A stretch of DNA of 63,533 nucleotides, counting the filler, from Folioceros fuciformis (taxonomy: Eukaryota), in the NCBI GenBank assembly GCA_049999805.1. It is 11 parts of 11 records of this genome, joined end to end, with 100 filler letters (N's around TTAATTAATTAA, not from the genome) between each part and the next. Parts side by side here need not be neighbours in the genome. Positions count along the whole stretch, not along the records: positions 17,860 to 35,672 come from JBNGIO010005123.1; 10 more parts are not named here. One strand, 5' to 3'. The position numbers and the translations under genes were made by a program. The notes beneath the pieces are model-generated. The model made no database searches. It had not been told where the DNA came from and was given only the letters and a program-made list of their open reading frames with translations. This document shows positions 1 through 63,533 of the stretch, piece after piece. The stretch's first letter is position 1, and every line of letters begins with the position of its first letter.

Positions 1-2335
1 CCAGACAACGGTGCGGTGCTCAGCGCAGCAGAGCAGAGCAGAGCAGCCAGCTCTTTGGCCTTGGAACCGTCTGTGGTCTGGCCTGCAGGCCTGGCCTGGC
101 GTGGCCTGGTCTGGCCTGGCTCGCGCCTGCGTCTGCCACCACCCCCTCCTGTTCTCTCGCATTCTGTCTTTTTCTTGTCCGCGCCTCAACTCTCATTCTC
201 TTCCTTCCCATCCCCTTCCTTGCTTCCCTCCCTTTCCTGCCCTTTCCTGCTCTTCCCTGCCCAACCCAACCCTCTTTGCTCTCCTCCTTCACCCGCGCAC
301 TGCTCCCCCCGCTGTCGCGCCATCGCTACCTCCTTGCCGGCCGCGCTTGGCGCAGCACCATGCTCTGTGCCAGCCTCGCGCCCGCGCTGTTTACCATTCA
401 CTCCAGGTCGCATTCGCTGCTCACCCTGTCGTCTCCGGGATCAGGATTTTCAGCGGCATCGGCAACGGGATCCAGCAGATCCCGATCCCGATCCCTGCTG
501 CTCTCGCTTTGCTGAGCTCGCCCCTCCACCTCCACCTCGAGCTTCAGCTCTCCCTCGCCATCGCTCTCGCCTCCGCCCTGCTCACTCTCTGTCTGTCATC
601 TCTGATTTGGTTTCGTTGCTCCTCCAGGCGGGGGCATCCGGCATTGCTGCTTTGGCGCAAAGCCTTCTGGAGCCTTCAACTTTTCTCCTTTCTATTCCTT
701 CTCCACTCCACTCCTGCCTTGTCTTTGAAGCATTAGCAGCGCGCGCAGCCAAGCGGCTGCGGCAGAGGTGTTGCCTTGCCACTCCCTGCCTTGCCACTCC
801 CTGCCTTGCATCCGCATCGCATTACGTTCGTTTGCTTTCCCTTGCTTGCAAGGCTCTCGACGCACGTGCTCCTCAACTCCATTGGCGGATGAGCCTTTTC
901 CTCCGCTTTTGCCTCCACCTTCTCTCTCCATCTCCTCCTCTCACTTCTCTCCTGTCCTGCTCCGCCTCCTTAGCCTCAGCCCACAAGCCCTTGTTTCTTC
1001 CCCTCCTCCTCCTCCTCCTCCTCCTCCTCCGCTTGCCCCCTGCTGCTTCCTCCGCCTTGTTTATCCCGTGATCGCTCGTGCGTGCCCTGGGCTGCCGCCC
1101 TCTCGCTGCGTCTGCGTGACTCTCATCCATTCGCTTCGCCACTAGCGGCGCTTGAAACCAACACCTGCCTCCGCCTCCTCGTCGCATCGCATTCCGCTTC
1201 CTCCTGCCCGCACGGCTTGCTTGCTTGGGTCGTCGCCTCCCCTTCTTCCGCCAATTTCATTCCTCTCCACGCCAGATTCCTCTCAATTCTAGGGCTGCCT
1301 CGCCCGCCCTCTGCTCACTCTACGCAGCTCCACTCTTCTTCACTGCTGCTCTCCGACGGCCTTCAACCTCTCTTTGCTAGCCTCCAGCCTTCCCTCCGTC
1401 GCCCGCCCTACCTCAGAGTCTCTCCTTCCCCGCTTTCTTAGCGTTTTGCTAAATTTACAATTTCAAATCCATCCCTGCTTCCGGTCACGGCAAGGTGTGC
1501 CGCTCTCCTGGCCGGATGAATTCCACTGCGTCTAGATAATCGCCTCCTGCATCCTGGTCCTCATACCTCATCCGGAAGCCGCTGCCTTTTCTCTGGTTTC
1601 TCAATCCATGCTGTACCACCACCACTACCGCCTGCAGTAGCAGCGTATTGGACGTTAGCGCAAGGTTTGCTTTTGTCTGCTCTGCTTTACCTTGCTCTCT
1701 TCTCGTGACTCGTGTGGCGTGGTTTCATTCCTCTGCGTGCTGCAGTAGAAGCTGCACAAGTAGCGCTAGCTTTGGCTTTGGAGTTTCTCCCTTCAGCGCT
1801 CAGCGTCTGTTTGTGTAAAGCTTCTCCCTTCTAAATATTGAGCTGTGCTGCGCTCTTCCTTCCTTACAGTTCCCGACGGATCCACGCCGCTGTTTCTCGT
1901 GTGTAGATGGATTGCTTGTGAATTTGGATGAGTCTGTCGTTGACAAGCTTTGCCAGCATTGTTGCTGACGCTTCCTTGCCTCCGCTTCCGCTGGTGGTGC
2001 TGGTGCAGTTGTAGGCCGGGGCTAGCAGTAGCCATCACTCCAGACGAATGCTGGAGCTGAAGAGAAGAAGAAGAAGCTGAGCGGGGCAGAGGCGATCGGG
2101 AGGCAGCGCTGCAGGGAGAGGGGCCGAGCGTGCCCCCCAATCCGCATAAGTGGCATCTCCCAATCACACAATTTCTCTCTCGCTCTTTGGCGGTCCGTCC
2201 CGGGGTTCACTCTCCCAAAATGTGAGCCTCTCGCCGCTCTCTCTGCAGATCGAGGCAGGGGGGGGCGAGTCCGCAGTCCACAACTTGGGTCGACACCAGC
2301 AGGATCAGTTCCAGCAGGGAGGGCATGTGCACCCC

Positions 2336-2566
2336 ATGGCAGGCTTAGATTCCCTGCGCGCCGGGCCGGGCCCGGGGCCGGGGCCGGGGATGGGGCACCA
2401 GGATCCCCACACCTCCGGCTCCGACGAGAACAGCGGCAGCTCCGGTCACGGCAGGGGCAAGAAGCGTGGTCGGGTCAAAGCTCCCGGGACGGATTCAGGC
2501 CTCCTCTCCCAGGGCTCTCAGCTGGTGCAGCAGCAACCGCAGCAACAACAACAAGCTGGCGGAGGA
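2336..2566 (+). CDS. 5' part of a host gene, possibly a clade-A AT-hook motif nuclear localized (AHL) protein; truncated by contig end
   Basis: ATG 2336 opens MAGLDSLRAGPGPGPGPGMGHQDPHTSGSDENSGSSGHGRGKKRGR...QQQQAGGG after a long C/T-rich leader with an acceptor-like ctctctgcag near 2248. The MAGLD start and the DENSGSSG..RG.KR segment resemble N-termini of clade-A AHL proteins. The diagnostic RRPRGRP AT-hook and PPC domain are not in the window. Confidence 0.35.
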
Positions 2567-2666
2567 NNNNNNNNNNNNNNNNNNNNNNNNNNNNNNNNNN
2601 NNNNNNNNNNTTAATTAATTAANNNNNNNNNNNNNNNNNNNNNNNNNNNNNNNNNNNNNNNNNNNN
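2567..2666. other. Artificial contig spacer
   Basis: N44-TTAATTAATTAA-N44, stop codons in all six frames. Confidence 0.99.
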
Positions 2667-3352
2667 GCTGTACAGTGTCTGGTAGGATCGCAGGCAGCGT
2701 GTTGCCGGTTGTATAGTGTCTGGTAGGATCACAAGGTGTAATGACAAGGGTGTGGGGGCTTGCCCCTAGCTCTTGATTGTAAAGGGTGTGTCTTTCTCTC
2801 AACCTGTCCACTCTTGTTCCTTGCTTGGTCAAGTGCTGTAGGCCGGCCATGTCTCATGGCGTCTGGTAAGGTTGTGGGGAGGAGATACCCAAGAGGGGAG
2901 TGTGTTCCCTTCTTCCTTTTGTTTGGGGTTAGTCTAGTGACTCTTGCCGGGTAGGAGGAGTCCGTAGGGAAGTGTAGAAGGTAGTGGTGTCGTTGCTGGT
3001 TGCTGGTAGTTGTTGGTGTTGGTGCTGGAGTAAGAGAGTGAGTGAAGTGAGTGAGGGAAGTCGCAGATCTGAGAGGTTAGGGTCGTTGTAGTGACAAGAG
3101 GGAGTTTGTGGGCACCGAGAGAGGTGCAGCTGACCGCCGGACAGCGAGGCCTGTCCTACGCCTGATCGGAGCTGGAGGGGAGCCCTCGAATCCATCATCG
3201 AGTTGATCAAGTCCGACCCTCCATCCACAGCAGCAAGGAACCCCATCGCTCCTTCGTGGGAACGAAACCCAATGTCTCAACGACAGTGGGATAAGTGTGG
3301 CCACTAAAGGTGGAATCCGTCGGCAATCAGTGCCCGGGGTTTTGCCTCCACA
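2667..3352 (+). mobile_element. Ty3/gypsy LTR family B, 3' part (3' or solo LTR), inserted into the gag of another gypsy element
   Basis: Closely similar to the LTR-B copies ending at 36877 and 39765. It ends ...GGTTTTGCCTCCACA, has no PBS after it, and is followed directly by minus-strand gag coding sequence. Confidence 0.85.
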
Positions 3353-5296
3353 CCAGCCCGTCCAGCCCCTTAAGCACCTTGGCCTCGGCCTCCTCCCAAA
3401 CAGCCATGAGGGCATCCTCCACGTGCATGGCCGTTGCAGCCCCTTGAGGTGCTGCTTGCAGCACCCCTGTCACCGCTGGCTGAGCAATCCTCACGCTCTT
3501 CCTAGGGTACTGACAAAACACGCTGCCCGCCACGTGCCCCTACTGTTTGCAGTCTTGGCACAACCTATCGTAGTCTCCATTGGCCTGCCTAGTTGCTGAT
3601 GGACAGCTGTTGGCATAGTGTCCAAATCCTTGACAATTATAGCATTGGACAACCCCCGCTGCTTGACGAGCAACTCTCCCCACCTGGTTGCTACGACCTC
3701 CCGTGCCCATAGGATTTCAAAGAATGGAAGGATGGGCTGTCTTGGAATATTGCTGCCCTTGGGAAAACTCCTGAATTTGGTAGGAGTCCTCCACCGACCA
3801 CTCCTCTTCTTCCCCTTCACAAGCCAGCAAATGCACCTTGGCCCCTTGACAATGGGTCTTGGTGTGGCCTTGCTCACCACAAATGGAGCAAAACAAGTTA
3901 GCCCTGCCACTAGTTGCAGCCCTCCTTCTCTCATGTTCCTTGACAGCATGGAGGTGAAACTTCTCAAACTTGCTCATCATCTCCTCCATCTTGGACTCCT
4001 GCTGCTCCACTTTCTTGGCTGCAGCCTCAACCTCTTTCTTGACCTGCTCCACCTCCCTCTTGGCACTAGCCACCTCTTGCTTGGCCTTGGCTAGATCCTT
4101 TGCCTTCCTTGCTTCCTTCTTCCTCCTAGCCACCTCTTGCTCCTTCTTCTTCAGTCTTTTCTTGACAGCCTCGTCCTCCGAGGACTCCTCCTCTAGGCTG
4201 TCCCCTGCTGAAGATGAAGAGGTCTCTGCTGCTGATTCTTCTGAAGAATTGCTCTCCTCGGAGGAATCTTCATCCGAGGAAGATGACTCCCTCTTCTTCT
4301 TCCCCTTCCTAGGCCTGTTCTTCTTCTTGTCCTTTTCCCTCACTCTCTCCTTCTCCTTCTTGGATCTCCCTTTGCCCCACGGATGAGACTCCTCATAATT
4401 GAGGGCTGCCCTTATAGCCCTGTCCACATCTTTTTCTGCGAACAATTTCACATGGCCCCCCATCCTTGATCCTAAGCCTCCAGCGAACCACCTAATGGCT
4501 TGTAAGTCTGAATGAGGTCCACAGCGATCCCGCAGGCTGTGGAACCTCTCCACATAGGCCTGCAAGGTCTCCTTCCTCCTCCTCCTCAAGGCCTCTAGCT
4601 TGGACAGCACATAGCCCTCTACGTCTATCCCCCTGAACCACTCACAAAAGGCCCTCTTCAACACATCAAAAGTTGCTGGAAATGTACCAACCTTGAGGTA
4701 CTCTCTCCTGTACCACTTGGCAGGCCCTCCACGCAGTACACCATAGAACAATTGGATGCGCTGTGCATCCGTTGATTCTTGGTTAGCAAGGGTCAGCTGC
4801 TCAAACCTCTCCACAAATTCATCCGGGTCCTCATACCCCTTCTTCTCCCCATACAAGGGGTACAACTGCTTGGTGGACATTGCAACAGCTGGGGTCGCCA
4901 TGGTGCCTGCACTCACCACTGCAGTTGCGGATCAGCAGCTCCAACAACTGGAGTTGGGCTGATGTTGCTGAATTCTTCAGCCCCTGCACTCCTAATCACC
5001 TGCACCAGTCTAGGTTGAAGACCAAGGAGCAGACTTGGATTAGGTTGCCCTGGATTAGGCCTTCCCCCAATAGCTGAAAGTTGAGGGTCTTGTTCCAACG
5101 TGATTGATTCCCCCAAGATCTGCTGATTGCTTGCCCCTCTCCTCCTCCTCTCTAGTGTATGCCCTGGCTGTGCCCTCCTTAGCTCCCTCTCCACTGCTCT
5201 TTGCTCACGCTCCAATACTTGTTGCTGCCTCCTTACTTGACCTTGAGCTTCCCCTTCAAAGCTAGAGTTGAAATCTTCAGCTCCTATGCGGGGCAT
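3353..5296 (-). pseudogene. gag: Ty3/gypsy gag, frameshifted; main ORF 3717-4919
   Basis: Retrotransposon capsid-like core (DPDEFVERFE..LRGGPAKWY..LKRAFCEWF..ETLQAYVERF..WFAGGL), Ser/Glu/Lys coiled coil, zinc knuckle CSICGEQGHTKTHC, and a second decayed knuckle CQDCKQ*GH...C near 3520-3560. It lies downstream of a PBS and 5' LTR. Confidence 0.85.
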
Positions 5297-5371
5297 CCAT
5301 CAACCCTACACATTCCCTTGTACAGTCCCCTATCTAGGTCAGTCCTCTCCAAACCTTGACAGCAATGTCAC

Positions 5372-5389
5372 TCCCCGGCAACGGCGCCA
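5372..5389 (-). promoter_or_regulatory. Primer binding site complementary to the tRNA-Asp 3' end
   Basis: Minus strand reads TGGCGCCGTTGCCGGGGA, 3 nt after the LTR end. This is the PBS type of Athila-like non-chromovirus gypsy elements. Confidence 0.9.
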
Positions 5390-5392
5390 AAA

Positions 5393-6718
5393 TGTGGAGT
5401 GAAACTTGCACCCAAGAACCACCAAGGGGCCACACTTCCCCTTATTATCGTTGCAGTCTTATGATTCGCTCCCAAGGGAGTGAACTAATGTCAAGGTTAC
5501 CTACATCTCCCTAATCTCACCCTATCTATCAGCATATACCAAGTGCTACAGCAATAGGTCAGAAGTCTCGGTCCTGTCTTCGGCTCCTACCACAACACCA
5601 ACCCCAGCCTCAACAAAATGAGAACTCCAGCATTGTCTTCAACCTTCATTTCCAGCTCCAAGTATCAATCACTTCAGTGCTAAGAGGAGGCTCCAGCCCC
5701 AAGTCTGGCCTCCAACTCTCAGCACCTAGTGCTAGCTACTCCGCAGCTGAATGAGAGCCTCAACTTCAGCTAGCTCCTCACTCCAGCTCCAACACTTCAT
5801 TCCACCACTTCAGCACTTCACTTGAGCACTTCAGCACTTCACTTGAGCACTTCAGTCCTTCACTTCAGCACTTCACTTCACCCTCCAGCCCCTCACTTCA
5901 GCTCAACTCCTCACTTCAACACTTCCACTTCCAAAATCTGCAACTCAACCCTTCTCTCCAGCAATTTGGAACACAACAGCCTTCCCTCTTGCAGCCTTCA
6001 AGGCAAAGGTGAGGCCTAGGGCTGGGTAGCCTCCTTGGCTCACGGCCCTGCAACCTCACCTCAGCCAGCATGCAAGGTGGTCAGCCATTGCGGATCCGGC
6101 CACACGAATTTTGGCAGTCTTGGGATCCTCCACGTTCCCCTAGTGGCAAGGGAAATCAAGGCCTTGGTTTAGTCTCAACCAGCTCAGCGCCCTAAGCCAG
6201 GAAATCTGCACCCAAGGTCCAGAGAAATCGCACTGTAGACAGCCCCCTCCTCAATGGCAGGTCTAGCCTCTTATACTACCTTGGCCCAAACCTCCATCTC
6301 TATCTATTAGGGTTAGCCTCAGTCAACCACCCAGCAATCTCTCTCTGACCTAAGCCGGCCCTAATTCTGACCTAAACCTAATTCTGACCTAACCCTAACT
6401 TTGACCCAAACCTAGTTCTGACCTGAAAGGGGTTGTGTCCCATGGACACCACTGGGTGCCCTTACCAAAATTGACCAACCTCTCAAGACTACCAAAATGG
6501 TCAGTGCCTCTCAACCCTCTCCCTCCTCTCTCAAATCATTCCATCCCTTCTCTCAGATCATTCCAGCAACCCTTCAAAGACACATCTCACCTCACCATTA
6601 ATCTAGCTACTAATCTTTCCTAATCTTTTAACTATTTCACCACAGGGTTCACTTAGAGATTCCCAAAAAGAGAAATCCTACTATTTTCCAAGGACCTATT
6701 CAGGATGTGGAGTCCACA
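5393..6718 (-). mobile_element. 5' LTR (family A, about 1.33 kb) of the minus-strand gypsy element
   Basis: Termini TGTGGA...TCCACA. One end recurs at 54768; the other end recurs, reverse-complemented, after a PPT at 40593. Confidence 0.85.
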
Positions 6719-7027
6719 CACTTGCAGCACCCTTTCTTGTGAGTTGGTCTTCGATGTTCACTCCAGACCTCCATTTCCAGCTGCAGTTTGTTCTTTTTTC
6801 TTAGATGCAGCATCTAACCTTGCAGTCTTCTTACCTGTTGTCTTTCTTTTCACGTCACCAAGAGTGAGAGTTTTAAGGACGTAGCAAGTTGGATTCTCTC
6901 CGTCTAAGTCCATAGGTAGGGTAGTGCTCATGATCCATAGGAAGTCTTCAAGTGTTATATCACCCTTCTCTCATCAGGACCAGGCTTGAGGAGGTCAGCA
7001 TGTGAAGCAGCGTGCAGTTGCGTGTAC

Positions 7028-7111
7028 GCATGAAGTAATCAAGTTGGACGCATGAAGTAATCAAGCTGGACACATGAAGTAATCAAGCTAGATGCCTGAA
7101 GTAATCAAGCT
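7028..7111. repeat. 22-bp tandem repeat, about 4 copies
   Basis: Unit GCATGAAGTAATCAAGYTGGAC. Confidence 0.85.
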
Positions 7112-7194
7112 CTTGCTTTCTACTGGCAGCTTCAGCTTGGGATGTCTTCACCAGCTCTGTGACTTTGGATGGAGCATCAAACTACACGTCAACT

Positions 7195-7390
7195 AAGTGG
7201 CAGTAATGGTAGATAAAAGAAGCATAGGACTTACCTTGCAGTTAGTGTAGTTGCCCATGTAGTTACAACGGTTATGAAAACCGTCTTCATCCATCTATAC
7301 TTAAGAACATCTCTGTGCATCAATCGCTCTCTCTCTGAATACATTTTTGGCTTCTCACGATCATTCGCTTGCTTGCTTCATGGTGCTTCT
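7195..7390 (+). mobile_element. Probable decayed copia PPT and 3' LTR
   Basis: PPT-like AAGTGGCAG followed by TAATGG... Its layout resembles the LTR at 34945-35164. The right boundary is approximate. Confidence 0.4.
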
Positions 7391-8776
7391 AGAAGATGGG
7401 GTTAGGAATACTTTAGTTAGGAGAAGTACTCTCATCAGCCTCAAAGAACCACATGAGTAGCTGTCGTTTCCCCTCAATCAAGCTAGCCTTGTGCATGGCA
7501 CTCTTGTCCCCCGCCCGCTTGTGCAACTTCACTCATGCTACTTGAGCCTGCCAACTCACGGCGTGCGGTCTTTGCTTAGTCACAACCTTGGTATCGCAGT
7601 AGGCCATAATTCCACCGGTCGATCTCCGCCACCTCCTCCCAGTTTTGGCAGCCACAGCCACACACTTTGCAACGTTCATGCATACCACAGCTGCCACCAG
7701 AAGGTCACACTCAAGACAGGTGGCGATGATATGCAACACGAACTGTGGGAGCTCAGGTTCCGAGGACTCTCCCGACTTCGAGCCCCCGTTCTTCTCTTTG
7801 CTCGCGTCCACTCAAGTGAACCCGACGGAATCCACAAAATGCTAGCCTAAACACTCTGCAGGCCCGCTATAGCAGCCCCACGACCCGCGTTAGGCCCTTG
7901 CAGTGCGCCAACAATAGCTTCTGTAGTGGGGAGTGCCAAGATGGCACGAAAATGCCCATGCCCAAGCTGAAGCACTTGTCCCCGGCGATAGCCTACTTGC
8001 AAGACCCCTGAGCCGCGAGCGTCCTGCAATCACCCAGTAGGAGTCGTTACAAAGGCAGATCCTTAGGACAATGCTCCGACATCTCCCACTTGAACTTGGG
8101 ACTTGATGATGGGGAAGTAGTTGCTGAAGATGTAGCCGATTCTGGCGCAAGCCTGCATTGCATCTGGTGACTTGTCGAACACCAGCACCTTCACGATCGG
8201 AGACACGATAAGGCACTTTGAGATTTGCAAGAATGTGTTTTTGGGCTCCAGCAAATCCGCTATGTGGCCTTGCTATCCTCCAAGACAGACTCTTGCGAGT
8301 GAGTGTCTACAGCGAATCCACATTCAGGAGTTTGTTTATGGTTTACTCTCGAACTGCATGCGCCGGTTTAGCTGGTGTGGCTTTGATCCCGATCCTTGAG
8401 TTGTCCACTCAGCTCCCAACCACATCCGCTAACTTGGGGATTTGCCAAAATCCTGTCCAAATCGGATTGGAAATCCGATTTACACCGGAGTTCGACGGGC
8501 AGCCGGACTGAGTTGCAGGCCGGTCCTCATTTCTCGCCGGAGTATTGCTCTGATTCCGAGCATGAGACTAGTCCGGTGTCACAACAGACCTAGTTCGGAG
8601 ACCACTCTAGTTCGAGACGGAATCGCCGATCCGTCGTTTCTTTGGAGTGTTGCACAATTTTGGGAAAAACTGAAATTCCGAAAAAATACCCTTTTCAAGA
8701 CCATAATCTTTGGGCATGACAACAAACCCGTAGTAAACAAATATGCAAGGAATCAGCATTCACGATGAACACGCTA

Positions 8777-8930
8777 TGTTACAATTAAGAGAGTCAACAC
8801 ATATCAAGGGCTGAACACACAAGCGGTTATAACTGAAACTACTATGCCTAATGATATCTTAGTAACCTAATTAAATACATATTTGTTGAAACGTGCCCTA
8901 GATAGGGCTCTAACAGCCATATCCTCGACA
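8777..8930 (-). mobile_element. Ty1/copia 3' LTR (154 bp); PPT at 8931-8939
   Basis: Minus strand reads GAGTGGGAG then TGTCGAGG...TTGTAACA, just downstream of the RNase H stop. Confidence 0.75.
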
Positions 8931-9049
8931 CTCCCACTCACGTTTACAACAACATGAAATGAGATTAACTAACTAACATGTCCGGTTCACTCATGGTAGG
9001 AACATAAATGTATAGCAAGTTAATGCATATAAAGAAGAGAGGTTCTCAT

Positions 9050-10671
9050 TCAAGAAGAAACACTTGATAAGTCCACAAGGCCTAAAGCAAAAGAGAAATG
9101 CTCATACTTGGCCTTCGATAAACTTTTTGTAAATATATCTACGAGATTATCCTCCGTTGGGACATACTCAATAGTCACAAGATGCTCCGCAACTAATTGT
9201 CTTATAAAATGATGATGAACACCAATATGCTTAATTCGAGCATGGTACTTAGCATTCTTAGTTAATGCTATTGCCGACATATTATCGCAATACAATAAAG
9301 CAGGTGACTCTTGAACTTGATCCATCTCCACTAACAGAGATCTTCGAGCTACAGCCTCCTTACCAGCAAGTGTCAAGGAAGCATACTCACTCTCAGTTGA
9401 GCTAAGAGACACACTTTGTTGCTTCTTACATGTCCATGAAACTGCAGCACTACACAAGGTGAAACAATAACTAGATATGCTTTTCCGAGTAATAGGATCA
9501 GCTGCCCAGTTAGCATCAGACCAACCCTCAAGTAGTAGTCTTCCGTTCTTGTTTTCTTGTACTGAAGTCCTAGAGGCATAGTCCCGGACAAATAACAGTA
9601 AATGCATTTTACCGCAACCCAATGAGCAAGTCCAGGATTAGAGAGGAATTGCGAAACAATGGAAACAACATGAGTGATATCTGGACGAGTCCAGCCACTA
9701 AGGAAAAGTAAACATCCTATTGCCTCCCTATAAGGGGTGTGTAGCATCCTCTCCTGTTCCTCAACAATAATAGGGCTATCCTGAGAAGATAGGGTCTGTC
9801 CAGCTACAAGTGGAGTGGCTGCAGGTCGAGTTGCCTCAAGCTTAAAACGATGAAGAAGCTCTTTAACATACTTAGTTTGATACATGCTAAGAGTACCTTC
9901 ATCTCTATTCCTAGCAATTTGAACTCCAATACAATAAGTAAGAGTGCCAATATCCTTCATCTTATACTTTGAAGAAAGAGCAGCCTTTACTTCTGATAAA
10001 AGATCCGAGCTGTTTGTAGCGATAATAATATCATCCACATACAAAGCAATAATAACCAGCTTCCCGTCTTTACATAAGAAATATACATTCTCATCAAAAT
10101 CACAACAAACAAAACCCATCTCCATAAGAGTCCCATCTATATCGTCATACCACTTCAAAGGGAATTGCTTACGTCCATAAATGCATTTCAAAAGTAAACA
10201 AACTAAATCCTTAGTTTTAGGATCTATAAACCCCTCTGGTTGTTCCATATAAATAAGCTCCTCTAATTTTCCATATAGGAAAGCCGTAGTAACATCCATT
10301 TGATGTAAATCTAAATCTAACTCTACTGCTAATGCTAGCAAGTATCTGATAGTCTGCAACTTAACTACTAGTGAAAAAGTCTCGTGATAATCGACTCCAA
10401 GAACTTGGCTATAGCCCTTAGCACACAAACGGGCCTTGTAGCGTTCTACACTACCATCAGCTTTCAACTTAATACAAAATACCCATTTACACTTAATTGG
10501 TTGCCTAGCACTAGGAAGTTTAACTAGTTTCCAAGTTTTATTTTCTATCAAACTATTATATTCTAATAATATAGGTGCCTCCCACTTCTCCTTATCAAGT
10601 CCAGACAATGTTTCTTCACGTGTAGCAGGTTGAATAAGGTCAGTAGTTGCTATATAAGCTTGGACTAGTGA
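9050..10671 (-). pseudogene. pol: Ty1/copia reverse transcriptase and RNase H, one frameshift near 9540
   Basis: KARLCAKGYSQ, HQMDVTTAFLYG, LYVDDIII, WTRPDI, SDANWAAD..TRKS, SSTESEY, LYCDNMSAI, KHIGVHHHFIR. Confidence 0.95.
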
Positions 10672-10771
10672 NNNNNNNNNNNNNNNNNNNNNNNNNNNNN
10701 NNNNNNNNNNNNNNNTTAATTAATTAANNNNNNNNNNNNNNNNNNNNNNNNNNNNNNNNNNNNNNNNNNNN
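10672..10771. other. Artificial contig spacer
   Basis: N44-TTAATTAATTAA-N44. Confidence 0.99.
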
Positions 10772-12060
10772 CAGGTACACTGTGAGCTTCCCTGGCCATG
10801 AGGACATTTAAAATGAATAATGTGTCTCCACTGGTTTCTAGAGATTGTGGTATTTACGAGATGTATTTCTTTGTATTTGGAGACAGGTCTCGCAAATAAG
10901 TTTTAGCTAGGGACTTAAAGTTATTTTTTTTAATTTCTCAAGTTAGTCAAGTGTCTTATAAATCTGTTTAGTCTAAATTTAGAGGCATAATTTTTTTATC
11001 TATGTAAAAATAAATAATTATTCAAAAATATATGATAGGATAAAAGGAGATTTTTTTTTTTTTTGGTGAAGAAAAGAATTCAACTTTACTCAAATGGAAG
11101 AAGATTTCCAACTAACAAAGATGAGATTATGATGCCTCAAGAGAGGTATTAGGTTTTAGAATAAAAAGGGTAGAAATATTTTTTCTTTCCTTCCAAAAAA
11201 TAATCAAGAAGACATTTTTCTCAAAATCATGGTTTCCTTGTATCACTTTTTAGGGTTTGGTTGGAGGATTAAAGATATTTTATTTGCAAAACACCCCTTT
11301 TATATTAAGGTATGGACGCCAAGCCAAGATGTTAAGAAGAAGGGCTTTGCCGATGTTTAGATCTTAAGAGATTGGTAATTAGCATGTCAAATTTATTTAT
11401 AATATATATAATTATATATAATTAGTTATTTTTTATTTTCTCATTCATAAGTTTTTAATTAATATTCATCAAATAAGTCTCTCTTTTTTCATCATAGTTC
11501 AACCAAATGATTGTAAATAGAAATTAGAGTCTTTATTTGAGAAAAGAAATTAAAAAATTCATGTAATCCGACAAATGGGAAACAAGAAGGGGCTATGCTT
11601 GCCAATTTGGTTTCTTTAGGAAGGATTCTTTGAGGAGTGAATCGAAAGAAGGTAATAAAGTAATACCAACTATGGGGTTCACTAGACAGCATTAGTCCTT
11701 GGGGAAAGGAACTGGGGTCGCTCTGTAAACGAAACCGTTACATGACACATCCACTTTCGAGTCCGCAGCCGTCACAATGACGGTCTCCATGATTTCACCA
11801 GCATGCGGATTACGCGCCCAGTGGTTACCGCCCCATCACGGCCGCCAAGTGAGGTACGGCATGCGAGACGGCAGACATGGCCTACCCGCGGACACGACGT
11901 GGTAGGATCCACAGGCCCACTCAGCCAGAATCGCATATGGGCGCTGCAAGTGAACATAAATGCTTGATACACTGTTCCACAAAGAATGAGCTGAATGTAT
12001 CATGTATGATATCTTGAAAAGATACCTTACAGAAAAGAATGAGCTGGAACATGCAGACTG

Positions 12061-14771
12061 TCAGTGAACCCTGCCGTTGGCAGCAACAGCTTCCGTGTCC
12101 ACGGGCTCTCGGGCGTAGGTTCGTCGGTACTTAGCATCTACCTGCGTCAGGTAGAATGTCCCTGGTCGCAGCCGTTGACGTCCACTGACTGGAACGTAGT
12201 CTTTGGCACCATATCTTGTCTCCATCAGCTGCATAGTCTTCACGAACTCGGAAGGCGTAACCTGAGCATACACGGCAGAGACGAGGCGGACAGTAAGGGT
12301 GGAGCGAGGAGGGAGACGACACTGTCATTGTTCTGGCCACGAGCTTAAATCTGAGAACATCAGGAGTCTATCCATCGCCGGCGCAAAATAATGACGGGGT
12401 GTGGACACGACACCTACCTGAATCCGAGATTTCAGCTTCTCAACAATGTCCAAGACACTTGCAATGTGCGCCACACTGAAGGGCTTCTGACCCTCATGCA
12501 CCCGGAGGGAGAAGAGTGTCGCAGCTAAACCGCTGCCGTACGAAAAAAGCAGCACTCGCTTTCCATCCTGCAATATCATTTTTGCCAATCACATGTTTCA
12601 CTTCCAAAAGTGCTACAGGAGGCAGGTCATATTTCGGCTTCTCTGCTATGAGCTTGTTTTCATCGTATCCTGTAAGCACTGATCAAAACAGACTAATGGA
12701 GAAGAAACTTACCAGCAACTCAGACTGTTTGTGCAACAGAGACGCAAACCCCGCGTACAGGGAAGCGCAATACATGTTCCCTATTTCCTTTGGCAAAATT
12801 GTGCTTGGTACCACCTTCACGTTATATCCAGACTTTGCCACTCCCCACGCTTCCTGCTCTCAGGATTGTACCACCACAAACAACCACACTACTATTAAGC
12901 TAAGAATAATCAGTGATTTTCGGGGAAAAGGGAAAAAAACAAAGGGAAACCACCACACCTTCTCAAGGTCCCGGTTAGCGAAGCTCTCCTCATGCGTAAG
13001 ACCGGAAAATGGCTTCAGTTTTTCTGCGACATCTTCAGTCACATGGCTGCAGAGAGCCACAACCAATACAAGGACCACAGTTTGAGTGAAAAGTAGACTG
13101 ACCGAATTAGAGTTAGGAGTATAAAACAGTGGACAATACAACAAGTTGACTTTCCCACCTGACATTTCTAAGGAAGTCATTGTAGACAAGGCGGGCATAG
13201 CTCTTTTGTACAAGCTGGAAACTCGAACAAGCAAAATGTCATGACCTGCTACTTTCAACTGTAAAGGGCTTACAGGCCTGCACAGCTGGTACCTTGTTGT
13301 AAGGAGAGTGAAAGACAACGTAATCCGCATCTCCCAAGGAAAACTGTTTGCCTTCGTGCTTTTCAAATCTGCGCGGGCGCGGCCAAGGGTTAAGTCTGCA
13401 GTTGGTTAACCATACATTAGCAGATTAAGTAAGATTTACATGCACACCACGCTCATGTGACATACCTGGCTGCATACCGCTGGTAGCATAGGTCCAGTGC
13501 CTTCAGATAGCAAACTTGGGACAGCTTCCCATCGACGACCTGAGAAACGCATGGCCCAAGATGAAGTGTGAAACTGGAGAATGAGCTGAGAATCAACCAC
13601 AACTTCGCTGGGTCTGGCATAAGCAAGATATGAAGCTCCACTGACTCACGTCGTAACAAGAGGACGTCTTCAACAAAACATACCAATTAAAATCTAAGAG
13701 AGTTTGACACTGACTGGATATTCGCTGTGCGGGTCTGGCTTGTAGAAGTCAAAGACATGGGCCATGTGTGTTCCAGTGTATTTGCGCTCAAATACTAAGG
13801 GTGCATTTGGTCCAATCAACAGGGCGACAGCACCGGCACCCCCTGTGGGCCGAGCAGCTCCTTCTGCATAGACCTGGAGGGGTAGCAGGCACAAACGCTG
13901 TCAAACCCCAACGCAAGGACCCTAGCCGCCGACCAACATAGTCACAAGCTGAAGACAGAAAGAAGCGAACAAACTGGCAATCAAGGCTAGAAAACGTAAG
14001 CAGTTCGGGGCTGGCAAAAACAGAGAAACTCACAGCGACATCTGCAGCAACCACAAGTGCCAGACGTCCGTCCCATGCACTACTTTCCACCCAGTTGAGA
14101 GAATTCTGGAGAGCAGCAGTCCCTCCATAGCACGCGTTGGTCGAGTCTATTCCTTCAATGTCTCCATTGCCACTGTCCTGCATGCAACCAAGCATGGGCG
14201 AATCCCTCGACCACACCGGCCTACAACTTACAGACACGTAAAACCTTAACAGCAATGCACCTCAAACAGTTGCATGAGGCAAGTCTTGATCGACTTGCTT
14301 TTGTCAATAACGGTTTCACTGCCAACTTCCAGCCTACCAATGCGATCCGGAGCAACGTTGTACTTCTCAAGTAGAGACTGCACCACGGTGAGGCTGTATA
14401 TGAAGCCAGTGCGGAGTCAGCGACACACAGAAACGAGCCGTAACTTTCCGGAAAACCTCCAAATCAAGCACACAAACTCCCTAACTACCTCATGGAAACC
14501 ACGTCCTCCAAATCGGAGCAAAAGCCGAGGTTCGTCTGGCCAAGCCCGATAGTGTACTTCCCCTGGCCCACTCCATCGTGACTCTCCAGCTCCGCCTGCA
14601 TTCCACAGAGATCTCCACATTTTCAAGACCATGCAGCCCGCACTGACCGCAACTGCGGTCTCGCTCTGCTCCGGGAGCTGGCCACTGTCACGAACATACC
14701 TGACTGACGTAGGCAGAGGGAAAATAGACATCCACTGCCAGAATTCCTACATTCTCAGGACGCGACCCCAT
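12061..14771 (-). CDS. HMGS: Hydroxymethylglutaryl-CoA synthase, multi-exon host gene
   Basis: ATG 14771 gives [24 protein letters not shown] then a GT donor. Later exons encode [16 protein letters not shown] (catalytic Cys), [63 protein letters not shown] and [16 protein letters not shown], ending at TGA 12061. Introns are short GT-AG. Confidence 0.97.
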
Positions 14772-15836
14772 GGTAGCGCAACTGGATTCGAAGTGGTCGC
14801 GCAGCGGAATTGTTGATGTACACGTCGGGGTAGTCCTCGGATTGAAGCCAACGAAGGCCGTCTAATACGGCAGGGCGGGGCGGTCGGGGGAATACGAATG
14901 GAAACGGTCGCAGCCTGGGTGAATGAAGTATACCGGCGGTTTCCTAATTCAGTCCCAATGCGGAATTGCGCCTCGTGTATGGTGTTCATCGCAACCCTAA
15001 CCTCTCTCGCTGTGGAGTGCGGTCAGGCAGTATCGTACACCAGAGTACGCGTGACCCTCCAGTTAGATGATTTTTTTGCCTGGAAAGTTCGATTTCCTTG
15101 ACCTGAGTCTCAAACAAGTTGCCGGCTTCCAGCCTAAATGTTCGGGCGACTGTGTGATGTTCCCGTCGTCGATGTCGGTACCTTGATGCTCACAGTCGGA
15201 GGGTTCGTAAAACTCCCTGCAGATCGGCCTGAGTTTTCTTTCCACTGCATAGGCAACACGGTCTGACACCATTCTGTCTTCCATGCTGGAACAGTTGGAA
15301 TCGCACACCGCAGCCTGACCTATGCACTGTACTGTATGTGGTGTACATCTAGTTATTCACACTGTTCGGGAGGAAGGAAAACCTGGACCACGTCTGGCGT
15401 GTTCGAAGTGCAAGATTGGCAAACCCAAGTGACGGGGGAAACTAAAATAGAGCTGTGCCAATTTTCAAGCATATCACAGCGGCGGCCGGGACAGTAGGGC
15501 GCGGCGCAGAACAGCGGGTGCCGTCCTGTACGCGCCAGGGTTCTCTGGTATGTGAATCTCAGCGAACCGGCAACACGTCAACCTGGTCCGGGCAACATGT
15601 CAAACTGGTTCTGAAGGGGAATTGGGGCGACCAGAGAGTTGATGAGGTTGACGGGCGGTTCTTGAATGTGGTTCGAGGACAGGCTTCCGTGTCGCATGGA
15701 TGTTGTTTAACGCATACTTACAGCATCCCGTGACTTGGAGTGCGGGTGTCATGGTGTATCAGAAGGTTTGACCCTACCTTTCTGAGAGGACTTGAGGGGG
15801 AGGAGTTGGGAATCTCTTACTGTGGCCGCGAACGAG

Positions 15837-17478
15837 ATGGCCGATTTCGAGGCCCAAGCAGATGAATATCAACGACAAGCGCAAAGTTTGAGCATTTTTG
15901 GTTTCGGTCTGCTAGGGAAAAGGGAGGACGCAGTGCAGTTGTACGAGAATGCTGCCAACGCTTACAAACTTGCAAAGTCATGTAAGCTGGTTGTACCTGC
16001 TTTCAGCAGATGTTGCAGCGACTTTGGAGCTTGGCTTGCTGATTTCTGTCTGGCGATTGCCTGACCTGCTAATCCGTAGGGGATAAGGCGGGAAGCACCT
16101 ATGTGAAGCTGGCTGACACTCAGCTCAAGGTTTTCAGCTCTGTAGCATGCTAGCTGCTTGGGTTTCTGTTTGGCATATCTACGCATTTTGCGAGATTGTG
16201 AGGCCCTTGGCACGAGTGGAAGGACTTAGCGTACTGTTACACTGTTCCGTTCATGCAGCGGGGCAACAAGTATGCAGCAGCTAGTGCGTATGCATCTGCT
16301 GGAAACTGCTATAAGAAAACTCAAATGAGAGGTAAGCTGATCTCAGAAATTTGTCAAGTGAGAAATTCGTGTTTGAAGTTTTGAGGGAAGATTATTGTTT
16401 CTGATTTCTGTGACTGGCTGAGCAGAAGCTATCAAGCACATGAAGTACGCTGTCGATCTGTTCATTGAACTCGGCCGTCTGACCATGGCTGCTAGGTTTT
16501 TGAAGGTAGTACGTGTGTTGCCCTTTTGCTTCTTGGCTTGAAGCGTGTGACGTCCCTTCTCATGAGTTTTCGCAGGATGTAGGAGAGGCTGAGGAGAGTT
16601 CCGGGAACATAGAAGACGCAGCGAAGAATTTCGAACAAGCCGCTGACCTGTACGATGCGGAGGAACAGAGCAGCATAGCCAACACATGCAGACTGAAGGT
16701 GGCACATATTGCAGCTGAGCTTAAAGAGTAGGTGTTGGATGTAACGTAGCTCCAACATGTGACAAACAACATTTGAGCACAAGTTGTTAACAAACCAGCT
16801 TGACACAATCATGTGCAGGTACCAGAAAGCCATTCAGATATTTGAAGGTGTTGCAGAACGATCGTTGGTAAACAACCTGCTGAGATTTGGTGTGAAAGGC
16901 CATCTCATGAACGCTGGCATATGCCAAATCTGCAAAATGGAGGCTGTGGCTGTGTTGAACGCCATCCAAAAGTATCAGGTCTGTGACAAGCAGTCTGGTT
17001 TTTGCGCCGGTGCATACAGATAGTCAACTAGTGGCATCCTTGATGGGGATTTGCTGCAAGCTTGTGTAGGATTTGGATCCGACTTTCGAATCAACCCGGG
17101 AGTGCAAGTTTTTAACGGTATGTGCTGGAATCCCATCGGGCAGGTGAGCTGAAATGACTGCAGGTGGTACGTCTGATTCTGACCCTGCCCTTTGCTACAG
17201 GCCGTGGCAACAGCAGTAGATGAGTCGGACGTGGCAAAGTTCACAGATGCAGTGATAGAGTACGATAGCTTATCCCGGTTGGTAAGTGAACCTTCGGCGA
17301 CCGTCGCTTGACTTGTGCCGTCAGCCGTTGGTGGTTTATCTGTCCTAGTCACACCCACAAGCCTAGACTGACCCAGCTCGCCCACTTTGCGCAGGATGAA
17401 TGGAGAACGACACTGTTGCTACGTGCAAAGCAGGCACTGAAGGCGCGGGACGAGGCCGAGGAAGACGAACTCACCTGA
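15837..17478 (+). CDS. ASNAP: Alpha-soluble NSF attachment protein (alpha-SNAP), multi-exon host gene
   Basis: [48 protein letters not shown]. Further exons give [47 protein letters not shown]...[29 protein letters not shown] and [15 protein letters not shown], with C-terminus EEDELT*. Confidence 0.95.
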
Positions 17479-17759
17479 TCCTCATGCGTCTGCAGGTGTC
17501 TGAGTTGTATGTAGTCAAAGGGGATTTATGTTCCTTCCATAAAATACCTTGTTGACCTGCTCACGCCATGGTCCTGTGCCATTTGCTCCAATCCCTGATG
17601 CCTGTCTGTTGCTTTGGTCGTGTCCTAGGGGCCATCCCCGCCCCTCCCTGATCCTTGTCAATCCTGTTACCCATCAGCACAGGACTATCTTGGACTGTTG
17701 TGCGCGGGGCACTTGGTGAAGCTCCATTACTATGTACATACATTCTGTGTGGCCTGCAC

Positions 17760-17859
17760 NNNNNNNNNNNNNNNNNNNNNNNNNNNNNNNNNNNNNNNNN
17801 NNNTTAATTAATTAANNNNNNNNNNNNNNNNNNNNNNNNNNNNNNNNNNNNNNNNNNNN
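17760..17859. other. Artificial contig spacer
   Basis: N44-TTAATTAATTAA-N44. Confidence 0.99.
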
Positions 17860-19462
17860 GGGCCACGCGAAGGGCGGGGTTTCACGCACTGCATTATTTT
17901 TATGGGCAACGCTCTAACCCTAACCCTAACCCTAGCTAAGTGTGCCCGCCGGCTCTTGAGGCTCCAGCGTGATTCCTCAAATTCCACTACCCGACATGCT
18001 TGGAGAGCCGGGATGCCGAATAGAGCTGCCTTCGGAACCAGCGCTCGGAGACGCATTTCTTGCTAGTCCACCACCTCGTCTTCCAGACAGGCCTTTTTTC
18101 AGGCTGGCCTCAGAGTGACCGATGTCGGGGTTCCCCGCTTCCTTTACTGAAACCATGGAGGAGCCTGCTCTTGGAAGCTCTGTCGTGGTCGTCCTCACGG
18201 TCTACAGGATTTGTCAGAATACGGTTGCCCACGCCTTGACATTCGATTCCATTCCGAAGGAGCTGTCACTGGAGGCATTCCACTACCAATTGCAGCCACG
18301 GTATCTGTACTAGGGCTTGTGTTGACGGGGGCTCGGCGTCCTGTCCAGTCCAGTACGGTGTGGCTTCCAGCTTTGCAAGCGTGGGATGGTGCCAGTGATT
18401 CCTCATCTTGAGGAAGTGCTATTTCTCAAGGGCTGGCGGAAGGAGCTCATGACTGAAGAGAGAAAAGGCTCATCCCATTTCTACTCACTCGGGCCTTCGT
18501 AAATTTTACATTAATTTAAACTGGATAATATTTATTTTATGCAATACTATATAGTATTTTAATATTAATCATTTAATTTAGTGTATATTAAATATTCCAC
18601 AATATAGTTTAACTTTTAGAATAAGATATATTTTAAATCTAAAATAAGCATAATATTTATTTATAGTATATAAATACGGTGACTCTATGTAAATGTTGTA
18701 AATGTTATCTTCCTAAATGTTATATTTTTATAAATATTAGAGGTTTTGGTATTCCTAGTTGGAGAGTAAGGTTAAATGTTATTTTTCTATAAATGTTATA
18801 TATTACTTATTTTATGAAAATAGATACTCTCAATCACTATAGTCTAATTCAATAAATCATATTTTTAATTATATATATATAATTATATCTGCTGAAAATA
18901 ACATGGTGTCTACAATTAGGAATTGAGAAAAAAGTTTTAAAGCAAGTTAGGTCCTCTTTGAAACCGAAAAAAAAAGTAGAAATAACCCATTGTTTTTAAG
19001 TCATTTCGAAGTTCATTTCTTATTTTATTTATTATAAATTTATAATATTATTAATTATACAATATAATATTTATTATTTAATAAATAAATAAACAATAAA
19101 CAATACTGTATAATGTATAATATATTTGAAATATTATTAATAAATTTAAATATTTTATTTTAATAAATACTTAAATTCTCTAATTATTACACCTCCTATA
19201 TGTTACCTAATGCCCCATTCCCAACAGGTAACATTTAGGGAGGGTGGATTGTATTATCATTGGGATAATATTATAAATTTATTTTAAATAGATTTTGAGC
19301 TGTAATATAAATGAAAACTATGGATACCTTCTTCATGTCCAAAAATTCCTTCCTACATTATGACCAACAACGTTTTATTTCTATTATTAATTTTAATTTC
19401 AAGGACTATATCTTATAGCTTGAGAAAGAGAGATAAAATGATAGGAACACTAACCCCCTTTT

Positions 19463-19724
19463 TTAAGTCTCGTGATTACCAATAGCACCTAAAACATCAT
19501 GGTCTAAGAGGAGAAAGTAGGCTCACTCTCTTAAGTCTCGTGATTACCATTAGCACCTAAAACATTATGGTCTAAGAGGAGAAAGTAGGCTCACTCCCTT
19601 AAGTCTCGTGATTACCATTAGCACCTAAAACATTATGGTCTAAGAGGAGAAAGTAGGCTCACTCCTTTTAAGTCTCGTGATCACTAATAGTACCTAAAAC
19701 GTTATGGTCTAAGAGGAGAAAGTA
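19463..19724. repeat. 68-bp tandem repeat, about 3.8 copies
   Basis: Unit TTAAGTCTCGTGATTACCATTAGCACCTAAAACATTATGGTCTAAGAGGAGAAAGTAGGCTCACTCCC, starting at 19463, 19531, 19599 and 19668. Confidence 0.92.
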
Positions 19725-20198
19725 CCACTAGAGTTGCTAATGCAACCTGTCTTGCCAACATTTTTTGTCTTGTATATGGCATTAGCCAACACTCGCAATA
19801 GAGCAACAAAAATCATCTACCTCGAAATCCACTACTTAGAAAACCCTACAATATATGAAAGAGGAAGACTAAGCCCATTTGAGAAAGAAAGTTGCTAAAG
19901 AATCTTTTTATGGGTTTCTCAAATTCACATCTATGTGATTCATATGACTCTTTTCGCAAGAAGTTAAGAGCCTCCTGATCATGCAAAACAACAACAAACA
20001 AATTGTCCACCATATCAAAAATAGCTTCCTATTGCTTCTATGTTGAAGTAAGGCAAATTTGGGAAGGCTTGTGAACAGTGAGGAGCAACATTTCCTCTTC
20101 ACTCCTTTGTTGAGATGACTAGAGCTATTGGAAGGCTTAGAAGTTGTGAGCAGCATTTCTTGCAACCTCTATTCCTTGAGATTGATGAAAGCTATGTT

Positions 20199-20310
20199 AA
20201 GTTCACCATCTTGCATTGAAGTTCCTTAGCCTACCAAGGTCACCATCTTGCACCAAAGTTCCTTAGCCCACCAAGTTCACCATCTTGCATTGAAGTTCCT
20301 TAGCCTACCA
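20199..20310. repeat. 37-bp tandem repeat, 3 copies
   Basis: Unit AAGTTCACCATCTTGCATTGAAGTTCCTTAGCCTACC at 20199, 20236 and 20273. Confidence 0.9.
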
Positions 20311-22397
20311 GGCCGACCACAAGAGTGTTAGTGTTCTTGTTTTTCTGAAAGCCCTTTTCAACTTGTAGTTGGACAATGGCATCCACCACAAATTACTGGG
20401 CAAGTCTTCCCCTTTCTTACATAGTTGCTTTCTTGTGGTGGAAGATAGCCATGGCTTTGCACTCCTCAGCATAAGGTGTTGGTATTGGGACTTACATATT
20501 TAGTAAACGTGCTTTACCTTATGTTATTGTAGCAGTTGTGGTAGTTCGCATTTGCAATTGTAGCAGTTACCATTTCCAAACTATTTAAAAACCATCTGTA
20601 ACCTCTCTTTATATGTGTCTCTACATTCCTTGTTCACCAGCCACGGCTTGTGATCTGTTCTTAGCACTGTGCAGAAGTTCATGATTTCTTTTTGATGTTG
20701 ATCAGAGGAATGTGTTGTGGGCCAGCGTGCGGCATCATTTTTCAGGCAACATGACGAAGAAAAGAGGCCTTGCAATAGCCGCAAGATGCAACGTCAAGCC
20801 AATCTCACATGGCTGTCCTCGCTGCCCTATCTTGTTCTCAGATAGTTAGGAAGAGGAACGATTGGACCATTTCGTACCACAATCTCTGAAGATTGAGAAG
20901 GTTATCACCCTGCTCAACGACAACTGCCTCCCACGAGTGATTGTTGAAGGCTCAAAAGGCTGAGAGTTTTGACGTGATCAAACCCCAAGACGATGAGATT
21001 TGCAAGCCTTCGTCTCCAACTTTATTCACTCCAGCAATGTGTGAAGGTCCGGGTTGTTGAAGTAATAATTGGTTTAACGTGCTTCATTTACACATACATT
21101 TATACTTAGGTATAACCCTGACTAGGGTTATCCATGCACTCGACTATTTAAACATTATGTCTCTCAGATATTATTTGAATTGCTATTATGAGCAAAAGTG
21201 TCTAGTCTATTCTTAGATATTTACATGGTATCAGAGCTCTGGCGATTGCTATGAGATCTTCCGCTGTAATATTCTAATTTTTCTTTATGCAAATGTAGAA
21301 TCTAAGTAAAGAAGAATGGGTTGTCAGCCCATTTCTCTTTTACGTCACAAGAAAAGTAGGCTGGTTGACAAGCCGCTTTCACGCGGCTTGCACCAAGCAT
21401 GTTAGAACTTGCTGTTCTTATTTCCTAAATGATTTTGAGTAGTATCACTTTTCCGATCATCCTAAAATGCCTCGGAAGTCTAGAAATCAGTATTATGTAC
21501 CGTATGTTGGGGAATCAATTCCCTGTCTAGATGGGGCTAGACCCCGGATGTCAAGATCTGTCATAGAGCTGGACTGCAAGGTTAAGGGTGAAGGTGGCCT
21601 TCCTTCAGAGCCTGCACTTGCAGTTGTCACAAAAGACACCGACAGTTTGCTTGCAAGGAAAAAGGTGTTATATCTATTGAAGATTTTGACAGGCGATTGG
21701 ACGCAAGAGTGAAGATCACAGCAGCACGTTTGGTGAAGACTTCAACTCATTTAAGTGCTGGACTATACCTCATTAATGAAGCTCTTGAGGGACGCTTCAA
21801 CAGCTTTCAGCAGTGATCTCTTCTCGTACGAGAGCTACTGAAGATGCATCTTCACCCTCTGCTCGTCCACCAACTACTGCTCTCTACATGCCAATGCTGA
21901 TTCCAACTGATATCTCTCCAGAACAAGAGGATGTTGGATTAGTATCCCATTGACTCATCAACTCGAAGATCTTCACAGCTTGTTCTTTCTGCGCCAGACA
22001 TTAGAGGCAGATTCCAAGCGACGTGAGTGTTAGTGACGGTTAGTCTTATGCTCTGGAGGCAATCAGGTTTTCCCCTTCACCTTCAGCTGAAAAGGTATAG
22101 GTAGTTATTAGTTAGTTGTCATGGGATTTAAAATTAGGATTCAGAATACCTTCGAATTCAATTATGAACTTCTATTTTAACGTACATGTTCAAGTCTGGG
22201 ATGTCCTCCTCGCAGCTCTTGTTGTCATTGCTATGCTGAGATCCCCAGTAGATAGCGATAGTGACTCTGATGTAGACGTGCTCTCTTGGCTCTATTCAGC
22301 CTCCCCGTCTATATCAAGTCTTGGTGTAGGGGACACAATGGTAGGTACTCATCCCCTCCCAACTCCACCTCTATCTTATCCCCCTGTTAATGTTCAA

Positions 22398-25325
22398 ATG
22401 GGAAACACATATTCAGGAGAGTTTAAGGAAAAGGACTGGTTTGATAGTAAACCTTTTCGATTTGAGAGCTGGAGAGCTTGTATGAGCAATGGCAGGTCAG
22501 GCCATCGTCAGCGAGGTGACAAAGTCATCTCTGCCAAAGCTAAAGGTCCTTGGAACGGGAAAGATAGAGGAGCAAAGAAGCAGCAGTCTAACGACTCAAG
22601 CTCGACTCCAACTTCCTCTACTAAACGAAAAGGTACCTGTCACTAGGGCCAGATTCCAGGGCACTGGGAACGAGACTGCCACAAGAAGAAGGCTGGTGAG
22701 CCTAAGAAGGAGGCCAAGCAGGAGGTTCACGCTATCTCAAAGGAGAAGAAGACCTCAGCTGGCTCCAATAGTACCTCACAACAGCGTAGCGGTAGTGGTA
22801 CGGCTTTGACAGTTTGCCTCACACTATCCAAAGGCAGTTCTTCATAGTGGTTTGTGGACTCGGGAGCCACGTCGCACATCTGCAATAATCGTGGCCTCTT
22901 CCTGAAATTCCACAAACAAACGTCACCACAATTAGTGTTTGTAGGTGATTCTAGAGGAGTGAAGGTCAGAGGTTCTGGTACAGTAGAATTGCTTTTATTA
23001 GATGGGTCTTGTCTACTGTTAGAGGATGTCATGTTTATCCCCGACATGAGTAAAAACCTGTTGTTAATTCGAGCTATCTCTCAAAGTCAGAAATATGGTT
23101 TTAGGTTTGAGAATAATACCTGCTTAGTTTACCCTCTTTCTGACCTTGATAGTCATGTTGCTAAGGCAATGTTAGCTGAGGAACTCCACCAGCTTGTTCC
23201 AACACACAAGTCTAAGGCTAGAGTTTTACTTACTGCTTCTAGTGAACAGGCTAGTATTTGGCATGCTAAATTAGGTCACGTCAATCGTGCTAAGTTGGAC
23301 CTTATGGCTAATTCTTCATGTTATCGAGAACGCTTACCTTCTTGCTTCAAACATCTTGCATCCTGCAGCTCTTGTATCTTGTCAAAACAGAAAGAGTTGC
23401 CCTTTAAAAACAGAAGTGCCAATCGTGCTAAGCAAGTGCTAGAGGTAATTCATGCAGATACAGCGGGAAAGCTACCTGTCAAATCTGTAGGTGGAGCAGA
23501 GTACTACCTGTCCCTTACAGATGACTACTCCAGGTATACATGGACTTTTCCAATCAGGCAGAAGAGCGTTGTGTTTGACACCATCTCGGATCACCATGGT
23601 TCAACGACAGACTAGTCAACTAGTTAAATGCTTTCGAACCAACAATGGTGGTGAATTTACTATCTAGCAGTTTGATGTCCTGTTTGATTCACTTGGCATA
23701 GTGAGACAGCTTTCTGTTCCCTACACACAGCAGCAAAATGGTGTGGCAGAGCGTAAGAATCAAACTTTGATGGAAATGGTTAAGAGTATGTTGTCGTGGG
23801 TAGCTCTCTCTAAGAAGTTATGGGCAGAAGCCATAGTGTGTGCCACTTATATATTAAATCGAGTTGTTACGTCTGCTCTCCCCGGCAAGACACCCTATGA
23901 AGCATTATGGGGTCGTAAGCCTAGTCTTCTTCATTTGAAGGTGTTTGGGTCTCCTGCTTTTGCCTTTATTCCTGAACCTAAAAGAAAGAAGTTAGATGCC
24001 ATATCTAAGCCTTTCATCTTTTTAGGCTATTCTTAGGAGTCAAAAGCATATAAGCTCTATGTTCCTATCACGTCTTGAATTACTCTGTCTTGGAGTGCCA
24101 CTTTTCTAGAGCTTACCTCTCCTCAATCTGATTTGTATGTAGGCCAGTTGTATGCTACAGATCCCATGTTTTCAAATGATCCTTCTCCTGGTTTGGACTT
24201 AGATGACTTTGAGCAAGCTGTCACACATCCCGTTTTCGATGGTGAGATTACTGCTCTGACTGCTCAGCTAGATGCTGATCCTCTTCTACAAGAACCCTTA
24301 CACAATCCAGTACCACTAGCAGCTGGTCCAGATGATGATATACAGTCCCAACATTCTTCGGATTCGAGTTTTGCTCCTCCTTCTCACCATGCTGAGGTTG
24401 ATGGTTTCGAGGATGATGTTGCTGCAGAGGGAGCAAAGGGGAATGACCTCAAAGCTGCTCCCCCTCCACCAGATCTTCCTCATTATTCCTTCAGAGACAG
24501 GCGGTCAAGAGACAACTGGATTGAGCCTCCTTACCAATCTATGGATTTTCGAAGACATGCAGCAAATGTAACTGACCTTCATGTTCCTAATGTAAGGCCA
24601 GATCCTCACACTTACACATAAGCCATTAGTGGCCTTGATGATAAGCACTGGCGGATCTCTATTGATGAAGAGTACAAATCTCTTATCAAGAATCATACTT
24701 GGGAGCTGGCTGACCTGCCTCTTGGAAGAAAGCCCATAACGTGTAAGTGGGTGTTCAAGACAAAATTGAAGGCAGATGGCACAATTGCGAGGTATAAGTC
24801 ACGCTTGGTTGCAAGAGGTTTTTCTCAGATACTTGGCATTCACTATGGGGACACGTTTTCCCCGGTAGTTAAGCCTCCCTCTGTGCGTATCTTGCTTGCC
24901 ATGGCTGCTGAATTCGACCTTGAGCTTCATCAAATGGATGTGTGTACAGCCTTCTTACACGGTGAGCTTGAAGAGGTCCTTTACATGCAGCAGCTTGAAG
25001 GGTTTGTAGACAAACGTTGGCCGCAGAAGGTGTGCAAGCTGTTGAAGACACTCTATGGCTTGAAGCAGGGTCCTCGTGCCTAGTACAAACGCATTATAAA
25101 GTTCTTAAGGAAAAATGGTTTTGTTCAATCACCTACAGACAACAATGTTTTTTACCTTGCTTCTGAGAGTTTGTTTGTGATCTTGGCGCTGTATGTGGAT
25201 GATGCCATCCTACTCAGTAATAGCCCTTCTAAGCTCGATGAAGTAAAAGCCCTTCTTTGTTCATAATTTGAGATGACTGATCAGGGCTCTTTGTAGTACT
25301 CCTTGAATATCTAAATTTTGCGCGA
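22398..25325 (+). pseudogene. pol: Element Y gag (internally deleted), protease, integrase and 5' RT
   Basis: FKEKDWF..FESWRA; protease [75 protein letters not shown]; multiple stop codons. Confidence 0.93.
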
Positions 25326-25649
25326 AAGAGGCGAATGCAAGTTTGTATCAATTATAATAAGCTCATGTCAAAATCGCAACGAATTGTATCATGAACTACT
25401 CAGACGAAAACCAGGTCATCCTCATTGGCCTTAGAATTAACTACGATGTCTAACTCTCTTATCCGTTGACCATCCGCATCGCCGAAGTCGTCGCCATCCA
25501 CCTCGAGCACAAAAAAGTTCGGGTCGTCCACTGTTTAGGGGGGTATAGTTCCATTTTCATCCCATACCATGATGGCGTACAGGTCTTATACTAGCCTACC
25601 ATCACTCTGGGAGAAGACCTCACCTTTCTTCTCCAATAGACTATAAACC

Positions 25650-26883
25650 TACATTCTCCATTCAACCCGAGCTCATCATGAATATACTTGACCTATTCGA
25701 TGAACCCCATTCTTTTCCTCTTGTCCAGATAGATGTTATGGTCCACAGCTAATACCCTCATTTTCTCTTCTATAAGGCCAGCATAGACGTGGCATTCCAT
25801 CCATTCATACTTATCCTTGGTAGGAAACATCTGATGCAGTTTCTACATAGCTGCAAAACAATGGTTCCCACCAAGCACACCCATGTGATATTGTTGAGGA
25901 GTAATCTTCTCCAAAGAGACGTCCTCCTTCTTTGCCGCCTGCTTGGGGTCTATCATACATAGAAGAGGTAAGACACCTTTCTTCACAGATCCCGCTTACA
26001 TTTGTCTCACCAGACACTTCATCCAGGCTTCATCAACTTCTCTTATCCAAGCATCACAGGTTATGAACAAGGCCAGATGTCAAATGTCCACATGTTAATC
26101 AAACGTTGTTGACCGAATCCTCTTCGAATGCGCTTTCTTCCTTACAGCATTCAAATCGTTCTTATTCTGTGCCAACCTCTCCAGCCTTTCAGAGTTTTAT
26201 TCCAATGCTCAAGTGCTCTTGCTCTACAATATGTATAGTTCTCCCTTTCTTCTTCGTCTTCTGCCTACCTTCAACCAATACTATAAACACAGGTAACCTT
26301 TTCCTTTTCTTCTACGGGGATGTTGCTGCAGCACAAAGTCATTAGTGTCCACGTGAACGTACGCACTGGGTAAAAAGCTTTGGCTATCCACCAAAGGCAT
26401 CTAACAAAAGACACTAAGCAATCACTTGTTGATGATTGAAAGCTATTGCAAAGGTCTTGTGTTGTTGCTTCGCTGGGGAAGCAAAAAGCTTCCGCTGCCG
26501 CACAATTGGTGCACCGGTAGACCAGCGCACCTGCTTCACTCTCGTCTGGAGGGGTGTAATCTCCACAAGTGAATCTGGGGCATTATCTTCCTCCGCACTT
26601 GAAATTCGCCTAGCCTCCTCAACTTTGTTGAGACTATCCTCAGCCAATGAGGACTCCTCCATCTCCTTTCCTTCTTCCTCGTTGTATACTGGTACGTCTG
26701 GGGCTTTGTCTTCAGAAACCTCTGGTTGCATGCGCGGCATTTACTGCCTTTCGATCTCTAACCCTCCTTCATGTGAAACTGTTGGCGCAAATTGCGCTCG
26801 TAAGGATTGCTGCTGGCGATCTCCTACATGCATGGCCACAATTGCCCGGTTCTTCAGCATTGCGTCCCCCACACACTGCATTA
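25650..26883 (-). pseudogene. Decayed gene with an acidic N-terminal exon and a ParB/sulfiredoxin-like domain
   Basis: The minus frame through 26157-25650 reads ...WIREVDEAWMKCLVRQM*AGSVKKGVLPLLCMIDP...QYHMGVLGGNHCFAAM*KLHQMFP..YEWMECHVYAGLIEEKMRVLAVDHN...RMGFIE*V, with GGNH at 25861-25872 and about 5 in-frame stops. An upstream acidic ORF lies at 26414-26740. Confidence 0.68.
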
Positions 26884-27265
26884 TAATTCTACAGAACTAC
26901 TCGCCACCCTATGTGTCGAACACTTCATGACAAATTAGGGTTTTCATGTAAATTACGAACCTAAAATAATCAAACACAGGGACTCATTCTCCGGATGAGA
27001 AGCCTCATATGAAATGGAAGTTAAACCTCTATAGGTTGTTAGGGATGACAGATGAAGGGGGAGATTAGCACGACACGAACTGGGTACAAAAAATGGTTAA
27101 CAGGCAGACTGTTCTATAGAGAGTGGCAAGATGCAGTGGTGTTCTCTGGAACAACGTAGAAAGGATTTTTAGAATGTGGGAGAATCGCGAATTTTCGGAA
27201 CAGGTGAGCATCGCTAGTGCGGGTACGGAAAAAAGAGCCAAGGCGAAGAGGAAGGCTTGAGCTTC

Positions 27266-27415
27266 AGTGCGCCGGTCTATCAGTGCACTAAAGCTCAAGC
27301 TAGTCGGATTGCGCAAGTAGATCGGTGCACTCGTGCTCGTGGCCGTCGGAGTGCTTTGGTCTACCGGCGCACTCGAACTCAAGGCAGCTACAGTGTGCCC
27401 ATCTACCAGCGCACT
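27266..27415. repeat. Array of four 24-bp near-palindromes with an exact 42-bp period
   Basis: Consensus AGTGCGCCGGTCTACCGGCGCACT at 27266, 27308, 27350 and 27392; a fifth copy at 26508-26531. Confidence 0.85.
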
Positions 27416-27494
27416 CCCTTAAGATTTCATTTAACTGAATTTTTTCTGCACATTTATAACGTTTTTGAATATAGACTAACAGGTTCTTTTCGGA

Positions 27495-28288
27495 ATGCAG
27501 AAACTTGTAGACATTACGGACTTAAAGTCTTTACCAAAACCTTTTCAAGATTCTGTATACTCAGCTAAGAATTGGAAAAGAATGAAAGAGGAGAAACAAA
27601 AGTTGGCGGACGCAGGTATGGACACAGGGTTATTGAACTTCAGGGTACTTTCTAGTAACATAAAGGTTAAATATCAGGTTATTCAATGGAATGTTCTGGA
27701 AATGAAGGCATTTCTGGTTAAACGGCCATATACGCTATTATTTGCAGACTTGCCGTGTGACAAGCAGATGAACATCTCCAAGTTAAATGAAATTATTCGG
27801 GGGTTTAGCGAATGCACTTCTAGCACCATTTTTAGGGTTGTCCTGATGCATGGAGTTGATCTCATATTAGAAGCAAGAGAGGCCCTTCAACCATGGTGCA
27901 AGAAGGGGAGTATCCAAACTTTAATGTGGGAGAAGACAAATATACCTCCGAACGTAGGTGGAGTTGAATTGGTGGAATATTTAACTGTGGGTAGTACAGT
28001 GCATAACGATGCCCACGAGTTCAAGGCAGCACTATTTGCGAATCAAGGTTTTCTTCTGCTTGGAGTTATAAGGCATGGAGCAGTGGTGAAGAAACACCTT
28101 TTCCATTCTGGAAATGCCCTAGTCGTCTCCCCGTATCAAAAATCTTAGCATTGATGAGTATGCTCGTGAACATGTTTTCCTCGGAGGGCGATTGGGTAGT
28201 GGATGCATGTGCAAAATCTGGCACTCTTCTTCAAAGTGCCGTTCATAATGGAAGGCATGCGGTTGCAATCGATGTTGACCTCAGTTGA
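27495..28288 (+). pseudogene. Circularly permuted (beta-class) N4-cytosine/N6-adenine DNA methyltransferase-like gene, frameshifted at about 28147
   Basis: Motif IV-like YTLLFADLPC (DLPC at 27747-27758) and MWEKTN..., then PYQKS / ALMSMLVNMFSSEGDWVVDACAKSGTLLQSAVHNGRHAVAIDVD. This matches the N6_N4_Mtase C-terminal pattern (P.QKP..L...LI...S..GD.VLDPF.GSGT...A...GR..IG.D). Confidence 0.82.
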
Positions 28289-28312
28289 CTACTTACATTA
28301 TGCAGCGGGTCA

Positions 28313-28870
28313 TTGGGAGGTACTTGAAAGGGACTAGTACCTTGGGACTGCATTATACTTCCTCTGGCCGACAAGGTTTCACACTGTCCGCCTTTGCTGA
28401 TGCTGACTGCATCTGATGTTGACTCTTGGAAGAGCCTCTCAGCATATGTGTTCTTCCTTGCAAGTGGTGCTGTGAACTGGTCATGCAAGAAGCAAACGCC
28501 TTTGGCGTTGTCGTCAACTGAGGCTGAGTATAAGGCCCTGACAGACACATGCAAAGAGTTAGAGTGGGAAAGGCAGTTTTTGGATGCAGTAAATGTACCC
28601 CAGCCTGGCCCGACTACTCTCTTGTGTGACAATATGTCAGTTATCTCGCTTGTGGCCAATCCGAGGTTTCATGCGAGGACTAAGCATATTGAGTTATATC
28701 ATCACTACATTCGTGATGTGGCTGAAAGAGGGATAGTGCAAGTACAAAATGTTAGTACAAATGAGAACACAACTGATGTTTTTACTAAGGGTCTCTCAAA
28801 GGAGAAACATTACAAGCCTCTGGCGGCTTTAAGTCTAAGGGTCTTCACCATCCCTACACCCAGTGTCTAA
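28313..28870 (+). pseudogene. pol: Element Y end of RT and RNase H
   Basis: RYLKGTSTLGLHY, FADAD, WSCKKQTPLALSSTEAEY, CDNMSVI, RFHARTKHIELYHHYIRD, DVFTKGL. Confidence 0.93.
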
Positions 28871-29059
28871 CCTACCTAGTTTGATGCCACAGGGCAGGAG
28901 TATTGTCCGAGTAATAAATTCCCACTAGCTAGTCTAGGTCAGGACTGATTTCTTCTTTCCCTGCACATTGCATTTCGAAACATGGCACACTCAGTGGATG
29001 AAGCAAAAAGGTCTAGAATCAAATTGTGAGTTGTGCCACAAGTCTTACCTTTCTACTTG

Positions 29060-29461
29060 TCATGCTAATTGTTTACTGAAGGTTTTGCAAACGTAGCCAA
29101 GGGTCTCCATGTTTCTTGCCATTACCATACACTCTTCAGGAGTCATCACTCGAGATACCTTTGAGCCCATAGGCTCGTTTATCATGAGTTCCTCCAGTTC
29201 GCAAGTGCGCATCCTAGTTGTCTTGAGTAGGGACCTCAGTTCGTTGCACTTCTCCAAGGTCTTGTGCAGATGCCACAGTAGGTCTCTGTCGGCCGTAGTC
29301 AATGGTCCTGTTTTCTTTGTTCCAGGAACTGATGCTGAGGGAGCTGTGGCAGCGGCAAGCCTGATGTGGGGAGTCTCCATCCTGCTGGAAATGTTCTTGC
29401 TGACTTCCTCCATCTCCAGAGTCACTCCGCCACTCTCCTTGAGCTACTGAATTTCTTCCAT
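29060..29461 (-). CDS. Antisense accessory ORF in the element Y 3' region, one early stop; function unknown
   Basis: Contains ADRDLLWHLHKTLEKCNELRSLLKTTRMRTCELEELM, 18/37 identical by manual alignment to the antisense ORF at 60469-60747. Confidence 0.6.
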
Positions 29462-30109
29462 CGCTGCCTGCACCTAAAGCTAGAATCCCAAGCAAGACAA
29501 CTATAGTTGTTCCCCTCATAGCTGAGCTTGGTTTTTCAAGGGCATCCGCCATTACTGAAGCAGCCTAAGCGACAGTCATGAGAGGGAGTTGTTCGAGCTA
29601 AGCACTCAAGTGAAGCGTGCGTTTCTTTAAGGCTCTCTGCTGTAACCCTCACAGGTTAAGAGGGAGTGTTGAAGTAATAATTGGTTTAACCTGCTTAGGT
29701 TACACATACATTTATACTTAGGTGTAACCTGGACTAGGGTTATCCATACACTTGACTATTTAAACATTATGTCTCTCAGATATTATTTGAATTGCTATTA
29801 TTTGATCAAGCAAATGTCAAAAAGTCTTATGATTATTGATATTGATACCATCTGCACCAACTTTATGGAGAAAGACACCGCAGCCCATGGTGCTTCAAAC
29901 ACTGAGAGCGCTTCTCATTAAGAGAAGGCACAACTCAAGCTTATGCAAGATGTCTCAGACTCGGAGTCAGAGAATGAAGTGTATAACCTTTCATTTCTGT
30001 TTGAGCCTGTAGATTATTCCTTGTGGGATTTTTCTCCTGAAGCCCTCTTGCATAGAGCTAGTCAGTTGAACATCAACCTTGTAATTCCTGGAACCATCGG
30101 AACATTTAC

Positions 30110-33100
30110 CTCCTCTCAAGATTGAATTCAAAGATAAAGATAGGTTTAATGGTATTGATTACAATATATGGGCTTTAAGAGTCACCCAAATTCTAGAAGA
30201 GAATGAGCTTATGGAGATTGCAGATGGGTCAGACCCAGTAGTGAAAATTCCAGCTAGAACTGCAGATAAGCAGCTTGATTGGGATCACAAAGATAGGCGT
30301 GCTAGGTCTATTCTTATATCTTCTCTGGATAGAAACATGATTCCTCACACTATAGGTGTCGTTTATGCTACTGATGTCTGGGAAGTGTTTAAGCAGATCT
30401 TCCAGGATAAAAGCTCAGCTTCCCTGATACACTTGTATAGGGACTTCTTTAATTTAAGGATGAAAGAAGGAGAGCCAGTCGAAGCTTACATAAACAAGTT
30501 TCGGACTTGTAGAGCCAATTTGGCCTACTGTGGAAACATCTTCACCGAGGTACAAGGTACAAGCTACTGTCAGCTTGCTAGCCTCACTCCCAAAAAGCTA
30601 CCAGAATTTTGTTGGAAGCCAGAATGCAACCATTTGTGCAGCAGTCCAAGCAGCGGGTGCAAGCAACACATCTGACATCACTCTTGAAGAAGTTTTGGGT
30701 GCACTCCTCTCTGAAGAGCGTGCACATGATCTTCACAAGACACGTGGAGCCACAACAAGCAACTCAAGAGTGCTTTTTTCTTCAAGAGGCAGAGGCAGTT
30801 TTCGTGGACGAGGCAGAGGCAGAGGCAGGAGTCAGGGCTATCCATCACCTGTACAGGAGCAGAGTTTCCTCAACACTTAGAAGAAATCCTTCCTATGTAA
30901 CTGGTGGCGGATTCCTCGACACTTCGAGAGGGATTGCAAAAAGAAAAGGGTTGGTGAGCCACGTAGAGGTACTCCCAACCTAGAATCAAACCTTGCTTTC
31001 TCCAAAGCTAAGTCACCAACCATTCTCTTCGCAAAAAAAAAAAGTCACCAACCATTCTAGCAGCTTGTTTGTCTTTTATTTTAGTTCCAAAGGATACTTG
31101 GTTTTTAGACTCTGGGGCTACCAACCACATATGTCATGATAAACGTTCCTTTTATGTCTTTAAGCCTACATCTGATAAATTGTTTGTACTTATAGGAGAT
31201 GATGGGGCCTCTCTATAAAAGGATGTGGATCAGTTATCATTCAATTTTTCCAACTTGGATAGCATGATTCTTATTGGAGTACTCTATGTTCCCTCTATGA
31301 CCAAAAATCTGATGTGTGTTTTAAATGTCTCTTAAGAGCACATGTGTCAGACTTGTTTTGATCATAGTGGTTGCTGCATGTATCTTCTGGTCAAGAATTG
31401 TTTTTAGGTCAACCCTTTAACAACCTGTACGTGCTGAATGTTAAATCTGTTCCGCCTAGTTCACCCTCTGCAAATATGGTCCAACCCCCTTCCACTATGC
31501 AATTATGGCATTGTCACCATGGCCATGTGAATTTCTTGTGTCTTTCCTTCTTAGTAAACAGTGAGAGTTATAGCGATTCTTTTAAGTTTGCCCACATAGA
31601 TGATCCTTTTTGTGATTCATGTGAGATGAGCAAGGCTCTTTCACAGCCATTTTCTGATAAGGAACCAATTCGAGCCACCAGCTTATTGGAGACAATTCAC
31701 AATGATATATGTGGGCCAATCTCAACTCCAGCCTTTGGAGGAGCATGTTACTTCGTCACATTTATAGACGAATGGAGCCGATACTCTACAGTCTATCTGC
31801 TCAAACACAAGAGTGAAGCATTGGAATGTTTTCAATCCTTTGTCAGACATGCTTAGCGGCATATAGGAGCCGAAGTTTGTATTATCTACACCGACAATGG
31901 TGGAGAATACACCAGCAATGATTTCAAGGATTTGTATGAGGCTGAAGGGATCAAACACCAATTCACAGTGCCCTATACTCCTTCACATAACTCTTTTGTT
32001 GAAATGAAGAATGGCATGCTACAAGAGGCAACTTTGGCAAGTATGCTGTTTGTTGGCCATTTTCATGGGTACTGGGGAGAGGCTCTCATGGGCACCAACT
32101 ACATTCAGAATCAACTCCCAAGTAAGGAGCTTGGTTCTATCACTCCATACAAGAGGTGAACTGGCAAGAAACCCATAATTTCTCAATTACGAGTGTTTGG
32201 ATCTCCCGCATATGATCTTATTCCTGCTGAGTTGCGCACCAAGCTAGATCCCAAAGCACATTGTCAAATTTTTGTTGGGTATTCTAATGAGGTAAAGGGA
32301 TATAAGCTCTTTGACCCTGCCATCCGGACACTGACCATATCTCATAGTGTGGTGTTTCATAAGAAAGCTCTCCTTCGACGACATACTCGCCAGTCTCTTC
32401 CTCAAGCCCCCGAAGAAGGTCTTTCCTATCAAGGTGTGCTTGATACTGAAGACTCTGTTGACCACGATGATGTTACTATTTTTGACGACGAGGATGAGCT
32501 TCAGGCTTCAGTGGGGGCAGACGTGCACCATCATCAACCTGAGCAACAACAACAACCTGTTCAACTAGTAGTTGCTCCAACTACTGATGAAGGTGTAGTT
32601 ACTCCTCCTGCTGATGTAGATGAAGCTAGTGATGGTGTTGATCACCAGCTAGCTGCAGATGAACCTGCAGAAGCTCCCTCTCTTCGTTGTCCATCTAGAG
32701 TACGTCGCCACTATAGTGAATGGCAACCAGACTATGTAGCAGGTGTTGCCTCTACATACCCTCTATCTCTTGCTTATGTACGTTTACAAGTTGGTTTCTA
32801 AAAAGAAACTAAACACATACGGCAGTGTAAGTCGATACAAAGCTAGGTTAGTTGCCAAGGGATATAGCCAAGTGCCAAGCTTAGACATCAATGAGACTTT
32901 TGCTCAATAGTGAAGTCTACGTCTATAAGAATTCTCCTAGCACTTGCAGCCCAGTTTAATCTCACACTTCACTAACTCGACGTAAAGACTACCTTCCTCC
33001 ATGGACTTCTTGAAGAAGAAATCTACATGTCACAAACCAGAAGGATATATCAAGGATCCCGGCAAGGTACTCAAGCTCTTGAAGACATTGTATGGGTTGA

Positions 33101-34204
33101 AACAGTCGTCCAGAGCATGGAATGAAGTCTTCCATCACGTGCTCGTAGAATTAGGTTTCGTGCCTCTTAATGCAGACACTAGTGTTTATATTCTGAGGGA
33201 TGGGCCAGATTTTCTTATTCTGACAGTACACGTAGATGATAATATCCTTTTAGTACTTCTGTTCCTTTGTTGGAAAGGATTAAAAAGGTCCTGCTATCTA
33301 GGTTTGAGATGTCATATTTAGGTGAACTCTTATTCTCATTAGGTGTCCAATTTCACTTCAACCACGCTGGACATTCCATAGATATTCATCAAGAACACTT
33401 TGTTCAGAAACTATTAAAAAGGTTCAAGTTAGAAGATGCTAAACCCGTAGCTACACCCATGGCAGTAGGAGATAAGCTCTTTAAAGAGCAATGTCTATCC
33501 ACATAAGAAGAGAAACTTGAGATGTCTAGAATTCCCTACAGACAGGAGTTGGGTGCTTGCTTTACTTGGCTGGATGGACTAGACTTGATATCAGTCAGGT
33601 TATAAGCAACGTGAGCCAGCTTTTAGAAAATCTGGGCATGGTGCACTGGACTGCAGTAAAGAGAGTGCTAAGATACCTCAAAGGGACTTCTCGTAAGGGT
33701 CTAAGGTACTCTAGACAGCTTGATGGTCTCCAACTCTAAGCATTCTGATTGGGCAGGAGACCCGGATACTAGGAAAAGTGTTGCTACATATTGTTGCTTT
33801 CTTAGAGGATCTGTAGTGTCATGGTCCAGTAAGAGGACCACTATTTGCCTTTCAAGCATGGAGGTCGAATATGGTGCCATATCTTAGGTTGCCCGAGAAA
33901 TATTATGGATTAGAAGTTTTGTCAAAGGACTTGGGCAACTAGGAGCTGGTGTGATAATCAATCAGTGATTGCCTTATCACATAATCGCGTTTTCCATGCA
34001 AGAAGTAAGCATATTGAAATATCACATCACTTTCTTCGACAAGTGGTTGAACATAAGGAAGTAGAGGTAGAGTTTATCTCTACAAGTGAGAATATCGCAG
34101 ACCTCCTCACAAAGGCTCTTCCTAAGTATAAACATGAAAGGCACACTTTAGCTGCAGGTGTGCAGCAGATCCCTGTAGTAGCAAAGGCAGGAACAAACCA
34201 CTAG
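30110..34204 (+). pseudogene. pol: Element X gag-pol, heavily decayed
   Basis: Gag DKDRFNG..YNIW...RMKEGEPVEAYINKF; protease [87 protein letters not shown]. Confidence 0.92.
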
Positions 34205-35672
34205 ACTTTTTTATTCTAGATTATCCCTAAGTGGGAGCGATGTGAGGGTGATGATGTACTCCTTTCTTGTTTCTTCTATTTGTCCTTCACCCCATCTTTG
34301 CTTTGAGGTTTTTCTACAAGCTTTTTATCATCCGAGTTAGGGGGGAGTTGAGTCCCCATAAACCTAGTCAAGTCTGCAAAGGAAGGTAGAAAGCCCATAC
34401 CTTTTGGTTCTCCAGGGAAGACTTTATAAAAGTCCTCTCTTTTAGCGACATAGAGCTTCCTTGGTATTCCCTCTGCATCCAAGTTCTGTTCCTTCCTAGC
34501 AGTTCTAGCTTGAGGAGTTTCTGTGAAGCTAGTAGACCTCACAGGTGCTTCAAAGGCAACAATGATAGGAGCCTTACTATGCATAGCATGGAGATGGGAG
34601 GAGCGTTCAAAAAATCTCCTCATAGGAACCTAGATTCTTGCACACCCAAGACACCGGAGACCACGTTGGAGCTGGGAGTCCATGACAATGAAGATAGGAG
34701 AGATGGCTACTGCGAACAGGCTTGTTACTTTATGGGAGCTGGAGGAGTTGAGGAGCATAAGTTCAAGATCATGAAGATGCTTTCACGCTTTCCTTAGCAT
34801 ATGCAGTACATGGACTCGTGTCTTGTTGCACATGTAGTATTAAATCCAAGCATATGGAATGAAACCCCTTATGCTTCAGGTTTTGAATGCCACCACTACT
34901 ACCTTGATAGTACATTCATGTACCAAATGCTCACTAAGTGGGAGTATTGGGATTTGCATGTTTAGTAAACGTGCTTTACCTCATATTACTATAGCAGTTG
35001 TGGTAGTTCGCATTTGCAGTTGTAGTTGTTACCATTTTGAGACTATTTAAGAACCATCTCTAACCTCTCTTTACATGTGTCTGTGCATTCCTTGTTCGCC
35101 AGCCACGGCCTGTCATCCGTTCTTAGCACTATGCAGAAGCTCCTGATTTCTTTAGATTTCTTTAGTTGGTTGATGCGGAGTATAAGAGGTCAGCGAGCTA
35201 AGGAGAAGTAGCGGCTTGTTTGACTGGAGTAGGTAGGCCCTTTCATATTCCTGACCATGAAATTGTATGGGCGCCATTGGTAATTTGAAGAGGCTCGGGA
35301 GGACCGTGGGCCAGTCCCCGCCTTTGGTGCCCTTGAGGTTGATTCTTTCCGTCTTTCCGGGACGGGTGGTTTCCATCGTTTTTTTTATAATAAAGTTTTT
35401 ATATCTCTCGCTCGTATGATTGTAATAAATCAATCTATGTTGCAGCATTTTTGTGGGAATAATGAGTGTACGTATGGCAAGGCGGGGATGCATGTGAGGC
35501 GGAGAGCAACAAATATTTAGATATTGCCGTTATCCGGAATTGACAGAGCGGGCCAACGGGTTGGCAGGCCCACAGCTCTACATTTGCACTGGGGTAGCGC
35601 GCTGCGGGCTGGGCAGGTTTAGAGTGGGTGCCGTGTTCCGGACACTCCAGGCCTATACGGCCCGGCCGCACT

Positions 35673-35772
35673 NNNNNNNNNNNNNNNNNNNNNNNNNNNN
35701 NNNNNNNNNNNNNNNNTTAATTAATTAANNNNNNNNNNNNNNNNNNNNNNNNNNNNNNNNNNNNNNNNNNNN
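35673..35772. other. Artificial contig spacer
   Basis: N44-TTAATTAATTAA-N44. Confidence 0.99.
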
Positions 35773-36102
35773 GTTAAATAACCGCTTGTAACTTTAATAA
35801 TCCTAAGTAAACTGAAACTATCCAAAACCAAACTAGGAACTAGGATTAGGAACTAGGGGTTTTTATAGCCTGGTACCGAACCTAAACCTTCCCAGGTCTG
35901 GGACCAAACCTATACCCACTCTTATAACCAAACCAACTATTTCCTGGTCAATTAACTTAATTAGCACAAAGAAAAATAGGAAAAATGACCAAAAAATCAA
36001 GGAAAATTAGGGAAAATAAGTTGAAAAAGAAAACCAAACCATACCACTATTAACCCTTTTTCAACCAAAACAGACTACTACCCCAAACTTTGGAGGTTCA
36101 CA
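35773..36102 (-). mobile_element. Terminus of LTR family C inserted into LTR family B
   Basis: About 235 bp shared with 52066-52302 and, reverse-complemented, with 59837-60066. All three stop at the same base (...GAGGTTCACA on the plus strand here). Orientation is inferred by analogy with the LTR-A start. Confidence 0.8.
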
Positions 36103-36877
36103 ACCTGCAGTGTGTTGCCGGCTGTGCAACGTCTGGTAGGATCGCAAGCCGCGTGTTGCCGGCTGTACAGTGTCTGGTAGGATCGCAGGCAGCGTGTTGC
36201 CGGCTGTACAGTGTCTAGTAGGATCGCGGGCAGCGTGTTGCCGGTTGTATAGTGTCTGGTAGGATCACAAGGTGTAATGACCAGGGTGAAGGGGCTTGCC
36301 CCTAGCTCTTGATTGTAAAGGATGTTTCTTTCTCTCGACCTGTCCACTCTTGTTCCTTGCTTGGACAAGTGTTGTAGGCCGGCCATGTCTCATGGCGTTT
36401 GGTAAGGTTGTGGGGGGAGATATCCAAGAGGGGAGTGTGTTCCCTTCTTTCTTTTCTTTGGGGTTAGTCTAGTGACTCTTGCCGGGTAGGAGGAGTCCGT
36501 AGGGAAGTGTAGAAGGTATTGGTGTCGTTGCTGGTTGCTGGTGTTGGTGCTCGAGTGAGAGAGTGAGTGAAGTGTGTGAGGGAAGTCGCAGATCTGAGAG
36601 GTTAGAGTCGTTGTAGTGACTGGAGTGAGTTTGTGGGCACCGAGAGAGGTGCAGCTGACCGCTGGACGGCGAGGTCCGTCCTACACCTGATCGGAGCTGG
36701 AGGGGAGCCCTTGAATCCATCATCGAGTCGATCAAGTCCGACCCTTCATCCACAGCAGCAAGGAACCCCATCGCTCCTTCGTGGGAACGAAACTCAATGT
36801 CTCAACGACAGTGGGATAAGTGTGGCCACTAAAGGTGGAACCCGTTGGCAATCAGTGCCCGGGGTTTTGCCTCCACA
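36103..36877 (+). mobile_element. 5' LTR (family B, 3' part) with four 41-bp tandem units at 36112-36272
   Basis: Ends CTCCACA and is followed by a PBS and gag. Confidence 0.88.
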
Positions 36878-36881
36878 TTTT

Positions 36882-36898
36882 TGGCCCATTGCCGGGGA
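36882..36898 (+). promoter_or_regulatory. Degenerate tRNA-Asp primer binding site
   Basis: TGGCCCATTGCCGGGGA versus canonical TGGCGCCGTTGCCGGGGA. Confidence 0.8.
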
Positions 36899-36952
36899 GC
36901 GGCTTGGGAGTTTCTTTTGCTGATTGGATGGAGAGTCTAAGTTGTCCTGTAG

Positions 36953-38493
36953 ATGTCTAGTGGAAGATGTGATCGCAGAACTGGTAGAGGGAGAGCAGTT
37001 GTAACCCCTTCACCAAGGGATCTGCATGCAACAAGGAGGAATTTGCTGAGAGGAGAGAGTAGCTTGACCCCTAAGGCTAGCACCCTTGTGCAGGAGGAGC
37101 TGCCTTGGTCAAGTGGAGAGCACAAATCTGAAGGGTTGATTGCCGGAGAGCGTGACATCCAGGAGGTTGGTATTACATCTGGTTGCAGGAAGGAGTCTTA
37201 CAGCCAACAAGTGGGTCGTGTTGAGAGGGAGTCCGCGTTACAGTCAAGTGTTGTGCAGTCAACTCTAGGTGATACTTCAGTCGTGGTATCATTGCTGGAT
37301 AGCTTGCAGTCACTTGTTGGTGGTCAGTCAGTTCCCTTGCCGGCCATTGTTCCATTGTCAGCCCCCGTAGTGGTTTCAGTAGGGGCTGTACTTCCTACGT
37401 CAAGTATCAGCCAAGTGGGTGGAGGAGTTGCTGCAAGGATGGCTGCTCCTATTCACAGTCGTCAGCAATACGTGAAGTTTGGAGACAAGAGAAGAGGGGA
37501 GGATGCTGAATCCTTCCTAAGGACGTTCGAGCATGTGTCTCGTGCCAACATGGAGGACACTACAGCTGATCGTTTGAGGATCTTTCCAGGTTTGCTAAGA
37601 GGACAAGCTCAGCAGTGGTACAGCCGGACGTATGGAGTGACACCACCAGTGGATTGGGACATCCTGAAAGACGATTTCTTGACCAGGTTCCGAGGTCTCA
37701 GCCATGGCCATCACACCTACGCGAGGTTGAGGACTTTGAAGCGAGGAAGGAAGGAGGATCTCTATGACTACATTGAGAGGTTCTACAGCTATGTGGACTG
37801 GATCCCAAGTGGCAGGCCAGTTGTTCCAGGAGGTCCGAGTACTCCAGGGTACACGGATGCTCAAGCTTTGGATTGGTTTGCTGGAGGACTACCCGATAGG
37901 ATGGCAACCTACTGCACAAGAGGTGTGACCACTTTGCAGGAGGCTTTGAAGGCTGCTGAAGATTTTGAGCTGTCGGAGTTGAGCAGAGAGAAGAGGAAGC
38001 AGAACCGGAAGTATGGGCATCATAGGAGGTCGAGGCATCACAGCCCATCTTCCTCTTCAAGGTCAAGGTCACCGTCTCACTCTGATCCGGATTATGACAG
38101 CCTTGTGTCTGATCCTTACACCGATGAGGAGTCCGATAAGGCTTATGAGAAGAGGATGAGGAAGGACCTGGAGAAAGCACGCAAGAGGCACGAGGAGGAT
38201 GAGGATCGTCGAGCTGAGAAGGACAAGAGAGGCAAAGGATCCTATAGGATGGAGAGAGGCGAACCGTCCTCAAGTGGTGGAGGACTGACCAGTTAGGTTG
38301 AGGCATTGACGAGGAGGCTGGCCGAGTTGGAGGTGAAGGCTGTACGCAACCAAGCACCAAGGAGGTCACCTTCACCAGGTCGGCAGCTGGTGTACTGTCC
38401 TATCTGTCACCAATCAGGACACACCCACCAAGAGTGCACTAGGGCTCCCCGCCACGCCGTCAACCAAGTGGACACCTACCTACCAGGAGACTA
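36953..38493 (+). CDS. gag: Ty3/gypsy gag; one in-frame TAG at 38294-38296; truncated by contig end
   Basis: EDAESFLRTFE..IFPGLLRGQAQQWY..DWDILKDDFLTRF..EDLYDYIERF..WFAGGLP, with knuckle CPICHQSGHTHQEC after the stop. Homologous to the gag at 3717-4919. Confidence 0.88.
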
Positions 38494-38593
38494 NNNNNNN
38501 NNNNNNNNNNNNNNNNNNNNNNNNNNNNNNNNNNNNNTTAATTAATTAANNNNNNNNNNNNNNNNNNNNNNNNNNNNNNNNNNNNNNNNNNNN
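38494..38593. other. Artificial contig spacer
   Basis: N44-TTAATTAATTAA-N44. Confidence 0.99.
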
Positions 38594-39765
38594 CATGCTC
38601 CTCCCCTAGAGGCTAGCTCAGCCACCAAGGGTGAACAGTTGCAGGGGAAGACTTAGCGGGCGACCATCCAGCAAGGAAGAGGCGGTGTCCGCAGACCTTT
38701 GAAGATCAGACATCCTCTGAAGTCTCAGGATAGTCTAAGAGGTGGTAGATCCTTGTGGTGGTAGGGCCAGAAGCTCATTGGTGGTAGGCTGTGCTAGAAG
38801 TCTAAATAAGTGGCTGGTGACAGCCGGATAGGCTATTAAGATAATATTTCTCAAGTTAGAGAGAGGTGAAGTCAGAGAGAGAGAGAGATAGGCTCCTATA
38901 AGATCAGGTGAGCCTGTAGGAGGAGGGAGTCATTCACTTTTGGGAGTCAGTCTATCTCTTTGTGAGCTCTTGGAGGTCCTCTCTTCTTGAGCTCTTATGG
39001 TCTGTCCCTGCTTGGTCTAGGACCTGCAGTGTGTTGCCGGCTGTGCAACGTCTGGTAGGATCGCAAGCCGTGTGTTGCCGGCTGTACAGTGTCTGGTAGG
39101 ATCGCGGGCAGCGTGTTGCCGGTTGTATAGTGTCTGGTAGGATCACAAGGTGTAATGACCAGGGTGAAGGGGCTTGCCCCTAGCTCTTGATTGTAAAGGG
39201 TGTGTCTTCCTCCCGACCTGTCCACTCTTGTTCCTTGCTTGGTCAAGTGCTGTAGGCCGGCCATGTCTCATGGCGTCTGGTAAGGTTGTGGGGAGGAGAT
39301 ACCCAAGAGGGGAGTGTGTTCCCTTCTTCCTTTTGTTTGGGGTTAGTCTAGTGACTCTTGCCGGGTAGGAGGAGTCCGTAGGCAGCGTAGAAGGTAGTGG
39401 TGTCGTTGCTGGTGGCTGGTAGTTGCTGGTGTTGGTGCTGGAGTGAGAGAGTGAGTGAGGTGTGTGAGGAAAGACGCAGATCTGAGAGGTTAGAGTCGTT
39501 GTAGTGACTGGAGTGAGTTTGTGGGCACCGAGAGAGGTGCAGCTGACCGCCGGACAGCGAGGCCTGTCCTACGCCTGATCGGAGCTGGAGGGGAGCCCTC
39601 GAATCCATCATCGAGTTCATCAAGTCCGACCCTCCATCCACAGCAGCAAGGAACCCCATCGCTCCTTCGTGGGAACGAAACCCAATGTCTCAACGACAGT
39701 GGGATAAGTGTGGCCACTAAAGGTGGAACCCATTGGCAATCAGTGCCCGGGGTTTTGCCTCCACA
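38594..39765 (+). mobile_element. LTR family B (3' or solo LTR) with three 41-bp units at 39031-39150
   Basis: Closely similar to 2667-3352 and 36103-36877; no PBS follows. Confidence 0.85.
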
Positions 39766-41679
39766 CCGGGCAAGGAATCGGCCGGGCTACAGCGAGAGTT
39801 GGCCAGGTAGGTAGCCAGAGGCGGCATGGATTCCGCGAAACGGCTGCAAAAAGGCAGCCCTATCTAGCTGCAGGCAGACAGCACTGCAAGCGAGCAGACC
39901 CGACCAACAGCAGGCGGCTTAGCAAGCGGGCTGCCTGACCACGTTCGGGAGGAGCAGGTCACCCTGTAGGCTGGCTGCCTGGCCAGATCCAGGTCGGGCT
40001 GGCCAGCAAGCGAGCCCAGGCACGCGGGCAAATTGGTAGGGGGGGCCTGCCAGATCCGGTTGGCTTCCCGGCCGGATCTAGCCGGCCAGCAAGTTGGCCC
40101 AGCGGCTGGCATGGCCGCCGAGGAAGGCAGGCGGCCAGCAGCATAGGCAGCGGCCTGGCCGGATTGCCAAGCAAGCCGCGTAGGCAGCGGCCTGGCCGAA
40201 TCGCCAAGCAAGGGATGGAGGCTCATCGGGAGGAGGGATGGAGGCTCATCGGCCTGTTCTTTTCTAAACAAAACCATTCACATCCTCGTGCCCAAGCCAT
40301 AATTGGAACCCGGTTGTGCTAAGCACTGGCAAGTGAAGGTGGCTCCAATAGAGGAACTAGCCAAGGGAAGTCCGAGAGGCTGCGGGAAGCTTGATGGTGG
40401 TGGAGCGGGTTGCCAGGATAGTAGCTTGTTGTCAGGGGGAAGCCAATGGGGGTGTTCTGAGTGACACTCCACGGATGACAGGCCTTCCTAACAATATGAG
40501 GGAATGGAACATTCCATCCTATGATCCTACGGCTTGGGGAGAAAGAGTGTTCAATTTTGAAGAGGTCACCACAGTACTGGAAGAAGGGGAGGTGTGGACT
40601 CCACATGCTGAACAGACCCCTGGGAAATGATAGGTTTTCTTTTTTTTGGGATTTGTGAGTGAGTGTTGTAGAGGAAAGGTTGGAAGGTTAGGTTAGAATA
40701 GTAGCTAGAGTGATGGTGAGTCGATAGGGTAGGTAGGTTGAGTGGTAGATAGGACGTGGGCTCTGGTTCCTGGGGTAAGGTGACGGAGGAATAGTAAACC
40801 CTAGGACGTCATGGAAGGCGAGCGGGGCTCTCTTTGGTCGATGCTGGTGGAAGCGGGATACGAGGACAGCGGTGCCTGGGATCGAGGGCCGAGAGCAGGC
40901 AGTCACGCAAGGAGGGCCTAAGGTGGTGGGAGTACCAGGTTCGGGGAAAGTTAGCCAGCCAGATGGCCAAGTAGGGGGAGTGTCGCCTCAGGGTCAGTAG
41001 GCTGGAGGGTAGCCGAGTAAGTAATGGACCGGCTGTTCGGCTAGCCACACGAGTCGGCTAACTTGGCCTGGGCGAGGCCAGGCAGCCGGCTGGCCAAGGG
41101 AGGAGTAGGCAGCAGCTGGGTAGGCGGCTGCTGGCAAGCCGCATGGCCAGACCCAGGCCGGGGGCTGGGCCGGATCGGACAGGTTGCCTAGCGGGCATTT
41201 GTGTAGGCTAGGCGGCCGGCGGGCTGAGAGCAGGAAGACGCCTAGCTGGCAAGGAGCTGGCTGGGGTGGCCGTGAGTCGGGCAGTTGATGGCTGCAGCGC
41301 GGGGAGCTGATTGGGAGGACTCGGGGGTGAAGTGCCTGGCTGATCGGGAGGCCGGGCTGATTTGCTAGCCAAGCAGGTGGGTAGGCCGCAATCTGGGCGG
41401 TGGGGTGGCTGGCGGTGGAGAGATCTAACCAGCAGCGGCAGATGACGGCTGCCTGCCCGATTCTGGAGCCGGGCTGGTTGCAGCTGGACCAAGCAACCAG
41501 TAGGCTGGCTGGGCAGGGGCCGGGTCATGACGACTCGTCGCGGCAGGGCCAGACAGGCGCTGGCCGGATCGCCAGCCAACTCGCGGGCAGGCCAGAAGCA
41601 GGCGATTTCAGCCAGGCATCCAGGCAGTCGCCAGGTAGCTTGGCAACGGCTGCTGAGGAGCTGGCCGGCGCCCCAGCGG
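39766..41679 (+). mobile_element. 3' UTR, PPT (40579-40592) and 3' LTR (from 40593) of a gypsy element related to LTR family A
   Basis: GGAAGAAGGGGAGG followed by TGTGGACTCCACATGCTGAACAG..., similar to the reverse complement of 6660-6718; flanked by GC-rich GGCTGGCC low-complexity tracts. Confidence 0.72.
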
Positions 41680-41779
41680 NNNNNNNNNNNNNNNNNNNNN
41701 NNNNNNNNNNNNNNNNNNNNNNNTTAATTAATTAANNNNNNNNNNNNNNNNNNNNNNNNNNNNNNNNNNNNNNNNNNNN
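41680..41779. other. Artificial contig spacer
   Basis: N44-TTAATTAATTAA-N44. Confidence 0.99.
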
Positions 41780-42399
41780 TCCATCAATCTTCTTTGGCGA
41801 TTTTATGGACAACGAGCTCGACTCCTCCTTACTTGCAGAAGCGTCCTCGGCCTCCAACATCTTCAGCTCTCAGATCGACTGGGGGAATAGCAGGCCCGAA
41901 ACGCTCCAGGATGAGGATAGCCAATGACATTTCCAGCACAGAGGGCACTCAATAGGCACGCATTCATCAGCAGCAGGCCCACGCGTCTACACACGGCAAG
42001 GAGCACACACCTAGCAACCAATTAGCCACTAAGATCCGCACAACGGCGGCACATCCTCAGGAGCGTGCCCTCACGGCCATCATGAACCGGCAGATACGAG
42101 TATTTTTGACCAAGCATTTGAGATAGACACGTGGGGCGACTCTCGGCCACACAACTTGATGCCCGGCTCTCACCCTCGACCGAGGACCCCAAAAGCAAAT
42201 AGGAAATTGTATTTGAATTTAAATAATGATCCTAACTCCATCATTCAACCTACATATACTCAAGCTGTTGAAGACCCTCTTCACAAGGACATTGAGGACA
42301 CTCCACAACAAGACAACCCCGTTGATACAAGAGGCAGGCATCCTCAAAGACATAATGCAGGTAAAATTAATAGATATTCCCCCACTAATTGGTGGGACC

Positions 42400-42800
42400 C
42401 TAAGAACACTTTAGCCTATTGCCTCCATGCAACCATAGATCAATTTGTTCCAGCCAATTATCACGAAGACATGACATGCACATAAAAGGAACATTGGAAA
42501 AAGGCAATTAAATCAGAATTAGAATCCCTACAAGCTAATAAGACTTGGACCCTAACTAGTCTACCTAAGGATAGAAAATTAGTAGGCTCTAAGTGGACTT
42601 TTAAAATTAAGTTAAATGCTGATGGTAGCATAGAAAGATATAAAGCTAGATTAGTGGCAAAGGGATATTCTCAAAAGTACAGATTTGATTATGATGAAAC
42701 TTTTAGTCCTATACTTAAGATAACCTCACTTAGGATTCTTGTAGCTTTAGCATCTCACCATGACTATAAATTAATGCAACTTGACATCAAGACAAAATTT
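42400..42800 (+). pseudogene. pol: Ty1/copia RT N-terminal fragment, interrupted by element W
   Basis: WKKAIKSELESLQANKTWTL...KWTFKIKLNADGSIERYKARLVAKGYSQ...YDETFSP...QLDIKT. Confidence 0.9.
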
Positions 42801-43475
42801 TGTTAGAAATCAAGCTCTAACTGAATTGTTATTAAGAGCATACAACACTTAGGATAGTGTAGATTATCCCATATTGAACTCGAAGTTATCTTCCACCTAA
42901 GTGATACCAGGTTATACCAGGATATTACACCCTCAAGACTAAGGCTTACCTTATCGAGGGTTGCCCCGCCTAAAGGCTATATATGTAGCATCTTGTGCAC
43001 CATAAGGAATGTACTATGGAGTCCATCTTAGCTTGTGGTGCTATTTCAACATGGTATCAGAGCCAGAGAGAGCGTTGGCGGCCATGGTGGCTATGGCGGG
43101 GGTTTGAGGCTATGGCCGTATTGAGGGTTATGTTTAACCCTACCTGGTTTAGGTTACCAGGGTTTATACAACCCTAACTCAAGAGACACAATTTTGTTCT
43201 TATATACTCTTGTTTAACATTAATTGTATTGTATCATTTTACAAATATCAGCTTCCGCTAGTTTAACATGGTATCAGAGCTCACTATTTATGACTTGTTA
43301 TCAAGCTCATACGAATCATTCTAGCACACAATGTGCAATTGTCATGATAGACTTTTGCAGAATTCTATGCCGGAGCAAATCGTATAAACCTGCATTCTAA
43401 GTCAGTGTTTGCGAAGTTTACAAATAGAGAAATATGTCTATACTACTTTGCAAATGATCCTGATAATTGGTTGCA

Positions 43476-44066
43476 ATGGCTCGAGGACCTGGAGGACACA
43501 GGCATCGTGAAGTTCTCCACCCTCAACCTAGAAATTGCTCTAATAGGAGTCCTCCAAGGAGGCCTCCACCACCACTGAGGAGGAGACTGCCTCCACCGTC
43601 AGCATGGTGGACGGAGGGCGCAGATCAATTCTGCAATTGCAACCGCACCAACATTCAGAGGAGTTCTAGACCTCAGGCTTACTACGTTAGAGAATTTGAA
43701 AAATCAGAAAGGAATTCTAGAATTCAAAGGAATTCAGATCCAGCTGCTGCTCAGCAGCTCCCAAGTCTAAATTTTGCCAATCTCTCCCTAACATATATTA
43801 CCTTGGTGGGTAGGATCAATTCGTTTGAGGCTATCTTCTTGGACAAATTTGCAAGACTTGAAGAGCACTATTTGACATCTTTGGCTGCTCAGAAGCGTTA
43901 CTTTCGAGCCCTTGCAAAACAGATCTGGGATCTTCTAAGAGCGGTGTCAGCCCTATCCCTGGGTGATTCTTCTGCAGACAACAGGAGAGATTCAGCAGGG
44001 ATTGATTGCGTTCAGAATTCATTAGCTCCAATCCCTGGTCGATTCCAGGATCAGATTCTTCTCTGA
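43476..44066 (+). CDS. Extra ORF in the element Z leader, upstream of gag; function unknown
   Basis: Uninterrupted frame of about 196 codons (MARGPGGHRH...LLRAVSALSLG...) between PBS and gag; no recognisable domain. Confidence 0.4.
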   Translation: MARGPGGHRHREVLHPQPRNCSNRSPPRRPPPPLRRRLPPPSAWWTEGADQFCNCNRTNIQRSSRPQAYYVREFEKSERNSRIQRNSDPAAAQQLPSLNFANLSLTYITLVGRINSFEAIFLDKFARLEEHYLTSLAAQKRYFRALAKQIWDLLRAVSALSLGDSSADNRRDSAGIDCVQNSLAPIPGRFQDQILL

Positions 44067-44585
44067 AAAATTTGGAGCCGGATCTGAACAGGTGCGCTGT
44101 GGGGAGTATCTTTCCAGGCAATTTCACTGTGAGGATCTCAAGCGCTGGGCATGTCAGACCTGCCTCCTTGCTACATCACCATCTCAGCACACCTGCTTCA
44201 GAAACCCATCGGTTCAGTGTTAGTTGCACCTTTTAAGGTCAGCTGAAGCTCAACCGTCATTTTTTTTTAGCGTTTCATTTAAGGCCCTTTTTTTTGTTTG
44301 GTTACTAACCTGTTGGGTGGCAGATGTTCCTCTCGTTAGAGTATGTCTGCAGAATAGGTTAGTGACTTCGAGTCATCCTCCCATGATAGTGAGGATTCTC
44401 CACTTCCAAATTCCCCTGCACGTTCAGCGAATAGTCTTTTGTTTGTTAGTAGCTTTGAACCTGTATAGGAAGAAGGCATAGCAGACTATATTAGGGACTA
44501 TTTAAATAGCCTAATCTCACGGCCTTTTGGCTATAATCCTAATCGTCAAGACCAGCAACTTAATCAGCAGATACCCATTATCAAT

Positions 44586-47500
44586 ATGACTTCCTCTACT
44601 GCACAAGTGTCAACCTCTGTTGGAATTACGTATTCTAGTGACTTCAAGGAGAAGGACCGGTTTGGTGGTCAAGCTAGCAGATTCGAGAGCTGGCGGGCCC
44701 GGATGAAAGCTTTTCTTGACGCCAAAGACCTATGGGAATATGTGGATGGTACCCTCACAACACCTGATATCACTCAAGCAGGTATCACTCAAACAGATGT
44801 AGATAAGTGGGTGAAAGGCAACAAGGTGGCTTTTGCGATCCTTCTTTCTGGACTAGACGAAACAACGGTAACAGAGGTGGAGTCCTTACCAACTGCTGCT
44901 GACGTCTGGACCCAACTGAAGGACACCTACCAAGTACAGAATATTCTCACACTTGTGGCTGCTCGCAACGAGTTCTTTGGCCTGAAACTTTGTGATGGAG
45001 ATGATGTCGGACCTCATGTGGTCAAGTTCAGAGACTTGAGGTCACAGCTGACTGCTCTGGGGAGCACTATGTCGGAGGTGGATGCTGTTGCTCAACTTCT
45101 ATCCAGCCTACCTGCAAGCTTCCAGAATTTCATCTCTAGTCAGAATGCGGCCTTACAGGCTTCGTACGTTGCTATTGCTGCAAAGAAACCACCTACTGTT
45201 ACCTTCAACAGCGTGGTTGGTGCTCTCCTACAAGAGGAGCAGAGCCGACAGAAACCAAGGACTTCCTCTCGCGTCCGTGGGGAGAAAGTGCTCTTTGCTG
45301 CAAAAGGCAAAAACACCGGACAGGGTAAGCAGAAAGGCAGGAAGAGTTCTAACTCATCTCCTTCCCACACCTCGCCCAGCACCAAGCGGCAGGGGAACTG
45401 CAATTGGTGTCAAATACAAGGTCACTGGGAATGTGACTGTCGGAAGAAGAAAGCAGGGGAACCCAAGAAGGATCCGAGATCTGAGGCCCATGTGACTTCC
45501 AAAGACAGCAAAAGTTCTGGACCACCTAAGAGTAGCAGCACAGTTCTTATTGTGTGCCTCTCCTCCTCCAAAGAGCCTTCTTCAACCTGGTTTGTTGATT
45601 CTGGTGCGACTGCTCACGTGTGCAACAACAAGGAGCTTTTCTCCACCTTCCACAAGATGAGGGGGAAAACACCAGAGTTAGTGTATGTAGGAGATTCTCG
45701 TGGAGTGGAGGTAAAGGGCAGTGGGATAGTTAAGATACCTTTGGCAGCCGGCAAGTCTTTGCATCTGCATGATGTTTTGTATGTTCCCACGATGTCTAAG
45801 AACTTGCTGTCGGTTAGAGTTGTAGCTCATAATCAGCATTTAGCTTTTCGCTTTGAGGATAGAAAGTGCTATCTGTATCACCCTTTTGATCCTGACACAT
45901 ATGTGGCGAAAGCAGTCCTTGTTACCGACTTGTACCAGTTAGTCACAACAGCAAAAGTTCATGCTAGGGCACTTACGTCTACGCACCATGCTCAGGCTAA
46001 CCTTTGGCATGCTAGACTGGGACACGTCAACAAGGCAAAGCTGGATTTCATGTCTACCTCCGATTGCTATAGAGAAAGGCTCCCGTCTTGTTTTAAACAT
46101 CTTGCTCCCTGCAGTTCTTGCATTCTGTCAAAACAGAAGGAGCTTTCGTTTAAGAACAAGAATCCAACACGTGCTAGAGCAGTACTGGAGCTAATCCATG
46201 CAGATATTGTTGGCAAATTACCTGAGAAGTCACTTGGCGGTGCTGAGTATTATCTTACCCTCACCGATGACTACTCGAGGTATACGTGGACGTTCCCTCT
46301 GAAATTGAAGAGTGAAGTCTTCGACACAATTGCTGCCTGGATCCCTATGGTGCAACGTCAAATAGGCTGCCTAGTCAAGTGTTTCAGAACTGACAATGGA
46401 GGGGATTTCACAGGCCACAAGTATGATGATCTGTTTGAATAGTTTGGTATTGTAAGACAACTCTCTATTCCCTATACTCAACAGTAGAATGGTGTGGCTG
46501 AGAGGAAAAACCAGACACTTATGGGCATGACAAGGAGCATGTTGTCGTGGGCTGGTATATCAAAATAGTTCTGGGTAGAGGCAATAGTGACTGCTACCTA
46601 CATTCTCAACAGAGTGGTTACCTCTGCTTTGCCTGGACGGACTCCCTATGAGGCCTTTTGGGGCAGAAAACCCTGTCTGTTACACTTGCGAGTCTTTGGA
46701 TCACCTGCTTTTGCGTATGTTCCAGAAGCAAAACGCAACAAGTTAGATAGCAGGTCTGTCCCTCTTATTTTCCTAGGCTACTCTGAGGAATCAAAGGCCT
46801 TTAAACTTTATGATAAAGTCACTTCAAAGATTGTTCTTGCTAGGAGTGTGATTGTTAGTGAACTTACCCAATCTCCAGCACTCCCTGAGCATGACCTTCT
46901 AGATGGGCAGATCTTAGATCCCACTTCAACTACTCCTTCTCAAGCTGAAAGGTCAGGAACCCCAATTTTTGAAATTGCACCTCATCAATATCCTCAGTCA
47001 AATGGGGAAGGACCTACTGCAGAAGATATGGGTGCAGCTGACGAGCAGCATCTAAATGGAGTTGGCCAGCAACCTGAGGACGATCCTCCACCAGCAGCTG
47101 ATGATGAGATACCTCCTGCACATGCTGTGGGGGAATTTGCAGAGGATCAGGCTTCCTTACATGAATTCGAAGATGTGATCTCTTTGTCTAGTGTTGAAGA
47201 TGATGCACAATCTGCTCTTTCTGAGGAGCCTGAGCCTGGACCACAACCAGCACCACCTGTGGATCAACAACCTCGTTATAATTTCAAGGAACGGAGATCT
47301 CGAGATCAGTGGTTTGAACCCCCTTACCAATCTTTGGATTTTCATAGGCCCTCTGTTCAGGTTTCTGATCTTCATGTACCCGATGTCAGACTTGACCCAC
47401 AGTCATATGATGAGGCTGTTAACGGACCTGATGGTGACAAATGGAGAATCTCCATCGAGGATGAGTATCAATCTCTTATCGGAAACGGCACATGGGAGCT

Positions 47501-48969
47501 AGTTGATCTTCCACCTGGCAGAAAACCAATCAGTTGTAAATGGGTTTTTAAAACAAAACTTAAGGCTGATGGTACAGTAGCCAGGTATAAGTCCAAACTA
47601 GTTGCTCGAGGCTTCAGTCAGATTCCAGGCATAGACTACGGGGACACCTTCTCACCTGTTGTCAAACCACCCTCTGTTCGCATTCTCCTTGCTTTGGCAG
47701 CCGAGTTTGACTTGGAAGTCCAGCAAATGGATGTTTGTACTACATTTCTCCATGGTGAGCTTGAAGAGACGCTGTACATGGAACAACCTGAGGGGTATAT
47801 CGATAAAAAAATGGGTTAAAAAGGTCTGCAAGTTACTTAAGACTATGTATGGCCTCAAACAGTCCCCTAGAGCCTGGTACAAGAGAATAATGAAGTACCT
47901 TAAGAAGCTAGGGTTTCTTCAGTCTCCTGCTGACGGCAATATCTTTCTTCTCATTGTTGGAGCACTCTTTGTTATCTTGGCACTCTATGTGGATGACTAT
48001 GTCCTGCTTAGCAATAGCACAGAACTGTTAGCCAAGGTTAAAGACATGCTTCGACAAGAATTTGAAATGACTGATCAAGGGGATTTGCAGTTTTGCTTGG
48101 GTATACAAATCCTTCGCAATAGGTCAACTGGCACTATTACCTTACATCAGACGAAATACCTTAACGAGATTTTGAAGCGATTTAATCTTCAGGATGCTCG
48201 CCATATAGCCACTCCCTTGGCAGTGGGGGAAAAGCTGATCTGTGCATAGTCTCCACAAACACAGCGTGAGATTGAAGACATGAGCAATGTACCTTATGCC
48301 AAGGCAGTGGGTTGTCTGATCTTCCTTGCAAACTGGACTTGCCCCGATATTAGTTATTCAGTGAGCATGGCGTCCCAGTTTCTCCGACAACCTGGCAGGG
48401 CACACTAGGCTGCCGTTAAAAGGATTTATCGGTACCTCAAAGGCACCATCAACTATGGGCTGCAATATTCAGCCAGTGGGAATAGCTGTATGGTACTTAC
48501 CTCCTTCGCAGACGCCGATTGGGCTTCTGATGCCGACACCAGAAAGAGTCTCTCGGCTTACTGTTTTCTGCTATCTTCTAGAGCTGTGAGTTGGGGCTGC
48601 AAGAAGCAGTCTTCTCTAGCTCTTTCTTCCTCAGACGCTGAATACAAGGCCTTGATTGATGCTTGTAAGGAGGCGGAATGGCAGAGGCAGTTCCTGGAGT
48701 CTGTACAGCAGCCATAGAAGGAGCCCACTATGTTATACTGCGATAATATGAGCGCAATAGCTCTTGTGGCAAACCCTAGGTTTCACGCCCGAACTAACTA
48801 TATTGAGCTATATCACCACTACATAAGGGATGTGGCTGAGCGAGGGGTCGTGAAGGTAGAGTATGTTAGCACACATGATAACACTGCAGATATCTTTACC
48901 AAGGGTCTGTCCAAAGTCAAGCATTTCCAGCATCTCGCAGCCCTAGGTCTACGTGAGTTTGTGCTTTAA
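44586..48969 (+). pseudogene. pol: Element Z gag-protease-integrase-RT-RNase H polyprotein, with about 6 TAG stops and one frameshift near 47810
   Basis: Knuckle CNWCQIQGHWECDC, WFVDSGATAH, LWHARLGH..CSSC, IHADIVG, RTDNGGDF, QMDVCTTFLHG, LYVDD, ADADWASD, RFHARTNYIE. Confidence 0.96.
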
Positions 48970-51388
48970 CTAGTAGTCTGCAGGCAATTGTCTGAGCAGG
49001 AATTGAAATGGGACTAGCTCTAGCCTGTCTACTGATGCTTATCATGTGCACACTTCACAGCTGAACCTGGTGTGCAGGGTTCTTCAGTCTTCAACCTTTG
49101 CCTTCCCACCATGGCCGGGGCTCAAAGCCTTCCTGTTCAGATTTCCACTCAAGCCTTCTGTCAGTGTAGTTGTCACTTAGCTCAGTGGAGGAAGCTCTAT
49201 TTCTGATCAAACCGTGAGTAGGTGACAGTAATGCTAAACCAGAACATACATACCTCATACAGTTTCTTCCCGCAGAGGGGGCATAACTTGCTTCTGTAGG
49301 CACATACGCTACAGTCCCGTGTTTCCTTCTCAGCTCCACTCTTCTCCTAAGCTATAGGCTTACTCTGGGCAGCAGCTTTTGCGATTAACTTCAGCCTGCT
49401 GCCTAGCCACTTCTTCGGGCTTCAGGTCAACCAGCTTCTCAACCTCTGCCAGCGTGGCCATAGCTGTCTTCATATACTCTGACAATTCCTGAGTTTTGGA
49501 AGACACAGGGTGTGGCTCACTCAGGCGTAAGGGTTGGCTGTCCACCTCGTCCTCCTCGTCAGTGCTGATTGGGGACAGGGTCGATAGTTGTGACACTGGC
49601 GACTGAAGGGCTCAAGGACTTTGACGATTCAAGCTCCACCACAGGGATCTGGTTGATGAATCCAGGGCGCAGGGTAGGCAGGGGTACGTCCTCGGAGGGA
49701 TTCACGTCAGGAGCTTGGATAGTTTCCCTGACTGGTGATCTCCCTCGTGAGGGACGATTCCTCCGCTGGCTGATCCTCTTCATCTTCTTGGGCTTTGTGT
49801 TGTGGCTGCATCCTCCGTCTTCACCGAGCTGAACCCCAGACCAAGTCTTCATCTTATGCAGTGTTGTGGCTCTCCCACACAGGAAGCAAGCGTAGCGTAT
49901 GAAGGCAAGGATCTGGAGTTCCATGAGAGCGGGGGTAATGAGTAGATTAGCTGAGGCGTAATGTCTGGGCTGTGGGTAGTACTCAATGGGAATCGCTGTT
50001 TTTTAAACCAGTTAGGTTTAAGAGGGGGTGTTGAGGGTTATGTTTAACCCTACCTGGTTTAGGTTACCAGGGTTTATACAACCCTAACTCAAGAGACACA
50101 ATTTTGTTCTTATATACTCTTGTTTAACATTAATTGTATTGTATCATTTTACAAATATCAGCTTCCGCTAGTTTAATAGGCCCTGAGAGTGAAGGTGGCT
50201 GGCAATGCAAGCCATTGAGACGCGCAAGAGGTGCAGCAGCGTAGGCGGCATAGGAAGTAGCAACAGGCGCCACAGGCACAAGAGCGTGTGAGAGGCGCGA
50301 GAGGGAGAGAGACTCAGGAGGAGCAGCAACTACTGGAGGCAACCAGGCCGTGGAAGCCATAGCAAGCCTAGGATTTGCGAGGAGGAAGGCCTGAACTTGG
50401 TAAACAGTGTTCTGATTTTTTTTAATTTTTGAAAGCTTGAGCAAAGGCTGTTTTTGCTTAATGAAGAGTCAGCTGCACATTCCTCACCACAGGGAGGAAA
50501 TAATTGTGGTGGGTGGATTTTAAAAGACGAAGGATAATACTTTTATTACATAATCTCTTGTGATTCTTCTTTCACTCGTACTCTCGGCGTTGTGTCATAA
50601 CGTATCATCGGCTTACGCTTTGGTTTAAAATCCACAAAAGATGTCAAGCGCTTCTACCTCTGAGTCGGGGCTTCTTGGGTCTCCAAGGCTAGGATCAAGA
50701 CCCCCATCACCACCCACACCACCTCTAGGTGGGCAAACCATCAACCCACCACCTTTTGGTGGCCAAGTAGGCAACCCACCGCCTCCACCCCAAGTTGGTA
50801 TCCCCCCACTTCAACCTTACTTCAACATCGTTAGTATCAATACAGACATGTCTTCAAGGAAAAGGATAGATTTAACGGTACGAAGTTTGAGGTGTGGTCA
50901 AAGCGCATGAAGACTATGCTCAACACTCGAGATCTTCTCCCCATTGTGGAGGGAACCATTGCCAAGCCCTCCGCTAATCCAGCTGCCATTGATGCTTGGG
51001 TTCGTCAAGATTGATAGGCTATGCAAATGTTGATCTCTGGCCTCGACAAGGTTACCTTACATCACACTGATGGTGCGTCCACATCTGTTGAAGCTTGGAA
51101 GCAAATCACTGACATCTATCAGTCCACGAATGTGATGACGCTGGTCACGGTACGCCTGGAATTCTATTCTTTGTGCATGGGCCCCAATGACAGCGTTGCT
51201 CAGCACGTTAGCAAGTTTCGATATTTGCGAGCCCAGCTTGCTGCTCTTGGGACAACCATCACCAAATTTGAAGCTACTGTTCAGTTATTGGCTAGCCTCC
51301 TGGCTAGCTACCAGACATTTGTCTCCTCTCAAAACCAAACGGTGAGAAATGCACATCAGGTTGTGCAGTTGGGTATGGTTCCCAACAT

Positions 51389-51488
51389 NNNNNNNNNNNN
51401 NNNNNNNNNNNNNNNNNNNNNNNNNNNNNNNNTTAATTAATTAANNNNNNNNNNNNNNNNNNNNNNNNNNNNNNNNNNNNNNNNNNNN
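51389..51488. other. Artificial contig spacer
   Basis: N44-TTAATTAATTAA-N44. Confidence 0.99.
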
Positions 51489-52302
51489 GGGGAAATGGCA
51501 GCACCAGCAGCGGGACAGCAACGGGGTTGTAGATTGAGGAGGAAATCGGGACAGGGTAGGAGGGGGATGGGAAAAGAAATCGGGAAGAACACGGGGGCAG
51601 GCCTGGCCTTACATCAGCTAAATCCTGCAGCTCGCCTCAGCCTCCTCTCCTGCACATATTTGATCTCATCACCCGTCAATCCCTCCTCCTGCCTACAATC
51701 TAGATCCAAAGAAGAAGAGGCACAAAAAGGTGGGAAGGGAGATGAGAGGGAAGGGGAAGAAGAAGAAGAGGGGGCAAGAAGGGAATGGAGGAGAAAGGGA
51801 GGAAGGGGGAGGGGAGGGGGATGGGGACGGCCGCAACCCCTGCCTCTATAGAGCTCTAGCTAGGGCATGGCCTCCATGGCCGTTCATGCCAGCTAAGCAA
51901 TCAGCCAGCCTATCATCAGACCCTGACCCCTTACATACCCAAATACCCGTTCCTATGTTCAAACCCTTATTTTATTATTATATATTATATAATTATTTGA
52001 TATTATATATCTTTAATTAATATTAAACTAATCATCAGACCTAGACTCAAACTTTCCCAACCCTATGGCCTGGTACTGAACCTAAACCTTCCCAGGTCTG
52101 GGACCAAACCTATACCCACTCTTATAACCAAACCAACTATTTCCTGGTCAATTAACCTAATTAGCACAAAGAAAAATAGGAAAAATGACCAGAAAATTAA
52201 GGAAATTTAGGAAAAATAAGTAGAAAAAGAAAACCAAACCATACCACTATTAACCCTTTTTCAACCAAAACAAACTACTACCCCAAACTTTAGAGGTTCA
52301 CA
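51489..52302 (-). mobile_element. LTR family C fragment inserted in a copia 3' region
   Basis: 52066-52302 matches 35866-36102 with the same terminal base. Confidence 0.75.
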
Positions 52303-52840
52303 GCCACCACCGTTGAAATTCCTGAGTTCATGTCCAAGAATCGAGCTGCTCCAGCTTTGGTGATGGTCATCCCCTCCTTGGTTTCCAGGTTCCGCTTGCG
52401 CCATTCCTCCATGCTGCTGCCTGCCGCTATACTCTTTGTTGTGACGATGCATAGGACTACAAGCGCAAGCTCACTATTTGTCCTCATGGCCACACAACCG
52501 AACATCGTCTGTTCCTCGCGCTTTTGTCCTAGCTTGTCTGGCATGCAGCTCAGCAGCCGCTCATGCTTCGCTTGCCTACCTAAACTTTATGGCACTAAAA
52601 ACCGTAGGTGAGAGCTAACCCTAGACACTGGTTTTAAAAGATCCCGTTATTTTAACCTTATTCGGTTAAGAGGGAGTGTTAGGGTTATTTGGGTAACTTC
52701 AATTAGTTAACCTCACTTGGTCAACGTTAGGGTTACAGTAGTATTTAGGACAATTTTGTATTCTACATTTAATAATAATTCATTATCTTGTGCACTTGTG
52801 TGTTTGGTGTTCAAGAGTTTCCGCTTTATTTATTTACACA
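52303..52840 (+). mobile_element. Copia 3' region, PPT and short 3' LTR (52677-~52840)
   Basis: GGTTAAGAGGGAG then TGTTAGGG...TTTACA(CA); same PPT context as elements Y and Z. Confidence 0.72.
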
Positions 52841-54149
52841 ATACACACATTTATTGGAGTAGGTGGCTAGAAACCACGAGATGCTGAAGGAGAGAAGTGT
52901 CTCCATCCACTACACGCTCCTCTAGCTCGGGTTCTTTAGTTCTTTTCTCCATCCAATGATGTTTAGGCCAATAGTCTTGGAGGTACCTTGAGGTCACCAG
53001 TGTTGGTTAGCAGGTACCTCAAGGGACTCCGTCCCAAGGGTTTACCTTTTTGGCTAATGGCGACCACACCCACCAATGACCTTACGGAGGGGTGAGAACT
53101 TGAAGGGCACTAGGCCAAGTGCTAGAAAACTCGACCATAGCCCCCTCCTGACTAGCTCCTCCAAGACAGTGGCACACATGCTAGCCAAGAGGGGTTCTTT
53201 TGCTCCCCTTCAGAGGAAGGTCCCCTCCGTGGCCAAGAGCCGGGAGAAGTGGCCATGTCTGACTAGAGTGAAGAGCGTTTTATGGACAGAGGCCACTGCT
53301 ACCAATGACGCTCGGCGTTCTTTCAGCTACTTTTATAGCTATCTACGGACACTCCTACAGCACCATGCAAGATGCCAATTACTATCTAAAATTCACACCA
53401 CACCTAGCAGACTACTTATAGAGCCTTGGCCTGCGCTAGGCTTTTAATGAGGAGTGGCATGGTGAGCAGGAAGGCTGCTCATCCACTCTCATTTTGGCTG
53501 AGGAATCCTAGGTCAGTCCTAGAAAATCTTGCCACCAGATTTTCCAAGATGCTGCCTTAATGGCTCACCCTGCCATAGTGAATCGGAGCCACCACCAGCT
53601 CCGAGATGCTTCCTTGATGGCTCACCCTACCACAGTGAGCCGGAGCCACCACCAACGCTATCACCACTAACGGAGGTTCCGAGGAATTCCCTCGTTTTGA
53701 ATTTCCCTTACTGTCTTCCTAGCCCAAGGTAACGTAGTAAAGTTGCGTTTAGCCAACCCAGACACGCTTGACAGCCAGCTCCTTTCAGCACTGCCTTGTT
53801 GAATCTCACAGGCAGTGCTATACATCTTTGGGGCACGCACATCCACACAAGACCCCTCCGCGGGCTCCCATCAGTGAAACACAAAGCTAGCATCCGCCCA
53901 TTCCTAATCTTGACTCTGGTGCGTGGGATCCCGATGGACGCTTGCGTGCTTGAAATATCCATAAGCATATGCCCACAACGATCCGCAAGTCAGCACATCT
54001 TGGAAGCCACCGCGCTCGTGTCTACTTCCCCCGCTCCGGCATGCGCACCGTGATCCTAAGCTCCTTCTCCACCAGCTTGGCCTGGAGCAAGGCGTACAAC
54101 TGCTCCAGAAACTCCCTGATGTGGAAGTCCGACACTTCCATGGTGAACT

Positions 54150-54767
54150 TATAAAATAGAGGAACAGAACATAGAACTTTATTACAGCAGAATACAATCC
54201 AGTTAGAGAGGCAGTATGTCCTTATGAGAGATCCTAGATGAAAGGTTGCACCGCTTGCTATGGTCACACCGCTTAGTGATGCACCACTTGGTGATCCAAG
54301 CCTAACAGCTAACAAACTCCTAATCATTTCTAATACTCCCACTCTAGTAGCTAGTTGGGCCGTAACGAGATCTCCAAAGTGTGCTTCTTTCCAGTGACCT
54401 CCTCAGGTGGTGGACAAACGCTTAGAAGTGCTAAACAAATGTCATGCTTGACCTTCGGCAAGCTTTTAGTCAAAACATCCACAGCCATTAACTCCGTTGG
54501 GCAATACTCCATATTTCTCCACCGGCACATTTCTCATGCACGAAGTGGTACTGAAGGTCGATGTGCTTGGATCTTGAGTGAAACTTTGGATTACCTACAA
54601 GAGCGATTGTAGATTGGTTATCACATTTGATCTCCATAGGACCTGTTTGGGTCTCGCCGAATTCATGCAATAACCGAGCTTTATCTACAACTCTCTTAGT
54701 GGCCAAAGTGGCTCCCATATACTCCAATTCAATTGAGGACAAGGAAATTGCTGTTTGCCTTGCGGAC
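54150..54767 (-). mobile_element. Copia RNase H fragment (54488-54767), PPT (54336-54344) and 3' LTR (~54150-54335)
   Basis: RQTAISLSSIELEY, KCDNQSTIALVGNPKFHSRSKHIDLQYHFV; minus strand GAGTGGGAG then TATTAGAAATG... Confidence 0.8.
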
Positions 54768-54966
54768 TGTGGAGTGATTTCTTGCACCCAAGAACCACCC
54801 AAGGGGCCACACATTCCCCTATTGTCGTTGCAGTCCTATGGTTCCCAAGGGAGTGAACTAGTGCCAAGGAACACTACCTATCACACTTCTACCTATCAGC
54901 CGGTCTATAGGTCTGTCCATACACTCACAACAAAAGGGCTAGAAGCCTAGCCTACCCCCTAAGTCA
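54768..54966 (-). mobile_element. LTR family A-like terminus inserted in copia RNase H
   Basis: TGTGGAGTGATTTCTTGCACCCAAGAACCACC... matches the sequence from 5393 onward. Confidence 0.82.
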
Positions 54967-55066
54967 NNNNNNNNNNNNNNNNNNNNNNNNNNNNNNNNNN
55001 NNNNNNNNNNTTAATTAATTAANNNNNNNNNNNNNNNNNNNNNNNNNNNNNNNNNNNNNNNNNNNN
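54967..55066. other. Artificial contig spacer
   Basis: N44-TTAATTAATTAA-N44. Confidence 0.99.
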
Positions 55067-55067
55067 A

Positions 55068-57020
55068 CGTCCAGCTGTTAGGGCCCTGTATGAAGAGATT
55101 CGGGCGTGGTTCGGCAATGAGCTGATCATGGACGCGGTGCAGTGTGGCTCATATGCACACAGGCTTCGCAGTTACTGGACAAATGTGGCTGGACTGGAGG
55201 TGCTCAGACAGCACAGGAATTTGACAACTCCGAAGCGGAAGGTTGTGGATGATATCCTAGAGTTGGGAAGGTGCTCACAACAAGTGAAGAGGATGGACAA
55301 GTTGCCATTTTACCCTGTGAATCGAGTAGGGGAATCCAGAAGGGCATGGCCAACTCTGGTGAGCACACCGCAATCTTATGCCTTCAGACCAGGAGGAGAT
55401 GGTGTGATTCTGGATTTGAAAGGGAATGAGCTTGGAGAGCTCAATGTTGAGGAACGCGAGCAAGCGATGGGCTTTGCCAAGAAGGACACTCAGACCATGG
55501 GCATCACAGAATCTGCAAGGTGCAGGATGCTCGGACAGGCATTTGACTTGTACAGTCTAAGGTGGCTGGTAAGCACAGGCTTGGCGTTCCAACTTGCAGA
55601 AGCCGAAGGGAAGCGAAGGCCTTTCCTCCAACTACTGCAGGATAAAGAGGTTCCTAAGGCAGAGGAAGACGAGCTGCTACTGTTAGAAGGAGAACTCGTG
55701 AGGAAAGTACCAAGTCATGAGGAAAGAGTGGGCATAGTGACCAAGGTGCACGAAACCCTTGGCCACTTTGGTGTGAAGAGGACACACCACATGCTGAAAA
55801 GCACGTATTTCTGGTCAGGGATGTATGCAGATGTCGAGAAGGTGGTTGCTAAGTGTGCTGCATGTGATGCAGTCAAAGCCCGATTTAACACCCAGGATGT
55901 GGTGTTGCACTCCCTACCAATCAGGGGGCTATTCTTTAGATGGTCGGTTGACCTTATGCCAGAGCTTCCCCTCACAAAGCAAGGTAACCGACATTGCATG
56001 GTCATGATTGAGCATTTCTCTAAGTGGGTTGAAGTAGCGTTCTTGCCACAGAGAACTTCACACTACACTAGCAGAGCGTTTCTGCAGTGTGTGCTCAGCC
56101 GATTTGGGAGCTGCGCGGAAGTGCTCACAGACCAGGGTAACGAGTTTCGAGGTGAATTCCAGACCTTGCTCGACAGGAGTCTCATTGATCACAGGAGGAC
56201 ATCGAGGGATCATCCACAGGCCGATGGCCTGGCAGAAAGGCTAGTGCAGACCTTCAAGGATGCACTAAGGAAATACTGCATTACTGTGGAGCCCAAGTGT
56301 TGGGATGAATTGCTCCCTTACATCGTGTTGGGGTACAGGGTCAGTGTGCAGGCAACTCTTGGAAGTTTCAGTCCATACTTTTTGTTATTCGGACGCAACG
56401 CAGTGTTGCCGAATGTGGTGAAGGACACCTACTCCATCCCTGTTGACTGGAGCAAAGATGCAAATGTGTGCTTGGCACAGGTTCAAGCCAGAGCAGAAGT
56501 ATTTCAAAGAATTCTTCCCATGGCTATGGATAATTTGGCTGTGGCCCAGCATCGGGACCAGCTGAGGTATGCTTATACGCGGGGGGGCTCGTGGAAGCCC
56601 AAAGGCCGCAAGTTTGCATCTGGAGATTACGTGTACTTGCAGCGCAGGCCTGCAAGCACGTTAGCTGTCAGCACAGGAAGGCTTATCCTGCGAGTTGTCC
56701 AGGTTGGTGAGCAAGGTGTGGTTGAACTTGAAGGAAGAGATGGCAGAAGGTGCAAGGAACACATGAAGCACTTGGCTCCATGCCATTTGCCTGATCTGGA
56801 TACACGAACTGTGCCTCAGACCTGGACGCCACCAGCAGATTTGCCCTGTGAGGAGTGTGGACACACAACTGACGACGAATTCATGTTGCTATGTGACAGG
56901 TGTAACCGTGGTTACCATCTGTTTTGCCTCAAACCGGCACTGGACAGTGTTCCAGAAGAAGAATGGCTATGTGAGCACTGTAATGTGCTAAAGTGTGAAC
57001 GTGGCTCTTACAGAAGGTGA
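55068..57020 (+). CDS. Ty3/gypsy pol C-terminus: DNMT3-like C5 DNA methyltransferase (motifs VII-X), integrase and PHD finger; 5'-truncated by contig edge
   Basis: The frame is open from 55068. DNMT part (~55068-55570): MDAVQCGSYAHRLRSYWTN and EEREQAMGF..DT..ESARCRMLGQAF. Integrase: HHCC (VHETLGHFG..CAAC) and DDE (WSVDL, LTDQGNEF, GLAERL). PHD C4-H-C3 at 56847-56981. Confidence 0.9.
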   Translation, partial: RPAVRALYEEIRAWFGNELIMDAVQCGSYAHRLRSYWTNVAGLEVLRQHRNLTTPKRKVVDDILELGRCSQQVKRMDKLPFYPVNRVGESRRAWPTLVSTPQSYAFRPGGDGVILDLKGNELGELNVEEREQAMGFAKKDTQTMGITESARCRMLGQAFDLYSLRWLVSTGLAFQLAEAEGKRRPFLQLLQDKEVPKAEEDELLLLEGELVRKVPSHEERVGIVTKVHETLGHFGVKRTHHMLKSTYFWSGMYADVEKVVAKCAACDAVKARFNTQDVVLHSLPIRGLFFRWSVDLMPELPLTKQGNRHCMVMIEHFSKWVEVAFLPQRTSHYTSRAFLQCVLSRFGSCAEVLTDQGNEFRGEFQTLLDRSLIDHRRTSRDHPQADGLAERLVQTFKDALRKYCITVEPKCWDELLPYIVLGYRVSVQATLGSFSPYFLLFGRNAVLPNVVKDTYSIPVDWSKDANVCLAQVQARAEVFQRILPMAMDNLAVAQHRDQLRYAYTRGGSWKPKGRKFASGDYVYLQRRPASTLAVSTGRLILRVVQVGEQGVVELEGRDGRRCKEHMKHLAPCHLPDLDTRTVPQTWTPPADLPCEECGHTTDDEFMLLCDRCNRGYHLFCLKPALDSVPEEEWLCEHCNVLKCERGSYRR

Positions 57021-57323
57021 TACTGAGGTTGTCTTAAATTCACACACGTTGGAAGCTGAAACAGCAGTTGACAGTCTCTCTGGATTCAAGCTGCCCAGTG
57101 AGATTACGATTACACAGGAGGCACACGAAGACCCATCAGATGATGAGGATCTAGAAGATGACGCCATTCCTCCTCCTCGGTCAGAACCACCGTCAGTGTT
57201 GAACAAGCTACGTTCTCGCTGGTGGGGACGTTGGTAAGTAGTTGTTTGTTTTCCTAGGCCAAGTTGGTCTAAACAATTTTGTGGGAAACCAGGTGGCTAG
57301 GCCTCCAAGTTTCCCAGGGGGGC

Positions 57324-58370
57324 TGTTGACGGGTCCCGGGTCTGCCTCTCTTAGGCAAACCTAGTCTCTTTTTGTAGCCTTGCTCTTGGCCATAGGCCAA
57401 GGACAAATTAAGGCTAGGATTGTTGCTCCTGGGCCGAAGGCCAAGGAGATCGCAGGCAGGCGGAAGCTTAGTGACCTAGCTTGGTAGACAGGCTAGGTAG
57501 GCATGCAGCTATGCGGCTGCTGCGCGACAGCTGTCATGCTGTTGCTGTATGGGAAACAGAGCACCCAAGACTCTATGACTGGATACTGACTAGAGCATCC
57601 TGGGCATAAGCCCTGAATGCTGAAATGACTAGATACTGACTGGAGCATCTCGGGCATAAGCCCTGATGCTGAAGTGCTTGATGATGTCATGTACATGGCC
57701 CATGGATGGCCTGCACATGACATGTATGCCATATATGCATGTGTGCCATGTATGCATGCATATGGAGATGAAGGATGACATGTGATGTATGTGGACATGT
57801 GGCAGGTGATGTGTCATGGCGCATGCAACCTATATGCATGGTTGTGCATGAAAGGCGCGGTGCTATGCCGCATATATAGATAGCAGATTTATATTAGAAG
57901 ATATTAGAAAATACATAAAAATCATAAATCAAGGAAAGTAGGATTATAAAGTGCCCACCATCGATACGGGTGGACACTTCATCGAGAACTCCTGGGGGTT
58001 TTTGCCTATATATGTAGGCACCCAGCCATGGATTCTCGGATTGTTGATGTTTGTCTTGTTCCAATAGACAGCCATACTTCGTCCCTGCTGTGTCTTTGTC
58101 TCCTAGAGGTTCTTGTGGTTCGTTGCATTGCCAGGTTGGGAGAATTTTCCAGCTTGATTTCACCTGTTGACGGGTCCCGGGTCTGCCTCTCTTAGGCAAA
58201 ACTAGTCTCTTTTTGTAGCCTTGCTCTTGGCCATAGGCCAAGGACAAATTAAGGCTAGGATTGTTGCTCCTGGGCCGAAGGCCAAGGAGATCGCAGGCAG
58301 GCGGAAGCTTAGTGACCTAGCTTGGTAGACAGGCTAGGTAGGCATGCAGCTATGCGGCTGCTGCGCGACA
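57324..58370 (+). mobile_element. Terminal repeat region of the DNMT-gypsy element: 206-bp unit A (57324-57529), 635-bp B, 206-bp unit A (58165-58370)
   Basis: PPT-like AGGGGGGC before the first TGTTGAC. Both A units run TG...CA and differ by one substitution by eye. B contains a TATA-like CCTATATATG. Confidence 0.8.
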
Positions 58371-59836
58371 TCTTATTCCAATTCACCTTGCAGCCCGAAA
58401 GTTCACCAAAGACCTTGACCTGTTCGAGAAGCGCTTTTAATGAGGCCTCCTCTGATGAGGAAAAGAGAAGAGTATCATCTGCAAATGCAGATACCCTTAG
58501 TTGTGTCCCATCTGGGTTCACAGCCGGGTCTTGCTTGACTGCTCTGAGAAAGAAGTCAATGACGATAATAAATAAGAACGGAGCAAGGGGGCAACCCTGA
58601 CGTATCGACCGGGAGATTTCGAAACGCTCCGTTAAAGAACCATTGATAGCCACCTTGGCACTTGCGTCTTCACACAAAATGGCTACCCATCTGCAAAAGT
58701 TATTCCCGAAGCCGAAACTATGTAGGCATCGCCACAAGAAGTGCCACTCAACTGAGTCATAGGCCTTGTAGAAGTCAAGGGAAATGAAAACAGTGGCTTT
58801 CTTCTGTACTTGTGCATTGTACTTAGCCTCCCTCAGAAGAAGTAGGTTGTCTAGGATGCACCTATTTTGAATAAACCCTCTGTTCTTTCTCAATCCAATC
58901 ATCAAGAAATAGAGTAATTCAGTTAGCCAGTACCTTAGCAATCACCTTGTACGTGGTAGTGAGCAAGGTAATCGGGCGCCAATTGGAGATTGATAAACTG
59001 GCATCTTGCTTAGGCAGCAGGGAGATAACCCCCATATTGAACCAACTCCCCATGCTACCCTCCTCCCAGAACATATTAACCGCCTCCATGAATAGCGGTA
59101 GCATAAATTCCCACCCCCAGAGCAGAAATTCGGGGGAATACCATCGTGCCCTGGGGATTTATCCCTCGGCATTCCCTTCAGGGCCCAGAACACCTCATCG
59201 GCAGTTATCGGTTGATTCAGAGTCCTGCGTTGGTCTTCGGACACTTTGGCCGAAAACGCACCATATGTCGAAGACCAAAGCCGTTCCCACCCTGCCATCT
59301 TCCCAACACTAGAGAAAATGCCAACAAAGAAGAGGGTAATAAGGGCTTTAAAACCTTCAAGTGACTCTTGCACCACGCCATGCGCGTCTGGGAGGGCCGG
59401 GATTCACATCCTATGCCGGTTAGCGGCCACCTTGTCGAAGAAGAATTTACAGGGGCCATCCCCTCCCTTACCTACTTAACCTTGGCCCGCTTAAACCATC
59501 CTCTTGCCCTATCTTCTTCCAATTTAGCCAAGGCGCACTGCACCTCCGTTTTCCAGGCCTCTTCCGCACTTGTGAAGTCCCGGCCCTCGCAGCTCCTTTG
59601 TAACCAGCCTAGTTCTTCCCTCAAAAACCATTCTTACTGACGTTGTTCTCTTGCTCGTTGAACCCCCCTCCTCTACAGATACCTAGTCGCTTCATTGTTC
59701 GCACACATCAAGTTGATTGCCGTATTCTCTTCTTCCTGTGCAATTCCCTGCCAGATGTTTTTGATATCTTAAAAGACACCTCTCCTTCAGTAAGGAGGTG
59801 TTCATCCAAAAATGTTGCATGTGCCTCCTTGGGCGC
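58371..59836 (-). pseudogene. L1/Tx1-like non-LTR retrotransposon ORF2 fragment (RT), frameshifted and cut at both ends by LTRs
   Basis: KSPGHDGIP, NWRPITLLTTTYKVIAKVLAN, GFIQNRCILDN, LDFYKAYDSVEW, RQGCPLAPFLF, SAFADDT, SGCKVNWNK. Confidence 0.92.
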
Positions 59837-60066
59837 TGTGAACCTCCAAAGTTTGGGGTAGTCGTTTGTTTTGGTTGAAAAAGGGTTAATAGTGGTATGG
59901 TTTGGTTTTCTTTTTCAACTTATTTTCCCTAATTTTTCTTGATTTTCTGGTTATTTTTTCTATTTTTCTTTGTGTTAATTAGGTTAATTGACCAGGAAAT
60001 AGTTGGTTTGGTTATAAGAGTGGGTATAGGTTTGGTCCCAGACCTGGGAAGGTTTAGGTTCGGTAC
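59837..60066 (+). mobile_element. LTR family C terminus inserted in the LINE
   Basis: Starts TGTGAACCTCC; reverse complement of 35873-36102. Confidence 0.82.
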
Positions 60067-60166
60067 NNNNNNNNNNNNNNNNNNNNNNNNNNNNNNNNNN
60101 NNNNNNNNNNTTAATTAATTAANNNNNNNNNNNNNNNNNNNNNNNNNNNNNNNNNNNNNNNNNNNN
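60067..60166. other. Artificial contig spacer
   Basis: N44-TTAATTAATTAA-N44. Confidence 0.99.
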
Positions 60167-60468
60167 TCTCCTAACAAAAGGACTACCAAAGATCAAACAT
60201 TATAAACATAGTGCAGCATGTGGGCTGCGTGCATTTACAGTCACTAGAAAAACTGTCTAAGACCTGTGTTGTAAGCTCAGCAGTGAGATCACACAAAAAA
60301 AGGAGAAGGAGAACTAGGAGCCTACAAGTGCTAAGCCAGACTTTCTACTTAGTTAAAGCCTGATTAGTGTTGTCGGAGGAAAGAAACAAAAAAAAAAAAA
60401 CAATGAACTTGGAAAGGAAAAACGTAGAGGACAGCAGGTGTTGGTGGTTTTTTTTTGAACTCCCAGTT

Positions 60469-60747
60469 TCATGCTGGAGTTGCACCCTCACAGGATTCAG
60501 TTCCTGTTGCATCTTTTATGTCCCTCATGAGATCTATGAGCTCCAAGACACGCAGCCTGGCTGATTTGAGGAGGTTCTCAATTTCCTCACACTTCTGCGA
60601 GGTTTGGAGCAAGTGAACAATCTGGTTTCGGTCCGCCTGCGCCGGCCACCACTTCTCACTTGATGCTTCAGTGCTGATGGTCTCCTCACACTCTTTCTCC
60701 ACAACGGGCTGGCCTTGGTGCCTCTTTTTCTGCTTAGTTCGCGCCAT
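60469..60747 (-). CDS. Antisense accessory ORF of a copia 3' region, 92 aa, starting MARTKQ
   Basis: ATG 60747 in ccATGG context after ctgcag. It shares a 37-aa block with the ORF at 29183-29293 and lies upstream of a plus-strand PPT and LTR. Confidence 0.6.
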   Translation of the reverse strand: MARTKQKKRHQGQPVVEKECEETISTEASSEKWWPAQADRNQIVHLLQTSQKCEEIENLLKSARLRVLELIDLMRDIKDATGTESCEGATPA

Positions 60748-61349
60748 GGAAGCCCTGCAGGTGCTCAGCCTGAACGTGATGAGATGGTGAGCGTGAACCA
60801 ACAGCACTCCTCGAGACCTGCCAAGACCGAAAGCAAAGGTGATCAGATCGAGAGCAGAGCAAGAATGAGGATGGGGTCAGCCTGCGTCGTTCCTCAATCT
60901 CTGGATGGCTGGGTTGTGAACCTTCTGGCATTTCATCAGCTCGCGCTGAACCAGCAGGGTCCTGCTGCCCCGCGCTTGCAAGGCAACAGGACAAGTCTCG
61001 CGCCAGATTGCTGGACGGGCGCCTCGCGGCGGCATCGCGATGTCCTGTAGAGGACTCGCGGATCACAAGCTGGCTTCGTGCTCTGTGTGTTATGTACCGC
61101 GCGTGTGTTCTCGTCGTGGGCCGTTCTCGTGTAGCAGCCGCGCGTGTGCGAATCGCCGTGGGGATTTCGTGAGTTGGTTTTCGCATTTGCAAGTTTATGC
61201 GGCTTTAATTTCCCGCTGCACGTTCTCTGGGGGTTTTCTATTCCGTTCCGTTGCGTGACACCGTTCCGTTACGAAGTTTTCCTGGTGGTTAAGTTTTTTT
61301 TTTTACTTTTAACCTGAGAGGGATTCTACCTTTAACCTAAGAGTAAGTT

Positions 61350-61515
61350 AAGTGGGAGTGTTAATAATAAGGGGTTATTTTAGTATAACCTACCTTAGGG
61401 TTAATTAACCATAGTTATGAAAAGATACTTTGTATATAATACCTTTTTTTGGTTGAGTTTAATTAATTGTCATTTTTATGCAACTTGTGCACTAGCATCT
61501 TTTCTTCTAGCACCA
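61350..61515 (+). mobile_element. Copia PPT and short 3' LTR (from 61359)
   Basis: AAGTGGGAG then TGTTAATAATAAGGGG...; right end approximate (TAGCA 61512 or CAACA 61518). Confidence 0.7.
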
Positions 61516-62143
61516 ACATGGGGCACGCCTGTCTCTGTCAAGCCCTAGAAAATAGGTGCCCTACTCTCACGGAGATGGCGCACCCCCGAGGCTCCTCCTC
61601 AGCGCGCACCCTCCGGGCATGGAGGCGTCAACTTACAGGGGAATGCGCGACTCAGGTGTCGTGCTCTCGAGGCCTAGCCTGTCAAATGCAAATGTTTCTC
61701 CTGTTTCTTCTCCAGAATATTCTCCTCCAGCCAGCCTTGCTTATAAAACAGCCCATTTTCCCTCTTTTTTTTATTACATTTTTTTTTGTCTCAAAAAGGA
61801 AAGATCACAATCGCCTCCTCTCCTTGGCATCGCTTACCAACCTTGCTCGGATACCATACAAAAATCAGAAGAAGCATCTTGCATTGGGAATGATCGTGTG
61901 TAGTAGTAAAATAACAAAAACAATGTCTTGTGTCTTATGCCATACGCCATGGCGATTAGGTATTTTGTGTTTATGTGTCTTTTCACATTAGGCTATCTAG
62001 CCCTAGCTAAAACTCATTCAACTTAACCTAGTTGTTGACTAGCTGATGCTAGACTATTCCTAGGCTTCACTTTGCACCCCCACTTAGTCGTAGCCGTCAG
62101 TCTTTACTTGATCACTTCATCCTCTTTCTTCTCGGCTTCAATG

Positions 62144-62243
62144 NNNNNNNNNNNNNNNNNNNNNNNNNNNNNNNNNNNNNNNNNNNNTTAATTAATTAAN
62201 NNNNNNNNNNNNNNNNNNNNNNNNNNNNNNNNNNNNNNNNNNN
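62144..62243. other. Artificial contig spacer
   Basis: N44-TTAATTAATTAA-N44. Confidence 0.99.
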
Positions 62244-62701
62244 TGAGGTGGGCCGGAATAAAAGATGTTTCCTGGTGCTCCCTGAAATCAGGCGGGGAAC
62301 TCGACTCCCAAGGAGATTTCAGCCTCAACACAACAAAAAACCTTGCGTCGAATGGTTCAGATGGCGAGGAAGAAGTGAACAGCTGGTCATTAAATTGTAC
62401 GATGAAGGAGAAACCACTGGTCAGTCTCATGCAGCGAGTGATTCGATATTTTGTTGAAGCTTCATCCACTCGATGCATCATGGCTAGCCAGTTTTTGCTG
62501 TCACTTGATTGGGTACTAATTGTATTCATCTCCCTCTGCCCCAGGAGAAGATAAAAGGAGAGAGGACCATAAAATATGAGGAGGGGTCGCAGCATCAAGT
62601 TACCAAGTCAGCACCTTTCAAATAATTGTTTCCCTGTTTGCACTCCCTCAGCACCTCTGTACTCCCCGTAATTGGTGCCTAAGGGAAGAGATACAATCAA
62701 A

Positions 62702-63533
62702 TCAGATGCTTTGTATGTAACTTGAGAAATCTGGCAAGCCTAGGCCCTCCATATGTGTGTAGTGTTTAATTTTAGGAAGGCCCTTCGTTAAGACATCAGC
62801 AGTATTTTCCTCAGTCGGTATGTATCCTACAACAGCAGTCCCTTTTTCAACTACATCCCTAATATAATGATGTTGTATTTCAATATGTTTTGTTCTAGCG
62901 TGATATTTAGGATGGGCAACAAGATCGAGTGCTGACATATTGTCACACAATAAAGGAGTGGGTTCAGACTGTTGTTGTCCAAGGTCTGCAAGCAAGGTAC
63001 GCTCCCATTCAATTTCCTTAGAAGCTTCAGTCAGACTCTTATACTCCGCTTCTGTCGATGATAGGGCTATTGATGATTGCTTTTTACAGCTCCAGCTTAC
63101 GACTGCTGAAGATAAAAGAAAACAATATGCTGATATACTCCGCCTTGAGTCACTGTCCGAAGCCCAGTCGGCATCCGTAAATCCAGAAAGGGTAAGCCTG
63201 CTTGTACCTGTTGTTTTGTAAACAAGTCCATAATGTTCTATACCCTTTAGATATCGAATAACCCTCTTGGTAGCAACCCAATGAACCTTCCCAGGGTTTT
63301 CTAGAAACTGGGACAATGTGCTAACAGTGTATTGAATGTCGGGTCTTGTCCAATTCGCAATGAACAGCAAACCTCCTACTGCCTGGCGATAAGGAACAGC
63401 AGCCATTTCTCTAAGTTCTTCATGTCCTTGTGGACATTGTAGACTGGTAAGTTTTGTTCCAATGGCCATAGGGGTAGAAGCTGGACGTGCTTGTTCAAGT
63501 TTAAACTTCAGCAATAATTCTTGCACATACTGA
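62702..63533 (-). CDS. pol: Ty1/copia end of RT and RNase H, intact frame, truncated by window end
   Basis: PYRQAVGGL, WTRPDI, KRVIRYLKG, FTDADWASDSDSRRS, SSTEAEY, CDNMSA, HARTKHIEIQHHYIRD, ADVLTKGL. Confidence 0.95.
   Translation of the reverse strand, partial: QYVQELLLKFKLEQARPASTPMAIGTKLTSLQCPQGHEELREMAAVPYRQAVGGLLFIANWTRPDIQYTVSTLSQFLENPGKVHWVATKRVIRYLKGIEHYGLVYKTTGTSRLTLSGFTDADWASDSDSRRSISAYCFLLSSAVVSWSCKKQSSIALSSTEAEYKSLTEASKEIEWERTLLADLGQQQSEPTPLLCDNMSALDLVAHPKYHARTKHIEIQHHYIRDVVEKGTAVVGYIPTEENTADVLTKGLPKIKHYTHMEGLGLPDFSSYIQSI

Follow-up and report, generated by a model that had tools for sequence, protein, structure and literature searches.

A repeated insert within a decaying copia element of Folioceros fuciformis carries a dead methyltransferase-like gene and may derive from transposon cargo

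Bacterial-type amino-methyltransferases are rare among eukaryotes; two such enzymes, from Marchantia and from bdelloid rotifers, write a new epigenetic mark. A stretch of about 3 kb in Folioceros fuciformis raises the question of what a gene of this kind is doing inside a copia reverse transcriptase (RT), and what sort of element carried it. The locus lies in a window, that is, the whole stretch of DNA analysed, of 63,533 nucleotides (filler included; 11 parts of assembly GCA_049999805.1 joined end to end), within the part from JBNGIO010005123.1. A preliminary description saw here a fragment of a eukaryotic DNA-transposon-like element, in which a plus-strand methyltransferase writing 4mC or 6mA stood beside a minus-strand ParB/Srx gene. 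Our analysis suggests, with a probability of roughly 55%, that the insert is what remains, dead and truncated, of the interior of a low-copy repeated element carrying a cassette like the PAG2/PAG3 pair of red-algal transposons. The features are collected in Table 1.

Table 1. Features of the insert and of the copia element around it (positions in the window)
Feature	Position	Strand	Basis or remark
copia RT (RVT_2-type), N-terminal part	24571..25335	+	tblastn and translation
Insert, about 3 kb, in place of about 94 RT codons (about 280 bp)	25336..28300	.	tblastn with the other copia
Frame with ParB-like strings (P0001), 4 stops shown as X	25591..26070	-	translation; domain identity unconfirmed
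Open frame, 108 aa, M start, acidic, low complexity	26414..26740	-	upstream of the ParB-like frame, same strand
Near-palindromic 24-bp site of GGTCTAYCRGYGCACT type	26508..26531	.	half-sites on the two strands overlap
Putative exon 1, short, MWENREFSEQ, followed by a GTGAGC donor	27174..27203	+	sequence; inferred
Putative phase-0 intron, GTGAGC...TTCTTTTCGGAATGCAG	27204..27500	+	relatives have an intron at the same position
Array of four sites of the GGTCTAYCRGYGCACT motif, 42-nt period, the first a palindromic pair	27266..27415	.	inside the putative intron
Methyltransferase-like gene, part one: conserved N-terminal stretch, strand-4 DLPC, WEKTN, SPYQK	27501..28142	+	phmmer, tblastn, alignments
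A5 run at which the frame breaks	28138..28142	+	contig comparison, sequence
Methyltransferase-like gene, part two, -1 frame: SAM-binding half GDWVVDACAKSGT...RHAVAIDVD	28143..28285	+	PF01555, tblastn, alignment
copia resumption, RYLKGTS..., RT end and RNase H part	28318..28870	+	translation; further frame change

The host element is itself in decay. In a tblastn search with the window's other copia pol as the query, the N-terminal part of its RT is matched over residues 26-274 at 51% identity (E 2.9e-71), and this part holds four in-frame stops in 241 codons. The RT frame is last legible at about 25335, where its translation closes with ...DQGSL*YSLNI*ILRE, and RYLKGTS takes up the RT again with about 94 codons gone, in agreement with the break near 25325, the resumption near 28313 and the partial loss of the RT described before. 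In contig comparison, other copia copies part from the window sequence just before the resumption. The insert matched only itself in self-blastn, thus having no second copy within the window; at an identity of at least 90%, about two to four copies are present among the contigs of the sample. Diverged contigs, among those listed, fall on 25950-26185, 26386-26737, 26720-26978, 27234-27748 and 27831-28059, so the insert exists in several copies. The window itself does not bear out the claim of a DNA-transposon-like fragment: no target-site duplication, terminal repeats or terminal inverted repeats were found at the insert ends, and its 20 largest other frames contain LTR-retrotransposon domains only and no transposase domain. 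The observed-to-expected CpG ratio is 0.68 in the insert versus 0.42 in the flanking copia, and the G+C content and CpG depletion of the insert are similar to those of host repeats. Because this composition is host-like and a 315-nt contig bridges the left junction with 0 differences (25228-25542), the insert is not a contaminant.

The sole certain gene of the insert is a pseudogene from a rare eukaryotic family of beta-class, N6_N4-type methyltransferase-like proteins. The strings LFADLPC, PYQK and MFSSEGDWVVDACAKSGT...GRHAVAIDVD all lie on the plus strand, in two frames that are offset by one base, and a single protein family is matched by both 27501-28142 and 28130-28279, on either side of the 1-nt frameshift. 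This two-piece match recurs with each of the three relatives of full length (P0003, P0005 and P0006), the best joint E value in tblastn being 5.9e-27; with P0003, residues 8-247 align to 27483-28142 and residues 244-293 to 28130-28279. Against Pfam, the piece at 28007-28288 matches PF01555 (N6_N4_Mtase) with 26.9 bits, just above the cut-off of 26.7 (E 5.5e-6). The permuted methyltransferase with a 1-nt frameshift is thus present as first described, and the profile check proposed for it gave a match with the second piece. The 222-aa first piece alone found no PF01555 match in Pfam and nothing in the PDB by sequence, and NCBIfam left a 12-bit trace only, on the second piece. A word-based protein search with the 222-aa piece was blank, as was one with P0001, and these searches say little because length limits applied.

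The copy in the window is dead: the frame breaks at the A5 run, the gene is cut after the SAM motif, and CAKSG stands in place of GSG. Homology stops at 28279, where the relatives continue for about 30 more conserved residues, and the SAM loop reads DACAKSGT where all four relatives covering motif I have C(S/A)GSG, so that x-G-S-G is lost. Nevertheless, the decay of the methyltransferase had been overstated when the locus was said to hold two decayed genes, for the 215 codons of part one contain 0 stops and the gene has a single frameshift. In two runs of the same sample, one contig apiece has an extra A at the A5 run (position 28137), which would preserve the frame. The catalytic motif IV of beta-class amino-methyltransferases is (D/N/S)-P-P-(Y/F/W), and the window reads DLPC at this site. 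The copy had been called dead on account of stops, DLPC and AKSG; it is dead, and the AKSG break stands, but DLPC is not simple decay, since six of the six relatives covering the site read DLPRG. Judged from these alignments, DLPC is largely a family trait.

The relatives that had been expected elsewhere do exist. An exhaustive phmmer search of 1,835,955,588 representatives returned only five proteins at E<=1e-3 (P0002-P0006), and a profile search added one more, P0009. They are about 30% identical to the window, are all unnamed and stem from read assemblies. Relatives scored 30.0, 50.1, 47.3 and 39.7 bits against PF01555, and the family keeps the SAM-binding half as SPYQKP...GDWV.DGCSGSG...NVIAVDVD. 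P0007 and P0002, which share a contig of 16,193 nt, and P0008, from one of 4,011 nt, part from the window precisely at its ...CAG/AAA boundary, and the sequences thus indicate spliceosomal introns in the family, at a position common to the window and its relatives. One relative of the family is spliced. Relatives also have a further stretch at the N-terminus that is conserved, and tails that are long, disordered and of low complexity. The 205-aa N-terminus of P0008 had no Pfam match and no usable ESM Atlas match, and no SET domain was seen in the relatives' called proteins, which may lack exons, or in the window gene, which is cut after motif I. Scans elsewhere gave one distant metagenomic locus only (24% identity), one locus in prokaryote genomes that matched the SAM motif alone, and ordinary phage enzymes only among viral contigs; a literature search for DLPRG returned unrelated papers only.

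The AlphaFold model of the relative P0005 (pTM 0.68), rather than of the broken window copy, has a complete predicted beta-class fold with motif IV before motif I, and places DLPRG directly after the strand at 83-89. Its Foldseek matches include CcrM (E 6.7e-12, 254 columns), the A. vaga N4CMT (E 1.4e-9), MboIIA, M1.HpyAVI, M.BceJIV, RsrI and PvuII, the matches spanning 254-299 columns. The nearest relative outside the family is a 224-aa phage enzyme (loci L001/L002) with DIPYG and VWEKTNP. Like this enzyme and the structurally similar beta-class N6-adenine methyltransferases (CcrM, MboIIA, M1.HpyAVI and M.RsrI), the family has the permuted fold and motif order; with the phage enzyme it further shares W-x-K-T-N, (H/S)P-x-QKP and a strand-4 loop of the type D-hydrophobic-P-x-G. 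In this loop the aromatic residue of the phage enzyme (DIPYG) is replaced by arginine in the family (DLPRG) and by cysteine in the window, and the phage enzyme is without the introns, the extra N-terminal stretch and the long disordered tails of the family.

Ordinary N6-adenine or N4-cytosine methylation by the family is doubtful because an arginine takes the place of the stacking aromatic residue. The label of a 4mC/6mA writer is therefore questionable even for intact copies, whose family motif is DLPRG and not (D/N/S)PPY. MpDN4MT1a/b of Marchantia and N4CMT of Adineta vaga resemble the family in having a PF01555-type fold in a eukaryote; however, they carry (T)SPPY (TSPPY in MpDN4MT1) and have proven activity, unlike the family with DLPRG and the window with DLPC. 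The first position of the motif is D rather than S/T, which argues against the Marchantia N4C type with which the gene had been compared. Nor is the family specially close to N4CMT, for the family profile finds it in the PDB at E 9.8e-4, versus 1.4e-7 for M.RsrI. A conserved methyltransferase fold with disrupted active-site motifs has precedents in METTL14 and the DIRS1 MT domain, as described in the excerpts of Iyer, Zhang and Aravind 2016 (PMC4738411), and the latter also travels on a mobile element. Neither is a PF01555 relative: METTL14 belongs to MT-A70 and partners an active paralogue, while the DIRS1 domain is PCIF1-derived and sits inside an RT-RNase H polyprotein of a tyrosine-recombinase retroelement. 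A DIRS1-type domain was considered for the insert and rejected; the relatives begin with sequence other than RT, and the sole RT nearby is the copia RVT_2.

The ParB/Srx reading of the minus strand fared less well. Its strings REVDEAW, VLGGNHCFAA, VYAGLIEE and LAVDHN do all lie within one frame (26070-25591), as had been noted, but the domain is not confirmed, every profile test being negative, and the frame has sub-threshold leads only. P0001 and its pieces matched no Pfam family at E<=10, PF02195 (ParB_N) included, gave no 2OG-oxygenase signal there, and found no match in the PDB by sequence; a tblastn search against phage sequences failed as support for ParB. Our own ParB profile (31 sequences: 30 actinobacterial ParB domains and a Myxococcus ParB_N protein) did not report P0001, while it reported 1347 of 2000 shuffles. 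In pairwise alignments with 30 ParB domains, the observed summed score was reached by 30 of 200 shuffles, and the best pairs aligned in register for one of 30, the Myxococcus sequence only. With four stops in 160 codons, the frame is no more open than the opposite plus-strand frame, which has three in 160.

Several leads remain below threshold. A tblastn search against plasmids gave two matches at E<=10 for P0001 and none for the opposite-strand control frame. One of the two lies inside the Myxococcus ParB_N protein, where GGNHCFAA aligns with GGETRWRA in the Box II register (database E 8); this protein had no relatives among genome contigs from which to build a profile. The arginine motif of ParB Box II is G-x-x-R-x-x-A, and the C of GGNHCFAA is encoded by TGT, which a single CpG-type change separates from CGT. 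A stop-free 50-aa piece reached 0.85-0.86 in the ESM Atlas, below the 0.9 line, and the sub-threshold clusters there, one with 38% ParB_N members and one of DUF6551, are leads only. The AlphaFold model of P0001 alone is unusable because its pLDDT is 38.7. Only about 350 bp are left downstream of the frame, and the searches gave no match to an oxygenase family; the 108-aa open frame upstream had no family match.

The insert also carries an array of palindromic sites. All seven matches of the GGTCTAYCRGYGCACT motif in the window lie inside the insert, versus 1.83 on average and at most 5 in shuffles, the pattern having been derived from the very sites counted. Tandem Repeats Finder reported nothing for the array.

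The closest known arrangement is the PAG2/PAG3 cassette. In the excerpts of the bioRxiv preprint by Petroll et al. 2025 (10.1101/2025.02.11.637652), it is described from red-algal giant Plavaka (EnSpm/CACTA) elements and also from Mutator, Zisupton and Fanzor-bearing elements; PAG2 joins PF01555 to a SET domain, and PAG3 joins a weakly ParB-like N-terminus (HHpred E 0.29, no InterPro match) to a 2OG-oxygenase. By these excerpts, red algae already provide a published case of eukaryotic DNA transposons with an accessory pair of a ParB-like and a PF01555 gene. As in the insert, a PF01555-type gene there adjoins a gene too weakly ParB-like for domain databases, inverted-repeat arrays lie alongside, and the pair is carried in repeats whose copies are mostly degenerate. 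In contrast, the SET, 2OG-oxygenase and transposase domains described there were not seen in the insert, and the copy in the window is truncated at either end. The likeness drawn here is one of layout and description as given in those excerpts.

The fold, the family, the intron position, the replaced motif, the breaks of this copy and the existence of several copies are observed; we infer the identity of the cassette, the partner gene and any activity. The intact ancestor would have had the methyltransferase gene beside a second gene, now the minus-strand frames, together with the palindromic site array, a layout that would match PAG2 and PAG3. The task of the DNA-binding protein in the cassette would be recognition of repeats that belong to the element, and that of the methyltransferase-like protein to mark or bind the DNA or chromatin of the element. 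The insert may then have come to sit inside an already decaying copia, replacing about 280 bp of its RT. Against the cassette, the site array lies in the putative intron, and the ParB-like frame is about 1.2 kb away from it.

The insert could instead be an ordinary cellular gene region, namely a methyltransferase-like gene with its promoter and intron, caught by copia via template switching or as break-repair filler; the ParB strings would then be chance and the extra copies chimeric copia copies. We regard this as possible, if on the whole unlikely. The conserved intron and the spliced relative fit it, as do the uniformly negative ParB tests and the replacement of copia sequence without a target-site duplication. 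A variant contig with differences at 28137 and 28287, near the right junction, suggests that the chimera itself exists twice, which also favours it. On the other hand, some contigs connect 25666 with 28316 and 25668 with 26980 between opposite strands, so that other copies are arranged differently; the site array is limited to the insert, and the excerpts on red algae describe transposons with a similar pair of genes as cargo.

A remnant of an integrated virus, either giant virus or phage-like DNA with a ParB and methyltransferase module, is improbable. The closest sequences outside the family are indeed phage methyltransferases, ParB-PF01555 fusions are enriched in phages according to the part of the source consulted, and some eukaryotic methyltransferase clades stem from phage ParB-terminase loci. 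However, an intron position common to relatives only about 30% identical, long low-complexity tails and host-like G+C and CpG depletion do not suit a virus; the window has no other viral gene, and PF02195 was not found in the four viral records searched, of five. Least credible of all is an assembly misjoin or contaminant, to which the homopolymer frameshift, as a possible consensus error, and the right junction, crossed by no contig among those listed, might point. The exact contig over the left junction speaks against a misjoin, and the composition of the insert, which matches that of the window, against a contaminant. Two runs contain 0.83 and 0.75 of the sampled words, but they may be the assembly's own source and are thus not independent support.

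Starting from the preferred reading of a dead cassette fragment, a bolder one can be proposed, which we hold to be distinctly unlikely. The DLPRG proteins may be an undescribed, widely scattered eukaryotic family of methyltransferase-fold proteins that serve as transposon cargo, with a diverged ParB-like binder and parS-like palindromes, descended from the phage ParB-methyltransferase module; the arginine might then mean a new substrate, or a SAM-dependent reader shielding the element from silencing. If this were true, the cassette would be seen in the window either beyond the red algae or on a carrier that is new for it.

The finding is more modest than the Marchantia and rotifer cases, as the window copy is dead and the closest kind of cassette is already described in red-algal transposons. 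Yet the DLPRG family is nearly invisible in protein databases (five of 1.84 billion representatives, all unnamed) while having conserved introns and a spliced relative. Every member that covers the site is without a DPPY-type motif, and the idea that such cargo writes 6mA or 4mC thus needs an activity test first.

The methyltransferase-like sequence in the window is real: it is a dead pseudogene that belongs to a rare eukaryotic family and sits in a low-copy repeat fragment, which itself lies inside a decayed copia. The preliminary description had read the insert of about 3 kb (25336-28300) as a ParB/Srx-like gene and an N4/N6 DNA methyltransferase, both decayed, within the copia RT. It was half right: the methyltransferase is genuine, and the ParB gene is unproven. 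The first methyltransferase-like frame alone has no match in Pfam, NCBIfam or PDB; the second narrowly passes Pfam N6_N4_Mtase (26.9 bits vs a cut-off of 26.7, E 5.5e-6). By tblastn on the window, all three full-length relatives give two-piece matches across the frame change, the best being the relative P0003, with residues 8-247 on 27483-28142 and 244-293 on 28130-28279 (joint E 5.9e-27), and the relatives match nowhere else in the window.

Features of the insert (positions along the whole stretch)
Feature	Position	Strand	Remarks
Frame with the ParB-like strings	26070-25591	-	4 stops in 160 codons
Near-palindrome of the 16-nt motif	26508-26531		24 bp
Four motif sites	27266-27415		42-nt period; the first again a palindromic pair
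First methyltransferase-like frame	27480-28148	+	222 codons open
Second methyltransferase-like frame		+	93 codons; one base out of frame with the first

The window copy is dead, as had been claimed. Its reading frame is lost in an A5 run (28138-28142); homology ends at 28279, about 30 conserved residues short of the relatives' domain end; motif I reads CAKSG vs xGSG; and about nine residues after DLP are absent, the next residue being C. Since the codon of this residue, TGT, is one CpG-type transition away from CGT (arginine), the window's DLPC is best read as a probable decayed DLPR. Stops take 0 of 215 codons in the methyltransferase frame vs 4 of 241, all in frame, in the neighbouring RT of the host copia, element Y. 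CpG o/e is 0.68 in the insert (depleted) and 0.42 in the flanking copia (more depleted). The lack of stops and the higher CpG o/e suggest that the insert is younger than the decay of the copia. The G+C of the insert (0.444) is like that of the window (0.467).

An exhaustive phmmer search of 1,835,955,588 representative proteins returned five relatives at E<=1e-3 (1.5e-11 to 3.7e-4; about 30% identity), and a profile search added one more, P0009. Every one was found on a contig assembled from reads and is without a name or database accession. The contigs of P0007 and P0002, both of 16,193 nt, are very likely one and the same; P0007 runs out of an exon into V-S-E-F..., and P0002 runs in via ...V-L-Q. 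In P0008, from a 4,011-nt contig of the same organism, ...SFGGL is joined directly to RVRSVGNL. The alignment position of the relatives' intron coincides with GTGAGC (at 27204) and TTCTTTTCGGAATGCAG (ending at 27500) in the window. The three proteins fix the intron and the window signals match it; thus, the family is eukaryotic and its genes share an intron. Judging from the joined protein P0008, at least one member appears to have been seen spliced. P0008 also has a 205-aa N-terminal region (residues 1-205), so the methyltransferase domain is only part of the full-length family protein; this region matches nothing in Pfam, the Atlas or the window.

The SAM-binding half is kept in the family (SPYQKP, GDWV.DGC(S/A)GSG, NVIAVDVD), and the strand-4 catalytic loop, usually (D/N/S)PP(Y/F/W), is DLPRG in all six sequences covering the site. 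Against the PDB, the family profile matches M.RsrI (1.4e-7), TTHA0409, M1.HpyAVI/DpnA, MboIIA, CcrM, M.BceJIV and the rotifer N4CMT (9.8e-4), all of these matches spanning the SAM half only. An AlphaFold model of P0005 from a 9-row alignment (pLDDT 65.1, pTM 0.68) places DLPRG directly after strand 83-89 and in Foldseek matches the whole beta-class fold (CcrM 6.7e-12, MboIIA, M1.HpyAVI, N4CMT 1.4e-9, RsrI and PvuII; 254-299 aligned columns). Among the non-family sequences retrieved, the nearest comes from a phage, an enzyme of 224 aa that carries DIPYG and VWEKTNP. Considering these matches and this outsider, the family seems to descend from small N6-adenine methyltransferases of the phage type, with the base-stacking tyrosine changed to arginine. 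The motif of MpDN4MT1 is TSPPY, and Iyer et al. 2016 (PMC4738411) give S in motif IV as a sign of the N4C type; the leading D, not S/T, of the family motif speaks against this type. The literature searched (DLPRG; PF01555 in eukaryotes) yielded no description of the DLPRG variant.

The strings on which the ParB claim was built are present in one minus-strand frame. The openness of that frame is no evidence, since the opposite plus frame has fewer stops (3 in 160 codons). With its stops read as X (P0001), the frame matches no family in Pfam at E<=10 and nothing in PDB, and it has no relevant tblastn match in phage, no relative in a word-based protein search and no similarity to the N-terminus of P0008, and its single-sequence model is useless (pLDDT 38.7). 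Our own profile, made from 30 actinobacterial ParB domains (loci from a sample of 61 genomes, none of them from the three unpublished genomes in it) and one plasmid ParB, did not report P0001, whereas 1347 of 2000 shuffles were reported; in pairwise comparison with those ParB domains, the summed score was reached by 30 of 200 shuffles. The evidence in favour of ParB is thin. Plasmid tblastn of P0001 at E<=10 gave two matches only, one being a Myxococcus ParB_N protein (database E 8) aligned in register (VLGGNHCFAA on VIGGETRWRA, AVDHNI on ALDENI), and the opposite-strand control frame gave no match in that search. The Atlas returned two ParB-related clusters, both sub-threshold. By our estimate, the chance that the frame truly derives from a ParB-like gene is about one in three.

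Between the ParB-like frame and the methyltransferase frames lies a repeat motif of 16 nt, GGTCTAYCRGYGCACT. At up to 3 mismatches the window has 7 occurrences, every one within the insert; in shuffles the number averages 1.83 and never exceeds 5. The count is descriptive because the pattern was derived from the counted sites. Tandem Repeats Finder reported nothing.

Nested LTR retrotransposons make up the window. Outside the insert, 20 large frames were scanned: 12 have copia or gypsy domains and none has a DNA-transposase domain. The element Y RT is alignable with the window's other copia up to 25335, and RYLKGTS restarts copia at 28318. About 94 RT codons are absent between the two parts; thus, the insert replaces copia sequence and is not a simple interruption. 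Neither a target-site duplication nor terminal inverted repeats were seen at the insert ends, and there is no second insert copy within the window. Elsewhere, a gypsy-type integrase frame (55023-57020, plus strand) has Integrase_H2C2 and rve, then a terminal PHD finger (PF00628, E 7.5e-11); chromoviruses usually carry a chromodomain at that end. The 880 N of the window, whose parts are joined with 100 filler letters, form ten pairs of 44-N runs with 12 bases between (e.g. 2567-2666, 10672-10771, 55023-55066), a regular pattern that suggests masking more than gaps in the assembly.

Of the stretch's sampled words, two DNA runs from a single sample contain 0.83 and 0.75; the assembly may have been built from these very runs. 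A 315-nt contig covers 25228-25542 with 0 differences, which shows the left junction to be real in that sample; a contig bridging the right junction is not among the matches listed. Contigs that are 6-9% different cover 25950-26185, 26386-26737, 26720-26978, 27234-27748 and 27831-28059, and the summed depth over the insert is about 2-4x the single-contig depth, which makes the insert sequence a low-copy repeat. At the A-run, each of two runs has one contig with an additional A, which keeps the frame. Each of two runs has one contig with an additional C after 28287 (28287-28288), which would remove a TGA and let the methyltransferase frame continue into the copia frame (...RYLKGTS); thus, the chimera may exist in a second copy or allele. 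Contigs of two runs link 25666 with 28316, and 25668 with 26980, on opposite strands, so other copies are arranged differently. They seem to be inverted arrangements sharing a breakpoint near 25667, one of which would set the minus-strand frames upstream of the methyltransferase on the same strand.

In run X3 of the same sample, nearly all differences are C>T (at 43 places) or G>A (at 41 places), the kind that bisulfite-type libraries show. Over 25950-26251, one 302-nt X3 contig has 25 differences, all G>A among those listed, where the stretch has 41 G. The approximately 16 minus-strand cytosines left unconverted exceed the 6 CpG present, which hints at dense modification of the insert cytosines.

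At a probability of about 0.55, the most likely origin of the insert is a PAG2/PAG3-type accessory cassette of a transposon, of which it would be a fragment. A preprint on the red alga Bostrychia (Petroll et al. 2025, bioRxiv 10.1101/2025.02.11.637652) describes three accessory genes in giant Plavaka DNA transposons. There, PAG2 combines a PF01555 methylase domain with a SET domain, PAG3 combines an N-terminus that is ParB-like by HHpred only (E 0.29; no InterPro hit) with a 2OG-oxygenase, and tandem arrays of inverted repeats lie beside PAG3. Mutator, Zisupton and Fanzor-bearing elements carry PAG genes as well, most copies being degenerate. Compared by description with this cassette, the insert appears to have the same three ingredients within 3 kb, and its weak ParB signal is as expected from the preprint; it differs in that no SET, oxygenase or transposase was found in the window frames, nor SET in the relatives. 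The main rival, capture of a stretch from a cellular gene region, we consider rather unlikely. Other sources describe ParB fused to PF01555 as a phage-enriched architecture and a phage ParB-like protein that activates a 2OG thymine dioxygenase. The MT domain of DIRS1, also considered, is different: PCIF1-derived, inactive and inside an RT polyprotein.

Because the whole family is without the canonical catalytic motif, the DNA-writing label of the preliminary description ('4mC/6mA writer') is premature for it.

Follow-up and report, generated by a model that had tools for sequence, protein, structure and literature searches.

Two diverged Ty1/copia elements of Folioceros fuciformis, here called Y and E2, share a homologous block of sequence in the interval between the pol stop codon and the PPT, with position and orientation in common. 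The block belongs to an ORF antisense to gag-pol, and in this one pair of sequences the antisense frame has evolved under purifying selection, about as fast as the C-terminus of pol. We give roughly an even chance to the reading that the ORF is a coding accessory gene borne by the element. Every statistic on conservation given below rests on one pairwise comparison, of 37-54 codons.

The window, by which we mean the whole 63,533-base stretch that was analysed, is made of 11 contigs with N spacers as joints and covers several loci, in which LTR retrotransposons are densely packed. Seven copia pol 3' ends were located in it by a tblastn search, the query being a copia RNase H. A motif of the PPT/LTR junction, TAAGWGGGRGTGTT, occurs at five sites as against 0.06 expected, and one of the five marks an eighth copia 3' end (E52), whose pol lies off the contig. 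The Ty1/copia domain order, gag-protease-integrase-RT-RNase H, is found by Pfam in E48, a full-length element related to Y and E2: Retrotran_gag_2, Pol_BBD, gag_pre-integrs, and rve lie in 44469-46442, with a protease-like barrel between gag and integrase, and SH3_retrovirus and RVT_2 lie in 46569-47819, with RNase H next. The closest database polyprotein, P0006, is just 37% identical (5.8 billion clusters searched), indicating that this copia clade is poorly sampled.

Element Y is nested within an outer copia element, X. Its 5' LTR of 171 bp (21055-21225, + strand, from comparison of the LTR pair) is directly followed by a PBS, TGGTATCAGAGC (21226-21237, + strand), which we take to be complementary to tRNA-Met, in agreement with PMC6317226. 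At the other end the junction motif places the PPT, TAAGAGGGAG, at 29657 and the 3' LTR, starting TGTTGAAG, from 29667 (29657-29801, + strand). The two LTRs (21055-21225 and that from 29667) are 93% alike over 135 nt. The pair of LTRs starting with TG, the PBS, and the PPT make up the Ty1/copia layout, and Y runs colinear with the copia polyprotein P0006. Its gag-pol is degenerate and frameshifted, and about 134 pol codons are replaced by a 3-kb foreign segment between 25330 and 28408; with the pol frameshifts and this insert, Y is a dead copy. The insert includes a methyltransferase-like fragment, and a search for relatives of the methyltransferase-like ORF found none. The final open stretch of Y pol, the C-terminus of RNase H, occupies 28328-28870 on the + strand (ORF list; tblastn with copia RNase H and with P0006) and ends in a stop codon at 28868-28870, leaving a spacer of 786 nt (28871-29656) up to the PPT.

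Element E2 is represented by a contig of 1977 nt (60167-62143) that opens with the last 30 codons of pol and a TAA stop (60168-60260, + strand; tblastn and translation). This C-terminus (LLTKGLPKIKHYKHSAACGLRAFTVTRKTV before the stop) is the sole portion of pol on the contig. The junction between PPT and 3' LTR, TAAGTGGGAG followed by TGTT, lies at 61349-61362 on the + strand (junction motif and sequence), and the spacer between pol stop and junction, 60261-61348, is 1088 nt long. E2 had been described in the first-pass annotation as a copia end on a separate contig with an LTR different from that of Y; so it is, and its divergence from Y in pol is about equal to the divergence of the block. 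The spacers of X (730 nt) and E48 (1052 nt) are of similar size to those of Y and E2. Among 80 related metagenomic copia loci, fetched by pol alignment and 37-50% identical in RNase H, the junction motif could be located in 11, where it lies 14-312 nt past the pol stop. In plant elements that have no extra ORFs, the polyprotein nearly fills the internal region, as described in a large survey (PMC6317226). Taken together, the metagenomic loci and the survey indicate that spacers of 730-1088 nt are unusual and a real peculiarity of the window elements. Y and E2 are thus diverged Ty1/copia elements of a poorly sampled clade, with LTRs of about 170 bp and pol-PPT spacers of 0.7-1.1 kb.

The antisense ORF of Y encodes 117 aa (29060-29413, - strand; ORF list and translation), with its ATG at 29413 and a TGA at 29060-29062, and contains the motif ADRDLLWHLHKTLEKCNELRSLLKTTRMRTCELEELM. 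That of E2 encodes 92 aa (60469-60747, - strand; ORF list and sequence), begins in the context cctgcag/ggcttccATGG, and contains the motif ADRNQIVHLLQTSQKCEEIENLLKSARLRVLELIDLM. From stop to stop the frames span 127 and 135 codons, compared with 117 and 92 from the ATG. With pol stops at 28870 and 60260 and PPTs at 29657 and 61349, both ORFs are antisense between pol and the PPT/3' LTR, as initially proposed, and so occupy the position of the classes aORF-3R and eORF-3'R. The Y ORF had been drawn to 29461, which is too far: the ATG found there (29459-29461) opens a frame of just five codons, which a TAG at 29444-29446 closes (translation MEEIQ and stop; 29444-29461, - strand), and the intact start is that at 29413. 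An acceptor-like motif, tgcag/g...ATGG, had also been noted before both ATGs. It is literally present in both elements (aggtgcag/gcagcgATGG in Y; the context given above in E2), but it is a motif of low information and the Y ATG concerned is the broken one.

The two motifs are identical at 18 of 37 positions in a gapless alignment; both peptides were located and the original count was reproduced. The similarity extends beyond them. By BLASTP (E 1e-10) the ORFs align over 54 positions, of which 22 are identical and 34 positive, with a single gap of 2 residues. In Y the conserved block covers residues 41-92 (29138-29293, - strand; BLASTP, tblastn, six-frame and shuffle tests, dN/dS) with a gapless core of 37 residues at 29183-29293 (- strand, six-frame comparison); in E2 it covers residues 38-91 (60475-60636, - strand; BLASTP and tblastn) with the gapless core at 60526-60636 (- strand, six-frame comparison). 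Counted from the pol stop, the block occupies nucleotides 313-423 of the spacer in Y and 268-378 in E2. When each ORF was compared with the whole window by tblastn, it matched itself and the other only (E 2e-7 and 8e-8), the next best match having an E of at least 0.75.

The match is confined to one frame. In an all-against-all tblastx of five spacers, a single cross-element match had E <0.01: it joined Y and E2 in the antisense frame, with 48.6% identity over 37 aa and an E of 2e-8. At the place of the block, matches in other frames had E 0.024 and 0.033. A blastn of the same five spacers at word size 7 gave no match at the block and detected only the 16-17 nt of the PPT junction. The spacer DNA outside the block is unalignable between Y and E2. 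Since the tblastx match at 2e-8 is in the antisense frame only and blastn is blank at the block, nucleotide identity alone, which had been named beforehand as a possible refutation, does not explain the match. From these comparisons of sequence, conservation at the protein level appears to explain it better than nucleotide identity does.

Scoring of the frames leads to the same picture. The gapless block has a BLOSUM62 score of 88 when read in the ORF frame, as against 38, 27, 40, 35, and 10 in the other five, and when the best segment is taken, the ORF frame reaches up to 92 and the remaining five real frames at most 47. Shuffles that keep the identity matched the observed score in 2/20000 trials (alignment columns) and in 3/20000 (random mutation of Y, in which Y was altered at as many sites as are observed to differ). 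With free choice of segment and of all six frames, 1/5000 and 2/5000 attained it. For the block, dN/dS comes to 0.23-0.35 when the ORF frame is read, and four of the others give 0.6-2.0; a value near 1, another of the refutations named in advance, was thus not seen for the ORF frame in the one Y/E2 pair. The remaining frame, on the pol strand, has wobble positions in common with the ORF frame and an equally low dN/dS of 0.31. The block is 49% identical in amino acids (18/37) and 60% in nucleotides (67/111), close to what the terminal 30 codons of pol show in Y and E2, 53% (16/30) and 58% (52/90). The frame-specific BLOSUM scores, the tblastx matches, the shuffles, and dN/dS all behave like protein-coding conservation, in line with the selected antisense coding frame proposed in the first-pass annotation.

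An unlikely but serious alternative is that the block is a non-coding island: the two spacers would descend from a common ancestral spacer of which one stretch has diverged less, and the open frames and the amino-acid score would be products of chance. ORFs of these lengths are expected by chance, dinucleotide-shuffled spacers having reached them in 69/1000 cases for Y and 171/1000 for E2. The differences fall 16/9/19 at the three codon positions over 37 codons, a weak pattern whose periodicity is not significant (hand chi-square of about 3.6, 2 d.f.). There are only two copies, with no homologue in the collections searched, and the frame and the block were picked because they match. Against this, the block, with its nucleotide identity of 60%, is beyond the reach of blastn, but tblastx detects it at E 2e-8, in a single frame. 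The shuffles in which the best frame and best segment could be chosen attain the score in just 1-2/5000, the five other real frames score 10-47, and the remainder of both spacers is unalignable.

The low dN/dS on the pol strand raises the question whether that strand is the coding one, the block being the remnant of a sense extra ORF or of a pol extension and the antisense ORF its shadow. In Y, a pol-strand frame that overlies the ORF has 117 codons without a stop (29097-29450), the block has a dN/dS of 0.31 in this orientation, and P0006 extends about 220 residues beyond its RNase H. But the pol-strand frame scores 35 to the ORF frame's 88, with 14/38 identities, and its tblastx match has an E of 0.024 rather than 2e-8. 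In E2 it has a stop codon within the block, its translation is rich in Ser and Leu as expected for the complement of a frame that codes for a helix, and no spacer shows similarity to the tail of P0006 (best E 0.087). Given the lower score, the stop in E2, and the Ser/Leu-rich complement, the pol-strand frame is less likely to be coding, and we consider this origin of the signal quite improbable. Cis-acting signals can occupy the 3' untranslated part of an element's RNA. The block lies in that part and is the only conserved island apart from the PPT, so that it could be conceived as an RNA or cDNA element for packaging, dimerization, or plus-strand priming, conserved as sequence or structure. 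However, neither strand of the block folds unusually or has excess folding energy, in Y or in E2 (z -0.83 to +0.23). Conservation is at the level of amino acids and not of nucleotides, and the frame-specific pattern would go unexplained. A cis-acting role therefore seems very improbable, even more so than coding on the pol strand.

Returning to the antisense protein, AlphaFold2 with two-sequence alignments as input predicts for Y disorder over residues 1-39 and then two helices, one at 40-79 (pLDDT about 96-98) and one at 92-116, with a loop between them. For E2 it predicts disorder at residues 1-36 and a single helix at 37-80 (pLDDT 93-99). The first helix alone is common to both, the second helix of Y being missing from E2. 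A helical protein had been anticipated, and the long predicted helix does span the conserved part of both. The conserved pattern is ADRxxxxHLxxTxxKCxExxxLLKxxRxRxxELxxLM, with hydrophobic residues every 3-4 positions across its first half. The N-termini, the C-termini, and the start contexts differ between the two ORFs; the N-terminus of E2 is basic (MARTKQKKRH) and that of Y far less so. The protein would have a variable, disordered, and partly basic N-terminal part joined to a conserved amphipathic helix of about 40 residues.

Searches with this protein produced no relative. Pfam-A hmmscan with E up to 1 gave no family for Y and two sub-threshold, unrelated families for E2; TRP28 (PF04195), SMC-like, and bZIP families were absent for either ORF at the same limit. 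Against PDB sequences nothing scored below E 0.069, the weak matches (E 0.069-0.53) being to CARD domains, and Foldseek against PDB and BFVD had no match below E 4. The ESM Atlas had no relative, and a word-indexed protein search with Y returned six candidates, none of which scored. A phmmer search of 1.84 billion representatives with E2 gave three matches to internally repetitive proteins, aligned in 4-5 stretches, which were rejected as spurious. Pattern matches in contigs (181 in metagenomes, 111 viral, and 66 in prokaryote genomes) were in no case confirmed as the antisense ORF. By our estimate a 40-bit relative, one as far away as Y is from E2, would have an E of about 20 in the library of 1.84 billion, and the blanks in the protein searches therefore exclude close relatives only.

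Within the window, a clear block is present in two of the eight copia 3' ends, those of Y and E2. An HMM of the block run over 1538 window ORFs gave as the best non-self match an unrelated place (E 0.085), and next E48 at E 0.33. The E48 ORF is an antisense stop-to-stop frame of 83 aa (49363-49611, - strand; HMM E 0.33) without an ATG before the block, in a spacer of 1052 nt. It is colinear with the block (hhalign E 0.054, probability 1%; BLASTP against E2 E 2.7), but the match is at the level of noise, since the best value among 7654 unrelated ORFs is E 0.65. As judged from the sequence it is possible that this frame is a degenerate relative, the match being not significant; in spite of its colinearity and right place, it is not counted as a third copy. 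In RNase H, E48 is 71% identical to Y, compared with 57% for E62 and 44% for E9, making it the closest pol relative, closer to Y in pol than E2 is. For this reason its want of a clear block matters, and it points to loss, to rapid divergence, or to exchange of spacers between lineages. A 9/19 match of E62 to the N-terminus of E2 (E 0.006 in one comparison) was set aside: it is on the pol strand and off the helix, has no counterpart in Y, and can be ascribed to chance after many comparisons. No credible block was found in E9, E54, X, or E52. The 80 metagenomic copia loci, with 7654 ORFs searched by the block HMM and phmmer, gave a best E of 0.65. The block is accordingly less widespread than the first-pass annotation had it: conservation in the copia lineage was overstated, with two of eight 3' ends positive and E48 at noise level, and the further homologues that a block HMM was to collect were found neither in the other copia ends of the window nor in the 80 metagenomic loci.

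A patchy distribution of this kind, present in Y and E2 and undetectable in E48, could also be expected of a transduced fragment of a host gene in reverse orientation, the low dN/dS of which would stem from selection on the host gene before its capture or from recombination between elements. Gene capture by LTR retrotransposons is documented (PMC7264820), and Y bears another foreign insert, the 3-kb methyltransferase-like one. On the other hand, the block has the same orientation and a near-equal distance from the pol stop in both elements, and its flanks are unalignable. The common place and orientation argue for a single ancestral acquisition followed by long divergence, over which a functionless fragment would have drifted to a dN/dS near 1. 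No cellular homologue was found, in searches that would miss relatives as far away as Y is from E2. Capture of a host fragment thus appears distinctly unlikely, though not so improbable as coding on the pol strand.

DNA contigs of the same organism contain diverged copies of the Y region, about 83-91% alike, several of which cross the ORF with 0-1 gaps. One contig spans 29084-29447 with 34 differences and no gap. Among the indels listed (12 of 39) is a deletion of 1 nt at 29083, eight codons from the stop of the Y ORF. The differences within the ORF that are supported by runs X1 and X2 are synonymous in 2 of 2 cases, compared with 2 of 6 in RNase H, among the 40 of 475 differences listed, for which reason this pattern is a hint only. 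Variants private to run X3, in which C>T and G>A changes predominate, were left out of account.

Several retrotransposons are already known to carry an antisense ORF in the interval from pol to the 3' LTR: Grande, RIRE2, Retand, and PvRetro13, all of which are Ty3/gypsy elements (PMC7264820, PMC4093653, PMC11963269). The ORF of Retand carries a TRP28 domain (PF04195) (PMC7264820, PMC4093653, PMC11963269), and in common bean 15 families, among them PvRetro13 of Ty3-gypsy, have such ORFs (PMC4093653). For Grande, nuclear localization is reported, as is an internal promoter that directly precedes the ORF (PMC7264820). A role as modulator has been proposed for Grande gene23, which was likened to HBZ of HTLV, but is unproven (PMC7264820, PMC11963269). 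The ORFs of Y and E2 resemble aORF-3R of gypsy elements in that an enlarged spacer holds them between pol and the PPT/3' LTR, in that they run against the direction of gag-pol, and, for the one pair compared, in a conservation about equal to that of the element's pol C-terminus. They differ in size: in the Tat/Retand clade the spacers are given as 2.9-6.6 kb and the ORFs as about 200-900 codons, compared with 0.8-1.1 kb and 92-117 codons in the copia elements Y and E2.

In Ty1/copia itself, the plant survey of Neumann et al. (2019) found 582 elements with extra ORFs, counting those of 250 codons or more. They were sorted into the classes 5'F, 5'R, 3'F, and 3'R and are heterogeneous and mostly without known domains (PMC6317226). 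The characteristic copia case there is the env-like eORF-3'F of SIRE, in sense orientation (PMC6317226). Like the copia eORFs described in the survey, the extra ORF of Y and E2 lies downstream of pol. Unlike them, it has 117 or 92 codons, below the criterion of 250, and would go unlisted; and unlike the env-like ORF of SIRE, the conserved frame of Y and E2 is antisense and not sense. A search of main texts in the open literature found no conserved antisense ORF in Ty1/copia. The suggestion that the protein is possibly undescribed can therefore be kept in one respect and not in the other: the protein family has no relatives in the searches, but the kind of gene has already been described in Grande, RIRE2, Retand, and PvRetro13. 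We class the ORF of Y and E2 as a short copia-borne version, with a single helix and seen in two copies, of this known gypsy kind of antisense ORF.

Two further comparisons are relevant. HTLV-1 HBZ and HTLV-2 APH-2 are small proteins whose coding sequence is in the minus strand, close to the 3' LTR (PMC11963269, PMC7264820), and in this the ORFs of Y and E2 are like them. No bZIP or other domain was detected in the latter, nor any similarity in sequence or fold, and the likeness is an analogy only. It extends to the general design of HBZ and APH-2, a basic or disordered part plus a helix, which resembles that of the Y and E2 ORFs. The second comparison is with antisense expression as a means of regulation, known from the antisense RNAs of Ty1, from micropia, and from the antisense promoters of AtRE1 and Mdoryco1-1 (PMC7264820). 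Non-coding antisense transcripts of this sort act, or are thought to act, as RNA, whereas in Y and E2 the evidence is for constraint on amino acids.

Considering these comparisons, the interpretation as an accessory gene is plausible for the two copies at hand. Y and E2 would each carry, antisense in the spacer between pol and PPT, a short gene, at present 92-117 codons long, which encodes, or until recently encoded, a small one-helix protein. It may be an accessory gene of the antisense aORF class that occupies the interval between pol and the 3' LTR. Its promoter could lie in the stretch of spacer upstream of the ORF, which measures 243 nt in Y and 601 nt in E2, or in the very short 3' LTR. 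Expression from the 3' LTR in particular, and spliced antisense transcripts, as put forward in the first-pass annotation, are conjecture. The helix might serve as an adaptor that binds protein or nucleic acid and so modulates the expression or the replication of the element; such a role as modulator is proposed by analogy with the suggestions, themselves unproven, for Grande gene23 and for the retroviral antisense proteins. A bolder version, which we hold to be possible but rather doubtful, would make the protein an undescribed single-helix family of a deep-branching and barely sampled group of Ty1/copia, and the first cross-family accessory antisense gene in Pseudoviridae, of an origin independent of the gypsy and retroviral antisense genes and controlling the element's own transcription, the fate of its RNA, or its silencing.

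Ty3/gypsy elements and deltaretroviruses have repeatedly been found to carry an antisense gene in this interval before the 3' LTR, and none has a proven role in a retrotransposon. Should the signal fade with more copies, it would be a warning that a single pairwise comparison of about 40 codons can mimic selection. If the accessory gene is real, surveys with high cut-offs for ORF length, such as the 250 codons of the largest plant survey, would miss genes of this kind, and the protein would be small enough for simple functional tests. The short, single-helix version borne by copia elements would then represent another independent origin of the same design.

Five copia elements of the window have in common the junction TAAG(A/T)GGG(A/G)G|TGTT between PPT and LTR (window 29657, 34935, 50019, 52667, and 61349), with one mismatch in element X, the outer element around the nested element Y. 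Wherever LTR pairs are seen among the elements sharing this junction, the LTRs are only ~160-170 bp. The spacer from the pol stop to the PPT is 0.7-1.1 kb long in these elements, compared with 14-312 nt in metagenomic copia loci, the latter range coming from the 11 of 80 such loci that have the same PPT/LTR junction.

In element X, the spacer is 730 nt (34205-34934) and holds two long, overlapping ORFs on opposite strands, one of 117 codons (34276-34629, minus strand) and the other of 135 codons (34390-34797, plus strand). The longest ORF of this spacer is equalled in only 8 of 1000 shuffles. Neither ORF resembles the antisense ORF common to the spacers of element Y and E2, a second, diverged copia element, nor any Pfam family. 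The closest database relative of the copia polyproteins of the window is P0006, a protein of 1763 aa, in which the pol frame stays open for ~220 residues beyond RNase H. This tail has no resemblance to any of the spacers of the window.

Another copia 3' end, E62, has an open frame of 121 codons (62245-62607, minus strand) on its pol strand, 3' of pol. Within this frame, NTISTQSSDSKNWLAMMHR shares 9/19 residues with ETISTEASSEKWWPAQADR, a stretch of the E2 antisense ORF (E 0.006 in a single comparison). The two sequences are in opposite orientations and the helix, the conserved part of the Y and E2 antisense ORFs, lies outside the match, for which reasons the resemblance is probably due to chance.

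The pol of element Y is broken: mapping on P0006 indicates that ~3.1 kb of foreign DNA (25330-28408) stands in place of ~134 codons between RT and RNase H. The insert has two overlapping plus-strand ORFs, of which the first (27480-28148) found no relatives in a database search, and the second (28007-28288) resembles the C-terminal, SAM-binding part of N6_N4_Mtase (Pfam, E 5.5e-6, just above the cut-off). A copia element with a DNA-methyltransferase-like fragment inside it is unusual. Relative to window 28300-29900, contigs from X3, a DNA sequencing run made from the same sample, show hardly any changes other than C>T and G>A (157/218 places), the pattern expected if the library had been converted with bisulfite or enzymatically; variants private to X3 were left out of use.

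Upstream of the nested elements, a 68-nt unit is repeated four times in tandem (19458-19730), the copies being 81-94% alike. Elsewhere in the window, a plus-strand ORF (55023-57020) encodes an integrase of the Ty3/gypsy type (Integrase_H2C2, rve) with a PHD finger at its end (PF00628, E 7.5e-11). Chromoviruses, in contrast, have a chromodomain at this position, and the PHD finger may be a targeting module.

Follow-up and report, generated by a model that had tools for sequence, protein, structure and literature searches.

The contig at positions 55,067 to 60,066 of the window (the whole stretch of 63,533 nucleotides from Folioceros fuciformis that was analysed) carries part of a Ty3/gypsy-type retrotransposon, namely its 3′ two-fifths. 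The element is of the Gypsy-Dnmt3 kind: a DNMT3-like domain directly precedes the integrase, whose C-terminus bears a PHD finger. Gypsy elements with a Dnmt3 domain have been published since 2018, from the green alga Klebsormidium nitens (de Mendoza et al., main text of PMC5890265). The kind is already known and poorly understood, and the element described here is a new addition to it. The explanation that best joins our observations, to which we give a probability of roughly 0.8, is a Gypsy-Dnmt3 element whose integrase is guided by the PHD finger and whose methyltransferase marks the new copy.

Methyltransferase, integrase and PHD finger in one reading frame

The window consists of contigs joined by N44-TTAATTAATTAA-N44 spacers, and its 20 runs of N correspond to 10 such spacers. 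Translation of positions 55068-57017 gave 650 codons without a stop, followed by a stop codon at 57018-57020; the chance of such a run is about 2e-15 given the local base composition. The frame starts at the exact first base of contig 55067-60066, and its 5′ end is therefore cut by the assembly. This agrees with the preliminary description, which had reported a stop-free frame of about 650 codons truncated at the contig edge. The following features were assigned to the frame:

55068..55595, + strand: C-terminal half of a DNMT3-like C5 cytosine methyltransferase (aa 1 to ~176; motifs VIII, IX, X and the target-recognition stretch), from phmmer, a family profile, AF2/Foldseek and conserved residues
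55596..55715, + strand: short linker between methyltransferase and integrase; contigs of other runs have 273 further bases (91 codons, in frame) at 55671-55680
55716..55880, + strand: integrase zinc-binding H2C2 domain (aa 217-271; H228, H233, C263, C266), PF17921 3.2e-16
55938..56213, + strand: integrase core rve (aa 291-382), DD35E triad D295, D355, E390, PF00665 6.6e-11
56214..56846, + strand: integrase C-terminal region (aa 383-593), conserved; relatives match at E 1e-18 to 1e-43
56847..56981, + strand: PHD finger of the C4HC3 type (C594, C597, C609, C612, H617, C620, C635, C638; Pfam aa 594-638), PF00628 7.3e-11
56982..57237, + strand: end of the frame; the stop lies at 57018-57020 in the window, and the frame runs to 57237 in most contigs of run X1 and in X3

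The Pfam family PF00145, against which the preliminary description had proposed to check the N-terminal segment, did not match residues 1-190 of the window's own protein even at E≤1. In relatives PF00145 mostly covers the N-terminal half of the domain, the half that is missing from the window, and it scored above the cut-off in 7 of 11 scanned relatives, immediately before the stretch matching the window. The methyltransferase assignment therefore rests on relatives, on the family profile and on fold comparison. With residues 1-191 as phmmer query against the PDB, all 27 matches, weak as they were (best E 0.095), were DNMT3A/B/C or plant DRM. A profile built from 34 sequences matched DNMT3A at 2.1e-25, DRM at 4.1e-13, M.HhaI at 3.6e-9 and DNMT2 at 8.5e-5. 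Modelled by AF2, the window's own 191 residues reached a pLDDT of 90.4 and a pTM of 0.84, and Foldseek placed DNMT3A/B/C at the top (E 3.3e-6, TM ~0.6, 162 columns), followed by DRM. These results support the earlier proposal that the N-terminal segment of the frame represents a DNMT3-like C5 methyltransferase, of which it holds the C-terminal half; in profile E-values and in the Foldseek ranking, DNMT3 comes before the other DNMT families. HMMER found 582 representative proteins (database clusters) matching the methyltransferase half at E≤1e-3, 319 of them at E≤1e-10. Word-based protein searches with residues 1-190 gave no match, and since HMMER returned hundreds of matches these are weak negatives.

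The motif blocks quoted earlier from the N-terminal part are real and coincide with conserved positions of this large family. D22, A23, R32, R34, W37, N39, T96, R130 and E131 are invariant in the 34-sequence alignment, and the window has them all. Motifs VIII, IX and X stand in canonical order with their conserved residues, and DNMT3A aligns across both stretches; the positions of motifs I, IV and VI fall beyond the contig edge. The catalytic domain of DNMT3A/3B/3C and plant DRM2 shares with the element motif VIII (AHR-x-R-x-x-W-x-N), motif IX (E-R-E...G-[FY]) and motif X (R...G...), without rearrangement of motif order and at about 20% identity. Unlike these proteins, the element has no PWWP or ADD domain, its PHD finger lies about 420 residues downstream, past the integrase, the interval between motifs VIII and IX is longer, and the PC motif is EC in most relatives of the element.

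Within the one frame the methyltransferase segment is followed by the Pfam matches of an H2C2-DDE integrase and a C4HC3 PHD finger, which bears out the fusion. E390 of the DD35E triad lies just downstream of the rve match, near 56235, and it is invariant in the alignment of relatives together with H228, H233, C263, C266, D295 and D355. Among the 39 methyltransferase matches that continue for 650 aa or more beyond this domain, all have the integrase and 38 the PHD finger, so the fusion is not the one-off chimera against which the preliminary description had cautioned. Full-length relatives have RVT_1 and RT_RNaseH upstream with motifs I, IV and VI kept; the same description had proposed to look there for RT-RNase H. 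Two layouts were seen in 80 metagenome loci: RT/RNase H-DNMT-IN in 17 and DNMT-RT/RNase H-IN in 30. The PHD finger was seen in 71 of the 80, and the layout with the DNMT next to the integrase retains it just as does the one with the DNMT farther away; four loci (L046, L063, L074, L075) have a PHD-integrase without any DNMT. The sole Protein Atlas result was an integrase/PHD cluster at 0.78, too low to count.

In the window itself, tblastn over its whole length found no second copy of the 650-aa protein besides the protein itself, and the upstream parts of relatives (gag, PR, RT and the N-terminal DNMT half) matched nothing else at E≤1e-3. RT and RNase H of the element were found nowhere else in the window, their expected position being beyond the contig edge. 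Rfam gave 0 matches over the whole window.

Element end, copy state and kinship

Downstream of the frame the contig contains:

57316..57322, + strand: polypurine tract AGGGGGG, directly before the first copy of repeat B; a G-run stands at the same position in the relatives L022 and L059
57324..57529, + strand: repeat B, copy 1, starting TG and ending CA (repeat search: 57323-57532 against 58164-58373, 99%)
57530..58164, + strand: repeat A, 3′ copy, opening with the 2-base spacer GC and then TGTCATGC; a 42-nt tandem pair lies at 57575-57666
58165..58370, + strand: repeat B, copy 2, the right end of the element, ending CA; the sequence past 58370 is unlike that past copy 1
58371..59836, - strand: fragment of a non-LTR (LINE-type) retrotransposon that holds the insertion (RVT_1 1.7e-31 on ORF 58312-58941)

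The two copies of B differ by one mismatch, at 57360, and the LINE fragment has a further minus-strand ORF at 58942-59403. The layout in the window is thus that of split repeats, B-A-B, not of a single LTR, with the 5′ end off the contig. In full-length relatives a second copy of A forms the 5′ end of the element. The loci L006, L022 and L059 have the order A-coding-polypurine tract-B-A-B, TG...CA ends and 4-base flanking repeats, and in all three A starts (TGTCATG) and B ends (CGACA) as in the window. The whole A...B-A-B layout was found in 3 of 6 examined relatives with the DNMT-first layout. None of six RT-DNMT-IN loci had split repeats, one having a contig-end repeat only; probably the metagenome contigs of these loci break at the repeats.

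Contigs from other public runs show how this copy differs. Record 9 of run X3 aligns to 55067-55680 and to 55671-56207; the two alignments overlap by 10 bases and are separated in the record by 263 letters, which amounts to 273 extra bases, in frame; it also extends 255 nt past the left edge of the contig. The linker is about 28-40 aa long here versus about 100-150 aa in relatives. X3 and most X1 contigs lack a single base at 56990, which opens the frame through 56992-57237 (an acidic tail of 81 aa). The word depth of contigs with this change was 355.6/359 in X1 and 11.2/11.2 in X3. The tail 56992-57237 had no relative among 271 fetched proteins. The frame had earlier been called intact. This holds in that no stop occurs over 650 codons; it does not hold against the contigs of other runs, compared with which the window lacks 273 bases in the linker and stops early. 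The copy in the window is a young insertion that is itself altered: its linker is shortened and its frame stops early, soon past the PHD finger. It may be dead, or partly an assembly product.

Two readings would remove the element as such. The fusion could be an assembly chimera in which a methyltransferase fragment was joined to an unrelated integrase at 55671-55680, and it fits this that contigs of X1 and X5 diverge from the window at precisely 55671 and 55678, and that none among the listed X1 pieces bridges the 55671-55678 junction. However, record 9 of X3 (1669 nt, from another study) has both sides on one contig, and the order of DNMT followed by integrase recurs in the 17 metagenome loci and in many database proteins, which makes a chimera very improbable. 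If the locus were no mobile element but a domesticated host gene for a DNMT3-integrase-PHD fusion, a long open frame with all conserved residues kept would likewise be seen. Against this stand the polypurine tract and the terminal repeats ending CA downstream, the LINE reverse transcriptase interrupted by the element, the many diverged copies in run X1, where many short contigs of 90-100% identity cover the stretch, and relatives that are full retrotransposon polyproteins. We regard a host gene as hardly credible, and read the locus as an inserted retrotransposon.

This retrotransposon resembles KnitGypsy-Dnmt3, which has an intron-less Dnmt3-related methyltransferase within a Gypsy-type Pol ORF. 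According to the legend of Figure 4c in PMC5890265, the repeats of KnitGypsy-Dnmt3 are arranged as in DIRS elements, A-coding-B-A-B; compared by description, the window has the B-A-B end of this arrangement and L006, L022 and L059 have all of it. The main text of that paper contains the word PHD 0 times. For KnitGypsy-Dnmt3, the text of a preprint (bioRxiv 10.64898/2026.05.21.726589) uses the name 'Gypsy-DNMT3 of streptophytes'. SymbioDIRS-Dnmt3 of Symbiodinium and the DIRS, Ngaro and PAT elements are alike in the Dnmt3-like domain in Pol and the split direct repeats, but they use a tyrosine recombinase, whereas the element in the window has a DDE integrase and its relatives TG...CA ends with 4-base flanks. 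Klebsormidium is not among the named relatives, which come from the liverworts Calypogeia fissa and Marchantia polymorpha and from chlorophytes (Scenedesmus sp.). An integrase tree was built from the window and 47 further rows (21 loci without stop or frame change and 26 chosen proteins) by a quick search with SH-aLRT support only; the stop and frame filter removed most DNMT-first-layout loci. The window grouped with Calypogeia fissa at a support of 91, and no clade with support ≥95 and at most half of the rows contained it. In the main texts covered, in part, we found none of the following stated: the conserved PHD finger, the two layouts, and the spread to liverworts and chlorophytes.

Catalytic residues and predicted chromatin reading

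The catalytic motifs beyond the contig edge could be followed in 75 relatives having upstream sequence. The catalytic Cys of motif IV is kept in 72/75; in motif VI (ENV) the Glu is present in 74/75 and the Asn in 71/75, and the glycines of motif I in 66/75, 74/75 and 65/75. Loss of the catalytic PC and ENV motifs, named in the preliminary description as a refuting outcome, was not what these relatives showed. The Pro of the PC motif is replaced by Glu in 47/75 relatives. As to selection, 11 pairs of relatives were compared. The pair L034/L037, the only one with unsaturated dS, gave a dN/dS of 0.14 (DNMT) and 0.11 (integrase). DNMT dS was saturated or undefined in 5 of the 7 RT-DNMT-IN-layout pairs, and the 4 DNMT-first-layout pairs (1-5 in-frame stops per region, dN/dS near 1) were dropped as unreliable. 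Since dS is saturated in most pairs, the support from dN/dS is thin.

The best PDB match of the PHD finger was the PHD finger of ATXR5 (PDB 5VAB; 3.7e-16, 50 residues aligned), which is thereby its nearest solved relative, followed by KMT2C/D, CHD4, WSTF, DPF2/3, BAZ2A, KDM5, UHRF1, PHF21A and AIRE. Most of the fingers of ATXR5, BAZ2A, KDM5 (PHD1), PHF21A, AIRE, CHD4 and UHRF1 read the unmodified H3 tail. As reported in the text of PMC5499861, the ATXR5 finger selectively binds unmethylated H3K4. By similarity, the finger of the element would be among the readers of H3 tails unmethylated at K4, and the earlier guess to this effect gains support from this likeness only. ATXR5 is a host H3K27 methyltransferase, whereas the finger of the element sits on a retrotransposon integrase. 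In chromoviruses, the Ty3/gypsy elements with a chromodomain, a histone-mark reader likewise stands at the integrase C-terminus and presumably steers insertion; the reader here is a PHD finger with unmethylated H3K4 as the probable target, versus H3K9me. No chromo family was among the Pfam matches at E≤1. The existence of PHD-bearing Selgy integrases, to which the preliminary description had referred, could not be confirmed from the main text of PMC6317226, in which the word PHD occurs 0 times.

Both activities proposed for the element can be read differently. The methyltransferase-like domain could be a retained fold that does not methylate DNA and serves as a DNA- or RNA-binding or scaffolding module, or acts on RNA. 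In line with this, the K. nitens Gypsy-Dnmt3 domain gave no methylation when expressed in yeast (PMC5890265); the authors call the result inconclusive, and no other published activity test of such a domain is known. The test says little, because human DNMT3B was likewise negative in it (PMC5890265). The change from Pro to Glu in the PC motif points the same way, as does RNA methylation, which the 2018 authors raised in the text for the LINE-borne SymbioLINE-Dnmt, not for the Gypsy element (PMC5890265). But the catalytic Cys (72/75) and the Glu of ENV (74/75) are kept, and the R-x-R of motif VIII and the motif IX/X residues are invariant and present in the window, so we consider a non-methylating fold unlikely. 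Somewhat more weight, although still well short of the preferred reading, goes to a role of the PHD finger other than integration targeting, be it in activating or positioning the methyltransferase or in binding a non-histone partner. The ATXR5 finger modulates its own SET domain, raising the catalytic efficiency of ATXR5 up to 58-fold (text of PMC5499861). The four DNMT-less PHD-integrase loci among the 80 also favour another role; it follows from them that the PHD finger either predates the DNMT or is independent of it. On the other hand, the finger occupies the integrase C-terminus, the place from which the chromodomains of chromoviruses target integration (text of bioRxiv 10.64898/2026.05.21.726589), and it is kept in both layouts.

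Proposed mechanism and meaning

In the preferred reading of a PHD-guided integrase and a self-marking methyltransferase, the integrase would, after reverse transcription, insert the DNA via its TG...CA ends. It is probably held by the PHD finger on chromatin without H3K4 methylation, that is, away from active promoters, and this would be comparable to the heterochromatin targeting that chromodomains give to chromoviruses. As part of the polyprotein the methyltransferase comes along, and its probable substrate is the new cDNA or the DNA at the insertion site, so that the new copy would bear the host's own 5mC pattern from the start. Such an arrangement of writer plus reader parallels that of DNMT3 and its ADD domain.

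For the family as a whole, a wider proposal can be put forward tentatively, as a possibility. The elements might form a large clade of split-repeat Gypsy elements in green algae and bryophytes, with a DNMT3-like writer either before RT or between RNase H and integrase and always with an ATXR5-type PHD finger. This clade would re-create the DNMT3-ADD logic of reading H3K4me0 and then methylating, choosing promoter-free chromatin and methylating its own new copy.

Cytosine methylation is the main weapon of the host against transposons, and a transposon with its own de novo methyltransferase is therefore a paradox. The purposes offered for such a methyltransferase in 2018, in the text of PMC5890265, are camouflage as self DNA, protection from editing, setting of the local chromatin, and self-restraint. 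The copy in the window adds little on its own, because it is partial and altered. The surrounding family is large, extends over liverworts, chlorophytes and environmental DNA, and keeps its catalytic residues. It nearly always pairs the methyltransferase with a PHD finger that would be of the class reading unmethylated H3K4, and this pairing leads to a concrete and testable model of chromatin-guided integration and self-methylation.

Domain make-up of the frame

The window is chained from 11 short, separate contigs by N44-TTAATTAATTAA-N44 spacers, and neighbours across any spacer are therefore uninformative about each other. The spacers lie at:

2567-2666, 10672-10771, 17760-17859, 35673-35772, 38494-38593, 41680-41779, 51389-51488, 54967-55066, 60067-60166, 62144-62243

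The entire window is transposon-rich; other contigs carry:

44469-47819, 9376-10671 (minus strand), 22848-23612, 3720-4931 (minus strand), 36953-38293: Ty1/copia parts (gag, protease-like barrel, integrase, RVT_2) and gypsy-type gag fragments

The frame of the element sits on contig 55067-60066. It runs without a stop for 650 codons from 55068, the second base of the contig, to 57017, as the preliminary description had proposed (about 650 codons); the chance of such a run at the local base composition is about 2e-15. Pfam matches to the frame protein included no chromodomain and demonstrate the following domains:

aa 217-271: Integrase_H2C2
aa 291-382: integrase core (rve)
aa 594-638: PHD finger

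All eight zinc ligands of the PHD finger are present, and its best solved relative in the PDB is the PHD of ATXR5 (3.7e-16). The ATXR5 finger selectively binds H3 unmethylated at K4 (PMC5499861). Further solved relatives are KMT2C/D, CHD4, WSTF, DPF2/3, BAZ2A, KDM5, UHRF1, PHF21A and AIRE. Most of these PHD fingers other than that of ATXR5 also read the unmodified H3 tail.

The N-terminal part and its relatives

Residues 1-190 gave no Pfam match up to E = 1, and this includes PF00145, the family suggested for comparison in the preliminary description. Direct signals from this sequence were weak: phmmer against the PDB returned 27 sequences at E values of 0.095-1.4, all of them DNMT3A/B/C or plant DRM. 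With aa 1-191 as query, HMMER matched 582 of 1.84 billion representatives at E ≤ 1e-3; 319 of these reached E ≤ 1e-10 and four reached E ≤ 1e-30, with 32-47% identity. PF00145 was above the cut-off in 7 of the 11 relatives scanned with Pfam, six of these being polyproteins that also contain (RT-)RNase H, an integrase and a PHD. In all PF00145-bearing relatives except protein P0026 (order zinc knuckle-protease-DNMT-RT-RNase H-integrase), the match was confined to the N-terminal part, immediately ahead of the stretch that matches the window.

We aligned the 75 matches reaching at least 230 residues upstream. Motif I reads ELFGG..GL, motif IV GW[PE]CQDLS (Cys in 72/75), motif VI LEN (E in 74/75, N in 71/75), motif VIII DA...GS.AHRLR.YWTN, motif IX ERE.A.G[YF] and motif X R....G...D. 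The PC/ENV-type residues expected upstream of the contig edge are found in the longer relatives. At the Pro position of the PC motif, 47 of the 75 have Glu and 21 have Pro; the Cys next to it is kept in 72. The window sequence opens between motifs VI and VIII, and all invariant residues of the visible half are present.

A profile of 34 sequences matched DNMT3A best (2.1e-25) in two stretches, motifs I to VIII and motifs IX-X, followed by DNMT3B and 3C, DRM (4.1e-13), M.HhaI (3.6e-9) and DNMT2 (8.5e-5). The AlphaFold2 model of the 191 residues, built with the alignment of this profile, had a mean pLDDT of 90.4 and a pTM of 0.84. Foldseek against the PDB ranked DNMT3A, 3B and 3C best (E 3.3e-6, with a query TM of about 0.6 and about 20% identity over about 162 columns), then DRM. 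On these results, the proposed DNMT3-like nature of aa 1-191 is upheld by sequence profile and by predicted fold.

Among the 150 matches listed, 39 extend at least 650 residues past the methyltransferase match; integrase is present in all 39 and PHD in 38, the exception being P0026, so that the fusion is not a one-off. A scan of metagenome contigs identified 507 relatives among 598 candidate stretches, with 80 loci retained. PHD was seen in 71 of them, and these data demonstrate conservation of the domains across relatives. The order RT/RNase H-DNMT-IN, as in the window, occurs in 17/80 loci and DNMT-RT/RNase H-IN in 30/80; four show no DNMT despite at least 2 kb visible upstream of RT, and 29 are too short for assigning a layout. 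A gag-PR-DNMT-RT arrangement is seen in P0026. The window integrase is most like that of the DNMT-RT/RNase H-IN-PHD layout (median 54% versus 46% for RT/RNase H-DNMT-IN-PHD). Some relatives carry extra domains: in P0010 the PHD is followed by a Tudor domain (PTM_DIR17_Tudor), and in P0012 a G-patch follows the methyltransferase. In the sole locus pair with usable dS (L034/L037; others were saturated or broken), dN/dS was 0.14 for DNMT and 0.11 for integrase.

Among named species, the methyltransferase part has relatives in Calypogeia fissa, Marchantia polymorpha and Scenedesmus sp. PABB004 (annotated as 'pol'), and the integrase-PHD part in Calypogeia fissa (57%), Haematococcus lacustris, Closterium spp., Sphagnum magellanicum and Chromochloris; no relative found for the latter part exceeded 66% identity. 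A quick integrase tree placed the window beside Calypogeia fissa and one metagenome locus (SH-aLRT 91), suggesting a grouping with Calypogeia fissa that is not strong.

Right end and state of the copy

The frame is followed by:

57316-57322: polypurine tract
57324-57529: repeat B, first copy, starting TG and ending CA
between the B copies: segment A, 635 bases
58165-58370: repeat B, second copy, one mismatch to the first

Directly past 58370 lies a LINE-type reverse transcriptase on the opposite strand (RVT_1, 1.7e-31), which demonstrates that the element is inserted in a LINE and that 58370 is its right end. Because the B copies are almost identical, this copy is young. In three metagenome loci on long contigs (L006, L022, L059) the complete layout is visible: a 5′ A, about 9.4 kb coding, a G-run and B-A-B. 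Their A begins TGTCATG and their B finishes CGACA, terminal words common to these loci and the window. The flanking 4-mers are identical in one case (CCAA/CCAA) and near-identical in two (GCAT/ACAT, ATTA/ACTA). No split repeats were found in six examined relatives of RT-DNMT-IN layout, whose contigs may break at repeats. At the B-A junction (57528-57539), two extra bases separate CA from TG; with the terminal words shared (B end, 58366-58374), this internal junction therefore resembles joined ends of the element. Within segment A, a 42-nt unit occurs twice in tandem (57575-57666, the two units 90% alike), and depth in the public run X1 peaks there at 2777.

Contigs of X1, possibly the run from which the window derives, cover the window contig in many short pieces of 90-100% identity, as expected of a family with many copies. 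In run X3, of another study, a contig of 1669 nt extends 255 nt beyond the left edge and matches 55067-55680 and 55671-56207, the two matches being separated by 263 extra letters. The linker of that copy is therefore 273 bases longer (91 codons, in frame). This agrees with relatives, whose linkers have 100-150 residues versus about 28-40 in the window. Contigs of X1 and X5 diverge from the window at 55671 and 55678. One base at 56990 is missing in nearly all X1 depth (355.6/359) and in X3, and without it the frame runs on through 56992-57237. The frame described earlier as intact is thus open over its 650 codons, but its linker is shorter than in the X3 copy and it stops early after the PHD. 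The window copy has a shortened linker and an early stop or, alternatively, is partly an assembly product.

One X3 contig lacks 182 bases at 57045-57228 (ends AC..GG, 7 bases shared); this is a further difference in length among copies and not a canonical intron. At 59837-60066, X1 word depth is about 56,000-97,000 versus hundreds elsewhere on the contig, and 22 contigs part from the window sequence at 59837. The stretch is a very high-copy repeat and a possible misjoin of the contig.

Published elements and proposed mechanism

Gypsy elements with Dnmt3 are published for Klebsormidium nitens (de Mendoza et al. 2018, PMC5890265) and cited again, beside Copia and DIRS, in PMC12344493; a 2026 preprint refers to 'streptophytes (Gypsy-DNMT3)' (10.64898/2026.05.21.726589). 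In the accessible literature, the names KnitGypsy-Dnmt3 and Gypsy-DNMT3 were found only in PMC5890265 and this preprint. According to the Fig. 4c legend, KnitGypsy-Dnmt3 has the A-coding-B-A-B layout (PMC5890265), like the three metagenome loci, and the window shows its B-A-B end. The word 'PHD' is absent from the main text of PMC5890265, although figures or supplements may show it; fusions of PHD fingers with retrotransposon domains have been described more generally (10.1101/2021.11.30.470311, PMC8557442). In the accessible published texts we found no mention of the PHD as a constant partner, of two alternative methyltransferase positions or of an occurrence in liverworts and chlorophytes; figures or supplements may show some of this. 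The window copy is a new but partial representative of the already published Gypsy-Dnmt3 type.

In yeast, no methylation was obtained with the K. nitens domain, and human DNMT3B failed too, a test its authors call inconclusive; they propose evasion of foreign-DNA recognition, editing protection, local chromatin shaping or self-restraint for a role that 'remains unclear' (PMC5890265). For the element described here, the integrase would insert the element DNA via its TG...CA ends, the PHD finger may tether it to H3K4-unmethylated chromatin, and the methyltransferase could methylate the cDNA or the insertion site.
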